DNA of 32,000 nucleotides from Nostoc punctiforme PCC 73102 (GTDB lineage Bacteria; Cyanobacteriota; Cyanobacteriia; Cyanobacteriales; Nostocaceae). Under the pieces are notes generated by a model that was given only the letters and a program-made list of their open reading frames with translations, was not told the DNA's origin and searched no databases. Numbering within the stretch: the first letter of the stretch is position 1; the number at the start of each line of letters is the position of its first letter. Both the position numbers and the translations under genes were made by a program. Location of the stretch: the NCBI RefSeq assembly GCF_000020025.1, contig NC_010632.1, positions 30,001 through 62,000 on the forward strand, read 5' to 3'. This document shows, piece by piece, positions 1 to 32,000 of the stretch.

Positions 1-750
1 GATGAAATCACGCAATTAAAAGGAGGAAAGAATTATGCAGCAGTATTAGTAGACTTAGAAACAAGAAGACCGATAGCATTGTTAGAGAAGAGAAATAAAG
101 CGGTTATAGCAGAATACCTATCCAGTCTGGGTTCAGAGATATTAAATCAAATAGAAGAAGTCAGCATAGACTTATGGATACCCTATAAAAGTTTAATCCA
201 AGAAATGCTACCGAATGCTCAAGTAGTAGCAGATAGATTCCATGTCATGAAACAAATAAATCAGGAGTTAGACGCAAGAAGAAAACAGGAAAAAAGAGCA
301 GCCTTAAAAATTAAAAATCGCCAAGAAAGAGAAAAGAAATTAACTGGCTTAACTCACAGTAAATACCCTTTGTTAAAGAAAAAAGAATGCCTCAGTTTTC
401 AGGAACAAGCTCAGATAGATTTACTCAAAAAAGTTGCTCCAGACTTAGGAGAAATGTATCGAAATAAAGAAGCCATTAGAGATATATTTGAAAGTCCCAT
501 AACCAGTGATGAAGCTTTAGATAAATTCCTGGAATGGACTCAAGGAGCTTATAAATTATTTCCCAAAAGTTGCCGAACTATAAGTAGATGGATAGATGAA
601 ATTCTTGCTTATTTTGATCGCCGAACTACTCAAGGTATTGTAGAAGGAATTAATCAGAAGATTAAGCTAATTAAATGCAGAGCTTATGGCTTAACTAACT
701 TTAATAGTTTTAGAAGAAGGGTTTTACTAAATTGGTATTTCTTTTGTTAA
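1..750 (+). CDS. ISL3-family DDE transposase, C-terminal ~250 aa (5' end lies outside the window)
   Basis: The frame is open from nt 1 (DEITQLKGGKNYAAVLVDLETRRPIALLEKRNK...), so the TTG at 79 in the ORF track is not the true start. Motifs ADRFHVMKQIN and IVEGINQKIKLIKCRAYGLTNFNSFRRRVLL are typical of the conserved C-terminal half of ISL3 transposases. Confidence 0.8.
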   Translation, partial: DEITQLKGGKNYAAVLVDLETRRPIALLEKRNKAVIAEYLSSLGSEILNQIEEVSIDLWIPYKSLIQEMLPNAQVVADRFHVMKQINQELDARRKQEKRAALKIKNRQEREKKLTGLTHSKYPLLKKKECLSFQEQAQIDLLKKVAPDLGEMYRNKEAIRDIFESPITSDEALDKFLEWTQGAYKLFPKSCRTISRWIDEILAYFDRRTTQGIVEGINQKIKLIKCRAYGLTNFNSFRRRVLLNWYFFC

Positions 751-776
751 TTTTACATATCTAGTCTGTGAGAGCC
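1..776 (+). mobile_element. Right end of an ISL3-type insertion sequence (outer boundary approximate, somewhere between 750 and 800)
   Basis: The transposase stop is at 748-750. Read inward on the minus strand from 776, the sequence GGCTCTCACAGACTAG resembles the GGCTCTT-type terminal inverted repeats I recall for ISL3 elements. The left end is not in the window, so the IR pair cannot be confirmed. Confidence 0.4.
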
Positions 777-3357
777 AATTATTATTACTGTTTTGAAGCC
801 AGAGACGATTGATTTCTCTAAGAGTTTCACAGGGGAAATTCTCCAGCAGTTCTCGCCACATTCTATAGTTTTCTCTAACCATGACTTGGTAAAAAATCCA
901 AGCAGTTTCCTCATCTGCTTCTTTCCAGTGTTGTTGCTGAAGATAATTTTCTAATTTTGTGCATAGTTTATCTTCTAACAATTCATTCGTACATTTTCTT
1001 AATTCTCCTTCAAAAGCTTGATCGGCTTCAGAATTATATTGAACTGCCAGCATCTCAGAGAATCCTTGTCTGAATCGTTTGGGATTTTCTTTGTTAGCAA
1101 ACTTCAATTGGAAAATCTCTTGCCATTTTTCTTCGCTTTTGTTTTCTTTATTCCCCCACAACTGATGTAATTTTTCATGAGCTTTTTGGCAGAGAGAATA
1201 TACCTCTGGTGCTTCTGGTAGTTTAATATTGGGGATGAGGTGGGGAAGAATGCGTGAGGCTCGATAAATCCTGTTTTCTTCTTGAAGGTTAGAACTGACC
1301 TCTATGAGTCCCAGTTTTAGCCCCCTTTGTAATTGTTGTTGATAATTAGGAAGCTCGTCACAAGCGGCTTCTAAAGCCACCATAGGTACAGGAATCTTAT
1401 AAACTAAGCAATGGCTAAGAATTTTCTGTAGTGGCTCATCAATAAGCTGATACAATTCCTTCCAAATAATTTTGTATTTCCACAGTTCGGGACTTTGTTC
1501 CAATTGAGTCAGTTTAGCTTCTGCATCTACACAGCTTAAAATTCCATCAAAAAACTCTAATAAGCGAGGATTACCATCCGCTAAATCTAATGCCCGTCTC
1601 AGTAAACTATCAGAAATTTTACCAGAGCTAAAATGTTTTAACCGACTAAGTTTTTTAGTTAACTCAGCATCTTTCAATGGTTCTAGACCTTCTTTATAGA
1701 AAAACTCTAGTAATTCAGAATCAAAATCATAGCGACAGGTAATAATAATTCTATTATTAGTTCCTGTTTCTTGGATTGCTTGTACTAAAGCTTCTAAAAT
1801 TGGAGCTACTTCAGCTTTAAGAACATGTTGCCCTTCGTCGGGGTCAAGATTCCATTCAAAATCATCCAAAATTAAGAGAAATGGTTTTTCACCAATTTCT
1901 GCTAATTGGTTAAATAGATGAGTAAGTTTAATATCTAGACTTTTACCAGATGTTTCTAGAAAGCTACGAATTTCTTGTAATTCTGGCTTAATTAATTTAG
2001 ACAGTAATTTTTTGATTAATTTCGATTCATCAATTTGCCGCCACCAGAGAACCTTTTCATGCTCAGGCAACCTATCCCATAGTCGAGAGGCTATGCTACT
2101 TTTTCCCCATCCTCCCATACCATGAATTAAGACCCCTACTTTTTCATCATCCGTTTTCAGAGTCCGCAAACAGTTTTGTAATTGACGGCGGCGACCAACA
2201 AAGTTTTCTCTTGTTGCCACCCTTAAGCGTTTTTCATCATCTCTGAACTCCACTTCATTAGACGGTTTAGGCAATTGTCTGCGTCTCGGAGTTCTTGAGC
2301 GAGTTACTAATGATTGGGGTAGTGTTGCTGCTATATAGAATCTTAATTTATGCCAATCTCTTGCTCCTTTATCAATTAAGACTTGATAGGTTGAAGATAA
2401 TGCTTGGGTAATGCTTATTCCCTGAGACAATTCCCCGTAAAATTTACTTGATGCGGCAGAAGCCTCAGTATCACGGACTTTTTCACCCCAACCTAAAACC
2501 GCGGTCGCACCCATGTTCAATAATTCTTCTGCCATCGAGGGGACTACACCATCAGAAGAATGGCCTGTACGACAACCACAGAGGAAAATTAAAGAGGGAA
2601 AAGAGGATCTAACAGTATCATAAATATTTCCACTATTACTATAAACGCAATCACCATATTCGTCTTCTGTGAGGAAACAGGGGTTTCCATTTTGATGAGT
2701 TGCATGACCTGTTAAATGAAAAACATCAAGATCATTTTGATATCCATTAACCACATATTCTAATTCTTTTAACCAACCACTCTCTTCTACTCTCAAATCT
2801 ACCGGAGTGCGTGCTGTTGCCTCTAATATGTCCGCTTCTTCTGCTTCATATTCTAATTCACCTAATTCAGATTCAACTCCTTTGGGGGAACTTGCCATAA
2901 ACAATAAATTAAGGGGACGATTTTCTGGGGAGTTAGCGTCAGGAGATTTTAGTAACTCAATCGCTTTTTGCTGCCCCTTAGAGACCCACCGTACTGGAAT
3001 AATCGATGGTCTTTTTTTGACTAAGAAATCCTCACCATCATGCAACAGTTCCCAAGGCAGATGAGCTAGTCCCTTATCTGTGGCAATCGCTATTACTAAT
3101 CCTTGCTGACGAGGCTGATTTAAGGCATTTGCTAGGAGGCGATCACATTTATCTAGCCACTTGTAGAGTTCTTTCCCAGTAGTAGCATAATCCTCAGCCA
3201 GATTAGTATAGTAGCGGGTGTCTGCCCTGTCCCTTAACTCTTGAATCTCAGCCAAAGGCAGTTCGTGTTCCTTGTAGTTAGAAGCGTTGTCCCAAAAATA
3301 GCGCAAAGAAACGTTTTTATTGCCTTGCATGGTCAAACTAATATGGAAAATTTTCAT
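727..3357 (-). CDS. CHAT (caspase-like protease) - P-loop STAND NTPase - helical region - truncated GUN4-like domain protein
   Basis: 876-aa ORF. The N-terminal ~340 aa carry a CHAT-like His/Cys dyad context (DVFHLTGHATH; LIFLCGCRTGH). The central NTPase has Walker A GMGGWGKSS and Walker B FLLILDDFEW. The C-terminal ~55 aa (HWKEADEETAWIFYQVM...NFPCETLREINRLWLQNS) match the first half of a GUN4 core. The ATG overlaps the upstream stop (TAATG at 3355-3359). Confidence 0.85.
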   Translation of the reverse strand: MKIFHISLTMQGNKNVSLRYFWDNASNYKEHELPLAEIQELRDRADTRYYTNLAEDYATTGKELYKWLDKCDRLLANALNQPRQQGLVIAIATDKGLAHLPWELLHDGEDFLVKKRPSIIPVRWVSKGQQKAIELLKSPDANSPENRPLNLLFMASSPKGVESELGELEYEAEEADILEATARTPVDLRVEESGWLKELEYVVNGYQNDLDVFHLTGHATHQNGNPCFLTEDEYGDCVYSNSGNIYDTVRSSFPSLIFLCGCRTGHSSDGVVPSMAEELLNMGATAVLGWGEKVRDTEASAASSKFYGELSQGISITQALSSTYQVLIDKGARDWHKLRFYIAATLPQSLVTRSRTPRRRQLPKPSNEVEFRDDEKRLRVATRENFVGRRRQLQNCLRTLKTDDEKVGVLIHGMGGWGKSSIASRLWDRLPEHEKVLWWRQIDESKLIKKLLSKLIKPELQEIRSFLETSGKSLDIKLTHLFNQLAEIGEKPFLLILDDFEWNLDPDEGQHVLKAEVAPILEALVQAIQETGTNNRIIITCRYDFDSELLEFFYKEGLEPLKDAELTKKLSRLKHFSSGKISDSLLRRALDLADGNPRLLEFFDGILSCVDAEAKLTQLEQSPELWKYKIIWKELYQLIDEPLQKILSHCLVYKIPVPMVALEAACDELPNYQQQLQRGLKLGLIEVSSNLQEENRIYRASRILPHLIPNIKLPEAPEVYSLCQKAHEKLHQLWGNKENKSEEKWQEIFQLKFANKENPKRFRQGFSEMLAVQYNSEADQAFEGELRKCTNELLEDKLCTKLENYLQQQHWKEADEETAWIFYQVMVRENYRMWRELLENFPCETLREINRLWLQNSNNNWLSQTRYVKLTKEIPI

Positions 3358-3689
3358 TACTCAGATTTCTCCAGAATTGCTTGGATTTGCTTTAATGTTG
3401 TTGTGTCCTTGAGCAGTAATCGACGACCATCAGCAGTAACAATCAAAACCTTCTCAATCTTTGCTCCAGTAAGGTTTTGTCGAGAATTCTGGTATTTCTG
3501 ATACCATTCATAAATTGCTTTAGCAATTGTTACAGTTGCACTTGCAATTCCAAAAATCGCGGCGATGGTGGTTAGAGGTTCCCCCCGTTCTACTTCATCA
3601 ACTGTCTGATAGCTTCCCTCTATCCCCTCAATCGCTAACAGTTCTTCTGTAGCTCTTACCGCATCTTGTCCTTGGATTTCAATTTTCAT
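3357..3689 (-). CDS. Small hypothetical protein with one hydrophobic helix, translationally coupled to the CHAT-STAND gene
   Basis: 110 aa with an acidic N-terminal third and a hydrophobic segment LTTIAAIFGIASATVTIAKAIY. The stop codon shares 1 nt with the CHAT ATG. No family recognised. Confidence 0.6.
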   Translation of the reverse strand: MKIEIQGQDAVRATEELLAIEGIEGSYQTVDEVERGEPLTTIAAIFGIASATVTIAKAIYEWYQKYQNSRQNLTGAKIEKVLIVTADGRRLLLKDTTTLKQIQAILEKSE

Positions 3690-3811
3690 GTTTTTAAATT
3701 TTCTATAGAATAATATTGAGATTTCAATGCAAAGATTTATGTAGAGATCAGATTGGTCTACATATTTGCTATTTATTGCTTCAAGTTTTCTAACTTTATA
3801 GATTTAGTACC

Positions 3812-3958
3812 TTACATTTGAGAAGATGATTGCACTTCATTAGTTTTCAACCACTCCTCAATCATCTCTACTACGACATGACTCATCTTCAGCCCACGTA
3901 AAGCGCAAGCTGCATGAAATTGCTTCTTGATATCATACTGGATACTAATCTGCATCAT
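3812..3958 (-). CDS. Ribbon-helix-helix (CopG/Arc-like) small DNA-binding protein, 48 aa (below the ORF-track length cutoff)
   Basis: Hand translation gives MMQISIQYDIKKQFHAACALRGLKMSHVVVEMIEEWLKTNEVQSSSQM. It shows a beta-strand (QISIQYD) followed by two helices, as in RHH proteins. ATG at 3958, TAA at 3812-3814. It lies upstream of and co-directional with the 110-aa and CHAT genes. No clear SD. Confidence 0.5.
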   Translation of the reverse strand: MMQISIQYDIKKQFHAACALRGLKMSHVVVEMIEEWLKTNEVQSSSQM

Positions 3959-3962
3959 GGTT

Positions 3963-4016
3963 AGTCTGGATAGTGTCTGTATAAAGCTACAAATGTACAG
4001 GACGCGATTCCAGACT
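3963..4016. promoter_or_regulatory. Nested imperfect palindrome (candidate operator) in the divergent region between the RHH gene and the 4123 gene
   Basis: AGTCTGGA (3963-3970) pairs with TCCAGACT (4009-4016). The inner arms are GTCTGTA (3975-3981) and TACAGGAC (3996-4003). The element begins 5 nt upstream of the RHH ATG. Confidence 0.3.
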
Positions 4017-4122
4017 GACTATAGCAGTCTCAGTAAGTTTACGATAGAGCTTGCTTGAGTAAATTTCAGCTTTTCCACCGAATACTCGCTTTACCAGCAG
4101 CAAACAGCAATTTTCGTGTAGG

Positions 4123-5241
4123 ATGCTTCATGTGATTATGCCGATTGAAGATATGCTCTGGGCATCGCGGCAAAAGCCTTCAGTTACGCAATTGTGGCAG
4201 GAGTGCTGGACGGCTGACCCCTACGGTTCTCGGTGGATGCCTTTATCCACGGCTTTGGGTTACAGCAGTTTTATCTGTGCAAAGAAAATTCTAGCTGAAA
4301 GTGGGTTGTTCATTTTCAAGCCAGACAAATCTATTCAGGATGGACGCGAGACTGTTGGCTGGATGGTGCGGAATTTGCACGGCAGCAGAATGAAGGAGTT
4401 TTGGGAGAAACCTAATGCTGAAAACGAGGAAGCAAATTCTACAAAACAAGAATCAAATGCTGAAAATACAGAGATGAATGCTGGCTCTGAAGAAATGGGT
4501 GCTTTGTACAAAGCACGTATTTTAGTCCAAAGTCCATCAGAGCAAGAGTTTCAGAAACCCTCACGAACTGGTCAGAAACTCCTCACAAACTCTACAAAAG
4601 AGATTGTGAGGAGTGTCTCTGACACGCTTACACGAATTTCGCGTGTAGAGGAGACGGCTGACGCGCCCTTGAGGGTCGCGTCGCCTCAGACTTTTGAAAG
4701 CGTGTTAGAGAATGAGGAAAACTCGCCTACGGCGAATGACTGTACATCCCTAACGCTCGTGAATGATGCACGGGGTGAATCTGCTTTGTTGATACGAGAA
4801 AGCCAGGATTGTAGTGTTGAAGCGATATTCCCTCATGAAGGTGATTGTTCCGCCGCGTCACCTGCCGAAATTGAAAAATCTTCAACTTCAGCGATCGCAG
4901 ATCAGAAAATAGAACCGAGTCGCCCCTCTGCTGAGTTGATGACTGAAAATTCAGTTTCGGGTGTAGAAATCAAAGCAGATCATGAGGGTGAAAGTTCCGC
5001 CGCGCCCGTCGTAAATCCTGAAAAATGGTCGCATGAGGCGATTGTTGCAAGGGCAAATGCGCGACCGGAGCGTATGCAGAAACTCAAAGTGGCAGCGAAT
5101 TCGGGGCATAATCCGGGGTTTGACTTTTTGCAGGAATGCTGGAATGATGATCCGGCTTTGCAGATTGTGATCAAGAAGCTGCTGGGGAAGTTTCCGCAGT
5201 GGGGGATTACTTGTGTTGATGAGGTGTTGGTTAACTCGTAA
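4123..5241 (+). CDS. Hypothetical protein, acidic and low-complexity in the middle, with a possible N-terminal globular domain
   Basis: 372-aa ATG-initiated ORF. Motif QECW-x-(A/D)DP occurs near both termini, and HEG(D/E)-x-SAA repeats internally. Locally more GC-rich by eye than neighbouring DNA. No family recognised. Confidence 0.55.
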   Translation: MLHVIMPIEDMLWASRQKPSVTQLWQECWTADPYGSRWMPLSTALGYSSFICAKKILAESGLFIFKPDKSIQDGRETVGWMVRNLHGSRMKEFWEKPNAENEEANSTKQESNAENTEMNAGSEEMGALYKARILVQSPSEQEFQKPSRTGQKLLTNSTKEIVRSVSDTLTRISRVEETADAPLRVASPQTFESVLENEENSPTANDCTSLTLVNDARGESALLIRESQDCSVEAIFPHEGDCSAASPAEIEKSSTSAIADQKIEPSRPSAELMTENSVSGVEIKADHEGESSAAPVVNPEKWSHEAIVARANARPERMQKLKVAANSGHNPGFDFLQECWNDDPALQIVIKKLLGKFPQWGITCVDEVLVNS

Positions 5242-5848
5242 TGCCTGAAGTTGCAAGAGCAGAGCAAAGTAAGCGATCAATCTCTGCTATATCGGGATCA
5301 AGAGTTTGGTCGTTCATAGCTGATTGAGCAACGTTTCCAGATTGACTACTTGCCGATGTTTGTTCCTGTATTTTGCGTAACTGATGTAAACGATTAATTA
5401 GTGAAGAACAGTGGTAAACCATAGCGGAGCGACTATTTACTTTTAACTTAATAAAAATCCGGCGTAGGTGAGCAGAAACAGTCGATTCGCTGATTTGGAG
5501 TTGGTTAGCAACTTTTTTATTAGATGAACCTAAACCAACCAGAGCAGCAATTTGCAACTCTCGTCCTGTTAAAATACTAATTAGGCTAGGATCTATAACC
5601 TCTGGTGTGTTCTGAGTTTTTACAATTGCATAGTGATTTCCATCAGCTTCAAAATGCCCAACTACAGCAAATGGAATAGTGTCAATAATAACCTCAGAAG
5701 TAAATTGTTGACTATTTTCTATAGGTGATTCGACTGCAATAATAAGAAAACTAGAGTTTTTTATGAAAAACTTACTAATGACATAGGAATCTAAAAGTAA
5801 GTTTCCAGCAAAAATACTAGAAGTTTGATCAACAGCCTGTACTTGCAT
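5231..5848 (-). CDS. LuxR/GerE-family transcriptional regulator
   Basis: The C-terminal segment LTGRELQIAALVGLGSSNKKVANQLQISESTVSAHLRRIFIKLKVNSRSAMV is a classic LuxR-type HTH. The N-terminal ~120 aa are unassigned. Its 3' end overlaps the convergent 4123-5241 ORF by 11 nt. Confidence 0.8.
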   Translation of the reverse strand: MQVQAVDQTSSIFAGNLLLDSYVISKFFIKNSSFLIIAVESPIENSQQFTSEVIIDTIPFAVVGHFEADGNHYAIVKTQNTPEVIDPSLISILTGRELQIAALVGLGSSNKKVANQLQISESTVSAHLRRIFIKLKVNSRSAMVYHCSSLINRLHQLRKIQEQTSASSQSGNVAQSAMNDQTLDPDIAEIDRLLCSALATSGITS

Positions 5849-6357
5849 AATTTTCTTAACTCTAAATTTAGGTATTAAGGGCTTGAGGCTGATATGTACC
5901 TAATAGGCTAAATGGTCTATAGACGAGAAGATATGCAGAAACTTTTTTGATCAGGAACTTAATTTTTTGGAATTTAGATAACGTATGAAGAAAACCCCTT
6001 TAAAGCTTTTCTAAACCCCGATGTTTTTATGATTTATGCCTATTCCTGTTATCTTTAGGTTAATACAGCGCACTTTTGGCTCTTATGCACAGTCATAATA
6101 GGTGTACAGAAAAATCCAAAGGCGTGATCTAAAAACATAAAAACTAGGGGAAAACAAATGTATTAATAATCAGTTCGCGTAAAAATAACGCTGCATAGCT
6201 GCTTCAACATTTCCCGTGATAAGTAAGAATACTGATACTATACACTAGGTGCTAACAGCTTGATCAAGCTAAAAAATGATGTAATTAAAATTTAAGATTT
6301 CGGATTCAATAATTCAACATTTATAGATATCAATTAAGTAACATCACGTGATATAAA

Positions 6358-7227
6358 TTATACTAAATACCAAAATCCTCTAGCGCCTATCCAAGGCTTA
6401 TTTTGTAATTTTGGGCTGTCTGCCCTATCATCAGCTAAGTCAGATGGACTGAATAGTAGCTTTTGGGATAACACATTAGCTTTTGGAGATTCTGGCACGA
6501 ACAGATGCAAAACTGTTAAGTGTAATCCTGCCCAAAGAAATTTGATAGTAGCAGTAGAAATCAGTAATTGTCGCAAATAATCTCGCTCTACTGAGACAAA
6601 AGAATCTCTAGGTGTGAGAACTTGACAAGAAATGCCCCAAAATTGTAGAGCTTTGCAAATTTCTGGAGGAAGATTTTTTTCAAAATCTGCTTCTTGCTGA
6701 TAAGTCAGAATGAAAGCAGAACCTAAACTTGCAGCCAGTGCTATGGTATCGCGGAAGGCAAGAGGTAAAATATAGTCTATAGTTTGAGATTCGTCGATTT
6801 GGCTGTCGAGGGATTTTGCCAGCGCTTCCCATTGCCAGAATATCTCTAGATTTCTATTTTTTGGAAGGAGAGATTCTCTAAGGCTATCTCCTAGCCAAAA
6901 TAAATTAAGTCTTGCTAAGTCATTCTCCATACGGAATTGTTCCCATCTTTTAAGTGACCAAAGCGTTTCCTCCAGCGCAACACGTTCTTGCTTGGCTGTT
7001 CTACAAGAGTTAATTCCTTTTGGAGTAATTAATTCTGGATGCTGTAAGTAAAAGGGAGAACTGTCAAGTATATGCCAAAGTTCTCGTACAACCCATAACT
7101 CCATCACTTCTCCTAACTGTTGAATTAGAGGGACTCCGTGGACAGAGAGAGCTAAGGCTGGGTCAATAATGCATATCTGAGGTTGGGAAAGAGGAGAATT
7201 GGTTTTGGGTAAGAGATCGTACTTCAT
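6358..7227 (-). CDS. Hypothetical protein (weak PIN-like pattern at best)
   Basis: 289-aa ATG ORF divergent from the AraC gene. The segments ICIIDPALAL, VVRELWHIL and FRDTIALAASLGSAFILTYQ are reminiscent of PIN-fold strand/helix signatures, but the acidic residues are not all present. Confidence 0.5.
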   Translation of the reverse strand: MKYDLLPKTNSPLSQPQICIIDPALALSVHGVPLIQQLGEVMELWVVRELWHILDSSPFYLQHPELITPKGINSCRTAKQERVALEETLWSLKRWEQFRMENDLARLNLFWLGDSLRESLLPKNRNLEIFWQWEALAKSLDSQIDESQTIDYILPLAFRDTIALAASLGSAFILTYQQEADFEKNLPPEICKALQFWGISCQVLTPRDSFVSVERDYLRQLLISTATIKFLWAGLHLTVLHLFVPESPKANVLSQKLLFSPSDLADDRADSPKLQNKPWIGARGFWYLV

Positions 7228-7548
7228 TACATTTGGCTATGGCATTAGGTTTTGATGATTTTAATATGTATCCCAGTATTTACTCTCTGGGAAGAAAGAT
7301 TGCTTAATTTAGTGCTTACAAGATAAATCAGAAAGCTTTTAAATACAATGCATAAAATTTGGATTTCGACTACTAGTTAAATTTAACTAGGTATAAAAGC
7401 TTAGTTAAAATGGGTGACTTGCAAAAATTCTGAAACAGTAATATCACTATAGAGAAAATATTTTTTGTTCACTCTCAAGAAAGTCAACAGATTTTTTAGT
7501 GAATTCATCAATTTAGGGATCATTACTGCTTAAACCAAAAAAGCATTT

Positions 7549-7968
7549 ATGAACAAGCATTGCACTGCTGATTTTCAGATAGTTGCAGAACAAGCCCTTG
7601 CCAATACTGCTAGATCACCAGATAGTTTAGTATCGATATTTCCTAGTAATCCTCAACTGAGTCAGGTCTTCCAATTTATTGAGACAAATTATAATCAACC
7701 AATCAGTTTATCTGACGTAGCTGTTGCCGTTGGTTACTGCGCGGCTTATTTGACTGATTTAGTACGACGCAATACAGGATATACAGTGAATGATTGGATT
7801 GTTGAACGTCGAATGGTAGCAGCACGCACTCTACTGCTAGAGACTGATCAATGTGTGAGTCAAGTTGCTCAAGCAGTTGGTTATCAGCATGAAGGTTACT
7901 TTTTTCGACAATTCCGCCGACATCATGGGATTACACCTAAAGCTTTTAGAAAGACCCAACGCAGCTAG
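7549..7968 (+). CDS. AraC/XylS-family HTH protein (DNA-binding domain only)
   Basis: 139 aa. Typical dual HTH: ISLSDVAVAVGYCAAYLTDLVRRNTGYTVNDWIVERRMVAARTLLLETDQCVSQVAQAVGYQHEGYFFRQFRRHHGITPKAFR. Confidence 0.8.
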   Translation: MNKHCTADFQIVAEQALANTARSPDSLVSIFPSNPQLSQVFQFIETNYNQPISLSDVAVAVGYCAAYLTDLVRRNTGYTVNDWIVERRMVAARTLLLETDQCVSQVAQAVGYQHEGYFFRQFRRHHGITPKAFRKTQRS

Positions 7969-8119
7969 AGTAGTAGCAGCCATTAGCGTTAATTGGAGTA
8001 AAGCAATAAAGCTGTAAATCCATTTAAATATTTGGCATATTTAACTTTAAATTTGGGAACTTTAAACCATTTTTAAAGTATCAAAATATTATACCTTAAA
8101 GCTGAAGAGCATCTTTCAA

Positions 8120-9532
8120 ATGAAGCATTTACATCGGTTATTTAACCCACTTGCTTGGCCAATCGCTGCAAAAATTTCGGTAGCATTGGTTTGTGCTGTG
8201 TTGATACCGATGATCTTCACCGCCTACTACAATCTGCAACAGAGCTTAAACAGTGTAGAGGCTGGGGAATACCGCAAACTGGAATTGTTAGCTAGCAGTA
8301 GCGCTAGTCGCTTCGACCAGTTAATTATTGACCACCATCGTGTAGTTGCTCAAGTCAGTAATAATCGTCATGTAGTAGATTTCCTTGCTGCTGACACACC
8401 ACAAAAGCAAGAAGCTCACCGCGACAACCTGCAAGCAACACTACAAAACGTCCTACGCTCTCATCCAGATATTGATAATGTCTTGCTGATGGATAACAAA
8501 GGTGAGTGCCTTGCTGCAACAGATCCAAAATTCATTGGCGAAAACTATTCGATTATTCAAGATAACTTTTACGGATTTGGTAGCTTGGTGAGCCAAACAA
8601 TTGAAAATCCAGGAATGTTTTTCTCTGGGCGCGTGCGATCGCCTAATGGAGAGATTATGGGAACTACTCTACTCAATATTCGGGGGGAAGATATCTGGAA
8701 AACTATTAATGCTTTACATATAGACTTTCAGAGCAATATCTTCCTGATTGACCAACAGGGAGTAATCATTAGTCATGCTGATCCATCTCTTCTCTACCAT
8801 AGCCTCCTGATGCTACCAACTAAAACGCTAAAGCAGGCTGTTCAGAACAAACGTTACGGTGTGGATCGGGTTGAGAGCTTGGACATCCCCGAATTAAAGG
8901 TGATGGTGAGAGCCAAACAGCCAGGACACGCCACCTATCAATTACCGCGATCGCACATGGCACAGATAGTCGGCTTTGCACCTTTAGCAACGCAACCTTG
9001 GGTATTGGGAGTCAGCCAATCCAAAGCAGAGTTTAGCATTCCTTTGAATCGCCTGATTTGGCTCAATAGTACCAGCGTGGTAATAGTCGGCGGAATTACT
9101 GCAATCATAGCGCTGCTCTTGGGGCTAAGTATTTCCCGACCGATTCGCGCCCTCACCGTCGCCGCCCAAGCATTGGAAGATGACGATTTTGATTCTCATG
9201 TACTAGAACTCCATCAGAATTTAGCTCAATTTGCCCATAGTCAAGATGATATCGGTCAATTAATGTGTGTCTTTTTAGAGATGGCTGAGTCAGTCAGAAT
9301 GCGAGATCAGCGCCTAAAAGTCCAAGTACAGGAACTTTGCATTGAAATTAACGAAACCAAAAGAGCTAGCCACGTTGCCGAAATTACTGAAAATGAACAC
9401 TTTCAGCAATTACAACAAAAAATCCAAAAGCTTAGAGAACAGCAAGTTACACAAACCGAAACTGAGACAGAGTACTACCAAAGATTGCAGAATCAGGTGC
9501 AATCTCTCAAAGAGCGATCGCACGATCCCTGA
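8120..9532 (+). CDS. Membrane sensor: TM - double Cache/PDC-like periplasmic domain - TM - HAMP-like - coiled coil, with no enzymatic output domain
   Basis: TM1 is WPIAAKISVALVCAVLIPMIF. The ~280-aa extracytoplasmic region has two PDC-like signatures (VLLMDNKGECLAATDP...; IFLIDQQGVIISHADP...). TM2 is VVIVGGITAIIALLLGLSI. It is followed by SRPIRALTVAAQAL...DDIGQLMCVFLEMAESV (HAMP-like) and a Q/E-rich coiled-coil tail. Confidence 0.7.
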   Translation: MKHLHRLFNPLAWPIAAKISVALVCAVLIPMIFTAYYNLQQSLNSVEAGEYRKLELLASSSASRFDQLIIDHHRVVAQVSNNRHVVDFLAADTPQKQEAHRDNLQATLQNVLRSHPDIDNVLLMDNKGECLAATDPKFIGENYSIIQDNFYGFGSLVSQTIENPGMFFSGRVRSPNGEIMGTTLLNIRGEDIWKTINALHIDFQSNIFLIDQQGVIISHADPSLLYHSLLMLPTKTLKQAVQNKRYGVDRVESLDIPELKVMVRAKQPGHATYQLPRSHMAQIVGFAPLATQPWVLGVSQSKAEFSIPLNRLIWLNSTSVVIVGGITAIIALLLGLSISRPIRALTVAAQALEDDDFDSHVLELHQNLAQFAHSQDDIGQLMCVFLEMAESVRMRDQRLKVQVQELCIEINETKRASHVAEITENEHFQQLQQKIQKLREQQVTQTETETEYYQRLQNQVQSLKERSHDP

Positions 9533-9630
9533 GCCATTGAATTTATCGATTAGCGTTGATGGCAAGACTGAAAGTTTGGGAGATATTTAAAGGGAAAAAT
9601 TACTCTTGATTAATGACTTTGAGGTTAATT

Positions 9631-10419
9631 ATGGCACAGATTATTGCAGTTCATTCATTCCGTGGTGGCACTGGCAAATCCAACTTGATTGCTAATATGG
9701 CTGCTACTATGGCTTTGCAAGGACAACGTGTAGGCATTATTGATACTGATATTCAATCACCAGGAATTCACGTGATTTTTGGGATTAATGAAAACAAAAT
9801 GGAACGCACTCTCAATGATTATTTGTGGGGGTACTGTAATATTAAAGATGCTGCCTATGATGTTACTGAAGCTTTAGCTATAGAGCAGGGAAATACAAGT
9901 ACAGTTAAAGGTAGCCTTCATTTAGTTCCTTGTAGTATTAAAGCTAGTGAAATCGCCAGAGTTCTCCGGGAGGGATATGATGTCGTTCGGCTAAATGATG
10001 GTTTTCAAGAATTCATTCGTAGTCTGAAATTAGATTATCTGTTAATTGATACACATCCTGGTTTAAATGAAGAAACTTTGCTTTCTATTGGAATTTCTAA
10101 TGTTTTAGTAATTCTTTTACGTCCAGATCATCAAGACTTTCAAGGAACTGCCGTGACAGTCGATGTAGCTCGGAAGTTGAAAGTACCAAAAATGTTGTTA
10201 GTTATCAATAAAGTGCTGCCAAGCTTAAATTTTCTTGACTTGCAACAACAAGTAGAAAAAATATATAACGCTCCTGTCGTGGGGATTTTGCCTCTTTCAG
10301 AAGATATGGTACAGCTAGCAAGCAAAGGTCTTTTTTCTCTACGTTATCCTCAACATCCCATCAGTCAAACTATCAAAGGAATTACTAATCAGATTGCTAG
10401 TTTAGTCGTTAGTCATTAG
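9631..10419 (+). CDS. MinD/ParA-superfamily P-loop ATPase with variant deviant Walker A (RGGTGKS)
   Basis: MAQIIAVHSFRGGTGKSNLIANMA...IIDTD...LLIDTHPG. The ATG at 9631 has a GAGG 8 nt upstream, whereas the track start at 9613 lacks an SD and adds an atypical 6-aa extension. Confidence 0.8.
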   Translation: MAQIIAVHSFRGGTGKSNLIANMAATMALQGQRVGIIDTDIQSPGIHVIFGINENKMERTLNDYLWGYCNIKDAAYDVTEALAIEQGNTSTVKGSLHLVPCSIKASEIARVLREGYDVVRLNDGFQEFIRSLKLDYLLIDTHPGLNEETLLSIGISNVLVILLRPDHQDFQGTAVTVDVARKLKVPKMLLVINKVLPSLNFLDLQQQVEKIYNAPVVGILPLSEDMVQLASKGLFSLRYPQHPISQTIKGITNQIASLVVSH

Positions 10420-10439
10420 TTTTTTGCTTTTGTCCCTTT

Positions 10440-11651
10440 ATGAGGGCGATGTCTACGCTTATGAGCGATCTAAAATCATTTCGTACTGATGTTCTTACCG
10501 ACTTTGGAGCCACTGCTGCACAGGTAGAAGAATTATTGGTATACAATCAAAACGTCTTTGATCACAACACATTAACTGATAGAGTTAAGTTTCCCTTGAC
10601 TTCTGAACCCCATATACCTGCTTGGGAAGAATACGCTGTTTCAGCAAAAGTTTTAGGAGTATTTGAGGTACTCAAACAGCGATTAGTACAATTTCAATTT
10701 CCCATAATCGAGGGTATTAGCCAGACTGAAGCGTATCAGTCTGCTACTCGTCGGGGTGTTGCGACAGATGGGATGATTGCAACAGGCTTAGTCTTACAAG
10801 AACCTGAGAAACTGCAATTAATACTACATCAAAGCTTGGCTGGAACCATCCCAGTATTATTAACTGGAAACCGAGAGGACTTTGTTAGTTTAGTTCAAGC
10901 TTTGACAAAGCGAAATGAACCGCAGCCAGTCCCAAACTCTATGGGAGCCTGTATAGTTAGCGGTTTTAATAACTGGGATAGAATTCGCCAATATCGCCAA
11001 CAATGGTCGGCTGAAAATCCTGCTAATTGTTCTCAAAGTAGTTGGTTAGAAGAGTTTGGGCGGTTAATACCACAAAAACAGCTTTATCAGGATAAATTTA
11101 TTCTTTTGAGTAATAGTTCTTATAGTAATGTTTCAGCCAAAGATATAGGACTTGAAAAAGCACAATGGCAGCGTTTATCCTTGACAATTCGGCTGGAACA
11201 TGAATGCACTCACTACTTTACACGTCGGTTGTTTAATTCTATGCAAAATAATATATTCGACGAGTTAATTGCTGACTACAGAGGGATTGTAGCCGCTATT
11301 GGGACTTATCGAGCCGACTGGTTTTTGCACTTTTTGGGGTTGGAGTCTTTTCCTAATTATCGAGAGGGAGGTAGACTACAAAATTACCTCGGTAATCCGT
11401 CACTTTCTGATGGGGCTTTTAAGATTTTACAGGTATTAGTGAAAGCTGCTGCTGAAAATTTGCAGTCTTTTCATGTTGAGTATGTGAGCCAGTTGAGAGA
11501 TGCTAATATTCAACCCCTAATGTTAATAGCATTGACTAACTTGACGTTAGAAGAATTAGCTGATAAATCAGCTGATTTTCGTATTCAACAAATATTAAAT
11601 AATTTGCTGAATATTCAATCTACAGACAGGATTCAGGTCAAGGCCATTTAA
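10440..11651 (+). CDS. Hypothetical protein with an HExxH motif (possible metallopeptidase-like)
   Basis: 403 aa. A single HECTH sits in IRLEHECTHYFTRRLF, followed ~15 aa later by DELIAD. It starts 20 nt after the ParA-like gene. No family recognised. Confidence 0.6.
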   Translation: MRAMSTLMSDLKSFRTDVLTDFGATAAQVEELLVYNQNVFDHNTLTDRVKFPLTSEPHIPAWEEYAVSAKVLGVFEVLKQRLVQFQFPIIEGISQTEAYQSATRRGVATDGMIATGLVLQEPEKLQLILHQSLAGTIPVLLTGNREDFVSLVQALTKRNEPQPVPNSMGACIVSGFNNWDRIRQYRQQWSAENPANCSQSSWLEEFGRLIPQKQLYQDKFILLSNSSYSNVSAKDIGLEKAQWQRLSLTIRLEHECTHYFTRRLFNSMQNNIFDELIADYRGIVAAIGTYRADWFLHFLGLESFPNYREGGRLQNYLGNPSLSDGAFKILQVLVKAAAENLQSFHVEYVSQLRDANIQPLMLIALTNLTLEELADKSADFRIQQILNNLLNIQSTDRIQVKAI

Positions 11652-11774
11652 TTCTATATCTTGCCTATATTGACTATTCTCTTTTAGTTGTGTCCTTTGT
11701 AGTAATTTGTGACAAGTACTTCGGTATCTACGTTTTTAACAATTACCATTAGTAAGACATAGGGAAATTGATTT

Positions 11775-12869
11775 ATGACGGAAGTTTTACTTAAAGAATT
11801 AACTAATAGTGACATTGATTGGATGATTGCTACAGGTCATCAAAGAGAAATAACTGCTGGAAATTTACTTATCCAAGAAGGAAAAACTGCCGATTCTCTA
11901 CATATATTACTGGATGGAATTTTAACAGTTAGCATTTCTCAACCAGACAACAGCCCTTTGACTCGCGCTTTTGCAGCAATCGAAGGTGGTGAAATCTCAG
12001 GTCGGGAAATTGCGAGATTATTCAGTGGCGAAGTAGTGGGAGAACTACCATTGATAGGTAATCGCCCAACTGCTACAACTATTAAAGCTATAGAAAAATC
12101 ATTGGTGATGTCAATTCCTCAACAGAAATTGGCAGCAAAGTTGCAGCAAGACGTTGGTTTTGCTTCACGCTTTTATCGGGCGATCGCCATTATGCTTTCA
12201 GATAGACTACAAAGTATCATCAATCAGCTTGGTCGTAGCAACTTGGCGCAAGGTCAGCCCCTCAGAGATGTGCTATTTATTTTGGGAGAATTACATGATA
12301 GTGACATCGATTGGATGATGGCTTATGGCACTGTGCAAAAAATTCTTGTTAATACTACACTGATTCGTGAAAGAGGGACTGTAGATGCACTATATATTCT
12401 TTTAGATGGCATAATGTCTCTGTCTATTACTGAAGATAAACGTAATCCTTTAGCACGTGCTTTTGCTGCGATCGAGGGTCATGAAATTTCTGGTAGAGAA
12501 ATAGCAAGATTATCCAAAGGCGAAATTGTCGGTGAAACACCCTTTATTGATGGCCGTCTACCTTCTGCAACCGTTAAGACTATTGAAGACTCGATTGTTT
12601 TGTCGGTTCCCCGACAGGAAATGGCAGCAAAGTTACAACAAGATGTCGGATTTGCATCTCGTTTTTATCGTGTGATCGCTACTTTGCTTTCCCAGAGATT
12701 GCAAGGAACGTTGAGTCAACTTGGTTCTGGTAGGCGGGTTTATAGCCAAGGTTTGCCGTTGACTAAAAGTGCGGAATATGAGGATGAGTTGAATGATACC
12801 GTTTTAGATAGTGTGGCGATCGCAGGTAAAAGATTTGATTGGATGTTGGGGCGGTTAAAAGTAAGTTGA
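11775..12869 (+). CDS. Stand-alone tandem cyclic-nucleotide-binding (CAP/CNB) domain protein
   Basis: Two homologous halves each contain DIDWM..., LHILLDG/LYILLDG, GEVVGELPLI/GEIVGETPFI, ...ATTIKAIE/ATVKTIE and KLQQDVGFASRFYR. There is no output domain. Confidence 0.85.
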   Translation: MTEVLLKELTNSDIDWMIATGHQREITAGNLLIQEGKTADSLHILLDGILTVSISQPDNSPLTRAFAAIEGGEISGREIARLFSGEVVGELPLIGNRPTATTIKAIEKSLVMSIPQQKLAAKLQQDVGFASRFYRAIAIMLSDRLQSIINQLGRSNLAQGQPLRDVLFILGELHDSDIDWMMAYGTVQKILVNTTLIRERGTVDALYILLDGIMSLSITEDKRNPLARAFAAIEGHEISGREIARLSKGEIVGETPFIDGRLPSATVKTIEDSIVLSVPRQEMAAKLQQDVGFASRFYRVIATLLSQRLQGTLSQLGSGRRVYSQGLPLTKSAEYEDELNDTVLDSVAIAGKRFDWMLGRLKVS

Positions 12870-12884
12870 ATTACTGAGTATATA
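12674..12884 (+). repeat. Direct repeat copy A (3' end of the cNMP-binding gene plus ~15 nt downstream)
   Basis: Segment 12771-12884 aligns with 13581-13692 with about 11 mismatches counted by eye. Homology extends upstream to the GATCGCT at 12674, with a ~45-nt indel between two CAAGG pentamers. Confidence 0.75.
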
Positions 12885-12984
12885 GCAATCCTTGCAGGAG
12901 TTACGAATAAAAAGATTCTCGCTGGAGAGCAAAACAAATAGGATTGCTATAGTACTATAAATTGCTTAAACGCCAAGAGGGACA

Positions 12985-13182
12985 ATGACAATTAAAGAAC
13001 AAATTACACAAGAACTGGAAAAATTACCTGAACCACTGTTGCAGGAAATTTTAGATTTTGTTCAATTTTTGCAAACCAAACACCAGCAACATAATATACT
13101 AGAAATCACTCTTATGAGTGAATCATCGCTGCAAAAAGATTGGTTAAAACCAGAAGAAGAGGCAGCATGGCAGGATTTATAA
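12985..13182 (+). CDS. Antitoxin, DUF2281-like
   Basis: 65 aa. MTIKEQITQELEKLPEPLLQEILDFVQFLQTKH is the pattern I associate with DUF2281 antitoxins. AGAGGGA sits upstream of the ATG. The 3' end overlaps the toxin ATG by 16 nt. Confidence 0.7.
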   Translation: MTIKEQITQELEKLPEPLLQEILDFVQFLQTKHQQHNILEITLMSESSLQKDWLKPEEEAAWQDL

Positions 13183-13679
13183 AGGGCGATATTGTTATCG
13201 TTCCATTCCCATTCTCTGACTTAACTCAAACAAAACGCAGACCTGCTTTAGTTATTGCTACACTTCAGGGAAATGACCTGATTCTTTGCCAAATTACTAG
13301 TCAATCTGTTGGCGATATATACGCTATTCAACTGGATAACAGTGATTTTTACTCCGGTGGTTTAAATCAGCCAAGCAATATCAGACCAAATCGGCTTTTT
13401 ACTGCTGATCAGCAAATTATTTTATACAAAGCTGGTCAGATTAAACCTGAAAAATTAAGAGAAGTTATTAATAAAATTGTTAGAAATTATGATGATGAAT
13501 TGAAGAATAGCATTTTAGATGCTGTGGCGATCGCTATTCTACTTTCTCATAGACTACAAGGTTTGCTGCTAGCTGAGAGTGCAGAATATGACGATGAGTT
13601 GAATCATAGCGTTTTAGATGGTGGTGCGATCGCAGGGAAAAGATTTGATTGGATGCTGGGGCGGTTAAAAGTAAGTTGA
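13167..13679 (+). CDS. MazF/PemK-family toxin fused in frame to a duplicated C-terminal remnant of the cNMP-binding protein
   Basis: MAGFIKGDIVIVPFPFSDLTQTKRRPALVIA... is the canonical PemK/MazF N-terminus. The fold should end near residue ~107 (..INKIVRN). Residues ~108-170 (YDDELKNSILDAVAIA + ILLSHRLQGLLLAESAEYDDELNHSVLDGGAIAGKRFDWMLGRLKVS) copy the tail of the 11775-12869 product. The track start at 13140 was rejected in favour of the ATG at 13167. Confidence 0.75.
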   Translation: MAGFIKGDIVIVPFPFSDLTQTKRRPALVIATLQGNDLILCQITSQSVGDIYAIQLDNSDFYSGGLNQPSNIRPNRLFTADQQIILYKAGQIKPEKLREVINKIVRNYDDELKNSILDAVAIAILLSHRLQGLLLAESAEYDDELNHSVLDGGAIAGKRFDWMLGRLKVS

Positions 13680-13692
13680 ATTGCTGGGTATA
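13488..13692 (+). repeat. Direct repeat copy B (mosaic of cNMP-gene tail segments joined at a HIP1 site)
   Basis: 13488-13535 resembles 12777-12823. It is joined at GCGATCGCT (13527-13535) to a copy of 12674-12884. Confidence 0.7.
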
Positions 13693-13732
13693 GCAGCCCA
13701 CTACTTGATATCACTGGTAATATTGGTACTTG

Positions 13733-14161
13733 CTAGAGTCCTAGCTGATTGACATAAGCTGGTAGTGGCAATAGTTTATTTAATAGCACCTTGTCAGCCG
13801 TCCAGAACTCACCTTGTTCACCCTCAGCACAAGCTAAAAATGCGGCATCATAGAGCGTTGGTAGTTGATATTGTTCTGCAATTTCCCAAGCTCTGACTCT
13901 GAGCAACTGCTCGTTAATGTAATCTATGGGTAGATTACAAAAATCTAGATAACAGCCTTCTGCTTCTTCTATTGTCAGTAAACCCATCCTGACTTTCTTA
14001 CGTAATACTGAGCCTACTTCTGCCCAAGCAAAGCTGGGAATAACTAAACGTGTATGTCCCACAACTGCTTCCAGCACGAGATTATCTGCTAATGGTTCAT
14101 TTTCATCAGGTACAAGATAGGCCATAAGAACGCTTGTATCCAAGCATAGGACTTTATTCAC
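13733..14161 (-). CDS. vapC: PIN-domain toxin (VapC-type)
   Basis: VLCLDTSVLMAYL near the N-terminus, ...YDAAFLACAEG..., ...FWTADKVL. The GTG at 14161 overlaps the antitoxin stop (GTGAATAA) and puts the first Asp ~8 residues from the start. The ORF-track ATG at 14200 would overlap the antitoxin by 47 nt. Confidence 0.75.
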   Translation of the reverse strand: MNKVLCLDTSVLMAYLVPDENEPLADNLVLEAVVGHTRLVIPSFAWAEVGSVLRKKVRMGLLTIEEAEGCYLDFCNLPIDYINEQLLRVRAWEIAEQYQLPTLYDAAFLACAEGEQGEFWTADKVLLNKLLPLPAYVNQLGL

Positions 14162-14414
14162 TTCGCATATCCCCTTCTCTGAGGCTATGAATGAAAACAT
14201 TCACATCTGGGTGTACGCCAGTTCTAGCCTTGATTTTGGCACGTCTGGCTACGATGCTCTGATGAGTAACAATAGCCTGTCGTCGTTTAACCTCTCGTTC
14301 CACTGCTTCAACTACTAGCTCATTGAATGACTCTGAGCCATCTTTAAGATGTTTTGCTTTGCTTAACAGAGAAATAGGAAACCGGATTGTAACTGCTTCA
14401 CGTTCCATGTTCAT
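14154..14414 (-). CDS. vapB: RHH-type antitoxin (VapB-like)
   Basis: 86 aa. VTIRFPISLLSKAKHLKDGSESFNELVVEAVEREVKRR fits a ribbon-helix-helix. It lies immediately upstream of, and overlaps, the PIN gene. Confidence 0.65.
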   Translation of the reverse strand: MNMEREAVTIRFPISLLSKAKHLKDGSESFNELVVEAVEREVKRRQAIVTHQSIVARRAKIKARTGVHPDVNVFIHSLREGDMRSE

Positions 14415-14514
14415 TTATAGCATTCATATTGTGATATCTAATTATATAACCATTTTTTGGTGGAGATAGAAAGTCTAATGACTGTAGCAATTGACTATGA
14501 ACTCTAACGAAAAA

Positions 14515-14770
14515 AATTTAGTTTTACCTAAAAATTGTGCATTGTGTTTAAAAGTTGCTTGATCTGCTTGGCAATTTTATCTAGCGATCGCTATTTTGCT
14601 TTAAAATCTAATTTCACCTAAAAATTGTGCATTGTATTCAAAAGTCGCTTTGGAGCAGAATATTATTTTGGCTTAGTACTGTTCTCGTGCAATCGCTATT
14701 TTGATTCTAAATCTAGTTTTATCTAAAAATTGTGCATTACATCTAAATTTTAAAGGCGCTATTATTTGTT
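14515..14770. repeat. Three degenerate tandem repeat units upstream of the RiPP precursor genes
   Basis: The core (C/T)CTAAAAATTGTGCATT occurs at 14527-14545, 14617-14635 and 14721-14740, each preceded by AAAT(C/T)TA(A/G)TTT. A second box, CGCTATT(T/A)TTTG, starts at 14589, 14694 and 14757. Confidence 0.65.
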
Positions 14771-14793
14771 GTAACAAACAGCACAAATATAAT
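14766..14793 (+). promoter_or_regulatory. Candidate sigma70-type promoter for the precursor genes
   Basis: TTGTTG (14766-14771), a 16-nt spacer, then a perfect TATAAT (14788-14793), ~73 nt upstream of the ATG at 14866. The background is AT-rich, so a chance match is plausible. Confidence 0.25.
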
Positions 14794-14865
14794 GTTTATT
14801 GGTTGTTATCAACATTCAATGAACATAAAAACTTACTTTGTCTTTAAATTCAGTTAGGAGAAATT

Positions 14866-15054
14866 ATGTCTACCCCAAACGAAAATCAAAACCCTAAACA
14901 GGCAAGTGACTATATCGAAATTAATGAAGATGGAGAACTAGTAGTTAAAGATCCTAAATTAGCAGAGTCACTTCAAGAGCTAACTCCTGAAGAACTTGAG
15001 CAGATTGCTGGTGGAGATAATGGCAATTGTAACTGTAATGTAAAACAAAGATAA
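14866..15054 (+). CDS. RiPP precursor peptide 1: 50-aa double-glycine leader + 12-aa core DNGNCNCNVKQR
   Basis: RBS TAGGAGAAATT precedes the ATG. The leader ends LQELTPEELEQIAGG, a classic GG cleavage motif for C39-ABC exporters. A paralogue follows 213 nt downstream. Confidence 0.8.
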   Translation: MSTPNENQNPKQASDYIEINEDGELVVKDPKLAESLQELTPEELEQIAGGDNGNCNCNVKQR

Positions 15055-15096
15055 TAAGTGTGACGTTTATTGCTTACAGGTAATCCCTTAATTAAG

Positions 15097-15172
15097 CAAA
15101 CAGAATTAATTACATATTTATTCTTTGCTGGACAACAATTTCAACCTAGTTTTGTTGAATTAATTCTGTTTG
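15097..15172 (+). promoter_or_regulatory. Perfect 15-bp inverted repeat (stem-loop) between the two precursor genes
   Basis: CAAACAGAATTAATT (15097-15111) pairs with AATTAATTCTGTTTG (15158-15172) across a 46-nt loop. No U-tract follows. Confidence 0.5.
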
Positions 15173-15266
15173 GCGACTTGTACGCCACTTTCGTAAATCC
15201 TCTGAGCATCGAAATATCCATCTTTTGTGCTTATAAACCTCGTTTTTGAATCACTTAGGAGAAATC

Positions 15267-15500
15267 ATGTCTAATCCAAACGAAAATCAAAGCCCTAAAC
15301 AGGTAAGTGACTATATCGGAATTAATGAAAATGGGGAGTTAGTGGTTACAGATCCTAAATTAGCAGAGTCACTTCAAGAATTAAGTACTGAAGAACTTGA
15401 GCAGATTGCTGGTGGTGTCCTACCCACTAATGGTACTTGTACTAATAATGGATGTGGCAAAGCTGTACTAGAATCAGATGAATCAGCTTCTCTTCCGTAA
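15267..15500 (+). CDS. RiPP precursor peptide 2: 50-aa double-glycine leader + 27-aa core VLPTNGTCTNNGCGKAVLESDESASLP
   Basis: It has the same RBS (TAGGAGAAATC then ATG at 15267). The leader is identical to precursor 1 at 42 of 50 positions. The ORF-track TTG start at 15246 was rejected. Confidence 0.8.
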   Translation: MSNPNENQSPKQVSDYIGINENGELVVTDPKLAESLQELSTEELEQIAGGVLPTNGTCTNNGCGKAVLESDESASLP

Positions 15501-15577
15501 AAATTGCTAAACTAATACCAATTTTTCGCCAAATTCTAGTGTGTGTTAAGGACGATAAAGATTTAGTATTTCAGACT

Positions 15578-15640
15578 ATGATTAGCTCCACAGAATTAAG
15601 CGTTGATGAAGAAAAGTTGGTAGAGTTGTCTGTTAGATGA
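15578..15640 (+). other. 20-codon ORF resembling a decayed third leader (MISSTELSVDEEKLVELSVR)
   Basis: CACAGAATTAAGCGTTGATGAAGAAAAGTTG... resembles the CAAGAATTAAGTACTGAAGAACTTGAG... segment of precursor 2. Its TGA (15638-15640) is part of the terminator stem. Confidence 0.3.
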
Positions 15641-15690
15641 TCGCTACACTTGGTTAAATATCAAGTAAGATTGTGGCGATCACTTTTTTT
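15638..15690 (+). terminator. Rho-independent terminator/attenuator between the precursor genes and the radical SAM gene
   Basis: An 11-bp stem pairs TGATCGCTACA (15638-15648) with TGTGGCGATCA (15672-15682), including one G-U pair. The loop is 23 nt, followed by C plus T7 (15684-15690). Confidence 0.6.
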
Positions 15691-15755
15691 CAAATCATCT
15701 GGATTTTCTTCACGACAAATCAAGGAATATTTTTTGAAATTGAGAGTTTTTTATT

Positions 15756-16817
15756 ATGACTGTAACAATTTTGCACGAAGCTAATTCTATTGATACTGAT
15801 TATGTCAAGCGTGCGCGATTAATATCTGATAAGTTTCTTGAATTAATTATCTTACCAACAGAACAGTGCAATTTTCGCTGTACCTATTGTTATGAAGATT
15901 TTTCAATAGGGCGGATGCAGCCGGAGACGATAGCAGGGATTAAAGCTATCCTTGATAAACGATGCCCAAATTTAAGTTATTTAAATTTAGCCTGGTTTGG
16001 TGGAGAGCCACTTGTTGCCAAAAATATTGTATTAGATATTTCTGAATATGCTTTGTCTCTAGTATCCAAGTATCCCCATCTCCATTATTCAAGTAATATG
16101 ACCACAAATGGTTACTTATTGGATCTGAATACAGCTTCTGCCTTAGCCAATGTGGGAGTTACAAAATACCAAATTTCTCTTGATGGCCCTCGAGAAATCC
16201 ACAACCAAAGTCGTATTCGTGCTGATGGAAAAAGTACATTTGAACGAATTTGGACTAATTTACTAGCAATTCGTGATAGTTCATTACCAATTTATATAAA
16301 TCTGCGTCTGCACTTCACCATAGATACAGTAAAGCTTATCGACCCACTACTAGAGGATATCAAAAGAGAATTTTTGCCTGATTCAAGGTTTTCTGTTTAC
16401 TTCAAATCTATTGAACGTCTTGGTGGTACTAATGATGCTTCAATCAAAATTTATTCAGAGAGTGAAAAAAATACAGCTATCAAAACTCTTGAAGCAAAGT
16501 TATTTGGTGAGAAATTGCAATCACCACAGAATGCTACCTTGCCAGACGACTATGTTTGTTATGCATCACGTCCCAACTCTTTAGTAATTCGTGCCAACGG
16601 TTCTGTTGGTAAATGTACAGTAGCCCTTTCTGATGAACGCAACAATATTGGCACTTTACGGACAGATGGTCGGCTTGATCTCATACCAGGTCGTTTTGCT
16701 CCTTGGGTTCGTGGAATTCAAACCCTCGATCCTGATGTATTAGGTTGTCCTCTCGTTTCTTTGCCAACAAGTGATGAAATAGCGACTAATTTACAAACAA
16801 AAGCACTTGCTGTATAG
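15756..16817 (+). CDS. Radical SAM peptide-modifying enzyme with a short SPASM/twitch-like C-terminal domain
   Basis: CNFRCTYC (CxxxCxxC) at residues ~38-45, GGEPL, and the C-terminal Cys-containing segment VCYASRPNSLVIRANGSVGKCTVAL...LGCPL. There is no room for an N-terminal RRE domain. Confidence 0.9.
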   Translation: MTVTILHEANSIDTDYVKRARLISDKFLELIILPTEQCNFRCTYCYEDFSIGRMQPETIAGIKAILDKRCPNLSYLNLAWFGGEPLVAKNIVLDISEYALSLVSKYPHLHYSSNMTTNGYLLDLNTASALANVGVTKYQISLDGPREIHNQSRIRADGKSTFERIWTNLLAIRDSSLPIYINLRLHFTIDTVKLIDPLLEDIKREFLPDSRFSVYFKSIERLGGTNDASIKIYSESEKNTAIKTLEAKLFGEKLQSPQNATLPDDYVCYASRPNSLVIRANGSVGKCTVALSDERNNIGTLRTDGRLDLIPGRFAPWVRGIQTLDPDVLGCPLVSLPTSDEIATNLQTKALAV

Positions 16818-16956
16818 CGAAAAATAGCATTTATAGTCAGAATTTATGCAACTGGCATATCTATCTTCTGTTAAAGAATCAATAGTCAAGGTTTTGTGGA
16901 ATCTTGACTTTTGACAATCTTAACTGAGGCGGCATAAATATATTGTTAAACAGAAA

Positions 16957-18402
16957 ATGTTAAACCAGAAGCGCAGTATATTTCGTAAAGAATCTCTGGA
17001 ACGTCTATCTTCTCCTGAACGATTAGACCAACTCATGCAGGTAGTTAGCCCCAGAAGCTGGCTACCTCTTGTCGCCTTGGGTTCTATTGTCGGAGTAGCT
17101 GTTATCTGGAGCATTTATGGACGCATCCCCATCACCGTTGAGGGTAAAGGAGTACTGATTTACCCCAGCAATGTTGTGCCTCTGCAATCAAAAAGCGCTG
17201 GACAGTTAATGGCTCTCAATATCAAAGTTGGGGATGTCATCAAAAAAGGGCAAGTACTCGCAACAATTGACCAAGCGGAACTCCGTAAGCAATTGCAACA
17301 GCAACAAGCGAAACTCACGCAACTAGAGTCACAAGACGAAGCCGTTGGTTCACTGCAAGGGCAAAGACTACAACAAGAAAAGCGATCGCAATCCCAACAA
17401 AGTCACTACCTCCAACAACGTATACTAGAACTGCGAACCATCACACCTCTGCTCAAAACCAAAGGCAACACCTCAATTGGCCAGCAACGTCAAGGTTTAC
17501 AGCAACGTCTTTTGCAAGCCCAAGCCTTGAACCCCATTTTCCTCCAAAGAATGGAAATTCGCAGACAATTCAAAAAAGAAGGCGCGATTTCTGGTGATGA
17601 AGCACTCACGGCTGAACAAGAATATTTGCAAAACCTGGAAAAAATCTCTGACATTCAAAATCAGTTGAAAGAACTGGATGTAAAAACGACTCAAACAGAA
17701 AAAGATTATCGTGAAAACTTGAGTACGATTTCTGATCTGCAAGCTCAGTTGAAAGAATTAGATAGCAAACAGGCTTCTGTGGCTCAACAAGACTTAGAAA
17801 GCGTTACTACCCGAAAAAAAGAGATTCAAGAAGTTAAGCGCGAAATTGCCCAATTAGAAGTGCAATTAGGTGACAACAGTCAAATCATTAGTCAATATAG
17901 TGGACGCATTTTAGAAATCACGCAGACACCAGGGCAGGTTGTTGAAGCTGGTACACGCTTGGCAACTATCGAGGCGGAGAACCCCAAAAGTAAGTTAATT
18001 GGTGTTACCTATTTCCCTGTAGCAGAAGGTAAGAAAATTAAAGCAGGGATGACAATCCAAATTACCCCCCAAACTGTCAAGCGGGAGCGATTTGGCGGTA
18101 TTGTTGCCAATGTTACTAGTATCTCGCGCTTTCCGATTACAAAAGAAGCAGCTGCATCGGAGGTAGGTAATGCAGAGGTGGTGGAAGGTCTAGTATCTCA
18201 ACAAAAAGATGGTTTGATACAAGTATTTTCTGACTTAGAGATAAATTCCAGCACCCCAAGCGGCTATAAATGGTCTTCTTCTACAGGGCCAAGGCTGACT
18301 GTTTCTTCTGGAACTACCACTGTTGCACGAGTCAAGGTAGAAGAACGCGCTCCCATCACTTTTGTTTTACCTATCTTGAGGTCTGTTAGTGGTATCTACT
18401 AA
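16957..18402 (+). CDS. HlyD-family membrane fusion protein of an NHLM-type bacteriocin exporter
   Basis: N-terminus FRKESLERLSSPERLDQLMQVVSP plus one TM, a long Q-rich coiled coil, and a C-terminal beta-rich domain. Confidence 0.85.
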   Translation: MLNQKRSIFRKESLERLSSPERLDQLMQVVSPRSWLPLVALGSIVGVAVIWSIYGRIPITVEGKGVLIYPSNVVPLQSKSAGQLMALNIKVGDVIKKGQVLATIDQAELRKQLQQQQAKLTQLESQDEAVGSLQGQRLQQEKRSQSQQSHYLQQRILELRTITPLLKTKGNTSIGQQRQGLQQRLLQAQALNPIFLQRMEIRRQFKKEGAISGDEALTAEQEYLQNLEKISDIQNQLKELDVKTTQTEKDYRENLSTISDLQAQLKELDSKQASVAQQDLESVTTRKKEIQEVKREIAQLEVQLGDNSQIISQYSGRILEITQTPGQVVEAGTRLATIEAENPKSKLIGVTYFPVAEGKKIKAGMTIQITPQTVKRERFGGIVANVTSISRFPITKEAAASEVGNAEVVEGLVSQQKDGLIQVFSDLEINSSTPSGYKWSSSTGPRLTVSSGTTTVARVKVEERAPITFVLPILRSVSGIY

Positions 18403-20632
18403 ATCTACTTTAGTAACACTGTTTAATCCTTGGCAGTATTTACAAAAATTACTGCCGAGCAGAAGCATACGGGTAAAAACGCCCACTCTTCTACAAATGG
18501 AAGCAGTGGAATGTGGGGCTGCTGCTTTGGGAATTATTCTCGGTTACTATGGCCGAACTGTACCTTTACCACAACTGCGTCAGGAATGCGGAGTTTCCCG
18601 CGATGGCAGCAAAGCATCTAACATGGTGAAGGTTGCGAGAAGCTATGGACTCGAAGCTAAAGGCTTTAAAAAAGAACTCAAGCAATTGTGGGAACTGCGA
18701 CCACCTTACATTATCTTTTGGAACTTCAACCACTTTGTTGTCGTAGAGGGGTGGAATAAACAGCGAGTTTATCTCAATGACCCCGGTACAGGCCCGCGCC
18801 ATGTATCTTTACAGGAATTCGACGAGGGGTATACCGGAGTGGTGCTGGTAATGGAACCAGGCGCGGAGTTTGTCAAAGGTGGTCGTAAACCCAGCATGAT
18901 TTTATCGCTGGCGAAAAGGTTACAAGGTGCTGGGGATGCCTTAATTTACTGCATAGTCGCGGGATTTTTCTTAACTGTAGTTGGGCTGGTAATACCAGTG
19001 TTTAGCCAAGTGTTTGTAGATGACATCTTGGTGGAGGGACGGCAATTATGGTTGCGTCCTTTGCTTGTGGGTATGGCGATCGCTGCTATACTCCAAGGAT
19101 CGCTAACTTTACTACGGTTACGCTACCTGCGCCGCTTGAAAATCAAATTAGCTGTGGGTATGTCCAGCCGTTTCCTGTGGCATATCCTCCGCTTACCTGT
19201 GAGCTTTTACGCTCAACGATTTAGCGGAGAAATCAGTAATCGTACTACTCTCAATGACCAAGTAGCTGATGTTCTGGCGGGACGATTAGCAACTACAATC
19301 ATCGATACATTTATGGTGTTTTTTTACGCCCTAGTCATGGTGCAATATGACTGGGTGCTGACCTTAATTGTAGTTAGCTTTGCTGCCGTGAATGTCTTAA
19401 CTTTGCAACTAATTTCTCGTCAACGTGTAGACGCGAATCAACGATTGATTCAAGAATATGGTAAAGCTGCTGGTGTATCTATTGCCGCGCTTCAAAGTAT
19501 AGAAACACTCAAAGCATCAGGGTTAGAGTCAGATTTCTTTTCCCGGTGGTCAGGTTATTACACTAAGGCTCTTAATTCCCAGCAGGAACTGGGGGTGACA
19601 AACCAGACATTCTCAGTATTACCCACGCTTTTATCCGCCCTTTCTTCAATGTTGTTGTTGGTTGTCGGTGGATTACGGGTTATGGATGGACATCTTAGCA
19701 TCGGAATGCTTATAGCCTTTCAAGGTTTGATGCTTAACTTTCAGCAGCCTGTTAACAATCTGGTCAACTTTGGTACAACTCTTCAAGAACTGGAAGGTAA
19801 TTTAATTCGCCTTGATGATGTGCTGGATAATCCCATTGGGGAGGGAGCAGGTGGAGATGGGGGAGTAACATCCTCCTCATCCCCCTCATCTGCTTATCTT
19901 GTTCCCAAATTGCAGGGATATGTTGAGTTGCAGAATATTACGTTTGGCTATAGCCGCCTGGAACCGCCACTGATTGAAAACTTTAACCTCTCAATTAAGC
20001 CGGGACAGCGAGTAGCTTTGGTAGGTGGAAGCGGTTCTGGGAAATCTACCGTTGCCAAACTTGTAAGCGGACTTTATCAACCTTGGGCGGGAGAAGTTTA
20101 CTTTGATGGTAAACCTAGAGAGCAAATTCCCCAACAACTGCTTACAAATTCTGTTGCAATGGTGGAGCAGGAAATTTTGTTGTTTGGCGGTACGGTTAGA
20201 GATAATTTGACTCTGTGGGATACTACTGTACCAGATAAAAGCCTGATGCGGGCATGTGTTGATGCAGCGATCGCTGATGTAATCCTCTCTATGTCCGGTG
20301 GGTTTGATGCCGAACTTATAGAAGGTGCTGCAAATTTAAGTGGCGGTCAGCGACAACGCTTAGAAATCGCTCGTGCTTTAGTGAATAATCCTTCAATCCT
20401 GATCATGGATGAAGCCACCAGTGCCCTATATGCAGAGACAGAACAAATCATTGACCGGAATCTGCGCCGCCGAGGATGCACCTGTATAATTGTCGCTCAT
20501 CGATTAAGCACCATCCGCGACTGCGATCAAATCATTGTCCTCGAACGTGGAAAGGTAGTACAACTTGGCACTCACAAAGAATTGTGGCAAGTCGATGGTG
20601 CATATTCGCGCTTGCTAGGCACCCAAGGGTAG
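18389..20632 (+). CDS. ABC exporter with N-terminal C39 peptidase domain (peptidase/permease/ATPase)
   Basis: The C39 Cys is in LLQMEAVECGAAALGIILGYYG and the His in FNHFVVVEGW. The TMD is followed by an NBD with GGSGSGKST, LSGGQRQR, ILIMDEATS and AHRLST. The GTG start overlaps the HlyD stop by 14 nt. The first in-frame ATG lies inside the C39 domain and so cannot be the start. Confidence 0.9.
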   Translation: MVSTKSTLVTLFNPWQYLQKLLPSRSIRVKTPTLLQMEAVECGAAALGIILGYYGRTVPLPQLRQECGVSRDGSKASNMVKVARSYGLEAKGFKKELKQLWELRPPYIIFWNFNHFVVVEGWNKQRVYLNDPGTGPRHVSLQEFDEGYTGVVLVMEPGAEFVKGGRKPSMILSLAKRLQGAGDALIYCIVAGFFLTVVGLVIPVFSQVFVDDILVEGRQLWLRPLLVGMAIAAILQGSLTLLRLRYLRRLKIKLAVGMSSRFLWHILRLPVSFYAQRFSGEISNRTTLNDQVADVLAGRLATTIIDTFMVFFYALVMVQYDWVLTLIVVSFAAVNVLTLQLISRQRVDANQRLIQEYGKAAGVSIAALQSIETLKASGLESDFFSRWSGYYTKALNSQQELGVTNQTFSVLPTLLSALSSMLLLVVGGLRVMDGHLSIGMLIAFQGLMLNFQQPVNNLVNFGTTLQELEGNLIRLDDVLDNPIGEGAGGDGGVTSSSSPSSAYLVPKLQGYVELQNITFGYSRLEPPLIENFNLSIKPGQRVALVGGSGSGKSTVAKLVSGLYQPWAGEVYFDGKPREQIPQQLLTNSVAMVEQEILLFGGTVRDNLTLWDTTVPDKSLMRACVDAAIADVILSMSGGFDAELIEGAANLSGGQRQRLEIARALVNNPSILIMDEATSALYAETEQIIDRNLRRRGCTCIIVAHRLSTIRDCDQIIVLERGKVVQLGTHKELWQVDGAYSRLLGTQG

Positions 20633-20689
20633 AGACGGTGAGCAGTAAATTACCATAAAACATTTAAAAATCTAAACCTAAAATCTAAA

Positions 20690-23581
20690 ATGCTAATACA
20701 GGGGCAAGTTTATATAGTTAATGGCAATGAACCGATTCTACTGGATGACCCTTCACGGGTGTGGATAATTCAGTCTGGCTCTATGGCTTTGTTTGCCATT
20801 ATAGTTAAAGATGGCTCTATTGAAGGGACACGCCGTTATCTGTGCAGTATTAGCCAAGGTGAAGCACTTTTCGGGACTGCTGATAAATTTGCTAATCAGT
20901 ATCGTCAGATTTTGGCAGTTCCAATTGGTGAGACTGAATTACTGCAAATACATAAGGAATGTTACTGCGAGTTAATAGCCAGTGAGGATGCTAAGGCGAT
21001 CGCCTGGATAGAAAATTGGTTATTACAAATTGGTGGTGTATTGTCCCAGATTACCATACCAGCAATTCATGTAAAAGCTGAGGGACAATCACGATTTTCC
21101 TTAAACAATGGTCAGACTTTTCAGCCAGAAGCAGGTGTCACCTGTTGGGTTCAACTTACTCAAGGCACTGTCCGCTTTCTGGGATTCGAGGAATTAATTT
21201 TAACCGCATCCACTACACCATTCCCTTTGACTGACAAAATGTGGCTAGAAGCAGTGGAAGGGGTGCAACTTACTACTAAGACTACTAGCGAATTCCAAAA
21301 TTCAGATATCCTTCTAGCTGGGTTATCTCAACTGCATACTCAATTGCTACAATGCCTTAACCTGTTAGATGAACGAGAACTACAGGCAGAGATGATACGG
21401 TTGCGCGATCGCCAACGCCTGAATCGTCAAGTTACAGCGCAAGCTATAGGCTCTTTAGCATCAACATTAAGTTCCCAAGATGGAGACTTTTTCAATGAAG
21501 GTACTCCTTTGTTGGTTGCTGCTGGAGCCGTAGGGAGAGCTATGGGTGTAGAGGTTCGCCCCCCGTCTCGTTCTGAAAACCTCAAGCGAGTTAAGGAGCC
21601 ATTAGAAGCAATTGTCCGGGCTTCACGTATCCGAATGCGGCGGGTACTATTGCGAGATAATTGGTGGGAGAAAGATTCTGGCCCCCTAGTTGCCTATACT
21701 CAGCAAGATAATCGACCAGTAGCACTGCTACCAATTAGTGCAACTCGTTATGAAATTTTTGACCCAGTTGAGCATACCCGTTTTCGAGTGGATGAGCATA
21801 TAGCTGCAACACTGGCTCCTGTTGCCTATATGTTTTATCGCTCTCTACCTGATAAAGTACTGCAAGCTGTTGATATATTGCGGTTCACACTTAAAGGACG
21901 TAGCCCAGAACTGCTAGTAATTTTGTTTACAGGTATCGCCGTCACATTACTAGGGATGCTTACACCTTATGCCACATCAATTATCATAGATAACGCAATT
22001 CCTGATAGCGACAAGGGATTATTGCTACAAATAGGATTGGGACTACTTGTTGCAGCTTTGGGAACAGGTGTATTTCAGCTAACTCAGGGATTTGCTCTGC
22101 TGCGAATTGAAACGGCTGGGGATGCTTCCACTCAGGCTGGTGTCTGGGATCGGCTGCTCTGTTTACCAGTATCCTTTTTCCGACAGTACACAACCGGAGA
22201 CATCTTCTCCCGCGTCTCATCTGTGAGTACGATCAGCCGACGAATCAGTGGGAGAACCCTAATTAATCTCCTTACCAGCCTGTTCGCACTGTTTTACTTA
22301 GGACAGTTATTTTATTACAACTATAAATTAGCTCTAATTGCAGTTGCATTTGCCATCGTTGCGATCGCAGTGACTACAGTCTCTGGTTTGCTATTGCTAT
22401 CTAAGGTACGTCCACTTTTGGAACTGCGAGGCAGTATTTTTGGGCAGACGGTGCAACTAATTAATGGCATTTCCAAATTGCATATTGCTGGGGCAGAAGA
22501 ACGTGCATTTGCAGCTTGGAGTAAAAACTATACTCGACAAATTAAGCTAGAGCTTAGTACACAAAGGGTTGAAGATGCTGTTGCGCTTTTTAATACAGTA
22601 ATGCCCATATTAACGAATGGTGTGCTTTTCTGGTTTACTATTAAGCTGCTAGAAAGCCCTCAAACTTCAGGAGTTATTGAAATATCTCTTGGAACTTTCC
22701 TCGCTTTCAATACAGCTTTTAGTAACTTTACTAAGGGAACCACAGATTTGAGCAATACAGTTACTGAAATTCTGCAAGTTCTTCCCCAATGGCAACGCAC
22801 CCAGCCTATTCTTTCGACTATACCAGAAGTGGATCTGTGCAAAGCTGATCCAGGCAAGCTGATTGGTAATATTTCTTTAGAACATATTACTTTCCGCTAC
22901 CGTAGTGATGGCCCTCTGACGCTGGATGATGTGAGTATTTCTGCTGCTCCAGGAGAGTTTATTGCCTTAATAGGTGGTTCTGGCAGTGGTAAATCGACGA
23001 TTCTACGATTGCTACTGGGATTTGAAACTCCAATTGCAGGTAGCATCTACTATGATGGTCAAGACTTATCTGGCTTAGATATAGATGCAGTCCGCCGGCA
23101 GTTGGGCGTTGTTTTACAAAATGGTCAGCTGAGTTCAGCTTCTATTTTCGAGAATATTGCAGGCGGCGCTCAGATTACTTTAGATGAAGCTTGGGAGGCG
23201 GCGCGGATGTCGGGATTCGCTGAGGATATCACCGCCATGCCAATGCAAATGCATACTGTCGTGAGTGAAGGAGGCGGTAATCTTTCTGGAGGACAACGAC
23301 AACGGTTGTTAATTGCTCGCGCTCTGGCATTAAAACCCCGGATCTTGCTATTTGATGAGGCTACCAGTGCGCTCGATAACAGAACCCAGGCGATTGTTAG
23401 TGAAAGTTTAGATAACTTACAAGTTACCAGAATTGCGATCGCTCACCGACTAAGCACTATCCGCAACGCTCACCGCATTTATGTACTCCAGGCAGGTCGA
23501 GTTGTACAACAAGGGACTTTTCAAGAGTTAGCTGCTGTTGAGGGGCTATTTGCCCAGTTAATGTCTAGGCAAATGGCGTAG
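20690..23581 (+). CDS. Second ABC exporter subunit with N-terminal cNMP-binding-like and Cys-less C39-like domains
   Basis: 963 aa. The N-terminal segment VWIIQSGSMALFAI...GEALFG is CNB-barrel-like. Residues ~270-400 resemble a C39-like domain, but no Cys is seen where the catalytic Cys would be expected (GTPLLVAAGAVGRAMG). The TMD is followed by an NBD with GGSGSGKST, LSGGQRQR, LLFDEATSALD and AHRLST. Confidence 0.9.
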   Translation: MLIQGQVYIVNGNEPILLDDPSRVWIIQSGSMALFAIIVKDGSIEGTRRYLCSISQGEALFGTADKFANQYRQILAVPIGETELLQIHKECYCELIASEDAKAIAWIENWLLQIGGVLSQITIPAIHVKAEGQSRFSLNNGQTFQPEAGVTCWVQLTQGTVRFLGFEELILTASTTPFPLTDKMWLEAVEGVQLTTKTTSEFQNSDILLAGLSQLHTQLLQCLNLLDERELQAEMIRLRDRQRLNRQVTAQAIGSLASTLSSQDGDFFNEGTPLLVAAGAVGRAMGVEVRPPSRSENLKRVKEPLEAIVRASRIRMRRVLLRDNWWEKDSGPLVAYTQQDNRPVALLPISATRYEIFDPVEHTRFRVDEHIAATLAPVAYMFYRSLPDKVLQAVDILRFTLKGRSPELLVILFTGIAVTLLGMLTPYATSIIIDNAIPDSDKGLLLQIGLGLLVAALGTGVFQLTQGFALLRIETAGDASTQAGVWDRLLCLPVSFFRQYTTGDIFSRVSSVSTISRRISGRTLINLLTSLFALFYLGQLFYYNYKLALIAVAFAIVAIAVTTVSGLLLLSKVRPLLELRGSIFGQTVQLINGISKLHIAGAEERAFAAWSKNYTRQIKLELSTQRVEDAVALFNTVMPILTNGVLFWFTIKLLESPQTSGVIEISLGTFLAFNTAFSNFTKGTTDLSNTVTEILQVLPQWQRTQPILSTIPEVDLCKADPGKLIGNISLEHITFRYRSDGPLTLDDVSISAAPGEFIALIGGSGSGKSTILRLLLGFETPIAGSIYYDGQDLSGLDIDAVRRQLGVVLQNGQLSSASIFENIAGGAQITLDEAWEAARMSGFAEDITAMPMQMHTVVSEGGGNLSGGQRQRLLIARALALKPRILLFDEATSALDNRTQAIVSESLDNLQVTRIAIAHRLSTIRNAHRIYVLQAGRVVQQGTFQELAAVEGLFAQLMSRQMA

Positions 23582-23640
23582 CTAACTGAGTTTTGTGGGA
23601 GAAAAGTTAGGCATGGAAAGTAGTTTTAATCCATCCCCTT

Positions 23641-23683
23641 AAAAAAAAAAGAGCATGGCTAGCTTTTTGCCAGTCACGCTCTT
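23641..23683 (-). terminator. Rho-independent terminator after the WGR gene (minus strand)
   Basis: On the minus strand the hairpin AAGAGC..TGGC / GCCA..GCTCTT (23649-23683) is followed by U10 (23641-23650). It begins 6 nt after the WGR stop. Confidence 0.6.
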
Positions 23684-23688
23684 GAACC

Positions 23689-24249
23689 TTATAAATGCCG
23701 CCAGAAGTTCTTACTGATAGTCTTAAGACTGACAACTGCCGTTTCTACTGTTGCTTCAGGGGCATGACTAACAGCAACCGCAACAGCAATTGGTGCAGGT
23801 GTCGCTAACAGAGAATTGAGTAATCCCATTTGATAATCAACATCTTCTACTGAGCGATATACCCTGTATAGTTCAATTTGCATACCCAAAGGTGTTGGGA
23901 CAATCTTCAGATATTGATTTAGGGCATTGATATAAGCAACTGAGAAATTTCTCTGCTCTACACAAGGACGAATAATCTCTAGTAATTCAATCGCTCTGTT
24001 GATTTCAGAAACTTCACAATTACTATCGATTTGTGACTGACTTCTTCTGTAGCCTTTCATCGTCTTTTCGGCTACCAGATTGTTGAATTTGCTAACGGCT
24101 CTTTGATGATTGCCTAATGGATGGACTTTGGTTTGAGCTTTATAACCGACTCTGCCCCACTGCACTGTTAAGTTACTATCTTCGACAATGGCCGCCCAGA
24201 ACTTATTGCTGTTCTGGATAGCATCAACAAAGACTAAATAGATTTCCAT
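23689..24249 (-). CDS. WGR-domain protein
   Basis: The N-terminus IYLVFVDAIQNSNKFWAAIVEDSNLTVQWGRVGYKAQTKVHPLGNHQRAVSKFNNLVAEKTMKGY is a clear WGR signature. The C-terminal ~100 aa are unassigned. Confidence 0.75.
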   Translation of the reverse strand: MEIYLVFVDAIQNSNKFWAAIVEDSNLTVQWGRVGYKAQTKVHPLGNHQRAVSKFNNLVAEKTMKGYRRSQSQIDSNCEVSEINRAIELLEIIRPCVEQRNFSVAYINALNQYLKIVPTPLGMQIELYRVYRSVEDVDYQMGLLNSLLATPAPIAVAVAVSHAPEATVETAVVSLKTISKNFWRHL

Positions 24250-24262
24250 GTTTCTTACCCTA

Positions 24263-24610
24263 TCAACTCACGACTTGACGGGCATTGCCCCATCGAATTT
24301 GATGCTGTAAAGCTTCAAGTAAGGTTTCAGCTTCCAGAGTTGTTAACCCATTTAGAACAGAGCAGACATCATGCAAATCCTCGGGAATAGAATCAGGAAT
24401 TACTAGCTCACATAAAGCATCTTCAAGGGCTGTAGAAACTGGATATTCAGTTGGGGTGTACTCCTGTTGCATAACAATGTATGTAGACAGAGTTACTCGT
24501 AATAACAGTTTTGTCTCTCTGTCTAACTTCTCTAAGTGTGCGCCGTAATTATCAACCAGTTGGTTAATCAAGTCTGTTTGTCCGTAGTATGTAACTAAAT
24601 CTGTCGTCAT
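24263..24610 (-). CDS. Hypothetical protein (115 aa)
   Basis: ATG ORF ending 13 nt upstream of the WGR gene. No family recognised. Confidence 0.5.
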   Translation of the reverse strand: MTTDLVTYYGQTDLINQLVDNYGAHLEKLDRETKLLLRVTLSTYIVMQQEYTPTEYPVSTALEDALCELVIPDSIPEDLHDVCSVLNGLTTLEAETLLEALQHQIRWGNARQVVS

Positions 24611-24654
24611 TTTCTTCGGTCTATATAATTGTTAAGAAACTGCTATCAATTACT

Positions 24655-24698
24655 AAAAAAAAGAGTGATTGCCCCCATAGAATCAGGAGGCAATTGCT
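24655..24698 (-). terminator. Possible partial intrinsic terminator after the AAA+ gene (minus strand)
   Basis: On the minus strand an imperfect hairpin (AGCAATTGCC...GGGGCAATCACT, 24664-24698) is followed by U8 (24655-24662). Confidence 0.4.
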
Positions 24699-24704
24699 TT
24701 CTCA

Positions 24705-26327
24705 TCAGTTCATATTCCGAAACTTAGCAGCACGCAAAGATTGAGTTTTCGCTGCAACCGCAGGACTACTAGCCCGTCGTGCAGTGGATGCCCAACTCTG
24801 CATCCGTTCCACCGCCGCAGCATCCTGAATCGCAAGCGGGGTAATGGTTTGACGACAGGTTTCGAGGTCAGCAAGTGTTACCTGCTGCGGTCTATCCTCA
24901 TCGAATGCCAGCAGAGCAGCTTCAGATGCTAGCGTTTCCAATTCAGCACCGGAAAATTTCGCGGTGGAAGCTGCGATCGCTTCAAGATATTCGGATTCCA
25001 GGTGAATGCCAAAACGTTGTAGATGAATCCCCAGAATCTGTACACGCTCAGGTTCTGTGGGCAAGTCAACAAAGAAATTTTCATCGAAGCGGCCTTTCCG
25101 TTTTAGCTCACTTGGCAGTGCAGAGGGGTCATTGCAAGTTGCCACGACAAACACACCACACTGTGATTCCGACATAAACGTGAGAATATTGCCCAGAATC
25201 CTCTGTGAGACTCCACTCGTGTCACCAGTTCCCGAAAGTGCTTTTTCTATTTCATCAATCCACAGGACGCAGGGTGCGATCGCTTCGGCAGTCTTTAAAG
25301 CCCGTCTGACATTCCCCTCAGACTCACCGACCAGACTGCCCAACAGGGATGCAATGTCTAGCTGTAGGAGAGGTAAATTCAGTATAGTTGCAATGTTTTT
25401 GGCACAGTTAGATTTTCCTGTTCCGGGTGGGCCAGCCAGCAATACACCCTTTGGTTGGGGTAAGCTAAGACTTCGCGCCTCGACAGTAAACAACCGTCGC
25501 CGACGAGTCAGCCATTCGCGCAATAAGTCAAGTCCGCCAAATGGTATGCTAGCTGGTTTACCCAACTCGATACCCATTTGAGACAGTAGCCGAGTTTTGT
25601 ACTCGACAGCTTTGGGAATGAAATCAGCATCAACGACGACACCATCATTAGTTAAGTTTTCTTTGACTGTTAAGCGAAGGAAATCACTAATTTCTTCTAA
25701 AGTTAAACCCAACGCTGCACGAGAAAGAGTTTCAAATTCAGCATTTTCTAGCGTAACAGTGAAAGTCAATTCTTGCTCTCTAGCAGACTGTTGTAGGTCA
25801 TGCAAATAGGAAGTGATATGCTCAAGTATTTGGTCAATACTAGGTAAAGGGACTTCACAATAAGGAATCAATCTGACTAGGGATTCGTGTAATTGTATGT
25901 TCTGACCCAACAAGACAATGCGTTTATCTGTGGGTTTTAACCGATGGTAAAGGTTTTTTACCTTGCTTAAAATCTCCCAACTCAATTGGGATGAGTTCTT
26001 AGTAATAAAAGGGTGAATGTCTCCAAGAATGAAAACTCCATGACCACTAAAATTAGCAATGTAGTCGAATACAAATAGTAGTGGATCGGACTGTAGAGGT
26101 CTTTTATACTCTGCAACTGGTTTAAACACCAGTCCACCATCTGCCGCAATCAGGCATTGCTCTAAGGTTGATACTCCCAGATTCCAGAAGAACACTGGAC
26201 ATGAGAGCTTGCTCGATGCCTCTGTAGTTAACCACTGAATGATAGTTGCTTCATCGGGGGACAGGACATCAACTGCGGCGATCGGGATTTGTGAATCGAG
26301 CGTGGAGAGGAGATTTGAGAGTTTCAT
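24705..26327 (-). CDS. Classic-clade AAA+ ATPase with a unique ~270-aa N-terminal domain
   Basis: Walker A GVLLAGPPGTGKS, Walker B CVLWIDEIEKA, and a second region of homology VVATCNDPSALPSELKRKGRFD. Confidence 0.9.
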   Translation of the reverse strand: MKLSNLLSTLDSQIPIAAVDVLSPDEATIIQWLTTEASSKLSCPVFFWNLGVSTLEQCLIAADGGLVFKPVAEYKRPLQSDPLLFVFDYIANFSGHGVFILGDIHPFITKNSSQLSWEILSKVKNLYHRLKPTDKRIVLLGQNIQLHESLVRLIPYCEVPLPSIDQILEHITSYLHDLQQSAREQELTFTVTLENAEFETLSRAALGLTLEEISDFLRLTVKENLTNDGVVVDADFIPKAVEYKTRLLSQMGIELGKPASIPFGGLDLLREWLTRRRRLFTVEARSLSLPQPKGVLLAGPPGTGKSNCAKNIATILNLPLLQLDIASLLGSLVGESEGNVRRALKTAEAIAPCVLWIDEIEKALSGTGDTSGVSQRILGNILTFMSESQCGVFVVATCNDPSALPSELKRKGRFDENFFVDLPTEPERVQILGIHLQRFGIHLESEYLEAIAASTAKFSGAELETLASEAALLAFDEDRPQQVTLADLETCRQTITPLAIQDAAAVERMQSWASTARRASSPAVAAKTQSLRAAKFRNMN

Positions 26328-26638
26328 TGTTTTTCAATTTGATAAGGAACTGGAGCTAATTCATCGTGAGTAGTAACAAGTTTCACGACTACTTCATAAA
26401 CTTCGGCATCGCCGTCGAAAACCTCTGCTGTATCGTTGTTCTCTTGGTAGGCGATGCCGAAGGCGGTAAACTACGCTGTTACTATGGCATTCAACAGCAC
26501 ACACAAACCTTCAGTATTCGGCTTGATGATCACGGAAAAAGCGTGTTTTCTGTTGTCCGTAAATGTGAACAAGTGGGTATTCTTTTGGTGGGTAGATAAA
26601 ATCTCTTGGGAGAACCACGACAATAAAGCAATTGGCAA
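26324..26638 (-). pseudogene. ~104-codon ORF interrupted by one in-frame TAG (26471-26473), filling the gap between the DUF2997-like and AAA+ genes
   Basis: Hand translation gives (TTG)PIALLSWFSQEILSTHQKNTHLFTFTDNRKHAFSVIIKPNTEGLCVLLNAIVTA*FTAFGIAYQENNDTAEVFDGDAEVYEVVVKLVTTHDELAPVPYQIEKQ*. AAGGAG lies 11 nt upstream of the TTG. The terminal TGA overlaps the AAA+ ATG (ATGA). The second half has no start codon of its own. Confidence 0.45.
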
Positions 26639-26661
26639 TAGTTGCAGTTCTCCTTTTCTTA

Positions 26662-26874
26662 TTACTGTCTGAGTCTGGTTTGGTAAGTTGAAGTTGTACG
26701 AAGCTGTTGGGTTTGGGCTTCGTCCTTAAACGTGCGATCGCTCTCGCTGACAACTCCAAGTGCTTCTTCAAATGGTTGCGTAGCCGATAAACAAGTCAAA
26801 CCCTTGAATCCCTCCGCCTCCACTCGAACTTCACCTGTAGCATTGTCAAAATGAATCAGTATTGAGCGTTCCAT
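26662..26874 (-). CDS. DUF2997-like small protein
   Basis: MERSILIHFDNATGEVRVEAEGFKGLTCLSATQPFEEALG fits the pattern I recall for DUF2997 (G-x-x-C...T...E-x-x-LG). It starts 2 nt after the upstream stop. Confidence 0.7.
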   Translation of the reverse strand: MERSILIHFDNATGEVRVEAEGFKGLTCLSATQPFEEALGVVSESDRTFKDEAQTQQLRTTSTYQTRLRQ

Positions 26875-26876
26875 AA

Positions 26877-27326
26877 TTATCTCCGTGCAAATTGTTTAAC
26901 TTCTTGGTGTCCAGCAAAGGTTAGGCGTAGGGTTTGCACAGTTCCTTTAGTTGATTCAGCAATCGCACATTCACCAAACCTTTCTTGCAACTCGGCAGCT
27001 TTAGCGCGAACCATTCGTTGTCCATAAGCCAGCATTAGTTTCTTGCTAAAAAAGTCTTGTCCCAATTTCGGAACTGTTTCATAACTGTCGTGTATTACGT
27101 CGTACACGCCGCTTGACTGATTCCACTTGAAACCGATGTCTGCACGGGCTTTTATGGTACGACCAGATACAATGATTTCAGCACTTTGCCCCTGAGAGCC
27201 ACCGTAGTATCCTTTTAGTGGCTGTGCTGTTTGGTGTACTTGCGGATTCAGTTTCAAATCTTGTAAAGCTTGTACCAGACATTCCCGGTTGGTGAGCTTG
27301 GTTTTAACGGTTGAGAAGTGTGACAT
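26877..27326 (-). CDS. DUF1257 (Ycf35-like) protein
   Basis: The N-terminus MSHFSTVKTKLTNRECLVQALQDLKL is the hallmark start of DUF1257/Ycf35 proteins. Confidence 0.75.
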   Translation of the reverse strand: MSHFSTVKTKLTNRECLVQALQDLKLNPQVHQTAQPLKGYYGGSQGQSAEIIVSGRTIKARADIGFKWNQSSGVYDVIHDSYETVPKLGQDFFSKKLMLAYGQRMVRAKAAELQERFGECAIAESTKGTVQTLRLTFAGHQEVKQFARR

Positions 27327-27401
27327 GAGAATTTTGTTCCTATAGTGGTAGAACTGCGGTATTCTTTGTGAGGTGTATATGCATTTTTCGTTTAAGGTAT
27401 T

Positions 27402-27442
27402 TAGTCTTGAGCGAATGCACCCTCGCCCAAGACTATTTTTTT
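27402..27442 (+). terminator. Plus-strand-oriented hairpin + T7 inside a minus-strand operon
   Basis: TAGTCTTGAGCG (27402-27413) pairs with CGCCCAAGACTA (27424-27435) with one mismatch, then T7 (27436-27442). The T7 overlaps the stop codon of the minus-strand 357-aa gene. Confidence 0.4.
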
Positions 27443-28514
27443 ACCTGAATTTAAACGACATCACAGTAGCCTTCGATAAGCCCACGTCCTCAGTCGCAAG
27501 TGATTGTAGATTGCGTTGTTCATCTAACAACTTGATGCGGATCTCTTGCATTTTTTGCTGCAATTGACTGCGCGTATCAGAACCCAGATTCTTAGACTCA
27601 ATCGCTGGATCGTTAACGATAGAATCCAAATGCGTCATCATCGCCTCTAAACTACTGCCAGCCTCTGAGTCAGCATTTGCTAGTAGTACCTGAACCTTCA
27701 TCAAATGGCGTTCCATCTTTTTCTTGAACTGAACAGGTTTGCGCCCTGGCTCCCAATCAGCCAACTCTTCAAGCAACTGCGCTGCCAGTTGTTCACCACC
27801 TGCTAGGGCTGATTCCCTTAGTCGCTGCTCCAGATTTTGGTCATACTGTTGAATGAACTTGGTAATCTGGTCTAAACACTCGGCTTGCTGCTGATTGAGT
27901 TGTTCAGAGAGGGCAGGGATAATCACCGGACGACCAATAACAACTTGCAAATAGTCTTCAAGATCGGTCAGAGTTGGGAATGCTCTTAACAAGTTGGCTT
28001 TAACTGACTCTTGCTTATCCTGTGCTAACTCCCAAGTATTAAGTGAGAGGAACTGGTCAATCCGCTCTTGATAATCAACAAGTCCTGCTTCGTAATCAGC
28101 TTTTAATTGATTGCGTAAACCAGGGGCAATATTATCTCTGATATTGATTAACTGATTCCAAACGAGTGGAGCTAAATCAATTGGACAAACCCAATCGCCA
28201 GTATCAGCAGACATCCACTCTTGAACTGAAGCAATCTCTTGCCTCAATTGGGCAGCAGCTTCATCCAATTTCTTAAATACCTTGATACCCCGCAAACCAA
28301 CTTCGGAATTAGTAACTTTAACAAGGTCTGATTCAATTTCAGAAACTTCAGCTTGTAGTACATCTGCCCATTTAGGAGCAGCCGATTTTGTACTTTTTTT
28401 TAACTGAATACGGAAGCGAATACGGGTTTTATTTAATTGTGAGAAATTGTGGCGCTCGACTACTGCATCAGTTAGGAAATTTGTAGCGATAGTGTTGTCG
28501 ATTGCTTGTACCAT
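27441..28514 (-). CDS. Hypothetical, largely alpha-helical/coiled-coil protein (357 aa)
   Basis: Long ATG ORF with E/Q/L-rich heptad-like stretches. No family recognised with confidence. Confidence 0.6.
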   Translation of the reverse strand: MVQAIDNTIATNFLTDAVVERHNFSQLNKTRIRFRIQLKKSTKSAAPKWADVLQAEVSEIESDLVKVTNSEVGLRGIKVFKKLDEAAAQLRQEIASVQEWMSADTGDWVCPIDLAPLVWNQLINIRDNIAPGLRNQLKADYEAGLVDYQERIDQFLSLNTWELAQDKQESVKANLLRAFPTLTDLEDYLQVVIGRPVIIPALSEQLNQQQAECLDQITKFIQQYDQNLEQRLRESALAGGEQLAAQLLEELADWEPGRKPVQFKKKMERHLMKVQVLLANADSEAGSSLEAMMTHLDSIVNDPAIESKNLGSDTRSQLQQKMQEIRIKLLDEQRNLQSLATEDVGLSKATVMSFKFR

Positions 28515-28532
28515 GATTATTTACCTCAATCA

Positions 28533-28679
28533 TTATTTTTCACTTTCGATTAAGCGAAGCTTTCTTTGTGGTGATTTCTCAAGAGAGCGAATGTCTGTAG
28601 TAGCCCTATAGATTACTTTTGTAGAGCTATTTTGTAGTCGAACAGGTCTTTTAATAACTGGTGGTTTATGTATGGACAT
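28533..28679 (-). CDS. Possible 48-aa basic small ORF
   Basis: MSIHKPPVIKRPVRLQNSSTKVIYRATTDIRSLEKSPQRKLRLIESEK. The ATG is 3 nt after the upstream stop, and the stop is 18 nt before the 357-aa ATG. The only support is tight packing. Confidence 0.25.
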   Translation of the reverse strand: MSIHKPPVIKRPVRLQNSSTKVIYRATTDIRSLEKSPQRKLRLIESEK

Positions 28680-28682
28680 GGC

Positions 28683-28952
28683 TTAAAATAGCTGAAGTTG
28701 CTGTGAATTATCCTGTACTGAGGGTTTTTTATAAACCATACCTTCGACTTCATAGCAACGAGTCATAAGTTTGTTTCGGTTTAGTCGAAAACTGGCTTGT
28801 TTCCTTTGATTAGGTAGAGGTGAAAACAGGAATTGTGGATGTTGAATAGTCCCTGCATCACCCAGATATCGACAAAGCGTACCGTTGATTTGGTAAACTT
28901 TTGATGAGCTTAACAGTGTCGCATCGTACACTTTAATCAAATTTGTTTCCAT
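28683..28952 (-). CDS. Hypothetical protein (89 aa)
   Basis: ATG ORF and first gene of the tightly packed minus-strand series. No family recognised. Confidence 0.45.
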   Translation of the reverse strand: METNLIKVYDATLLSSSKVYQINGTLCRYLGDAGTIQHPQFLFSPLPNQRKQASFRLNRNKLMTRCYEVEGMVYKKPSVQDNSQQLQLF

Positions 28953-29004
28953 CTGACTAGTATTGAAGTGGAGTGTGCAATAATTTGTTGTTGAATCGAT
29001 TTTT

Positions 29005-29044
29005 CTCTACAGCCATGCTAGTTAAGCTTGGCTGTAGAGTTTTT
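29005..29044 (+). terminator. Plus-strand-oriented perfect hairpin + T5 in a minus-strand-only region
   Basis: CTCTACAGCCA (29005-29015) pairs with TGGCTGTAGAG (29029-29039) across a 13-nt loop, then T5 (29040-29044). Confidence 0.45.
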
Positions 29045-29102
29045 CACGCATCATGCAGCAACTTTTTCTTTGTTGGGTTTAGACAATCTAGAACCGCAGC
29101 AA

Positions 29103-29136
29103 GCAATTCGCAATTCGCAATTCGCAATTCGCAATT
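29103..29136. repeat. Heptamer tandem array (GCAATTC) x ~4.9
   Basis: A perfect array read directly from the sequence. It overlaps the stop codon of the four-helix-bundle gene. Confidence 0.9.
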
Positions 29137-29506
29137 AATTTAGCTTATTGATTTTGTCCTTGATTTTTCGAGTAGATGCAACTAGAATCTTTCCAACTTC
29201 CCTAGTTTCTTGAAGTAAGGTTTCAAACTTATTCTTTTCAACTAGTTCGGACTCTATTAGTATCTCTAGCCAATATTCTGTTTCTCTCTCCTCTTTAAGT
29301 GCAATTTCTAATTTACTAAGAAAATCTTTATCAGATTGGGCAGATTGGGCTTCTCGAACATTTGCACCTATAGAAGTAGCACTTCGGAGTAGCTGTTTTG
29401 ATAATGTTCGACAAACTCCAGGTTTTTCATCCAAGAAGGTACAAGCTTTAACTATTCTTATTGCCAAAGCTTTCGTTCTATCAGCAATACTAAACTGTTG
29501 ATTCAT
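29135..29506 (-). CDS. Four-helix-bundle protein of the 23S rRNA intervening-sequence protein (S23p/Avd-like) family
   Basis: ALAIRIVKACTFLDEKPGVCRTLSKQLLRSATSIGANVREAQSAQSDKDFLSKLEIALKEERETEYWLEIL is the typical family signature. The ATG at 29506 has a GGAG 9 nt upstream. The track start at 29572 reads through the heptamer array (NSQFAIRNSQF) and is unlikely. Confidence 0.8.
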   Translation of the reverse strand: MNQQFSIADRTKALAIRIVKACTFLDEKPGVCRTLSKQLLRSATSIGANVREAQSAQSDKDFLSKLEIALKEERETEYWLEILIESELVEKNKFETLLQETREVGKILVASTRKIKDKINKLN

Positions 29507-29518
29507 ACATTTAGCTCC

Positions 29519-29552
29519 AAATTGCGAATTGCGAATTGCGAATTGCGAATTG
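29519..29552. repeat. Heptamer tandem array (AATTGCG) x ~4.9, the inverted complement of the 29103-29136 array
   Basis: A perfect array read directly from the sequence, 13 nt upstream of the ATG at 29506. Confidence 0.9.
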
Positions 29553-29665
29553 TTTTGTACGTTGTCCAACATTAAACTTTGGAATTCCGTAGCCTCGTGG
29601 AAGTGTGATTGTTGGTTGCATTTTTCTTCCCTTCGCGTTAATTATTGATTGAAAGTGCTATTCGA

Positions 29666-29938
29666 TTACAGATAGAAATGCTCAAAAATCTGATTGAGTT
29701 TTTCTTTTAATTCATCAGTCAGAGCATTAAAATCAAACTCGTCTGATTCCCAAACTTCATCAATACTGGTAGACTCATCAATAATGTTTGCAATCAAACA
29801 AGATTCATTGTCATAGTTCCAGCCATTTGCTAAAAGCCACGGCAGAATTCCCTCAGATTGCAATAGTTTCTCAATATCGAATGAGTCAGAAAACTGCTGT
29901 AAATTTTCGATACTAGGGTGAACGATGGTTGTAGTCAT
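29666..29938 (-). CDS. Small, strongly acidic hypothetical protein (90 aa)
   Basis: ATG ORF, D/E-rich (e.g. IIDESTSIDEVWESDEFDFNALTDELKEKL). No family recognised. Confidence 0.45.
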   Translation of the reverse strand: MTTTIVHPSIENLQQFSDSFDIEKLLQSEGILPWLLANGWNYDNESCLIANIIDESTSIDEVWESDEFDFNALTDELKEKLNQIFEHFYL

Positions 29939-30037
29939 TTATTGTGATTGCTAGTAGTGAATACACAGCGCAGCAAGCTGTAGACAAAGCTTGAGCAACA
30001 TCTAATTACAGTTGCCCAAGCCCTATTTCCGATTTCG

Positions 30038-30592
30038 TTAAAACGCTATCTCATTCGCAGCTTTTGTTACAGCGATTGCTTGTTTACTGATTTCTCGCCA
30101 ATCGCTTTGCTCGTTGTAGGATGCCATTACTAACTCACTATTTACCCACACACGACAGAACAGCACACTTTCGTCAGTCGTTCCTGGCTGTGGCTGTAGC
30201 GTAATTGGAGAATACAACTGTTCTGGGGTCAAAGTTGCGATCGCTGCAAGTATGCACTTTGAGAAATGGGTATCGTAGCCTGATTCTAAGATATATGTCC
30301 GGTCTGCTTGAACAGTAATTAACAACTTGCAAGATTCTTTTTTACGCCGTTCTGTATTCTCGAACCGCAGTTCTTTAAGATACCCTGTTAAAGCAGTTTG
30401 GGGAATATCACTCGGTTCACCGTTTAATGTGTACCACAGCCCTCCATGCTGACGATTACAGTAGATTCTGCAATTGCCAGCTTCCGAGTGTAATCCCAAT
30501 TTCGGCTTATTGATTGCTGCAACCAACTGCTTGAGTAGCTCCTCTTGACGCATCAGGACAGCAAGTAATTCGGCATTTTCTTGAGGGGACAT
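30038..30592 (-). CDS. Hypothetical protein (184 aa)
   Basis: ATG ORF. No family recognised. Confidence 0.5.
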   Translation of the reverse strand: MSPQENAELLAVLMRQEELLKQLVAAINKPKLGLHSEAGNCRIYCNRQHGGLWYTLNGEPSDIPQTALTGYLKELRFENTERRKKESCKLLITVQADRTYILESGYDTHFSKCILAAIATLTPEQLYSPITLQPQPGTTDESVLFCRVWVNSELVMASYNEQSDWREISKQAIAVTKAANEIAF

Positions 30593-30726
30593 TGTTCAAT
30601 ACCAATACATTTCACTTTCGCATTGGCGAAGCCATTGCCTACAGATGTATCTATCAAGTGTAGAGCCAATAAAACAGCGCTCCTGTTGATACAAAAGCGC
30701 TTTATAAAACAGTTATTTGATTAAGA

Positions 30727-31620
30727 TTATCCGTGTGAATTAAATCTGACCAACAACTCTTCACGGGATAACTGAAGGCATAGCGGAGTAAATTCTTCTG
30801 GTGTTAACTGCAATAAACTATCGACTACTCTCGCTAATTCTTCATCCACAGAACCAAACCGGAATCTCAACAAGTTTTCTACAACTTGACGGCGTTCTTG
30901 TTGCACTCCTTGCTGTTTAGTAGTTTCTTCCCACTGCTGATAAGCTTGCGACAAATTCATAATTAATTCCTGCTCATCTTCCGTTAAAGTTTCTTGCTGT
31001 TGAACTATAATGACCCGCAAATTAGTAATCAGTTTGAGAGTATTCTGTCTTAATTGGTTGCTTTCGGGTAGTGCCAGCAATTCATCAATGGCAGTACGTT
31101 GCGTTTCGCCTCTACCCAAAATTCTCAGCCATAATGTTTCTTCTGTTACTGGTAGCTCGTTAACCGCTACTATTGCTGCCCTAAAACATTTCTGGAAAAA
31201 GTAAACTCCCCTGCTCCACTTTTCTAAATCTAGTTTAACCTCTAAATCCTCCAACAGAGAGGCGGAAGTACTGGGCGATATAATCCACAAACGAGCTAAA
31301 CTATCTTCTGGTAAGCTGGTTTTCTCTCGCTTGGCTTTGCGTTGTGAGTCTGCAATCACGGTGAACAGTTTCAGAAAACAGTTGCGTACCTCTGACCTAG
31401 TGGGTTGATTGCGAAATGGTTCCAAGAGTGCCGTATTTAGTACAGCGATTCTACCTAATAATCCAAGATTTTGAGCTTGGGCAGTTGGTGTGCTTGTAAA
31501 CAAAACGTCAACAAATCTGGCTTCATCAGTGACTTGTTTGTTAACTTCTACTCTACCTAAAGGAGACAACAACTCCTCTAATAATTCCTTAGAAAACTGA
31601 TCGTAAGGCTTGCTAGTCAT
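30727..31620 (-). CDS. Rpn/PD-(D/E)XK-like N-terminal region with a DUF4351-like C-terminus (cyanobacterial putative transposase/nuclease family)
   Basis: The N-terminus YDQFSKELLEELLSPLGRVEVNKQVTDEARFVDVLF and the C-terminus VENLLRFRFGSVDEELARVVDSLLQLTPEEFTPLCLQLSREELLVRF match patterns common in multi-copy cyanobacterial DUF4351 proteins (recalled from memory). Confidence 0.6.
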   Translation of the reverse strand: MTSKPYDQFSKELLEELLSPLGRVEVNKQVTDEARFVDVLFTSTPTAQAQNLGLLGRIAVLNTALLEPFRNQPTRSEVRNCFLKLFTVIADSQRKAKREKTSLPEDSLARLWIISPSTSASLLEDLEVKLDLEKWSRGVYFFQKCFRAAIVAVNELPVTEETLWLRILGRGETQRTAIDELLALPESNQLRQNTLKLITNLRVIIVQQQETLTEDEQELIMNLSQAYQQWEETTKQQGVQQERRQVVENLLRFRFGSVDEELARVVDSLLQLTPEEFTPLCLQLSREELLVRFNSHG

Positions 31621-31698
31621 GTTTTAAAGACAAACTGTATTTTATTTTACAAGGATTGGTTATGGTTGCATGGTGGGTTTTAATACCCACCATTTCAG

Positions 31699-31971
31699 TT
31701 ACGCTGCTACTAACTCCCGACAAACTTGCGGCAGTTCAATCGGAGCAGTTGTCCTGGATAGAACCTCTACAGCCTCTTTCACACTCCAGTACCGTACTCC
31801 ATCGCCACAGCGCCAATAGTAAGTCTTGGGGTCGTTTTCCCATAACTCATCAGCGTTTCTAACCTTGAAGAGTATGCCCAAAAACTCACCATCTAGATAG
31901 ACGTTGTGAGCCGTCTGGAGGTCAGTGCGTCCTACATAAGTTAGTCGATAGCCGTCCACTGGTTTGCACAA
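31699..31971 (-). CDS. Hypothetical protein; the frame stays open to the window edge, so it may be 5'-partial
   Basis: The track start at 31971 is a TTG. The same frame has no stop up to nt 32000. Confidence 0.35.
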   Translation of the reverse strand: MCKPVDGYRLTYVGRTDLQTAHNVYLDGEFLGILFKVRNADELWENDPKTYYWRCGDGVRYWSVKEAVEVLSRTTAPIELPQVCRELVAA

Positions 31972-32000
31972 GTCTTCTGCGCGAGTACCGCGATACCCAC

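Follow-up and report, generated by a model that had tools for sequence, protein, structure and literature searches.

The stretch of Nostoc punctiforme PCC 73102 DNA analysed here (32,000 nucleotides, hereafter the window) contains, at 14866-23581, two genes for small peptides followed by those for a radical SAM enzyme and an exporter. This arrangement raises the question of what the enzyme does to the two peptides. A preliminary description, made from the letters of the sequence, had proposed a compact RiPP cluster with novel GG-leader precursors, one radical SAM maturase and an NHLM-type exporter, and had held that the product class could not be assigned. All the elements that it listed were recovered at their positions (Table 1). 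The reading as a RiPP cluster was supported, both by the exporter proteins, which exceeded their HMM cut-offs, and by the peptides that flank the radical SAM family. As to compactness, precursors, enzyme and exporter do lie together at 14866-23581, but the functional unit is larger and reaches upstream to 7549.

Table 1. Features of the locus, in order along the window.
Feature	Coordinates	Strand	Evidence
AraC-type HTH regulator, first cassette gene	7549..7968	+	PF12833 HTH_18, E 3e-21
Cache/HAMP sensor-like protein, cassette	8120..9532	+	dCache_1 + HAMP
ParA/MinD-like P-loop ATPase, cassette	9613..10419	+	PF10609, PF13614
DUF7005 protein, cassette	10440..11651	+	PF22541, 586 bits
cyc_nuc_ocin, bacteriocin-type transport-associated cNMP-binding protein	11775..12869	+	TIGR03896, 421 bits vs cut-off 161
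Inserted toxin-antitoxin module: small ORF + MazF/PemK-like toxin	12985..13679	+	PF02452
Inserted PIN-domain toxin + small upstream ORF, VapBC-like	13733..14414	-	PF01850 (PIN toxin)
Three direct repeats, candidate promoter/operator of precursor operon	14513..14755	+	exact 16-mer CTAAAAATTGTGCATT in each
Precursor A (preA), 62 aa: 50-aa leader + core DNGNCNCNVKQR	14866..15054	+	leader HMM E 2.6e-9
Perfect 15-nt inverted repeat between precursor genes	15097..15172	+	folds -19.7 kcal/mol, z = -2.6
Precursor B (preB), 77 aa: 50-aa leader + core VLPTNGTCTNNGCGKAVLESDESASLP	15267..15500	+	leader HMM E 2.3e-8
Terminator-like stem-loop + U7, between precursors and radical SAM gene	15638..15690	+	-21.2 kcal/mol, z = -3.8
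Radical SAM maturase, 353 aa, CNFRCTYC	15756..16817	+	PF04055, E 1e-16; CX3CX2C
HlyD-type adaptor, NHLM exporter	16957..18402	+	TIGR03794, 532 bits vs cut-off 156
C39 peptidase/permease/ATPase subunit (ABC1), NHLM exporter	18389..20632	+	TIGR03796, 1191 bits vs 853
Second permease/ATPase subunit (ABC2), NHLM exporter	20690..23581	+	TIGR03797, 1056 bits vs 709

Precursors, exporter and upstream cassette

PreA and preB are paralogous, as had been suggested. A stretch of 172 nt (14843-15014 in preA, 15244-15415 in preB) is 88% identical between them and spans an AGGAG ribosome-binding site and the leader, which in both is exactly 50 residues long and ends in ELEQIAGG. The ATG start of preB is also the one chosen by NCBI. 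In HMM searches the leaders matched neither TIGR03793 (NHLP) nor TIGR03798 (Nif11), in keeping with the preliminary description, and gave only weak GG-leader matches. They are not the novel orphans that they had appeared to be, since both contain a conserved motif, [ILV]x[ILV][DN]xxGx[ILV]x[ILV]xxPxLA, that accompanies the radical SAM family in many phyla. An HMM of this motif detected small same-strand ORFs adjoining the radical SAM gene in 61 of 79 loci, and about 20 of these positives were absent from model building. Close homologues of preB keep the leader (66-84% identity) and vary the core, the cores being unrelated yet retaining N...C. NCBI names both precursors type A2 lanthipeptides, an assignment that we rejected because LanM and LanC domains are absent from the window. 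The PF04604 match (23 bits) covers the GG-leader end only (residues 31-54), and the core of preA has neither Ser nor Thr.

The terminator-like hairpin that had been noticed ahead of the radical SAM gene (stem-loop at 15638-15683, followed by U7) was confirmed by folding, none of 200 shuffles folding as well. It had been overlooked by a simple terminator scan because its loop is long. A homologous hairpin is found in locus L001 and a different strong hairpin with a T-run in L010; the remaining loci checked had weak ones or none, so that conservation is limited to the closest relatives.

All three exporter subunits scored above the curated cut-offs of TIGR03794, TIGR03796 and TIGR03797, in the order that had been proposed (HlyD, C39-peptidase ABC, second long ABC). 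Peptidase_C39 (PF03412, E 5e-36) was found in ABC1 only, where the motifs ECG...NHFVVV...NDP are visible, and not in ABC2. ABC2 aligned with TIGR03797 over residues 271-962 and carries ahead of this region an extension of about 270 residues; its N-terminal 277 residues matched no NCBIfam model. This trio was described for NHLP/Nif11 bacteriocin systems (Haft, Basu and Mitchell 2010; PMC2887384), with which the locus shares a bona fide exporter, the exporter-associated cyc_nuc_ocin, the GG leader end, paralogous precursors and hypervariable cores. At sister loci that encode members of this radical SAM family, NHLP or Nif11 leaders are indeed in use. In contrast, the leaders in the window are of neither type, and the maturase is a twitch-type radical SAM enzyme rather than a LanM or a cyclodehydratase. 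Many NHLP/Nif11 substrates are encoded elsewhere in N. punctiforme (PMC2887384), and the exporter therefore need not be dedicated to preA and preB.

Upstream, the AraC, Cache/HAMP, ParA-like, DUF7005 and cyc_nuc_ocin genes (7549-12869) form one conserved cassette of the cluster. A PAS-AraC counterpart of the first occupies the same position in loci L080 and L081. Homologues of the Cache/HAMP gene adjoin the radical SAM gene in six cyanobacterial loci (upstream in five), the ParA-like gene lies upstream of it in eight loci and DUF7005 is present in seven, all three being found also in L080; cyc_nuc_ocin is upstream in 13 cyanobacterial loci. From this co-occurrence, the cassette would be a generic regulatory and transport-associated module of cyanobacterial NHLM systems rather than class-defining tailoring. 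DUF7005 has an invariant E-H-E-x-x-H motif (H254, E255, H258, E275, D279; 40 sequences), and its AF2 model (pLDDT 80.7) had no Foldseek match in the PDB. A domain scan of the ORFs of at least 110 aa from 7549 to 26327 turned up neither LanM nor a cyclodehydratase nor a prenyltransferase, so that the earlier statement that no other tailoring gene is present holds for these three. The accompanying claim that the radical SAM enzyme is the only candidate enzyme is slightly weakened by DUF7005, which is uncharacterised and has an HExxH-like motif.

Two toxin-antitoxin insertions, neither of which belongs to the peptide pathway, lie between the cassette and the precursors. The last 65 or so codons of the MazF/PemK-like module are a relic that repeats the 3' end of cyc_nuc_ocin, and cNMP proteins from other loci end in sequence that matches this tail. 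The PIN toxin and its small upstream ORF, presumably the antitoxin, overlap at 14154-14200. Copies of the 16-mer CTAAAAATTGTGCATT start at 14528, 14618 and 14723, and the motif recurs on the operon strand in 13 other cyanobacterial loci and in L080, mostly upstream of precursor or cassette genes. It is absent upstream of the Cache/HAMP gene of the window, a place where L080 has it.

The radical SAM enzyme and its family

The enzyme is, as had been noted, the single radical SAM protein, with CNFRCTYC as its signature. At E <= 1e-30 its family comprises 1013 50%-identity clusters, all of about 320-360 aa, from cyanobacteria, actinobacteria, proteobacteria and other phyla, and across phyla it is flanked by precursor-like peptides. 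A near-identical enzyme is present in Nostoc sphaeroides and enzymes 87-92% identical in other Nostocales. We found no curated model or publication for this enzyme and peptide family, the peptide family being large and spanning several phyla.

Exactly six Cys were invariant among 63 members across phyla: those of the CX3CX2C radical SAM core (C38, C42, C45) and those of a twitch-like site (C268-X13-G-X4-C287 and C331), no other column exceeding 30% Cys. The full seven-Cys SPASM motif (CX9-15GX4C ... CX2CX5CX3C ... C) was absent in these 63 members, which are without a second auxiliary cluster. Only 37 residues precede CX3CX2C in the window enzyme, and as few as 25 elsewhere in the family. Its alignments to maturase HMMs begin at profile positions of about 73-85, and the N-terminal RRE is therefore missing; no PqqD-like (RRE) gene was found in the window either. 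In the AF2 model one helix precedes the barrel, the model itself being moderate (pLDDT 74) and poor exactly at the cluster ligands and the C-terminus.

The best HMM matches were maturases of Cys-rich peptides, ranthipeptides and sactipeptides (TIGR04463, Clo7bot, PapB, CefB, CcpM), though the enzyme scored below every equivalog cut-off (144 vs 525 bits for TIGR04463, the best; 87 vs 340 for PapB; 56 vs 425 for SCIFF). The lack of an RRE and of a second auxiliary cluster sets the enzyme apart from all characterised thioether synthases, and with scores so far below the cut-offs transfer of function is weak. The nearest structure was CteB (SCIFF/ranthipeptide/sactipeptide group; TIGR03974, NF047865; E 9e-14), also the best PDB sequence match, followed by anSME and SkfB. 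The PapB, CcpM, CefB and SCIFF HMMs match the core of the window enzyme, and the substrates are Cys-rich in both cases. Unlike CteB, PapB, SkfB and AlbA, the enzyme has no RRE and no CX2CX5CX3C block, scores far below the equivalog cut-offs and is 353 residues long, compared with about 430-460. With SkfB it shares an auxiliary site with three Cys ligands; the twitch cluster of SkfB has an open site in addition to these ligands, and in CteB it is at such an open site, on Aux I, that a substrate Cys binds (PMC8326336).

Two other identities were rejected. A sulfatase maturase with a nearby substrate had been named as the finding that would speak against a peptide maturase; the TIGR03942 (anSME) score was 49.7 bits for a cut-off of 349, the window contains no sulfatase and the conserved neighbours are small peptides. 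A PoyD-type proteusin epimerase was discarded because the enzyme has three further invariant Cys (CX13GX4C...C) and only about 65 residues after C287.

Asn and Cys in the core peptides

The core of preA contains two overlapping NxxC motifs and that of preB also two, all four Cys thus having Asn at -3. Across the family the cores are hypervariable, but an Asn shortly upstream of Cys is kept. We analysed 216 Cys in 80 cores, with shuffled cores as a control for composition. Asn was present at -1 to -4 for 73% of the Cys, compared with 41.5 ± 3.1% (maximum 50%) in the shuffles, and no residue was more frequent than Asn at -3 (38%). In 75 of the 80 cores an Asn came before the first Cys, and the numbers of Asn and Cys correlated across cores (Spearman 0.68). 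Spacing is variable, -1, -3, -4 and -5 all being common; some cores have Asp in place of Asn, though cores with Asp or without a nearby Asn are few. Of note, the Gly/Asn/Cys-rich composition inflates motif counts, for which the shuffle control allows.

Some cores have a single Cys (MNFGCITI, AWLNGACVGYQA, ITVNGICFSWSFN). These keep N...C, with a lone Cys whose conservation cannot be put down to a disulfide. Cyanobacterial sister enzymes, 60-70% identical, are accompanied by genuine NHLP or Nif11 leaders instead (TIGR03793 at 111.7 bits, TIGR03798 at 39.2 bits), and each of these loci has an N-x-x-C or D-x-x-x-C pattern in at least one core. Related cyanobacterial NHLP/Nif11-leader peptides have N-G-x-C cores again. 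The NxxC / N-x(0-4)-C signature of the cores points to Cys-Asn thioether rings, and it narrows a product class that had been thought unassignable from sequence.

Proposed reaction and alternatives

A close parallel is with NxxcA and NxxcB, of the NxxC subfamily of streptococcal RaS-RiPPs (Caruso et al. 2019, via PMC9389541 and PMC8326336) which likewise combine an NxxC core with a single radical SAM maturase. NxxcB joins Cys to C-beta of an Asn located three positions before it, accepts Asp in place of this Asn and activates Cys on an auxiliary cluster (PMC9389541, PMC8326336). Binding of Cys to an auxiliary Fe-S cluster, H abstraction from Asn and tolerance of Asp would, going by published descriptions of NxxcB, be common to both mechanisms. 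In contrast to the single three-Cys site found here, NxxcB is listed with enzymes that carry a full SPASM domain and two auxiliary clusters (PMC11851443). An RRE is general for such maturases (PMC8326336; not confirmed for NxxcB itself), whereas the window enzyme has none. The leader is unrelated to that of NxxcA, and the shp/rgg quorum sensing of the streptococcal NxxcB system contrasts with the NHLM exporter and cyanobacterial cassette of the window.

We favour, with moderate confidence, a leader-dependent RiPP operon in which the radical SAM enzyme forms Cys-Asn thioether rings, followed by cleavage after GG and export by the NHLM system. PreA and preB would be translated from their strong AGGAG sites, and the stem-loop and U-tract after preB probably attenuate read-through, so that precursor mRNA may exceed the mRNA of the enzyme and exporter. 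The RRE-less enzyme, whose family co-occurs with leader-motif peptides throughout bacteria, would recognize the leader. Most likely it installs radical Cys-Asn thioether rings like those of NxxcB products, the core Cys thiolate most likely binding to the free iron of the auxiliary cluster held by C268, C287 and C331. SAM would be cleaved and a hydrogen atom taken from the Asn 1-5, typically 3, residues upstream of the Cys. The resulting thioether (-2 Da per ring) would most likely be at C-beta, as in NxxcB, and possibly at C-alpha, with up to two small rings per core. From family membership, the C39 domain of ABC1 is predicted to cut after Gly50, and the HlyD/ABC1/ABC2 complex to export a 12-mer and a 27-mer.

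The enzyme could instead perform a different Cys- or Asn-directed reaction, the conserved Asn having a structural or recognition role: oxidation in the manner of anSME, turning Cys into a formylglycine or dehydro species, heterocyclisation of the thio-oxazole type, or cross-linking of Cys with a residue that is not Asn. The second rank of anSME among the structures and its weak HMM match agree with this, as do the variable Asn-Cys spacing and an architecture (one three-Cys auxiliary site, no RRE) found in no characterised thioether synthase. We consider it unlikely, since Asn and Cys counts co-vary, Asn is enriched upstream of Cys beyond composition, Asp sometimes takes the place of Asn, just as ranthipeptides with Cys-Asp and with Cys-Asn links are known (PMC9389541), and membership of the anSME family fails. 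Still less probable is a peptide epimerase resembling EpeE/YydG, with Cys merely disulfide-bonded after export. EpeE/YydG is likewise a short enzyme, similar in size and domain make-up, that lacks an RRE, has a single auxiliary cluster and takes its direction from the core peptide (PMC8326336), and cyanobacterial proteusin-type NHLP precursors are known epimerase substrates (PMC8326336), NHLP leaders being in use at sister loci. Yet EpeE ranked only 27th among the fold matches (E 1.6e-7; TM about 0.42), well below CteB, anSME and SkfB, and a conserved Cys/Asn signature is lacking in its substrates. Single-Cys cores, incapable of intramolecular disulfides, still keep N-x-x-C, and PoyD-type epimerases differ from this family in having a radical SAM cluster only, a single conserved Cys and an RRE at the C-terminus (PMC8326336).

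Equally improbable, in our view, is a cluster that is partly decayed or non-dedicated, with precursors little or not expressed and an exporter serving mainly the NHLP/Nif11 peptides of other loci in this genome. N. punctiforme does have at least 16 NHLP/Nif11 substrates (PMC2887384), two toxin-antitoxin modules and a cyc_nuc_ocin relic separate the precursors from the regulatory cassette, and the Cache/HAMP gene lacks the promoter motif found in L080. Against decay, all ORFs are intact, three exact copies of that motif remain directly upstream of preA, the ribosome-binding sites are strong, and conservation is evident both in the paralogous leaders at the DNA level and in the enzymes of N. sphaeroides and other Nostocales.

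Going further than the thioether operon that we favour, the cluster might, speculatively, be the founding member in cyanobacteria of a very large undescribed RiPP class built on a minimal RRE-less radical SAM enzyme with a single three-Cys auxiliary cluster. In that case the enzyme might read directly the short hairpin-type motif of the leader, or else chiefly the N-x(n)-C of the core, and the linkage might itself be undescribed, for instance overlapping Asn-Cys rings, formed iteratively and variable in size, or a connection at neither the beta nor the alpha position. If true, such reading of leader motif or core would explain how enzymes 60-70% identical serve hairpin-type, NHLP and Nif11 leaders.

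Precursor genes and their leader

The window cluster is very probably a radical SAM-dependent RiPP operon (see the table). The preliminary description had recognized two paralogous ORFs with a common ribosome-binding site and a 50-aa leader, together with a single radical SAM enzyme, and this was borne out: preA and preB share a 172-nt block of 88% identity that spans the AGGAG site and the leader, and the enzyme gene was found with its expected motif. Its view that the leaders are neither Nif11 nor NHLP leaders was borne out too: they matched neither model.

Features of the window (positions count within the window)
Feature	Position	Description
Cassette	7549-12869	AraC HTH, Cache/HAMP, ParA-like, DUF7005, cyc_nuc_ocin
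DUF7005	10440-11651	gene of the cassette
MazF-like toxin-antitoxin module	12985-13679	between cassette and precursors
PIN toxin-antitoxin module	13733-14414	between cassette and precursors
CTAAAAATTGTGCATT, three exact copies	14528, 14618, 14723 (within 14513-14755)	tandem, 5' of preA
preA	14866-15054	50-aa leader ending ELEQIAGG
Inverted repeat	15097-15172	perfect, 15 nt, 46-nt loop, between preA and preB
preB	15267-15500	50-aa leader ending ELEQIAGG
Stem-loop	15638-15683	followed by U7
rSAM	15756-16817	radical SAM enzyme, 353 aa, CNFRCTYC
HlyD	16957-18402	exporter
C39-ABC	18389-20632	exporter, first ABC subunit
Second ABC	20690-23581	exporter, second ABC subunit

The small ORFs immediately 5' of the enzyme gene in most loci had a leader motif in common, [ILV]x[ILV][DN]xxGx[ILV]x[ILV]xxPxLA, with instances such as DIQLDEQGRIVINAPELA (Streptomyces) and YIEINEDGELVVKDPKLA (window). 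All stop-to-stop segments of 79 comparison loci and the window, from both strands, were searched with an HMM of this motif, which matched peptides in 61 loci; about 20 of these lay outside its training set. The matches were nearly all on the strand of the enzyme gene and at most about 1 kb from it. Six diverse precursors of other phyla were scanned with the Pfam and NCBIfam models and matched no family.

The NCBI label for preA, preB and their Nostoc homologues is 'type A2 lanthipeptide'. The PF04604 match behind it scores 23 bits and lies at the GG end of the leader. This identity was rejected, since a lanthionine synthetase is missing and neither Ser nor Thr occurs in the preA core. The label looks like a mis-annotation arising from the match of the GG leader to PF04604, a database error that the family reading corrects.

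A 59-aa ORF with a TTG start between the precursors (15070-15249) was dismissed as spurious for its overlap with the inverted repeat. Downstream of preB, a stretch (about 15560-15650; MISSTELSVDEEKLVELSVR*) faintly resembling a leader end, with a match of only 19 nt at 79%, could be a decayed third precursor.

The radical SAM enzyme and its proposed chemistry

The enzyme is 100% identical to ACC85198 / WP_012413210 (Nostoc punctiforme PCC 73102). A full-library HMMER search at E <= 1e-30 delimited a family of 1013 50%-identity clusters, and its best 150 matches were nearly all 320-360 aa long and aligned across residues ~20-338. In a species-level genome scan, relatives with 42-92% identity were found in cyanobacteria, Streptomyces, Kitasatospora and Nonomuraea, and further ones in alpha-, beta- and gamma-proteobacteria, Chloroflexi, Planctomycetes and others.

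Across an alignment of 63 members that covers all of these groups, exactly six Cys were invariant, in agreement with alignment A1: CX3CX2C, C268-X13-G-X4-C287 and C331. No other alignment column exceeded 30% Cys. Since the first half of the SPASM motif is present and its CX2CX5CX3C block is absent from the family, the auxiliary site is, as judged from the alignment, twitch-like and single, with three protein ligands. An N-terminal RRE (RiPP recognition element) is absent, with just 37 residues ahead of the radical SAM motif and as few as 25 family-wide; RiPP-maturase HMMs aligned only from profile position 73-85 onward, and the AF2 model (pLDDT 74) has one helix ahead of the barrel.

The best HMM matches, all far under their cut-offs, were TIGR04463, Clo7bot, geopeptide, PapB, CefB, CcpM, SCIFF and RumMC, which are models of Cys-rich-peptide maturases. 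The closest structures were CteB and then anSME, ChlB and SkfB. ChlB (9gm3), which a paper on a triceptide RiPP cites, matches in fold and sequence and was not adopted as a functional relative. An anSME identity, the sulfatase maturase grouping that the preliminary description had set against its own reading, was rejected, with 49.7 bits versus a cut-off of 349 and no sulfatase nearby. PoyD-type epimerases, whose only cluster is the radical SAM one and which have a single conserved Cys and an RRE at the C-terminus (PMC8326336), were also excluded.

The cores are rich in Gly, Asn and Cys and hypervariable even between close relatives with 66-84% leader identity (MNFGCITI, GNPGCSNGSCPSRQ, LNGACSNDNCKGPE). 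Among 216 Cys in 80 cores, 73% had Asn at positions -1 to -4, versus 41.5 ± 3.1% (maximum 50%) in composition-preserving shuffles. Asn was the commonest residue at position -3 (38%) and stood ahead of the first Cys in 75 of the 80 cores, and the Asn and Cys counts per core were correlated (Spearman 0.68). Asp replaced Asn now and then (DVIC, DLYC, DMMC), and a C-terminal N-x-[VA]-x-x-C-G unit, with a spacing of i to i+5, recurred among cores. In the window, Asn is at -3 of all four Cys, as N2-G-N-C5 and N4-C-N-C7 in preA and N5-G-T-C8 and N10-N-G-C13 in preB.

NxxcB joins Cys to the beta-carbon of the Asn at position -3; Asp is tolerated as well, and an auxiliary cluster is the proposed site of Cys activation (PMC9389541, PMC8326336). 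In SkfB, the twitch cluster has three Cys ligands and an open site, and in CteB the open Aux I site binds the substrate Cys (PMC8326336). Like the substrates of NxxcB, the cores of the window family carry an NxxC-type signature, and like SkfB its enzymes have a three-Cys auxiliary site. These two likenesses favour radical Cys-Asn thioether formation, to which we would give, by analogy, an even chance. The enzyme would form the thioether preferably at C-beta rather than C-alpha, with a loss of 2 Da per ring, and the product would be cleaved after Gly50 by the C39 domain and then exported. We considered it unlikely that the enzyme directs a different reaction at Cys or Asn. An EpeE-like epimerisation combined with disulfides is improbable, as cores with a single Cys speak against disulfide formation as the sole role of the Cys; that the cluster is partly decayed or non-dedicated is improbable to the same degree.

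With Cys-Asn thioether formation as the preferred chemistry, the cluster is rated as a radical SAM thioether-type RiPP cluster whose leader is new, whose maturase is a minimal twitch enzyme lacking an RRE and whose exporter is of the NHLM type. Neither the enzyme nor the precursors have a curated model. No paper on the family was found in full-text literature searches, accessions and sequence strings included, whose coverage leaves out many subscription journals; large atlases of radical SAM RiPPs may already list it as uncharacterised. If the proposal is true, a two-gene module of a precursor and a 330-360-aa radical SAM enzyme makes small Asn-Cys-stapled peptides in about a thousand 50%-identity clusters from cyanobacteria, actinobacteria, proteobacteria, Chloroflexi and Planctomycetes. 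RRE-centred genome mining by design overlooks such a module, and the compendium of RRE-associated radical SAM enzymes explicitly leaves room for RRE-less ones (PMC10288494, section 12). The module would also offer a minimal scaffold to study leader recognition by a radical SAM maturase without an RRE, a test of how a single auxiliary cluster suffices for thioether chemistry, and a compact enzyme for peptide stapling.

Leader exchange among sister loci

Cyanobacterial enzymes 60-70% identical to that of the window adjoin genuine NHLP (TIGR03793, 111.7 bits) or Nif11 (TIGR03798, 39.2 bits) precursors. At least one core per sister locus kept the N...C pattern (AWLNGACVGYQA, WGPTVNIGNCGAAH, AVNVWKCGKTALS, ITVNGICFSWSFN, VNIICFHFRFR); a few NHLP-type cores of locus L008 are without any Cys. 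In a rough neighbour-joining tree, the hairpin-type leader was found in the outgroups and in one Gloeobacterales locus, and NHLP and Nif11 use was nested within the cyanobacterial clade, where it apparently arose more than once. This nesting suggests that either core recognition matters or leader binding re-evolves easily. A conserved ~370-aa protein, which matched nothing in Pfam or NCBIfam, accompanies the NHLP-type sister loci (L003, at 2514-3626; also L004, L006, L008, L016 and L017) and is absent from the window; it may be a leader adaptor.

Exporter, upstream cassette and regulatory DNA

The assignment of the exporter to the NHLM type in the preliminary description was upheld, the three proteins scoring above the curated thresholds for TIGR03794, TIGR03796 and TIGR03797. 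A C39 domain is found in the first ABC subunit only. In the second, a 270-aa N-terminal extension (20690-21500) precedes the TIGR03797 region; the N-terminal 277 aa of the subunit matched nothing in NCBIfam, and a full-length scan found no Pfam domain in the extension. Downstream, the minus strand (23689-26327) encodes a WGR-domain protein, a 115-aa ORF without a domain match and an AAA+ ATPase, which are unrelated and mark the boundary of the cluster.

The cassette belongs to the same unit as the precursors, enzyme and exporter. Homologues of its Cache/HAMP, ParA-like, DUF7005 and cyc_nuc_ocin genes (the last TIGR03896, 421 bits in the window) adjoin the enzyme gene in 6-13 cyanobacterial loci, nearly always upstream. 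In L080, a locus of an Anabaena/Nostoc genome, the five genes stand in the same order (6776-12305) 5' of a different RiPP cluster, with a Nif11 precursor, a 420-aa radical SAM enzyme, two NHLP precursors, LanM and a B12-radical SAM enzyme. The cassette is thus generic, a regulatory and transport-associated module, and not class-specific tailoring; apart from cyc_nuc_ocin, it seems to be undescribed. DUF7005 has an invariant E253-H254-E255-x-x-H258 with E275 and D279, and its confident AF2 model (pLDDT 80.7) had no Foldseek match in PDB; we only hypothesize that it is a novel metallohydrolase tied to cyanobacterial NHLP/Nif11 RiPP systems.

At its 3' end (13480-13679), the MazF-like ORF carries ~65 codons that are a relic copy of the cyc_nuc_ocin 3' end (…KRFDWMLGRLKVS*), showing that cassette and precursors were once contiguous. 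Partial duplicates of this gene end also lie 5' of the precursors in loci L011 and L012. The arrangement points to repeated duplication of a unit of gene end, promoter and precursor, with later toxin-antitoxin insertion. A 'small ORF' upstream of precursors in other loci was rejected as a new gene, being the cyc_nuc_ocin C-terminus or partial duplicates of it.

The CTAAAAATTGTGCATT copies sit in 48-nt direct repeats, 90 and 105 nt apart. Thirteen further cyanobacterial loci with NHLM-type clusters (including L001, L003, L004, L009-L014 and L016) also contain the motif, on the operon strand with few exceptions and in most cases immediately 5' of precursor or cassette genes; in L080, too, it stands ahead of the Nif11 precursor as well as of the Cache/HAMP operon. 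A plausible role for it is that of a shared promoter or operator, and an obvious candidate to bind it would be the neighbouring AraC protein.

An Rfam scan of 14000-17200 and a megablast of 14400-17000 against a plasmid collection gave no match. The terminator-like hairpin described earlier between precursors and enzyme is present (-21.2 kcal/mol, z = -3.8). The closest orthologue, L001, keeps it; in L010 a different hairpin, strong and with a T-run, is found, and the remaining loci checked had only weak hairpins or none.

What the first reader, a model, noticed from the sequence alone, without database searches (positions are those of the whole stretch)
15016..15500. Both divergent cores carry exactly two Cys, each with Asn at position -3 (N-x-x-C): possible Cys-Asn thioether (ranthipeptide-like) chemistry
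Core 1 is D-N-G-N-C-N-C-N-V-K-Q-R (N2..C5 and N4..C7). Core 2 is VLPT-N-G-T-C-T-N-N-G-C-GKAVLESDESASLP (N5..C8 and N10..C13). The leaders are identical at 42 of 50 positions. The cores differ in length (12 vs 27 aa) and in sequence, except for the shared N-G-x-C element. This conserved-leader/hypervariable-core pattern retains one modification motif. From memory, the only precedent I know for N-x-x-C motifs is a streptococcal peptide whose rSAM enzyme (NxxcB) links Cys sulfur to the Asn beta-carbon. A cyanobacterial GG-leader version exported by an NHLM system would be new. Core 1 has no Ser or Thr, which argues against lanthionines.
Basis: partly seen in the sequence, partly recalled or inferred. 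Interest (0 to 1): 0.7.

Follow-up and report, generated by a model that had tools for sequence, protein, structure and literature searches.

The report
Asn-x-x-Cys peptides with radical SAM maturase
Two small secreted-peptide genes of Nostoc punctiforme sit next to a radical SAM enzyme, and their shared Asn-x-x-Cys motif recurs in more than a hundred related peptides from several phyla, so they most likely form an uncharacterised family of sulfur-bridged (Cys-to-Asn) cyclic peptides.

Summary
Two tandem precursor genes (14866-15054 and 15267-15500) share 42 of 50 leader residues and end in GG. Their cores differ, but each has two Cys with Asn at -3.

A 353-aa radical SAM (rSAM) gene follows directly (15756-16817), then a complete NHLM exporter: HlyD, C39-peptidase ABC and a second ABC. 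The window holds no lanthipeptide enzyme.

The rSAM belongs to a large family with no curated model. The best 150 cluster representatives score below E 1e-69, and members occur in Cyanobacteria, Actinobacteria, Proteobacteria and Paenibacillus. In many of the fetched loci a member sits beside a small precursor with a related leader.

In 115 non-redundant cores (296 Cys), Asn occupies -3 at 125 Cys. That is 70% in close relatives and 48% in an independent metagenome set, against about 10 and 18 Cys expected (32 and 60 seen). No shuffle reached either value. Other subfamilies use N-x-C, N-x3-C or N-x4-C repeats.

The enzyme keeps only three invariant C-terminal Cys, spaced like the substrate-binding auxiliary cluster of CteB and PapB. 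It has no second cluster and no N-terminal recognition domain.

Cys-Asn thioether chemistry is therefore well supported but unproven. The enzyme is not of the NxxcB type. I found no publication on this family.

The parts
14843..15014 (+). First copy of the 172-nt tandem duplication (ribosome-binding site plus leader-coding DNA). The second copy is 15244-15415, 88% identical.
   Evidence: the repeat finder family D1
14866..15054 (+). Precursor gene 1 (62 aa). Leader is codons 1-50, ending ...EQIAGG. AGGAG ribosome-binding site at 14856-14860.
   Evidence: An identical protein is on record for Nostoc punctiforme (P0122).
15016..15051 (+). Core 1, DNGNCNCNVKQR: two overlapping N-x-x-C units (N2/C5 and N4/C7). 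No Ser, Thr or aromatic residue.
15267..15500 (+). Precursor gene 2 (77 aa from the ATG at 15267). AGGAG ribosome-binding site at 15257-15261.
   Evidence: An identical protein is on record (P0121).
15417..15497 (+). Core 2, VLPTNGTCTNNGCGKAVLESDESASLP: two N-x-x-C units (N5/C8 and N10/C13).
15756..16817 (+). Radical SAM maturase, 353 aa. C38-x3-C42-x2-C45 forms the SAM cluster. C268-x13-G-x4-C287 plus C331 form a single three-Cys auxiliary site. It has no N-terminal peptide-recognition domain and no second auxiliary-cluster motif.
   Evidence: Pfam PF04055. Partial NCBIfam matches, all far below cut-off. The six Cys are 99-100% conserved in 78 homologues. AlphaFold model with pLDDT 78. Foldseek best matches are CteB, anSME, ChlB and SkfB.
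16957..18402 (+). NHLM-type HlyD secretion adaptor
   Evidence: TIGR03794, 532 bits against a cut-off of 156
18389..20632 (+). NHLM ABC exporter with an N-terminal C39 peptidase, which cleaves the leader after Gly-Gly
   Evidence: TIGR03796, 1191 bits against a cut-off of 853. Pfam Peptidase_C39, ABC_membrane and ABC_tran.
20690..23581 (+). Second NHLM ABC permease/ATPase subunit
   Evidence: TIGR03797, 1056 bits against a cut-off of 709

Best explanation
This is a six-gene RiPP (ribosomal peptide natural product) cluster of Nostoc punctiforme: two precursors, one radical SAM maturase and a three-part NHLM exporter.

Shown by sequence:
- The two peptides have a conserved about 50-residue leader ending in Gly-Gly and hypervariable cores built on Asn-x-x-Cys.
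- The adjacent 353-aa radical SAM enzyme is the only candidate modifying enzyme.
- Its family travels with such precursors across phyla.

Inferred mechanism:
1. The enzyme binds the leader directly, probably through the conserved I-x-I-N/D-E-x-G-x-V-V-x-x-P-x-L-A motif, because it has no recognition domain.
2. The core Cys thiolate binds the open iron of the single auxiliary [4Fe-4S] cluster held by C268, C287 and C331.
3. The 5'-deoxyadenosyl radical abstracts a hydrogen from the Asn three residues upstream. The beta-carbon is most likely, by analogy with NxxcB. The alpha-carbon is possible, as in QmpB.
4. The carbon radical couples to the bound sulfur and forms a small thioether ring. Each core would receive two rings. 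In core 1 they overlap (N2-C5 and N4-C7).
5. The C39 domain of the ABC exporter then cleaves after Gly-Gly, and the 12- and 27-residue bicyclic peptides are secreted.

The biological role of the products is unknown.
For: -
- The rSAM is 100% identical to a Nostoc punctiforme protein. Its family is large: 1013 cluster representatives at E <= 1e-30, and the best 150 are all below 1e-69 and mostly about 320-360 aa.
- Leader-HMM searches found such precursors, usually directly upstream of the rSAM gene, in many of the 160 fetched loci from at least four phyla.
- Asn at -3 is strongly enriched in three sets: 32/46, 33/125 and 60/125 Cys, against 9.8, 17.5 and 17.8 expected.
- Repeat units contain one Asn and one Cys each. 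Pseudomonas L071 has four V-N-x-x-C-G units. Streptomyces L048 and Planomonospora L031 have three N-x3-C units.
- Near-minimal single-Cys cores keep the motif: VNIICFHFRFR, ITVNGICFSWSFN and MNFGCITI. A lone Cys cannot form an intramolecular disulfide.
- 90 of 115 cores have an Asn within five residues upstream of every Cys. Asp is the next polar residue at -3, at 20 Cys. NxxcB also accepts Asp.
- The only Cys conserved outside the SAM-cluster motif are C268, C287 and C331. Their spacing (19, then 44) resembles the three-Cys AC1 site of CteB (C344, C362, C413) and PapB (C352, C370, C421). AC1 has an open coordination site and binds the substrate selenocysteine or Cys (PMC10177961).
- The closest solved fold is the thioether synthase CteB.
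- The synteny precursor-rSAM-HlyD-ABC recurs in at least 10 cyanobacterial loci.
Against: - There are no chemical data of any kind.
- The fold neighbours also include a formylglycine-forming enzyme (anSME) and a cyclophane synthase (ChlB), so fold alone does not fix the chemistry.
- Asn-Gly is a classical turn-forming pair, so Asn could be conserved for conformation rather than as the cross-link partner.
- About 30% of Cys in close relatives, and more than half across the whole family, lack Asn at -3. Some cores (for example GPPDTMCPC and LLNEVMCMGPNILC) have no suitably placed Asn.
- Known thioether-forming maturases have two auxiliary clusters. An enzyme with only the first would need another route for the second electron.
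- I could not read the model coordinates, so I did not check that the three Cys lie together in space.
Confidence: 0.55

Rival explanations
1. The rSAM forms thioethers from the Cys, but to a different acceptor (another residue, or a backbone alpha-carbon as in sactipeptides). Asn, often as Asn-Gly, is conserved only because it shapes the tight turn that brings donor and acceptor together.
For: Gly is common at -2, -1 and +1 of Cys. The spacing between Asn and Cys varies from 1 to 5. QmpB already shows an alpha-carbon link to Asn.
Against: Each repeat unit carries exactly one Asn and one Cys, whatever lies between them. Minimal cores such as VNIIC keep Asn with no Gly. Asp, a chemically equivalent beta-carbon acceptor, substitutes at -3.
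Confidence: 0.15
2. The rSAM performs a different reaction on these cores, such as Cys oxidation to formylglycine (anSME-like), epimerisation or a carbon-carbon link. The two Cys then simply form a disulfide or bind metal.
For: anSME and the epimerase EpeE are among the fold matches. Most cores have an even Cys count: 59 of 115 have two.
Against: Cores with one or three Cys are frequent: 3 and 43 of 115. Core 1 has no aromatic residue for a cyclophane. anSME has two fully ligated auxiliary clusters, but this family has only a three-Cys site of the substrate-binding type. Epimerisation or disulfide formation would not explain the position-specific Asn.
Confidence: 0.12
3. The peptides are class II lanthipeptides, as NCBI names them ('type A2 lanthipeptide'), modified in trans by one of the LanM enzymes encoded elsewhere in the N. 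punctiforme genome. The neighbouring rSAM would be unrelated.
For: The source annotation is seen. N. punctiforme has four LanM-like genes and many dispersed precursors (PMC2887384). The end of the leader resembles double-glycine lantibiotic and bacteriocin leaders (weak NCBIfam hits).
Against: The 32-kb window has no LanM, LanB, LanC or LanKC. Core 1 has no Ser or Thr, and 30 of 115 Cys regions lack them, so lanthionine is impossible there. The leader matches neither the NHLP nor the Nif11 model above cut-off. The rSAM-precursor pairing is conserved across phyla.
Confidence: 0.03

Closest known systems
NxxcA/NxxcB of Streptococcus orisratti (radical SAM beta-thioether, a ranthipeptide)
   Same: The precursor has Asn three residues upstream of Cys. 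A radical SAM enzyme links Cys23 sulfur to the beta-carbon of Asn20. Asp is tolerated as acceptor.
   Different: NxxcB is described as a SPASM enzyme with two auxiliary clusters. It belongs to the streptococcal shp/rgg quorum-sensing network and makes a single bridge. The Nostoc enzyme is 353 aa, with one three-Cys auxiliary site and no N-terminal domain. It has a different leader, NHLM export and two or more motifs per core. I did not hold the NxxcB sequence, so I made no direct comparison.
PapB/freyrasin and CteB/Tte1186 (SCIFF-type ranthipeptide maturases)
   Same: The closest solved fold is CteB. PapB is among the partial NCBIfam matches (87 bits). The Cys triad of the substrate-binding auxiliary cluster AC1 has similar spacing. 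PapB links Cys to the beta-carbon of Asp in repeated short motifs.
   Different: In those enzymes the motif order is C-x3-D, with Cys first. They have an N-terminal recognition domain and a second, four-Cys cluster (AC2), and they are 440-450 aa. All NCBIfam scores are far below the cut-offs: 87 against 340 for PapB and 56 against 425 for SCIFF.
QmpB (sactionine between Cys sulfur and the Asn alpha-carbon)
   Same: A radical SAM enzyme makes small Cys-Asn rings.
   Different: The linkage is to the alpha-carbon, and QmpB is a SPASM enzyme of the streptococcal network. Which carbon is used here is unknown.
NHLP/Nif11 'NHLM' microcin systems of cyanobacteria (e.g. prochlorosin-type clusters)
   Same: Same three-gene exporter (TIGR03794/03796/03797) and Gly-Gly leader cleavage. 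Some homologues of this rSAM are paired with true Nif11-leader precursors.
   Different: Those systems use LanM or cyclodehydratases. Here the leader is a distinct, shorter family and the maturase is a radical SAM enzyme.
Twitch-domain radical SAM peptide maturases (SkfB; TqqB and WprB as described in the literature)
   Same: A truncated SPASM region with a single auxiliary cluster. SkfB is a thioether synthase and a fold match.
   Different: Sequence similarity to SkfB is confined to the radical SAM core (E 4e-4). TqqB and WprB were not compared. Their substrates and reactions differ (Cys-Met alpha-thioether, Thr-Gln ether, Trp-Arg C-C).

Membership tests
Radical SAM superfamily | A CxxxCxxC motif in a partial TIM barrel (PF04055) | tested here: met
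   C38-x3-C42-x2-C45. PF04055 at E 1.3e-16, above the cut-off. The motif is invariant in 78 homologues.
SPASM-domain maturases (the group that includes NxxcB, PapB, CteB) | A C-terminal seven-Cys region binding two auxiliary clusters (three-Cys AC1 plus four-Cys AC2) | tested here: not met
   Only C268, C287 and C331 are conserved after the barrel. There is no Pfam SPASM hit. NCBIfam SPASM-maturase models align only up to about model position 356-378 of 428-444. The AC2 Cys listed for CteB and PapB have no counterpart.
Twitch-type radical SAM enzymes | A truncated SPASM region binding a single auxiliary Fe-S cluster | tested here: inconclusive
   C268-x13-G-x4-C287 plus C331 fits the first half of the SPASM motif and the AC1 spacing. 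Cluster binding and the spatial grouping of the three Cys were not verified.
NxxcB family (streptococcal RaS-RiPP) | An N-x-x-C motif in the precursor | tested here: met
   Both cores carry two such motifs. Asn is at -3 for 125 of 296 Cys in 115 homologous cores.
NxxcB family (streptococcal RaS-RiPP) | Sequence membership of the enzyme, and linkage to an shp/rgg quorum-sensing operon | not tested
The window has no Rgg-type regulator among the Pfam hits. The architecture differs (see the SPASM row).
Ranthipeptides | A radical-SAM-installed thioether from Cys sulfur to a non-alpha carbon | not testable with these tools
   This needs MS/MS and NMR of the modified peptide.
NHLM (NHLP/Nif11) bacteriocin export system | The HlyD adaptor TIGR03794, the C39-ABC TIGR03796 and the ABC TIGR03797, each above its cut-off | tested here: met
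   532/156, 1191/853 and 1056/709 bits (score/cut-off)
NHLP or Nif11 leader precursor families | The leader matches TIGR03793 or TIGR03798 above the cut-off | tested here: not met
   TIGR03798 scores only 12.9-13.0 bits against a cut-off of 32.3, covering the last about 18 leader residues. No NHLP hit was found.
Class II (type A2) lanthipeptides, the name NCBI gives these peptides | A LanM synthetase nearby, and Ser/Thr plus Cys in the core | tested here: not met
   No lanthipeptide enzyme among all ORFs of at least 80 aa. Core 1 has no Ser or Thr. NF040664 scores 15 bits against a cut-off of 46.
Three-residue cyclophane (triceptide) maturases such as ChlB | An aromatic-x-x motif in the core | tested here: not met
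   Core 1 contains no aromatic residue. ChlB is only a fold neighbour.

The most novel reading that the evidence does not exclude
The cluster would represent a new, phylum-spanning RiPP class. It would be made by a compact radical SAM enzyme that lacks a recognition domain and has a single auxiliary cluster. That enzyme would stitch Cys to an upstream Asn (or Asp) at spacings from N-C to N-x4-C. This would show that the second auxiliary cluster and the recognition domain of all known thioether maturases are dispensable. Alternatively, the Asn carboxamide itself could take part in a linkage not yet described.
Probability: 0.3. Interest if true: 0.75.

Novelty: new variant of a known kind. Interest (0 to 1): 0.6.

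Why it matters
If the prediction holds, Cys-Asn thioether formation is not a curiosity of one streptococcal operon. It would be the hallmark of a very large enzyme family found in soil, freshwater and symbiotic bacteria: at least 150 distinct 50%-identity clusters in Cyanobacteria, Streptomyces, Kitasatospora, Pseudomonas, Paenibacillus and many uncultured lineages.

The enzyme is unusually small. It appears to keep only the substrate-binding auxiliary cluster, which makes it a clean system for a debated question: what the auxiliary clusters of thioether-forming radical SAM enzymes actually do.

The cores are short and hypervariable, and the motif is minimal (N-x-x-C). The enzyme could therefore be a compact tool for stapling peptides.

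The work also corrects a database name. These peptides are annotated as 'type A2 lanthipeptides', and the context does not support that.

Tried and rejected
1. Lanthipeptide reading. No LanM, LanB or LanC was found in any ORF of at least 80 aa. Core 1 lacks Ser and Thr. Rejected.
2. Membership in a curated maturase family. All 65 NCBIfam hits are far below their cut-offs; the best is TIGR04463 at 144 bits against 525. Eight non-cyanobacterial and Nif11-type precursors matched no curated precursor model, apart from the Nif11 leader in one.
3. Sequence match of the C-terminal 99 residues to any solved structure. None was found. The profile search against the PDB aligned only the radical SAM core.
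4. A third, decayed precursor copy at 15539-15640, suggested by a 19-nt repeat. The similarity is not significant (E 0.19). Dropped.
5. A terminator or attenuator hairpin between the two precursor genes (inverted repeat at 15097-15111 and 15158-15172). The folding z-score is only -1.76, and the consensus scan found no terminator there. Not supported.
6. Promoter scan of 14200-17000. It found no more sites than shuffled sequence.
7. Literature. Nine full-text searches (NxxcB, NxxC, ranthipeptide with cyanobacteria or Asn, beta-thioether, Nostoc punctiforme with radical SAM, and others) found nothing on this cluster or enzyme family. Subscription-only papers are not covered.
8. Obtaining the NxxcB sequence from a paper's supplement. 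No supplement was held.
Full report
**1. What is in the sequence**

The region 14866-15500 holds two small genes on the + strand.
- Precursor 1 (14866-15054, 62 aa): MSTPNENQNPKQASDYIEINEDGELVVKDPKLAESLQELTPEELEQIAGG followed by DNGNCNCNVKQR.
- Precursor 2 (ATG at 15267, stop at 15500, 77 aa): an equivalent leader followed by VLPTNGTCTNNGCGKAVLESDESASLP.

The leaders are identical at 42 of 50 positions. Each gene has an AGGAG ribosome-binding site 5 nt upstream of its ATG. The two genes lie in a 172-nt direct repeat that is 88% identical (14843-15014 and 15244-15415). They are therefore a tandem duplication whose cores have diverged.

Each core has exactly two Cys, and each Cys has Asn at -3: N2/C5 and N4/C7 in core 1, N5/C8 and N10/C13 in core 2. 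Core 1 has no Ser, Thr or aromatic residue.

**2.

- A 353-aa ORF (15756-16817) starts 256 nt after precursor 2. It carries C38-x3-C42-x2-C45 and matches Pfam Radical_SAM.
- It is followed by an HlyD adaptor (16957-18402), a C39-peptidase ABC exporter (18389-20632) and a second ABC subunit (20690-23581).
- These three match the NHLM equivalogs TIGR03794, TIGR03796 and TIGR03797 well above their cut-offs.
- No ORF of at least 80 aa in the 32-kb window is a lanthipeptide synthetase, a cyclodehydratase or a stand-alone recognition protein.
- The rSAM is 100% identical to a protein of Nostoc punctiforme.
- NCBI names both peptides 'type A2 lanthipeptide'. The context does not support that name.

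**3. The enzyme family**

- No curated NCBIfam model claims the protein. The best match is TIGR04463 at 144 bits against a cut-off of 525. The next are the Clo7bot, geopeptide, FlmE/OhkG, PapB and CefB maturases, all partial.
- These alignments start at about model position 75-85. The N-terminal peptide-recognition domain of those maturases is therefore missing. The ORF cannot be extended upstream.
- The alignments stop near model position 360 of about 440. The second half of the SPASM region is therefore missing as well.
- In an alignment of 78 homologues from the fetched loci, only six Cys are conserved (99-100%): C38, C42, C45, C268, C287 and C331. C268-x13-G-x4-C287 is the first half of the SPASM motif.
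- A paper on PapB and Tte1186 lists the auxiliary-cluster ligands (PMC10177961). AC1 has three Cys (CteB C344, C362, C413; PapB C352, C370, C421) and an open iron site that binds the substrate chalcogen. AC2 has four Cys.
- The Nostoc triad is spaced 19 and 44 residues apart, compared with 18 and 51 in CteB. It looks like AC1 alone. This is inference, because I could not measure distances in the model.
- An AlphaFold model built from a 51-sequence alignment has mean pLDDT 78.
- Its best PDB matches are CteB (thioether), anSME (formylglycine), ChlB (a cyclophane synthase) and SkfB (thioether, twitch domain). The fold places the enzyme in the SPASM/twitch group but does not fix the chemistry.
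- The family is large. A search of 1.84 billion cluster representatives found 1013 at E <= 1e-30. The best 150 were all below 1e-69, and most were 320-360 aa.

**4.

- A profile search with the two precursors found 17 further peptides with the same leader in Nostocales and relatives.
- Scanning one genome per species with the rSAM returned 80 loci (of 253 hits). Cyanobacteria were 55-92% identical. Streptomyces, Kitasatospora, Nonomuraea, Planomonospora, Paenibacillus, Pseudomonas, Chromobacterium, Nitrobacter, Nannocystis, Entotheonellaceae, Chloroflexi, Planctomycetes and others were 42-51% identical.
- A metagenome scan returned 80 more loci.
- A leader HMM found small ORFs, usually directly upstream of the rSAM gene, in many of these loci. 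They share the motif (I/V)x(L/I/V)(D/N)(E/D)xG(R/K/E)(V/I)V(I/V)xxPxLA, which corresponds to IEINEDGELVVKDPKLA in Nostoc.
- The leader motif and the enzyme have therefore travelled together across phyla. This is the main evidence that these peptides are the enzyme's substrates.

**5. What is conserved in the cores**

Only Cys, Asn and some Gly are conserved.

| Set | Cores / Cys | Asn at -3 | Expected from within-core shuffles | Shuffles reaching the observed value |
|---|---|---|---|---|
| Same-leader cyanobacterial cores | 22 / 46 | 32 (70%) | 9.8 +/- 2.6 | 0 of 3000 |
| Remaining genome-derived cores | 48 / 125 | 33 | 17.5 | 1 of 3000 |
| Independent metagenome cores | 45 / 125 | 60 (48%) | 17.8 +/- 3.7 | 0 of 3000 |

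- In the genome-derived set, Asn at -5 is also enriched (34 against 14.4 expected), as is Asn at -1 (32 against 20.6).
- In the metagenome set, Asn at -5 occurs 26 times against 15.1 expected.
- Pooled, there are 115 cores and 296 Cys. The residue at -3 is Asn 125 times. The next most frequent are Val (33), Gly (32), and Asp and Ala (20 each).
- 83 of 115 cores have at least one N-x-x-C.
- 90 of 115 have an Asn within five residues upstream of every Cys.
- 30 Cys regions contain no Ser or Thr.

The patterns are often repeat-like, with one Asn and one Cys per unit:
- Pseudomonas L071 has V-N-I-G-C, V-N-A-K-C, V-N-G-G-C and V-N-S-S-C.
- Gammaproteobacterial peptides end in W-N-G-A-C-S-N-S-R-C.
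- Streptomyces L048 and Planomonospora L031 have three N-x3-C units (for example N-G-S-S-C, N-A-S-Q-C, N-S-S-S-C).
- Many actinobacterial cores read x-N-x-C-P-N-L-V-A-G-C-G (spacings -2 and -5) or T-N-N-C-H-G-G-N-C-A-K-G-C-G.

Single-Cys cores next to rSAM homologues keep the motif: VNIICFHFRFR, ITVNGICFSWSFN and MNFGCITI. Some of these sit behind true Nif11 leaders. A single Cys cannot form an intramolecular disulfide.

The shuffles do not correct for shared ancestry. However, the cores are hypervariable and the signal repeats in independent phyla.

**6. Most likely mechanism**

Shown: a precursor-rSAM-exporter cluster, a position-specific Asn/Cys signature, an enzyme with one three-Cys auxiliary site, and a Gly-Gly leader with a C39 exporter.

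Inferred:
1. The enzyme recognises the leader directly.
2. A core Cys binds the open iron of the auxiliary cluster.
3. The 5'-deoxyadenosyl radical abstracts a hydrogen from the upstream Asn.
4. The carbon radical couples to sulfur and forms a small thioether ring.
5. After all rings are installed, the exporter removes the leader after GG and secretes the peptide.

The exact precedent is NxxcB, which links Cys23 sulfur to the beta-carbon of Asn20 and tolerates Asp, Ala and Gln as acceptors. QmpB shows that an alpha-carbon link to Asn is also possible. I put about 0.55 on Cys-Asn thioethers and about 0.9 on the weaker statement that the rSAM modifies these cores.

**7. Rivals**

- Asn may be conserved as a turn former, often as Asn-Gly, while the sulfur is linked elsewhere. 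About 0.15.
- The enzyme may perform other chemistry, such as formylglycine formation or epimerisation, with the Cys forming disulfides or binding metal. About 0.12.
- A LanM encoded elsewhere in the genome may act in trans. N. punctiforme has four, but core 1 has no Ser or Thr. About 0.03.
- Cyclophane formation is excluded for core 1 because it has no aromatic residue.

**8. Comparison with what is known**

The system works like NxxcB and PapB-type ranthipeptide maturation, but it fails the architectural test for that enzyme group. It has no second auxiliary cluster, no N-terminal recognition domain, and scores far below all curated cut-offs.

It uses the NHLM exporter known from NHLP/Nif11 systems, but its leader is not NHLP or Nif11 (13 bits against a cut-off of 32). 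Nine full-text searches found no paper on this cluster or family. The library does not cover subscription-only papers.

I therefore rate it a new variant of a known kind. The chemistry probably has a precedent, but the enzyme family, leader family and phylogenetic breadth are undescribed.

**9. Verdict**

- Interest is 0.6. It is a concrete, experimentally cheap lead into a large uncharacterised radical SAM RiPP family with a minimal architecture. It is not a conceptual surprise for the field.

Noticed in passing
L010 (Nostoc sp. LEGE 12450) 4484-9833 and L084, compared with window 14866-20632: These loci carry HlyD and C39-ABC genes 97-98.5% identical to the window's. Their rSAM is only 64% identical, and their precursor is quite different (core TDIDVICPSTTNPGCNLVAGCGGGG...). 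The precursor-plus-maturase cassette seems to have been exchanged in front of a conserved exporter.
   Followed up: partly
window 14513-14755: Three direct repeats of about 48 nt (14513-14560, 14603-14650, 14708-14755; 73-88% identical), spaced 90 and 105 nt apart. They sit just upstream of precursor 1 and share the core TTACCTAAAAATTGTGCATT. They could be regulator-binding or promoter-region repeats. The consensus promoter scan found no more sites than chance.
   Followed up: partly
L013 4501-4779, L014 4505-4777, L008 3244-3540, L016 3154-3447: rSAM homologues (60-68% identical) sit next to long leader precursors: true Nif11 type in L013 (TIGR03798 above cut-off), and a different long leader, not scanned against any model, in L008 and L016. 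Their short cores carry a single Cys with Asn at -3 or -4 (ITVNGICFSWSFN, VNIICFHFRFR, AVNVWKCGKTALS). The same maturase family therefore appears to serve unrelated leader types.
   Followed up: partly
window 14866-15054 and 15267-15500 (proteins P0122 and P0121): NCBI names these and 12 of their 17 homologues 'type A2 lanthipeptide/lantipeptide'. The window has no lanthipeptide enzyme, and core 1 has no Ser or Thr. The name is probably a propagated misannotation based on the double-glycine leader end.
   Followed up: yes
P0242 (1406 aa) and P0247 (849 aa): Two cluster representatives carry this rSAM domain at the N-terminus of much longer proteins (matches at residues 19-329 and 24-330). They are fusions with unknown partner domains.
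   Followed up: no
window 15097-15111 and 15158-15172: A perfect 15-nt inverted repeat with a 46-nt loop lies between the two precursor genes. The predicted fold is not significantly more stable than shuffled sequence (z = -1.76), and no T-tract terminator follows.
   Followed up: yes
window 13140-14414: Directly upstream of the cluster are a MazF/PemK-like toxin gene (13140-13679, +) and a PIN-domain gene (13733-14200, -). The PIN gene has a small overlapping ORF (14154-14414, -) that is likely its antitoxin.
   Followed up: no
window 8120-12869: A same-strand gene run: Cache/HAMP sensor, ParA/MinD-like ATPase, DUF7005 (586 bits) and a protein with two cyclic-nucleotide-binding domains. This is a possible signalling module of unknown function.
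   Followed up: no
window 79-3357: An ISL3-family transposase ORF lacking the first about 30 positions of the Pfam model (79-750, +) overlaps the end of an 876-aa CHAT-protease/AAA/NB-ARC/GUN4-like protein (727-3357, -). This may be an insertion-disrupted region.
   Followed up: no
window 14478-14492 versus 15756-15770: The first 15 nt of the rSAM gene (ATGACTGTAACAATT) recur with one mismatch at 14478-14492, upstream of the precursors. This could be chance or a trace of an earlier rearrangement.
   Followed up: no

What the first reader, a model, noticed from the sequence alone, without database searches (positions are those of the whole stretch)
23689..28952. Tightly packed minus-strand operon combining DUF1257, DUF2997, an AAA+ ATPase and a WGR protein: candidate undescribed system
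The gene order on the minus strand runs as follows.
- 89-aa ORF, then a 3-nt gap.
- 48-aa basic ORF, then an 18-nt gap.
- 357-aa coiled-coil protein, then a 114-nt spacer containing a hairpin.
- DUF1257-like gene, then a 2-nt gap.
- DUF2997-like gene, then a 23-nt gap.
- ~104-codon ORF, linked by an ATGA overlap to the next gene.
- AAA+ ATPase with a unique N-domain, followed by a weak terminator.
- 115-aa ORF, then a 13-nt gap.
- WGR protein, followed by a strong terminator.
From memory, DUF1257/DUF2997/AAA+ genes co-occur in cyanobacteria, but I know of no assigned function. Here they are joined to a WGR module, which binds nucleic acid or ADP-ribose polymer in PARPs. They sit in a block of mobile-type genes. 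This suggests an ATP-driven nucleic-acid-sensing or conflict/maintenance system, which is inference only.
Basis: partly seen in the sequence, partly recalled or inferred. Interest (0 to 1): 0.7.

Follow-up and report, generated by a model that had tools for sequence, protein, structure and literature searches.

The report
Conserved cyanobacterial plasmid AAA+ operon
This is a real, strongly conserved and so far undescribed gene cluster carried on the large plasmids of Nostoc-type cyanobacteria. Its core is an ATP-driven protein-remodelling enzyme plus two small partners, the same three proteins also sit together in several phages, and this ties together two long-unexplained chloroplast and cyanobacterial genes (ycf35 and ycf46).

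Summary
The operon is real and its coordinates are correct. The exception is the "~104-codon ORF", which here is a pseudogene of an accessory 85-aa gene.

**Architecture**
- The order 89aa, 48aa, 357aa helical protein, DUF1257, DUF2997, (85aa), AAA+, (115aa), WGR recurs in about 90 loci.
- These loci come from Nostoc and other cyanobacteria, mostly on plasmids, with several diverged copies per genome.
- All genes are under purifying selection (dN/dS 0.06-0.21).
- The minimal core is helical protein, DUF1257, DUF2997 and AAA+, followed by a DNA-related partner: WGR, or Prim-Pol or DUF488 instead.

**Context**
- The block lies next to replication or partition genes: CyRepA1, DnaB, ParAB and PRTRC-like E1/E2/JAB genes.

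**Relatives**
- No PADLOC system, Pfam or NCBIfam system model, Rfam family or paper in the searchable library matches it.
- The 357-aa protein has a DUF3150-like fold.
- AAA+, DUF1257 and DUF2997 also lie together in four proteobacterial phages.
- This makes them an old functional unit and links the Ycf46-named AAA+ family with Ycf35.

**Interpretation**
- My best reading (about 0.4) is a plasmid replication, establishment or maintenance module built on a protein remodeller that is directed to DNA.
- Defence remains possible (about 0.2).
- Function is inferred, not shown.

The parts
28683..28952 (-). 89-aa gene (g89). It is the first gene of the tightly packed run and has no family match.
   Evidence: ORF. 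It sits at the same place in nearly all of the roughly 90 loci. dN/dS is 0.12. Pfam, PADLOC, NCBIfam and PHROGs give no hit.
28533..28679 (-). 48-aa basic small gene (g48). Other copies annotate it as a 62-aa protein.
   Evidence: ORF. It is conserved in position. dN/dS is 0.21 over 30 intact copies. It is annotated in L002 and L009.
27441..28514 (-). 357-aa helical protein (cc357). It marks the cyanobacterial module and has a DUF3150-like fold.
   Evidence: It has no Pfam or PDB sequence hit. The family is small: 121 clusters at 90% identity and 53 representatives at 50% identity among about 15 billion proteins. The AF2 model has pLDDT 72. That model matches phage DUF3150 proteins in BFVD at E 4e-6 to 6e-4 and nothing in PDB. 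dN/dS is 0.06.
27402..27435 (-). Conserved 12-14-bp stem-loop 8 nt after the cc357 stop codon. It has no U-tract on the sense strand; an A-run precedes it.
   Evidence: dG is -23 kcal/mol, z -6.1. It is present in almost all copies, and PCC 7120 has an unrelated hairpin sequence at the same place. RNAalifold predicts 12 pairs, 7 of them with changes on both sides.
26877..27326 (-). DUF1257 / Ycf35-family protein (149 aa). It starts with MSHF.
   Evidence: Pfam PF06868 scores 64 bits against a cut-off of 22. It matches phrog_20456 at 4e-11. M1, S2, H3, F4, D63, G65, F66 and W68 are invariant across distant modules. dN/dS is 0.11.
26662..26874 (-). DUF2997 protein (70 aa), with the G-F/Y-x-G-x-x-C motif.
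   Evidence: Pfam PF11211 scores 44 bits against a cut-off of 24. It always follows DUF1257 by 2-5 nt in the module. Phage counterparts match at HMM E 1e-7 to 3e-13.
26324..26638 (-). Pseudogene of an accessory 85-aa gene (g85).
   Evidence: An in-frame TAG lies at 26471-26473. Compared with intact L004, L005 and L009 it has lost its ATG, has a +1 frameshift, and has an 18-nt insertion. The gene is intact in about a third of the loci examined (27 intact copies), with dN/dS 0.11. It is absent in A. cylindrica.
24705..26327 (-). Classical-clade AAA+ ATPase (540 aa). It has a roughly 270-aa N-domain of the type found in proteins that UniRef names Ycf46 and in phage AAA-ATPases.
   Evidence: PF00004 scores 107 bits, plus AAA_lid_3. 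The best NCBIfam hits are FtsH, Cdc48 and PAN. Walker A, Walker B, sensor-1 and KRKGRFDE are intact and conserved. phrog_8638 matches at 6e-98 over residues 90-536. Phage homologues cover 94-96% of its length. The N-domain has no PDB relative.
24655..24694 (-). Weak terminator-like hairpin after AAA: a 9-bp stem, then U8 after a 5-nt gap.
   Evidence: One search gives z -1.8, so it is not significant on its own.
24263..24610 (-). 115-aa accessory gene (g115). This slot is variable or replaceable.
   Evidence: It has no family hit. Many copies lack it or carry a variant that is 62-67% identical. dN/dS is 0.21. In Leptolyngbya pLBX a Ycf34-family gene fills the slot.
23689..24249 (-). WGR protein (186 aa). 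It has a WGR domain (1-72), a conserved middle region (..YLKIVPTPLGM..), a variable Ala/Pro/Val linker, and a conserved C-terminal tail SLKTISKNFWRHL.
   Evidence: PF05406 scores 76 bits. The PDB hit 2ra8 matches only the WGR part. The alignment is and the tails. Prim-Pol replaces it in Symploca and DUF488 replaces it in L102.
23639..23683 (-). Intrinsic terminator that ends the operon: a 14-bp stem followed by U10.
   Evidence: Sequence. The fold gives -19.8 kcal/mol, z -2.5. The simple scan missed it because of an internal mismatch.
29005..29039 (-). Conserved inverted repeat (CTCTACAG...CTGTAGAG) about 55 nt upstream of g89.
   Evidence: z -4.4. An equivalent repeat lies upstream of g89 in L005 (I6).
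29666..31620 (-). Co-directional upstream backbone genes g90 (29666-29938), g184 (30038-30592) and g297 (30727-31620). They often, but not always, accompany the operon.
   Evidence: Synteny is shown. They have no family hits.

Best explanation
The operon is a backbone module of cyanobacterial plasmids, and of plasmid-like islands in chromosomes.

**Engine (inferred from family membership)**
- The engine is a three-part protein-remodelling unit.
- It consists of a hexameric classical AAA+ ATPase, of the type UniRef names Ycf46, and a DUF1257 (Ycf35-like) / DUF2997 pair.
- The pair would act as the ATPase's adaptor, regulator or substrate.

**Cyanobacterial additions**
- The first is a DUF3150-like helical protein (cc357). 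It is probably made in excess, because a conserved stem-loop follows its stop codon.
- The second is a small DNA-directed partner at the 3' end, usually the WGR protein.
- I infer that the WGR protein recognises DNA ends, nicks or replication intermediates. I also infer that it docks to the machine through its conserved C-terminal tail.

**Proposed role (inference)**
- ATP-driven remodelling or unloading of a protein-DNA complex during plasmid replication, establishment or segregation.
- This role would benefit the replicon that carries the module.

**Shown versus inferred**
- Shown: gene content, conservation, linkage, selection, intact catalytic motifs and genomic context.
- Inferred: every step of what the proteins do.
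For: **Tight co-conservation**
- The order and spacing are the same in about 90 loci.
- dN/dS is 0.06-0.21 for every gene.
- The AAA+ catalytic motifs are intact.

**Plasmid-backbone behaviour**
- The operon is on 22 Nostoc plasmid records, and DUF1257 is on 38 cyanobacterial plasmid records.
- Most records carry one copy. Several plasmids of one strain each carry their own diverged copy (C052 x3, CCNUN1 x4-5, C057).
- There are several copies per draft genome.
- The module is independent of relaxase type and Rep type.

**Neighbours are replication or partition genes**
- The CyRepA1-family rep gene lies 6 kb away, on the other arm of a divergently transcribed region, in pCC7120alpha.
- DnaB, BRO, an HTH regulator and MT-A70 sit on the divergent arm in pNPM1.
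- ParA-ParB lie directly upstream in Symploca and upstream, separated from the module by one large GTPase gene, in Nodularia. They are adjacent in L093 and 8 kb away in A. cylindrica.
- PRTRC-like E2/JAB/ThiF genes are adjacent in L093 and lie 5-7 kb upstream in Leptolyngbya pLBX.

**The 3' partner is always DNA-related**
- It is WGR, Prim-Pol/PriCT_2 or DUF488.

**Some chromosomal copies are decayed**
- In the UHCC 0302 chromosome, AAA is truncated by an IS element and WGR is lost.
- In the Nodularia chromosome, AAA is split by a frameshift.

**The three core genes are an old unit of mobile elements**
- Four proteobacterial phages carry AAA, then DUF1257-like (hhalign 94%, E 1e-7; two start with MSH), then DUF2997 (98%).

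**No defence-system model matches**.
Against: - No function is demonstrated for any component.
- cc357, g89, g48 and g115 have no informative homologue.
- The proteins of co-resident copies are 85-97% identical. A replicon-specific partition or replication system would then be expected to cross-talk.
- No iteron-like or centromere-like repeats were found next to the operon.
- Complete, apparently intact copies also lie on Mb-size contigs, so the module is not strictly tied to autonomous plasmids.
- These plasmids are rich in defence genes (BREX, DarT, Dpd, SAVED, AIPR within 10-20 kb). Context therefore cannot exclude defence.
- In phages the three core genes sit after the lysis cassette, which does not obviously fit a replication role.
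- The DUF3150 link rests on a model of moderate confidence (pLDDT 72) and low TM-scores (0.22-0.35).
Confidence: 0.4

Rival explanations
1. It is an anti-phage or anti-plasmid conflict system. The WGR protein (or Prim-Pol or DUF488) senses invading or damaged nucleic acid. The AAA+ ATPase, with DUF1257/DUF2997 and cc357, then carries out an abortive or interference response.
For: - The module lies on mobile elements within 10-20 kb of BREX, DarT, Dpd, SAVED and AIPR genes.
- The 3' sensor-like gene is swappable and the accessory slots vary, as in modular defence systems.
- The AAA core resembles IetA at 80 bits.
- Identity varies in a mosaic pattern between genes of one copy.
Against: - No PADLOC system matches. 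The IetA and TRIP13 hits cover only the generic AAA core, and no IetS, HORMA or cyclase partner is present.
- No recognisable toxic effector domain (nuclease, protease, pore or NADase) is present in the Nostoc core.
- Synteny with backbone genes is fixed, rather than the module moving between islands.
- The module is duplicated on every co-resident large plasmid.
- The proteins are very highly conserved (cc357 is 70% identical between genera), without the diversification typical of sensors.
- The same three core genes are carried by phages themselves.
Confidence: 0.2
2. It is a host-physiology module. These would be plasmid-borne paralogues of the chromosomal Ycf46, Ycf35/DUF2997 (and Ycf34) proteins that tune the stress, carbon or clock-linked responses of the host. 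It would be a cargo function rather than a function serving the plasmid.
For: - DUF1257 is the Ycf35 family (PMC4284462, PMC13060386).
- UniRef names the AAA+ protein Ycf46.
- Ycf46 is described as KaiC-interacting and as a stress checkpoint (bioRxiv 10.1101/2025.07.21.665879).
- A Ycf34-family gene sits inside the Leptolyngbya module.
- DUF2997-DUF1257 pairs are common on marine viral contigs, as auxiliary genes would be.
Against: - Cargo genes do not normally keep fixed synteny with rep and par regions across genera, nor recur once on each co-resident plasmid.
- The module always includes a DNA-related partner (WGR, Prim-Pol or DUF488).
- The three core genes occur in phages of non-photosynthetic Pseudomonas, Agrobacterium and Rhizobium and of Rhodobacter. 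The function therefore cannot be specific to oxygenic photosynthesis.
Confidence: 0.15
3. It is a remnant of a phage or phage-plasmid early region with no present function for the plasmid. It would persist through gene conversion among copies.
For: - The divergent arm carries BRO, HTH, MT-A70, DUF5131 and DnaB.
- PHROG families match three of the proteins.
- One IMG/VR contig carries the module.
- cc357 resembles phage DUF3150 proteins.
Against: - Purifying selection acts on every gene across genera.
- Catalytic motifs are intact.
- A hairpin is maintained by compensatory substitutions.
- No structural or packaging genes lie nearby.
- Decay is seen only in some chromosomal copies.
Confidence: 0.07

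Closest known systems
Ycf35 (DUF1257) with DUF2997, and Ycf46: conserved cyanobacterial and red-lineage plastid ORFs of unknown function
   Same: - The window's 149-aa protein is a Pfam DUF1257 member with the Ycf35 'MSH' N-terminus (PMC13060386).
- DUF2997 is the known neighbour of ycf35 in the cyanobacterial duf2997-ycf35-fed7 cluster (PMC4284462).
- Sources name the AAA+ protein Ycf46.
   Different: - Here the three are fused into one operon with the reversed order DUF1257 then DUF2997.
- They are joined to cc357 and WGR.
- They are plasmid-borne and multi-copy, and no ferredoxin gene is present.
- Canonical pairs on the 80 viral contigs have no AAA+ nearby.
- Orthology of the AAA+ protein to a bona fide Ycf46 was not tested.
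Phage 'AAA-ATPase' genes (PHROG 8638): Mycobacterium phage Corndog gp96, Rhodobacter phage RcKickapoo gp63, Pseudomonas phage SM1 gp026
   Same: - Homology is full-length and includes the N-domain.
- In RcKickapoo, SM1, Agrobacterium JP1 and Rhizobium P11VFA the gene is followed within 2 kb by a DUF1257-like and a DUF2997 gene.
   Different: - The phage versions lack detectable cc357 and WGR homologues.
- They sit after the lysis cassette.
- Cluster O mycobacteriophages showed no DUF1257 or DUF2997 near the gene.
- None has been characterised.
PRTRC (ParB-related, ThiF-related cassette) of plasmids and ICEs
   Same: - Both are mobile-element cassettes of unknown function that sit with ParB (PMC3318190).
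- PRTRC_B-, PRTRC_A- and ThiF-like genes lie directly upstream of the module in L093 and 5-7 kb upstream in Leptolyngbya pLBX.
   Different: - No PRTRC model hits any protein of the window.
- The module has no E1, E2 or JAB gene and occurs without PRTRC in Nostoc.
IetAS (AAA+ ATPase IetA plus protease IetS) anti-phage system
   Same: The AAA+ core matches the IetA models at 80 bits in PADLOC and 76 bits in NCBIfam.
   Different: - The match covers only residues 288-474, the generic AAA fold, and is far below the NCBIfam cut-off of 510.
- No IetS-like protease is present.
- The partners are different.
DUF3150 proteins of phages and plasmids
   Same: The cc357 model aligns over its full length with DUF3150 phage proteins at Foldseek probability 1.0 and E down to 4e-6.
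   Different: - No sequence-level Pfam match was found.
- TM-scores are only 0.22-0.35.
- DUF3150 itself has no known function.
WGR-containing proteins: PARP1-3, and bacterial WGR proteins such as B. fragilis 2ra8
   Same: The protein has a canonical WGR domain (76 bits; 2ra8 at E 2e-5; PARP3 WGR at E 0.1).
   Different: - It has no PARP catalytic domain and none of the other PARP domains.
- The C-terminal half is specific to this family.

Membership tests
Pfam DUF1257 / Ycf35 | Match to PF06868 above the gathering score | tested here: met
   64.1 bits against a cut-off of 22.2, covering profile positions 1-103 of 103
Pfam DUF1257 / Ycf35 | Conserved N-terminal Met-Ser-His motif (described in PMC13060386) | tested here: met
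   The protein starts MSHFSTVK. M1, S2, H3 and F4 are invariant in six distant module copies. Phage JP1 and P11VFA homologues also start MSH.
Pfam DUF2997 | Match to PF11211 above the gathering score, adjacent to a DUF1257 gene | tested here: met
   44.2 bits against a cut-off of 24.1. It lies 2 nt downstream of DUF1257.
Classical-clade AAA+ ATPase (FtsH/Cdc48/PAN/Vps4 type) | PF00004 plus AAA_lid_3; Walker A GxxGxGKS/T; Walker B hhhhDE; second region of homology with arginine fingers | tested here: met
   107 and 38 bits. GPPGTGKS, LWIDEIEK, ATCN and KRKGRFDE are conserved across nine distant homologues.
Ycf46 family | Orthology, including the N-domain, to plastid or cyanobacterial Ycf46 (e.g. 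Slr0374, Synpcc7942_0417) | not tested
   The only support is names given by UniRef and NCBI.
WGR domain proteins | Match to PF05406 above the gathering score | tested here: met
   75.9 bits against a cut-off of 22, residues 1-72
PARP-type ADP-ribosyl transferases | A PARP catalytic domain accompanying the WGR domain | tested here: not met
   The 186-aa protein has only the WGR domain, and no protein of the operon hits a PARP domain.
IetAS defence system | IetA ATPase at equivalog score, plus an adjacent IetS protease | tested here: not met
   NCBIfam IteA scores 76 bits against a cut-off of 510. No protease lies in or next to the operon.
CBASS with TRIP13/HORMA | TRIP13-like ATPase with HORMA and cyclase genes | tested here: not met
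   TRIP13 scores 27 bits over the AAA core only. No HORMA or CD-NTase hit was found.
PRTRC cassette | PRTRC A, B, C, D, E, F, ThiF and ParB family proteins | tested here: not met
   No PRTRC model hits any of the window proteins scanned. PRTRC-like genes are only neighbours in L093 and L179, and there they score below the curated cut-offs.
DUF3150 (PF11348) | Sequence match to the Pfam model | tested here: not met
   No hit at E<=1 for the window protein, and DUF3150 is not among the 25 most frequently matched of the 69 families listed for the 45 family members scanned.
DUF3150 (PF11348) | Shared fold | tested here: inconclusive
ParABS / ParMRC partition systems | A Walker-type or actin-type NTPase, a centromere-binding protein, and repeated centromere sites | tested here: not met
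   No ParA, ParB or ParM domain is in the operon. No repeat arrays flank it. ParAB occur only as neighbours in other loci.

The most novel reading that the evidence does not exclude
A Ycf46-type AAA+ ATPase, Ycf35 (DUF1257) and DUF2997 form one ancient three-protein remodelling machine, shared by plastids, cyanobacteria, phages and plasmids.

On cyanobacterial plasmids this machine has been coupled to DNA through a DUF3150-like scaffold and a WGR, Prim-Pol or DUF488 adaptor. The result would be a previously unrecognised class of plasmid replication, establishment or maintenance system.

If so, it would give the first functional handle on ycf35 and ycf46.
Probability: 0.25. Interest if true: 0.8.

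Novelty: categorically new. Interest (0 to 1): 0.62.

Why it matters
- **Plasmid biology.** Nostocales carry many co-resident megaplasmids, and how they are maintained is largely unknown. A module that recurs on most of them, next to rep and par genes, is a prime candidate for that biology and for building stable vectors.
- **Orphan genes.** ycf35 and ycf46 have been conserved 'hypothetical chloroplast reading frames' for decades. Their paralogues sit in one operon on plasmids, and the same AAA+/DUF1257/DUF2997 set sits together in cultured Pseudomonas, Rhodobacter, Agrobacterium and Rhizobium phages.
- **Testability.** The hypothesis that these proteins work together can therefore be tested directly in tractable systems: Anabaena PCC 7120 pCC7120alpha, and phages SM1 and RcKickapoo.
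- **If it is defence.** It would be a system missed by current catalogues.

Tried and rejected
**Led nowhere**
- An exact look-up of the window's AAA+ protein on contigs found nothing on record.
- The AF2 model of DUF1257 failed (pLDDT 45), because the permitted alignment was only 76-95% identical. It was not used for fold search.
- A Foldseek search of cc357 against PDB gave only generic helical bundles.
- The genome scan returned only close Nostoc relatives, because it keeps the best 80.
- Profile-against-PDB and Pfam searches of cc357 gave only weak RAD23, Vps4-MIT and H-NS hits, judged to be chance.
- There were no Rfam families or tRNAs, and no iteron-like repeats.

**Considered and rejected**
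- The AAA+ N-domain as a degenerate second AAA domain. It looks that way by eye, but hhalign of the N- against the C-domain gives 2.8% probability.
- Phage genes next to the AAA-ATPase (Corndog gp95, RcKickapoo gp62 and gp64, SM1 gp027) as cc357 or WGR homologues. hhalign and HMM searches were negative.
- g85, g115 or the PCC 7120 77-aa gene as Ycf34-like. phmmer and Pfam were negative.
- The window's upstream genes as PRTRC-related. Searches were negative.
- JGI and UniRef names for cc357 (CdvB/ESCRT-III, 'actin-related protein'). They are inconsistent between members and unsupported by any search.

Full report
**1. The observation**

The Pfam assignments hold:
- DUF1257: 64 bits.
- DUF2997: 44 bits.
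- AAA: 107 bits, plus AAA_lid_3.
- WGR: 76 bits.
- The 89-, 48-, 357- and 115-aa products match nothing in Pfam, PADLOC or NCBIfam; the 89-, 357- and 115-aa products also match nothing in PHROGs.

The RNA or DNA elements are as follows:
- The terminator after WGR is a 14-bp stem followed by U10.
- The element after AAA is a weaker 9-bp stem with a displaced U8 run.
- The hairpin in the 114-nt spacer is strong: -23 kcal/mol, z -6.1.

One item is wrong. The '~104-codon ORF' has an in-frame TAG at 26471-26473. Aligned with intact 85-aa homologues it has also lost its start codon, has a +1 frameshift, and carries an 18-nt insertion that holds the TAG. In this window it is a pseudogene of an accessory gene.

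**2. Origin and recurrence**

The AAA+ protein is 100% identical to a Nostoc punctiforme protein whose contig is 254,918 bp long. From memory, that is the size of plasmid pNPUN02 of strain PCC 73102.

- The whole 5.3-kb operon is found at 78-89% DNA identity on 22 Nostoc plasmid records. Most records carry one copy, and several plasmids of one strain each carry their own copy.
- DUF1257 alone finds 38 cyanobacterial plasmid records. These include pCC7120alpha, Trichormus variabilis, Anabaena cylindrica, Aulosira, Sphaerospermopsis, 'Nostoc azollae', Halotia and Leptolyngbya.
- A scan of one genome per species returned 172 relatives of the 357-aa protein. The best 80 were all Nostoc-like, with up to four contigs per genome.
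- Across these loci the order g89, g48, cc357, DUF1257, DUF2997, (g85), AAA, (g115), WGR and its spacing do not vary wherever the contig is long enough.
- g85 is intact in about a third of the loci examined (27 intact copies), and g115 is absent or replaced in many.
- Median pairwise dN/dS is 0.06-0.21 for every gene.

This is a real, selected functional unit.

**3. The core and its variants**

A. cylindrica pANACY.02 carries only cc358, DUF1257, DUF2997, AAA and WGR. More distant versions are:

| Source | Gene order |
|---|---|
| Symploca | ParA, ParB, cc381, DUF1257, DUF2997, AAA, Prim-Pol/PriCT_2 (no WGR) |
| Genome GCA_000331305.1 (L092; organism not determined here) | cc347, two small genes, DUF1257, DUF2997, AAA, WGR, Amidoligase_2 |
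| Metagenomic plasmid-like contigs (L093-L095) | PRTRC_B-, PRTRC_A- and ThiF-like genes, 155 aa, cc374, DUF1257, DUF2997, AAA, WGR; ParB and ParA on the other strand |
| Leptolyngbya boryana pLBX | cc418, RRXRR, DUF1257, DUF2997, AAA, Ycf34, WGR; E2/JAB/ThiF-like genes, holA and a sigma factor upstream |
| A 97-kb IMG/VR contig (L102) | cc429, DUF1257, DUF2997, AAA, DUF488 |

- The constant part is therefore cc, DUF1257, DUF2997 and AAA.
- The 3' partner varies but is always nucleic-acid related.
- The cc family is tiny. It has 121 clusters at 90% identity and 53 representatives at 50% identity among about 15 billion proteins.
- Its only named distant member is from Waterburya, a cyanobacterium.

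**4. Context**

- In pCC7120alpha the block is transcribed divergently from an arm that holds an HTH regulator and the CyRepA1-family replication gene, 6 kb away.
- In pNPM1 and pNe_5 the divergent arm holds HTH, BRO, MT-A70, DUF5131 and DnaB.
- ParAB are adjacent or near in four of the non-Nostoc contexts.
- The relaxase and Rep types of the host plasmids differ.
- Two chromosomal copies examined are decayed. In UHCC 0302, AAA is truncated by an IS element. In Nodularia spumigena, AAA is split by a frameshift.
- A complete copy with its backbone neighbours also lies on an 8.3-Mb contig, so the block is not confined to plasmids.
- Defence genes (BREX, DarT, Dpd, SAVED, AIPR) are common within 10-20 kb. 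They are not in fixed positions.

**5. The proteins**

*AAA+*
- It belongs to the classical clade. The best full-family hits are FtsH, Cdc48 and PAN.
- Walker A, Walker B, sensor-1 and arginine-finger motifs are conserved across nine distant homologues.
- Its N-domain of about 270 aa is not unique. PHROG 8638 matches residues 90-536 at E 6e-98.
- Phage AAA-ATPases (RcKickapoo, and cluster O mycobacteriophages such as Corndog gp96) align over 94-96% of its length.
- The N-domain has no relative of solved structure.
- A degenerate-AAA interpretation of the N-domain is not supported by hhalign.

*cc357*
- The model is mostly helical (pLDDT 72).
- It finds nothing meaningful in PDB.
- It aligns over its full length with phage DUF3150 proteins in BFVD. 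There are eight hits at E<=1e-3 and probability 1.0, with TM-scores of 0.22-0.35.

*WGR protein*
- It has the WGR domain, a conserved middle segment, a variable Ala/Pro/Val linker and a conserved C-terminal tail.
- Similar basic-aromatic tails end the AAA+, cc357 and DUF1257 proteins.
- All of these tails are replaced by acidic tails in the WGR-less Symploca module. This hints at a shared docking site and is not evidence for one.

*DUF1257*
- The model failed (pLDDT 45).

**6. The three core genes beyond cyanobacteria**

- DUF1257 is the Ycf35 family and DUF2997 is its known neighbour (PMC4284462, PMC13060386).
- At least 454 IMG/VR contigs encode DUF1257. Of the best 80, 70 carry an overlapping DUF2997-then-DUF1257 pair with no AAA+ nearby.
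- Four cultured siphophages of Rhodobacter, Pseudomonas, Agrobacterium and Rhizobium behave differently. In each, the AAA+ gene (UniRef's 'Ycf46' type) lies just after the lysis cassette.
- Within 2 kb it is followed by a 126-167-aa protein and then a 65-72-aa protein.
- The small protein is DUF2997: HMM E 1e-7 to 3e-13, Pfam 26 bits for RcKickapoo gp67, hhalign 98%.
- The larger protein aligns with the DUF1257 profile at 94% probability, E 1e-7. In two of the phages it starts with MSH.
- AAA+, DUF1257 and DUF2997 are therefore a linked unit in phages of non-cyanobacterial hosts as well. This is the strongest evidence that they work together.

**7. The conserved hairpin**

- The stem-loop 8 nt after the cc357 stop codon is kept in nearly all copies.
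- Seven of its 12 pairs show compensatory double changes. PCC 7120 has an unrelated hairpin sequence at the same position.
- It lacks a downstream U-run and has an upstream A-run. On the operon strand it could act as a stabiliser or attenuator that sets a high cc357-to-downstream ratio. On the opposite strand it reads as an intrinsic terminator.
- The inverted repeat upstream of g89 has the same polarity.

**8. Interpretation**

- Shown: a conserved, selected, mobile-element-borne operon with an active-looking AAA+ ATPase. Its partners are Ycf35-like and DUF2997 proteins, a DUF3150-like helical protein and a DNA-related adaptor. It is embedded in plasmid replication and partition regions.
- Inferred: the AAA+ protein remodels a protein or protein-DNA complex, with the DUF1257/DUF2997 pair as adaptor or client and the WGR protein giving DNA targeting. 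This would serve plasmid replication, establishment or maintenance (confidence about 0.4).
- Defence (about 0.2), host-physiology cargo (about 0.15) and a phage remnant (about 0.07) remain open.
- The main arguments against a replicon-specific role are the high identity between co-resident copies and the absence of nearby repeats.
- The main arguments against defence are the fixed backbone synteny, the lack of any effector domain or catalogue match, and carriage of the three core genes by phages themselves.

**9. Novelty**

- Nothing in the searchable literature describes this cluster.
- The component families are all 'unknown function'.
- It cannot be filed under any characterised kind of system, so I rate it categorically new. 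The caveat is that its function is unproven, and comparative-genomics papers outside the searchable library may mention the association.

Noticed in passing
window 29101-29572: A four-helix-bundle gene of the 23S-rRNA-intervening-sequence protein family (29135-29572, minus strand) is bracketed by inverted arrays of the heptamer GCAATTC at 29101-29136 and 29520-29555. At this spot it is present in only 4 of about 90 copies of the block, so it looks like a small insertion.
   Followed up: partly
L096-L175 (IMG/VR contigs): At least 454 viral-database contigs encode DUF1257. Of the best 80, 70 carry an overlapping DUF2997-then-DUF1257 pair. This is the canonical order, opposite to the plasmid module, and no AAA+ lies in the flanks. 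Whether these contigs are true cyanophages or misfiled picocyanobacterial fragments was not checked.
   Followed up: partly
L007 4935-8642; L182 4623-8482; L183 4458-8084; L184 4458-7777: Four cultured proteobacterial siphophages (RcKickapoo, SM1, JP1, P11VFA) share a syntenic run: lysis cassette, an AAA+ gene of the type UniRef names Ycf46, a 200-240-aa protein with a basic C-terminus, then a DUF1257-like gene and a DUF2997 gene.
   Followed up: yes
window 27402-27435 and 29005-29039: Both conserved hairpins have their A-run on the 5' side in the sense of the operon. Read on the opposite (+) strand, they look like canonical intrinsic terminators, yet no + strand gene is evident there.
   Followed up: partly
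window 23689-23730, 24705-24740, 27441-27470, 26877-26890 (C-termini of WGR, AAA, cc357, DUF1257): Conserved basic-aromatic C-terminal tails follow variable linkers: SLKTISKNFWRHL, SLRAAKFRNMN, ATVMSFKFR and QFARR. In the WGR-less Symploca module all four tails are acidic instead, which may be co-variation around a common docking site.
   Followed up: partly
L179 22135-22344: In Leptolyngbya boryana pLBX a Ycf34-family gene (Pfam 88 bits) sits between AAA and WGR. This makes a third 'ycf' family recruited to the module. A macro-domain gene lies 3 kb upstream on the other strand.
   Followed up: partly
window 26401-26462: The 18-nt insertion that introduces the TAG into the g85 pseudogene creates a perfect 13-nt inverted repeat (CTTCGGCATCGCC / GGCGATGCCGAAG) with the downstream sequence.
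   Followed up: no
window 727-3357 (-): An 876-aa protein combines CHAT (caspase-like), AAA_16/NB-ARC and GUN4 domains. It is followed by a 110-aa ORF, and an ISL3 transposase fragment lies at 79-750.
   Followed up: no
window 9613-23581 (+): A co-directional cluster holds a ParA/MinD-like ATPase, DUF7005, a protein with cNMP-binding domain matches, a radical SAM enzyme, HlyD and two ABC exporters (one with a C39 peptidase). It is probably a modified-peptide export locus. It converges on the operon's terminator.
   Followed up: no
window 13140-14200: A MazF/PemK-like toxin gene (+) and a PIN-domain gene (-) lie tail to tail.
   Followed up: no
L093 5101-8768; L179 10661-12819: PRTRC-like E2 (PRTRC_B), JAB (PRTRC_A) and ThiF genes lie next to the module in two unrelated cyanobacterial replicons. 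No ubiquitin-like PRTRC_C gene was seen there. Whether DUF2997 could fill that role was not tested beyond a negative NCBIfam scan.
   Followed up: partly
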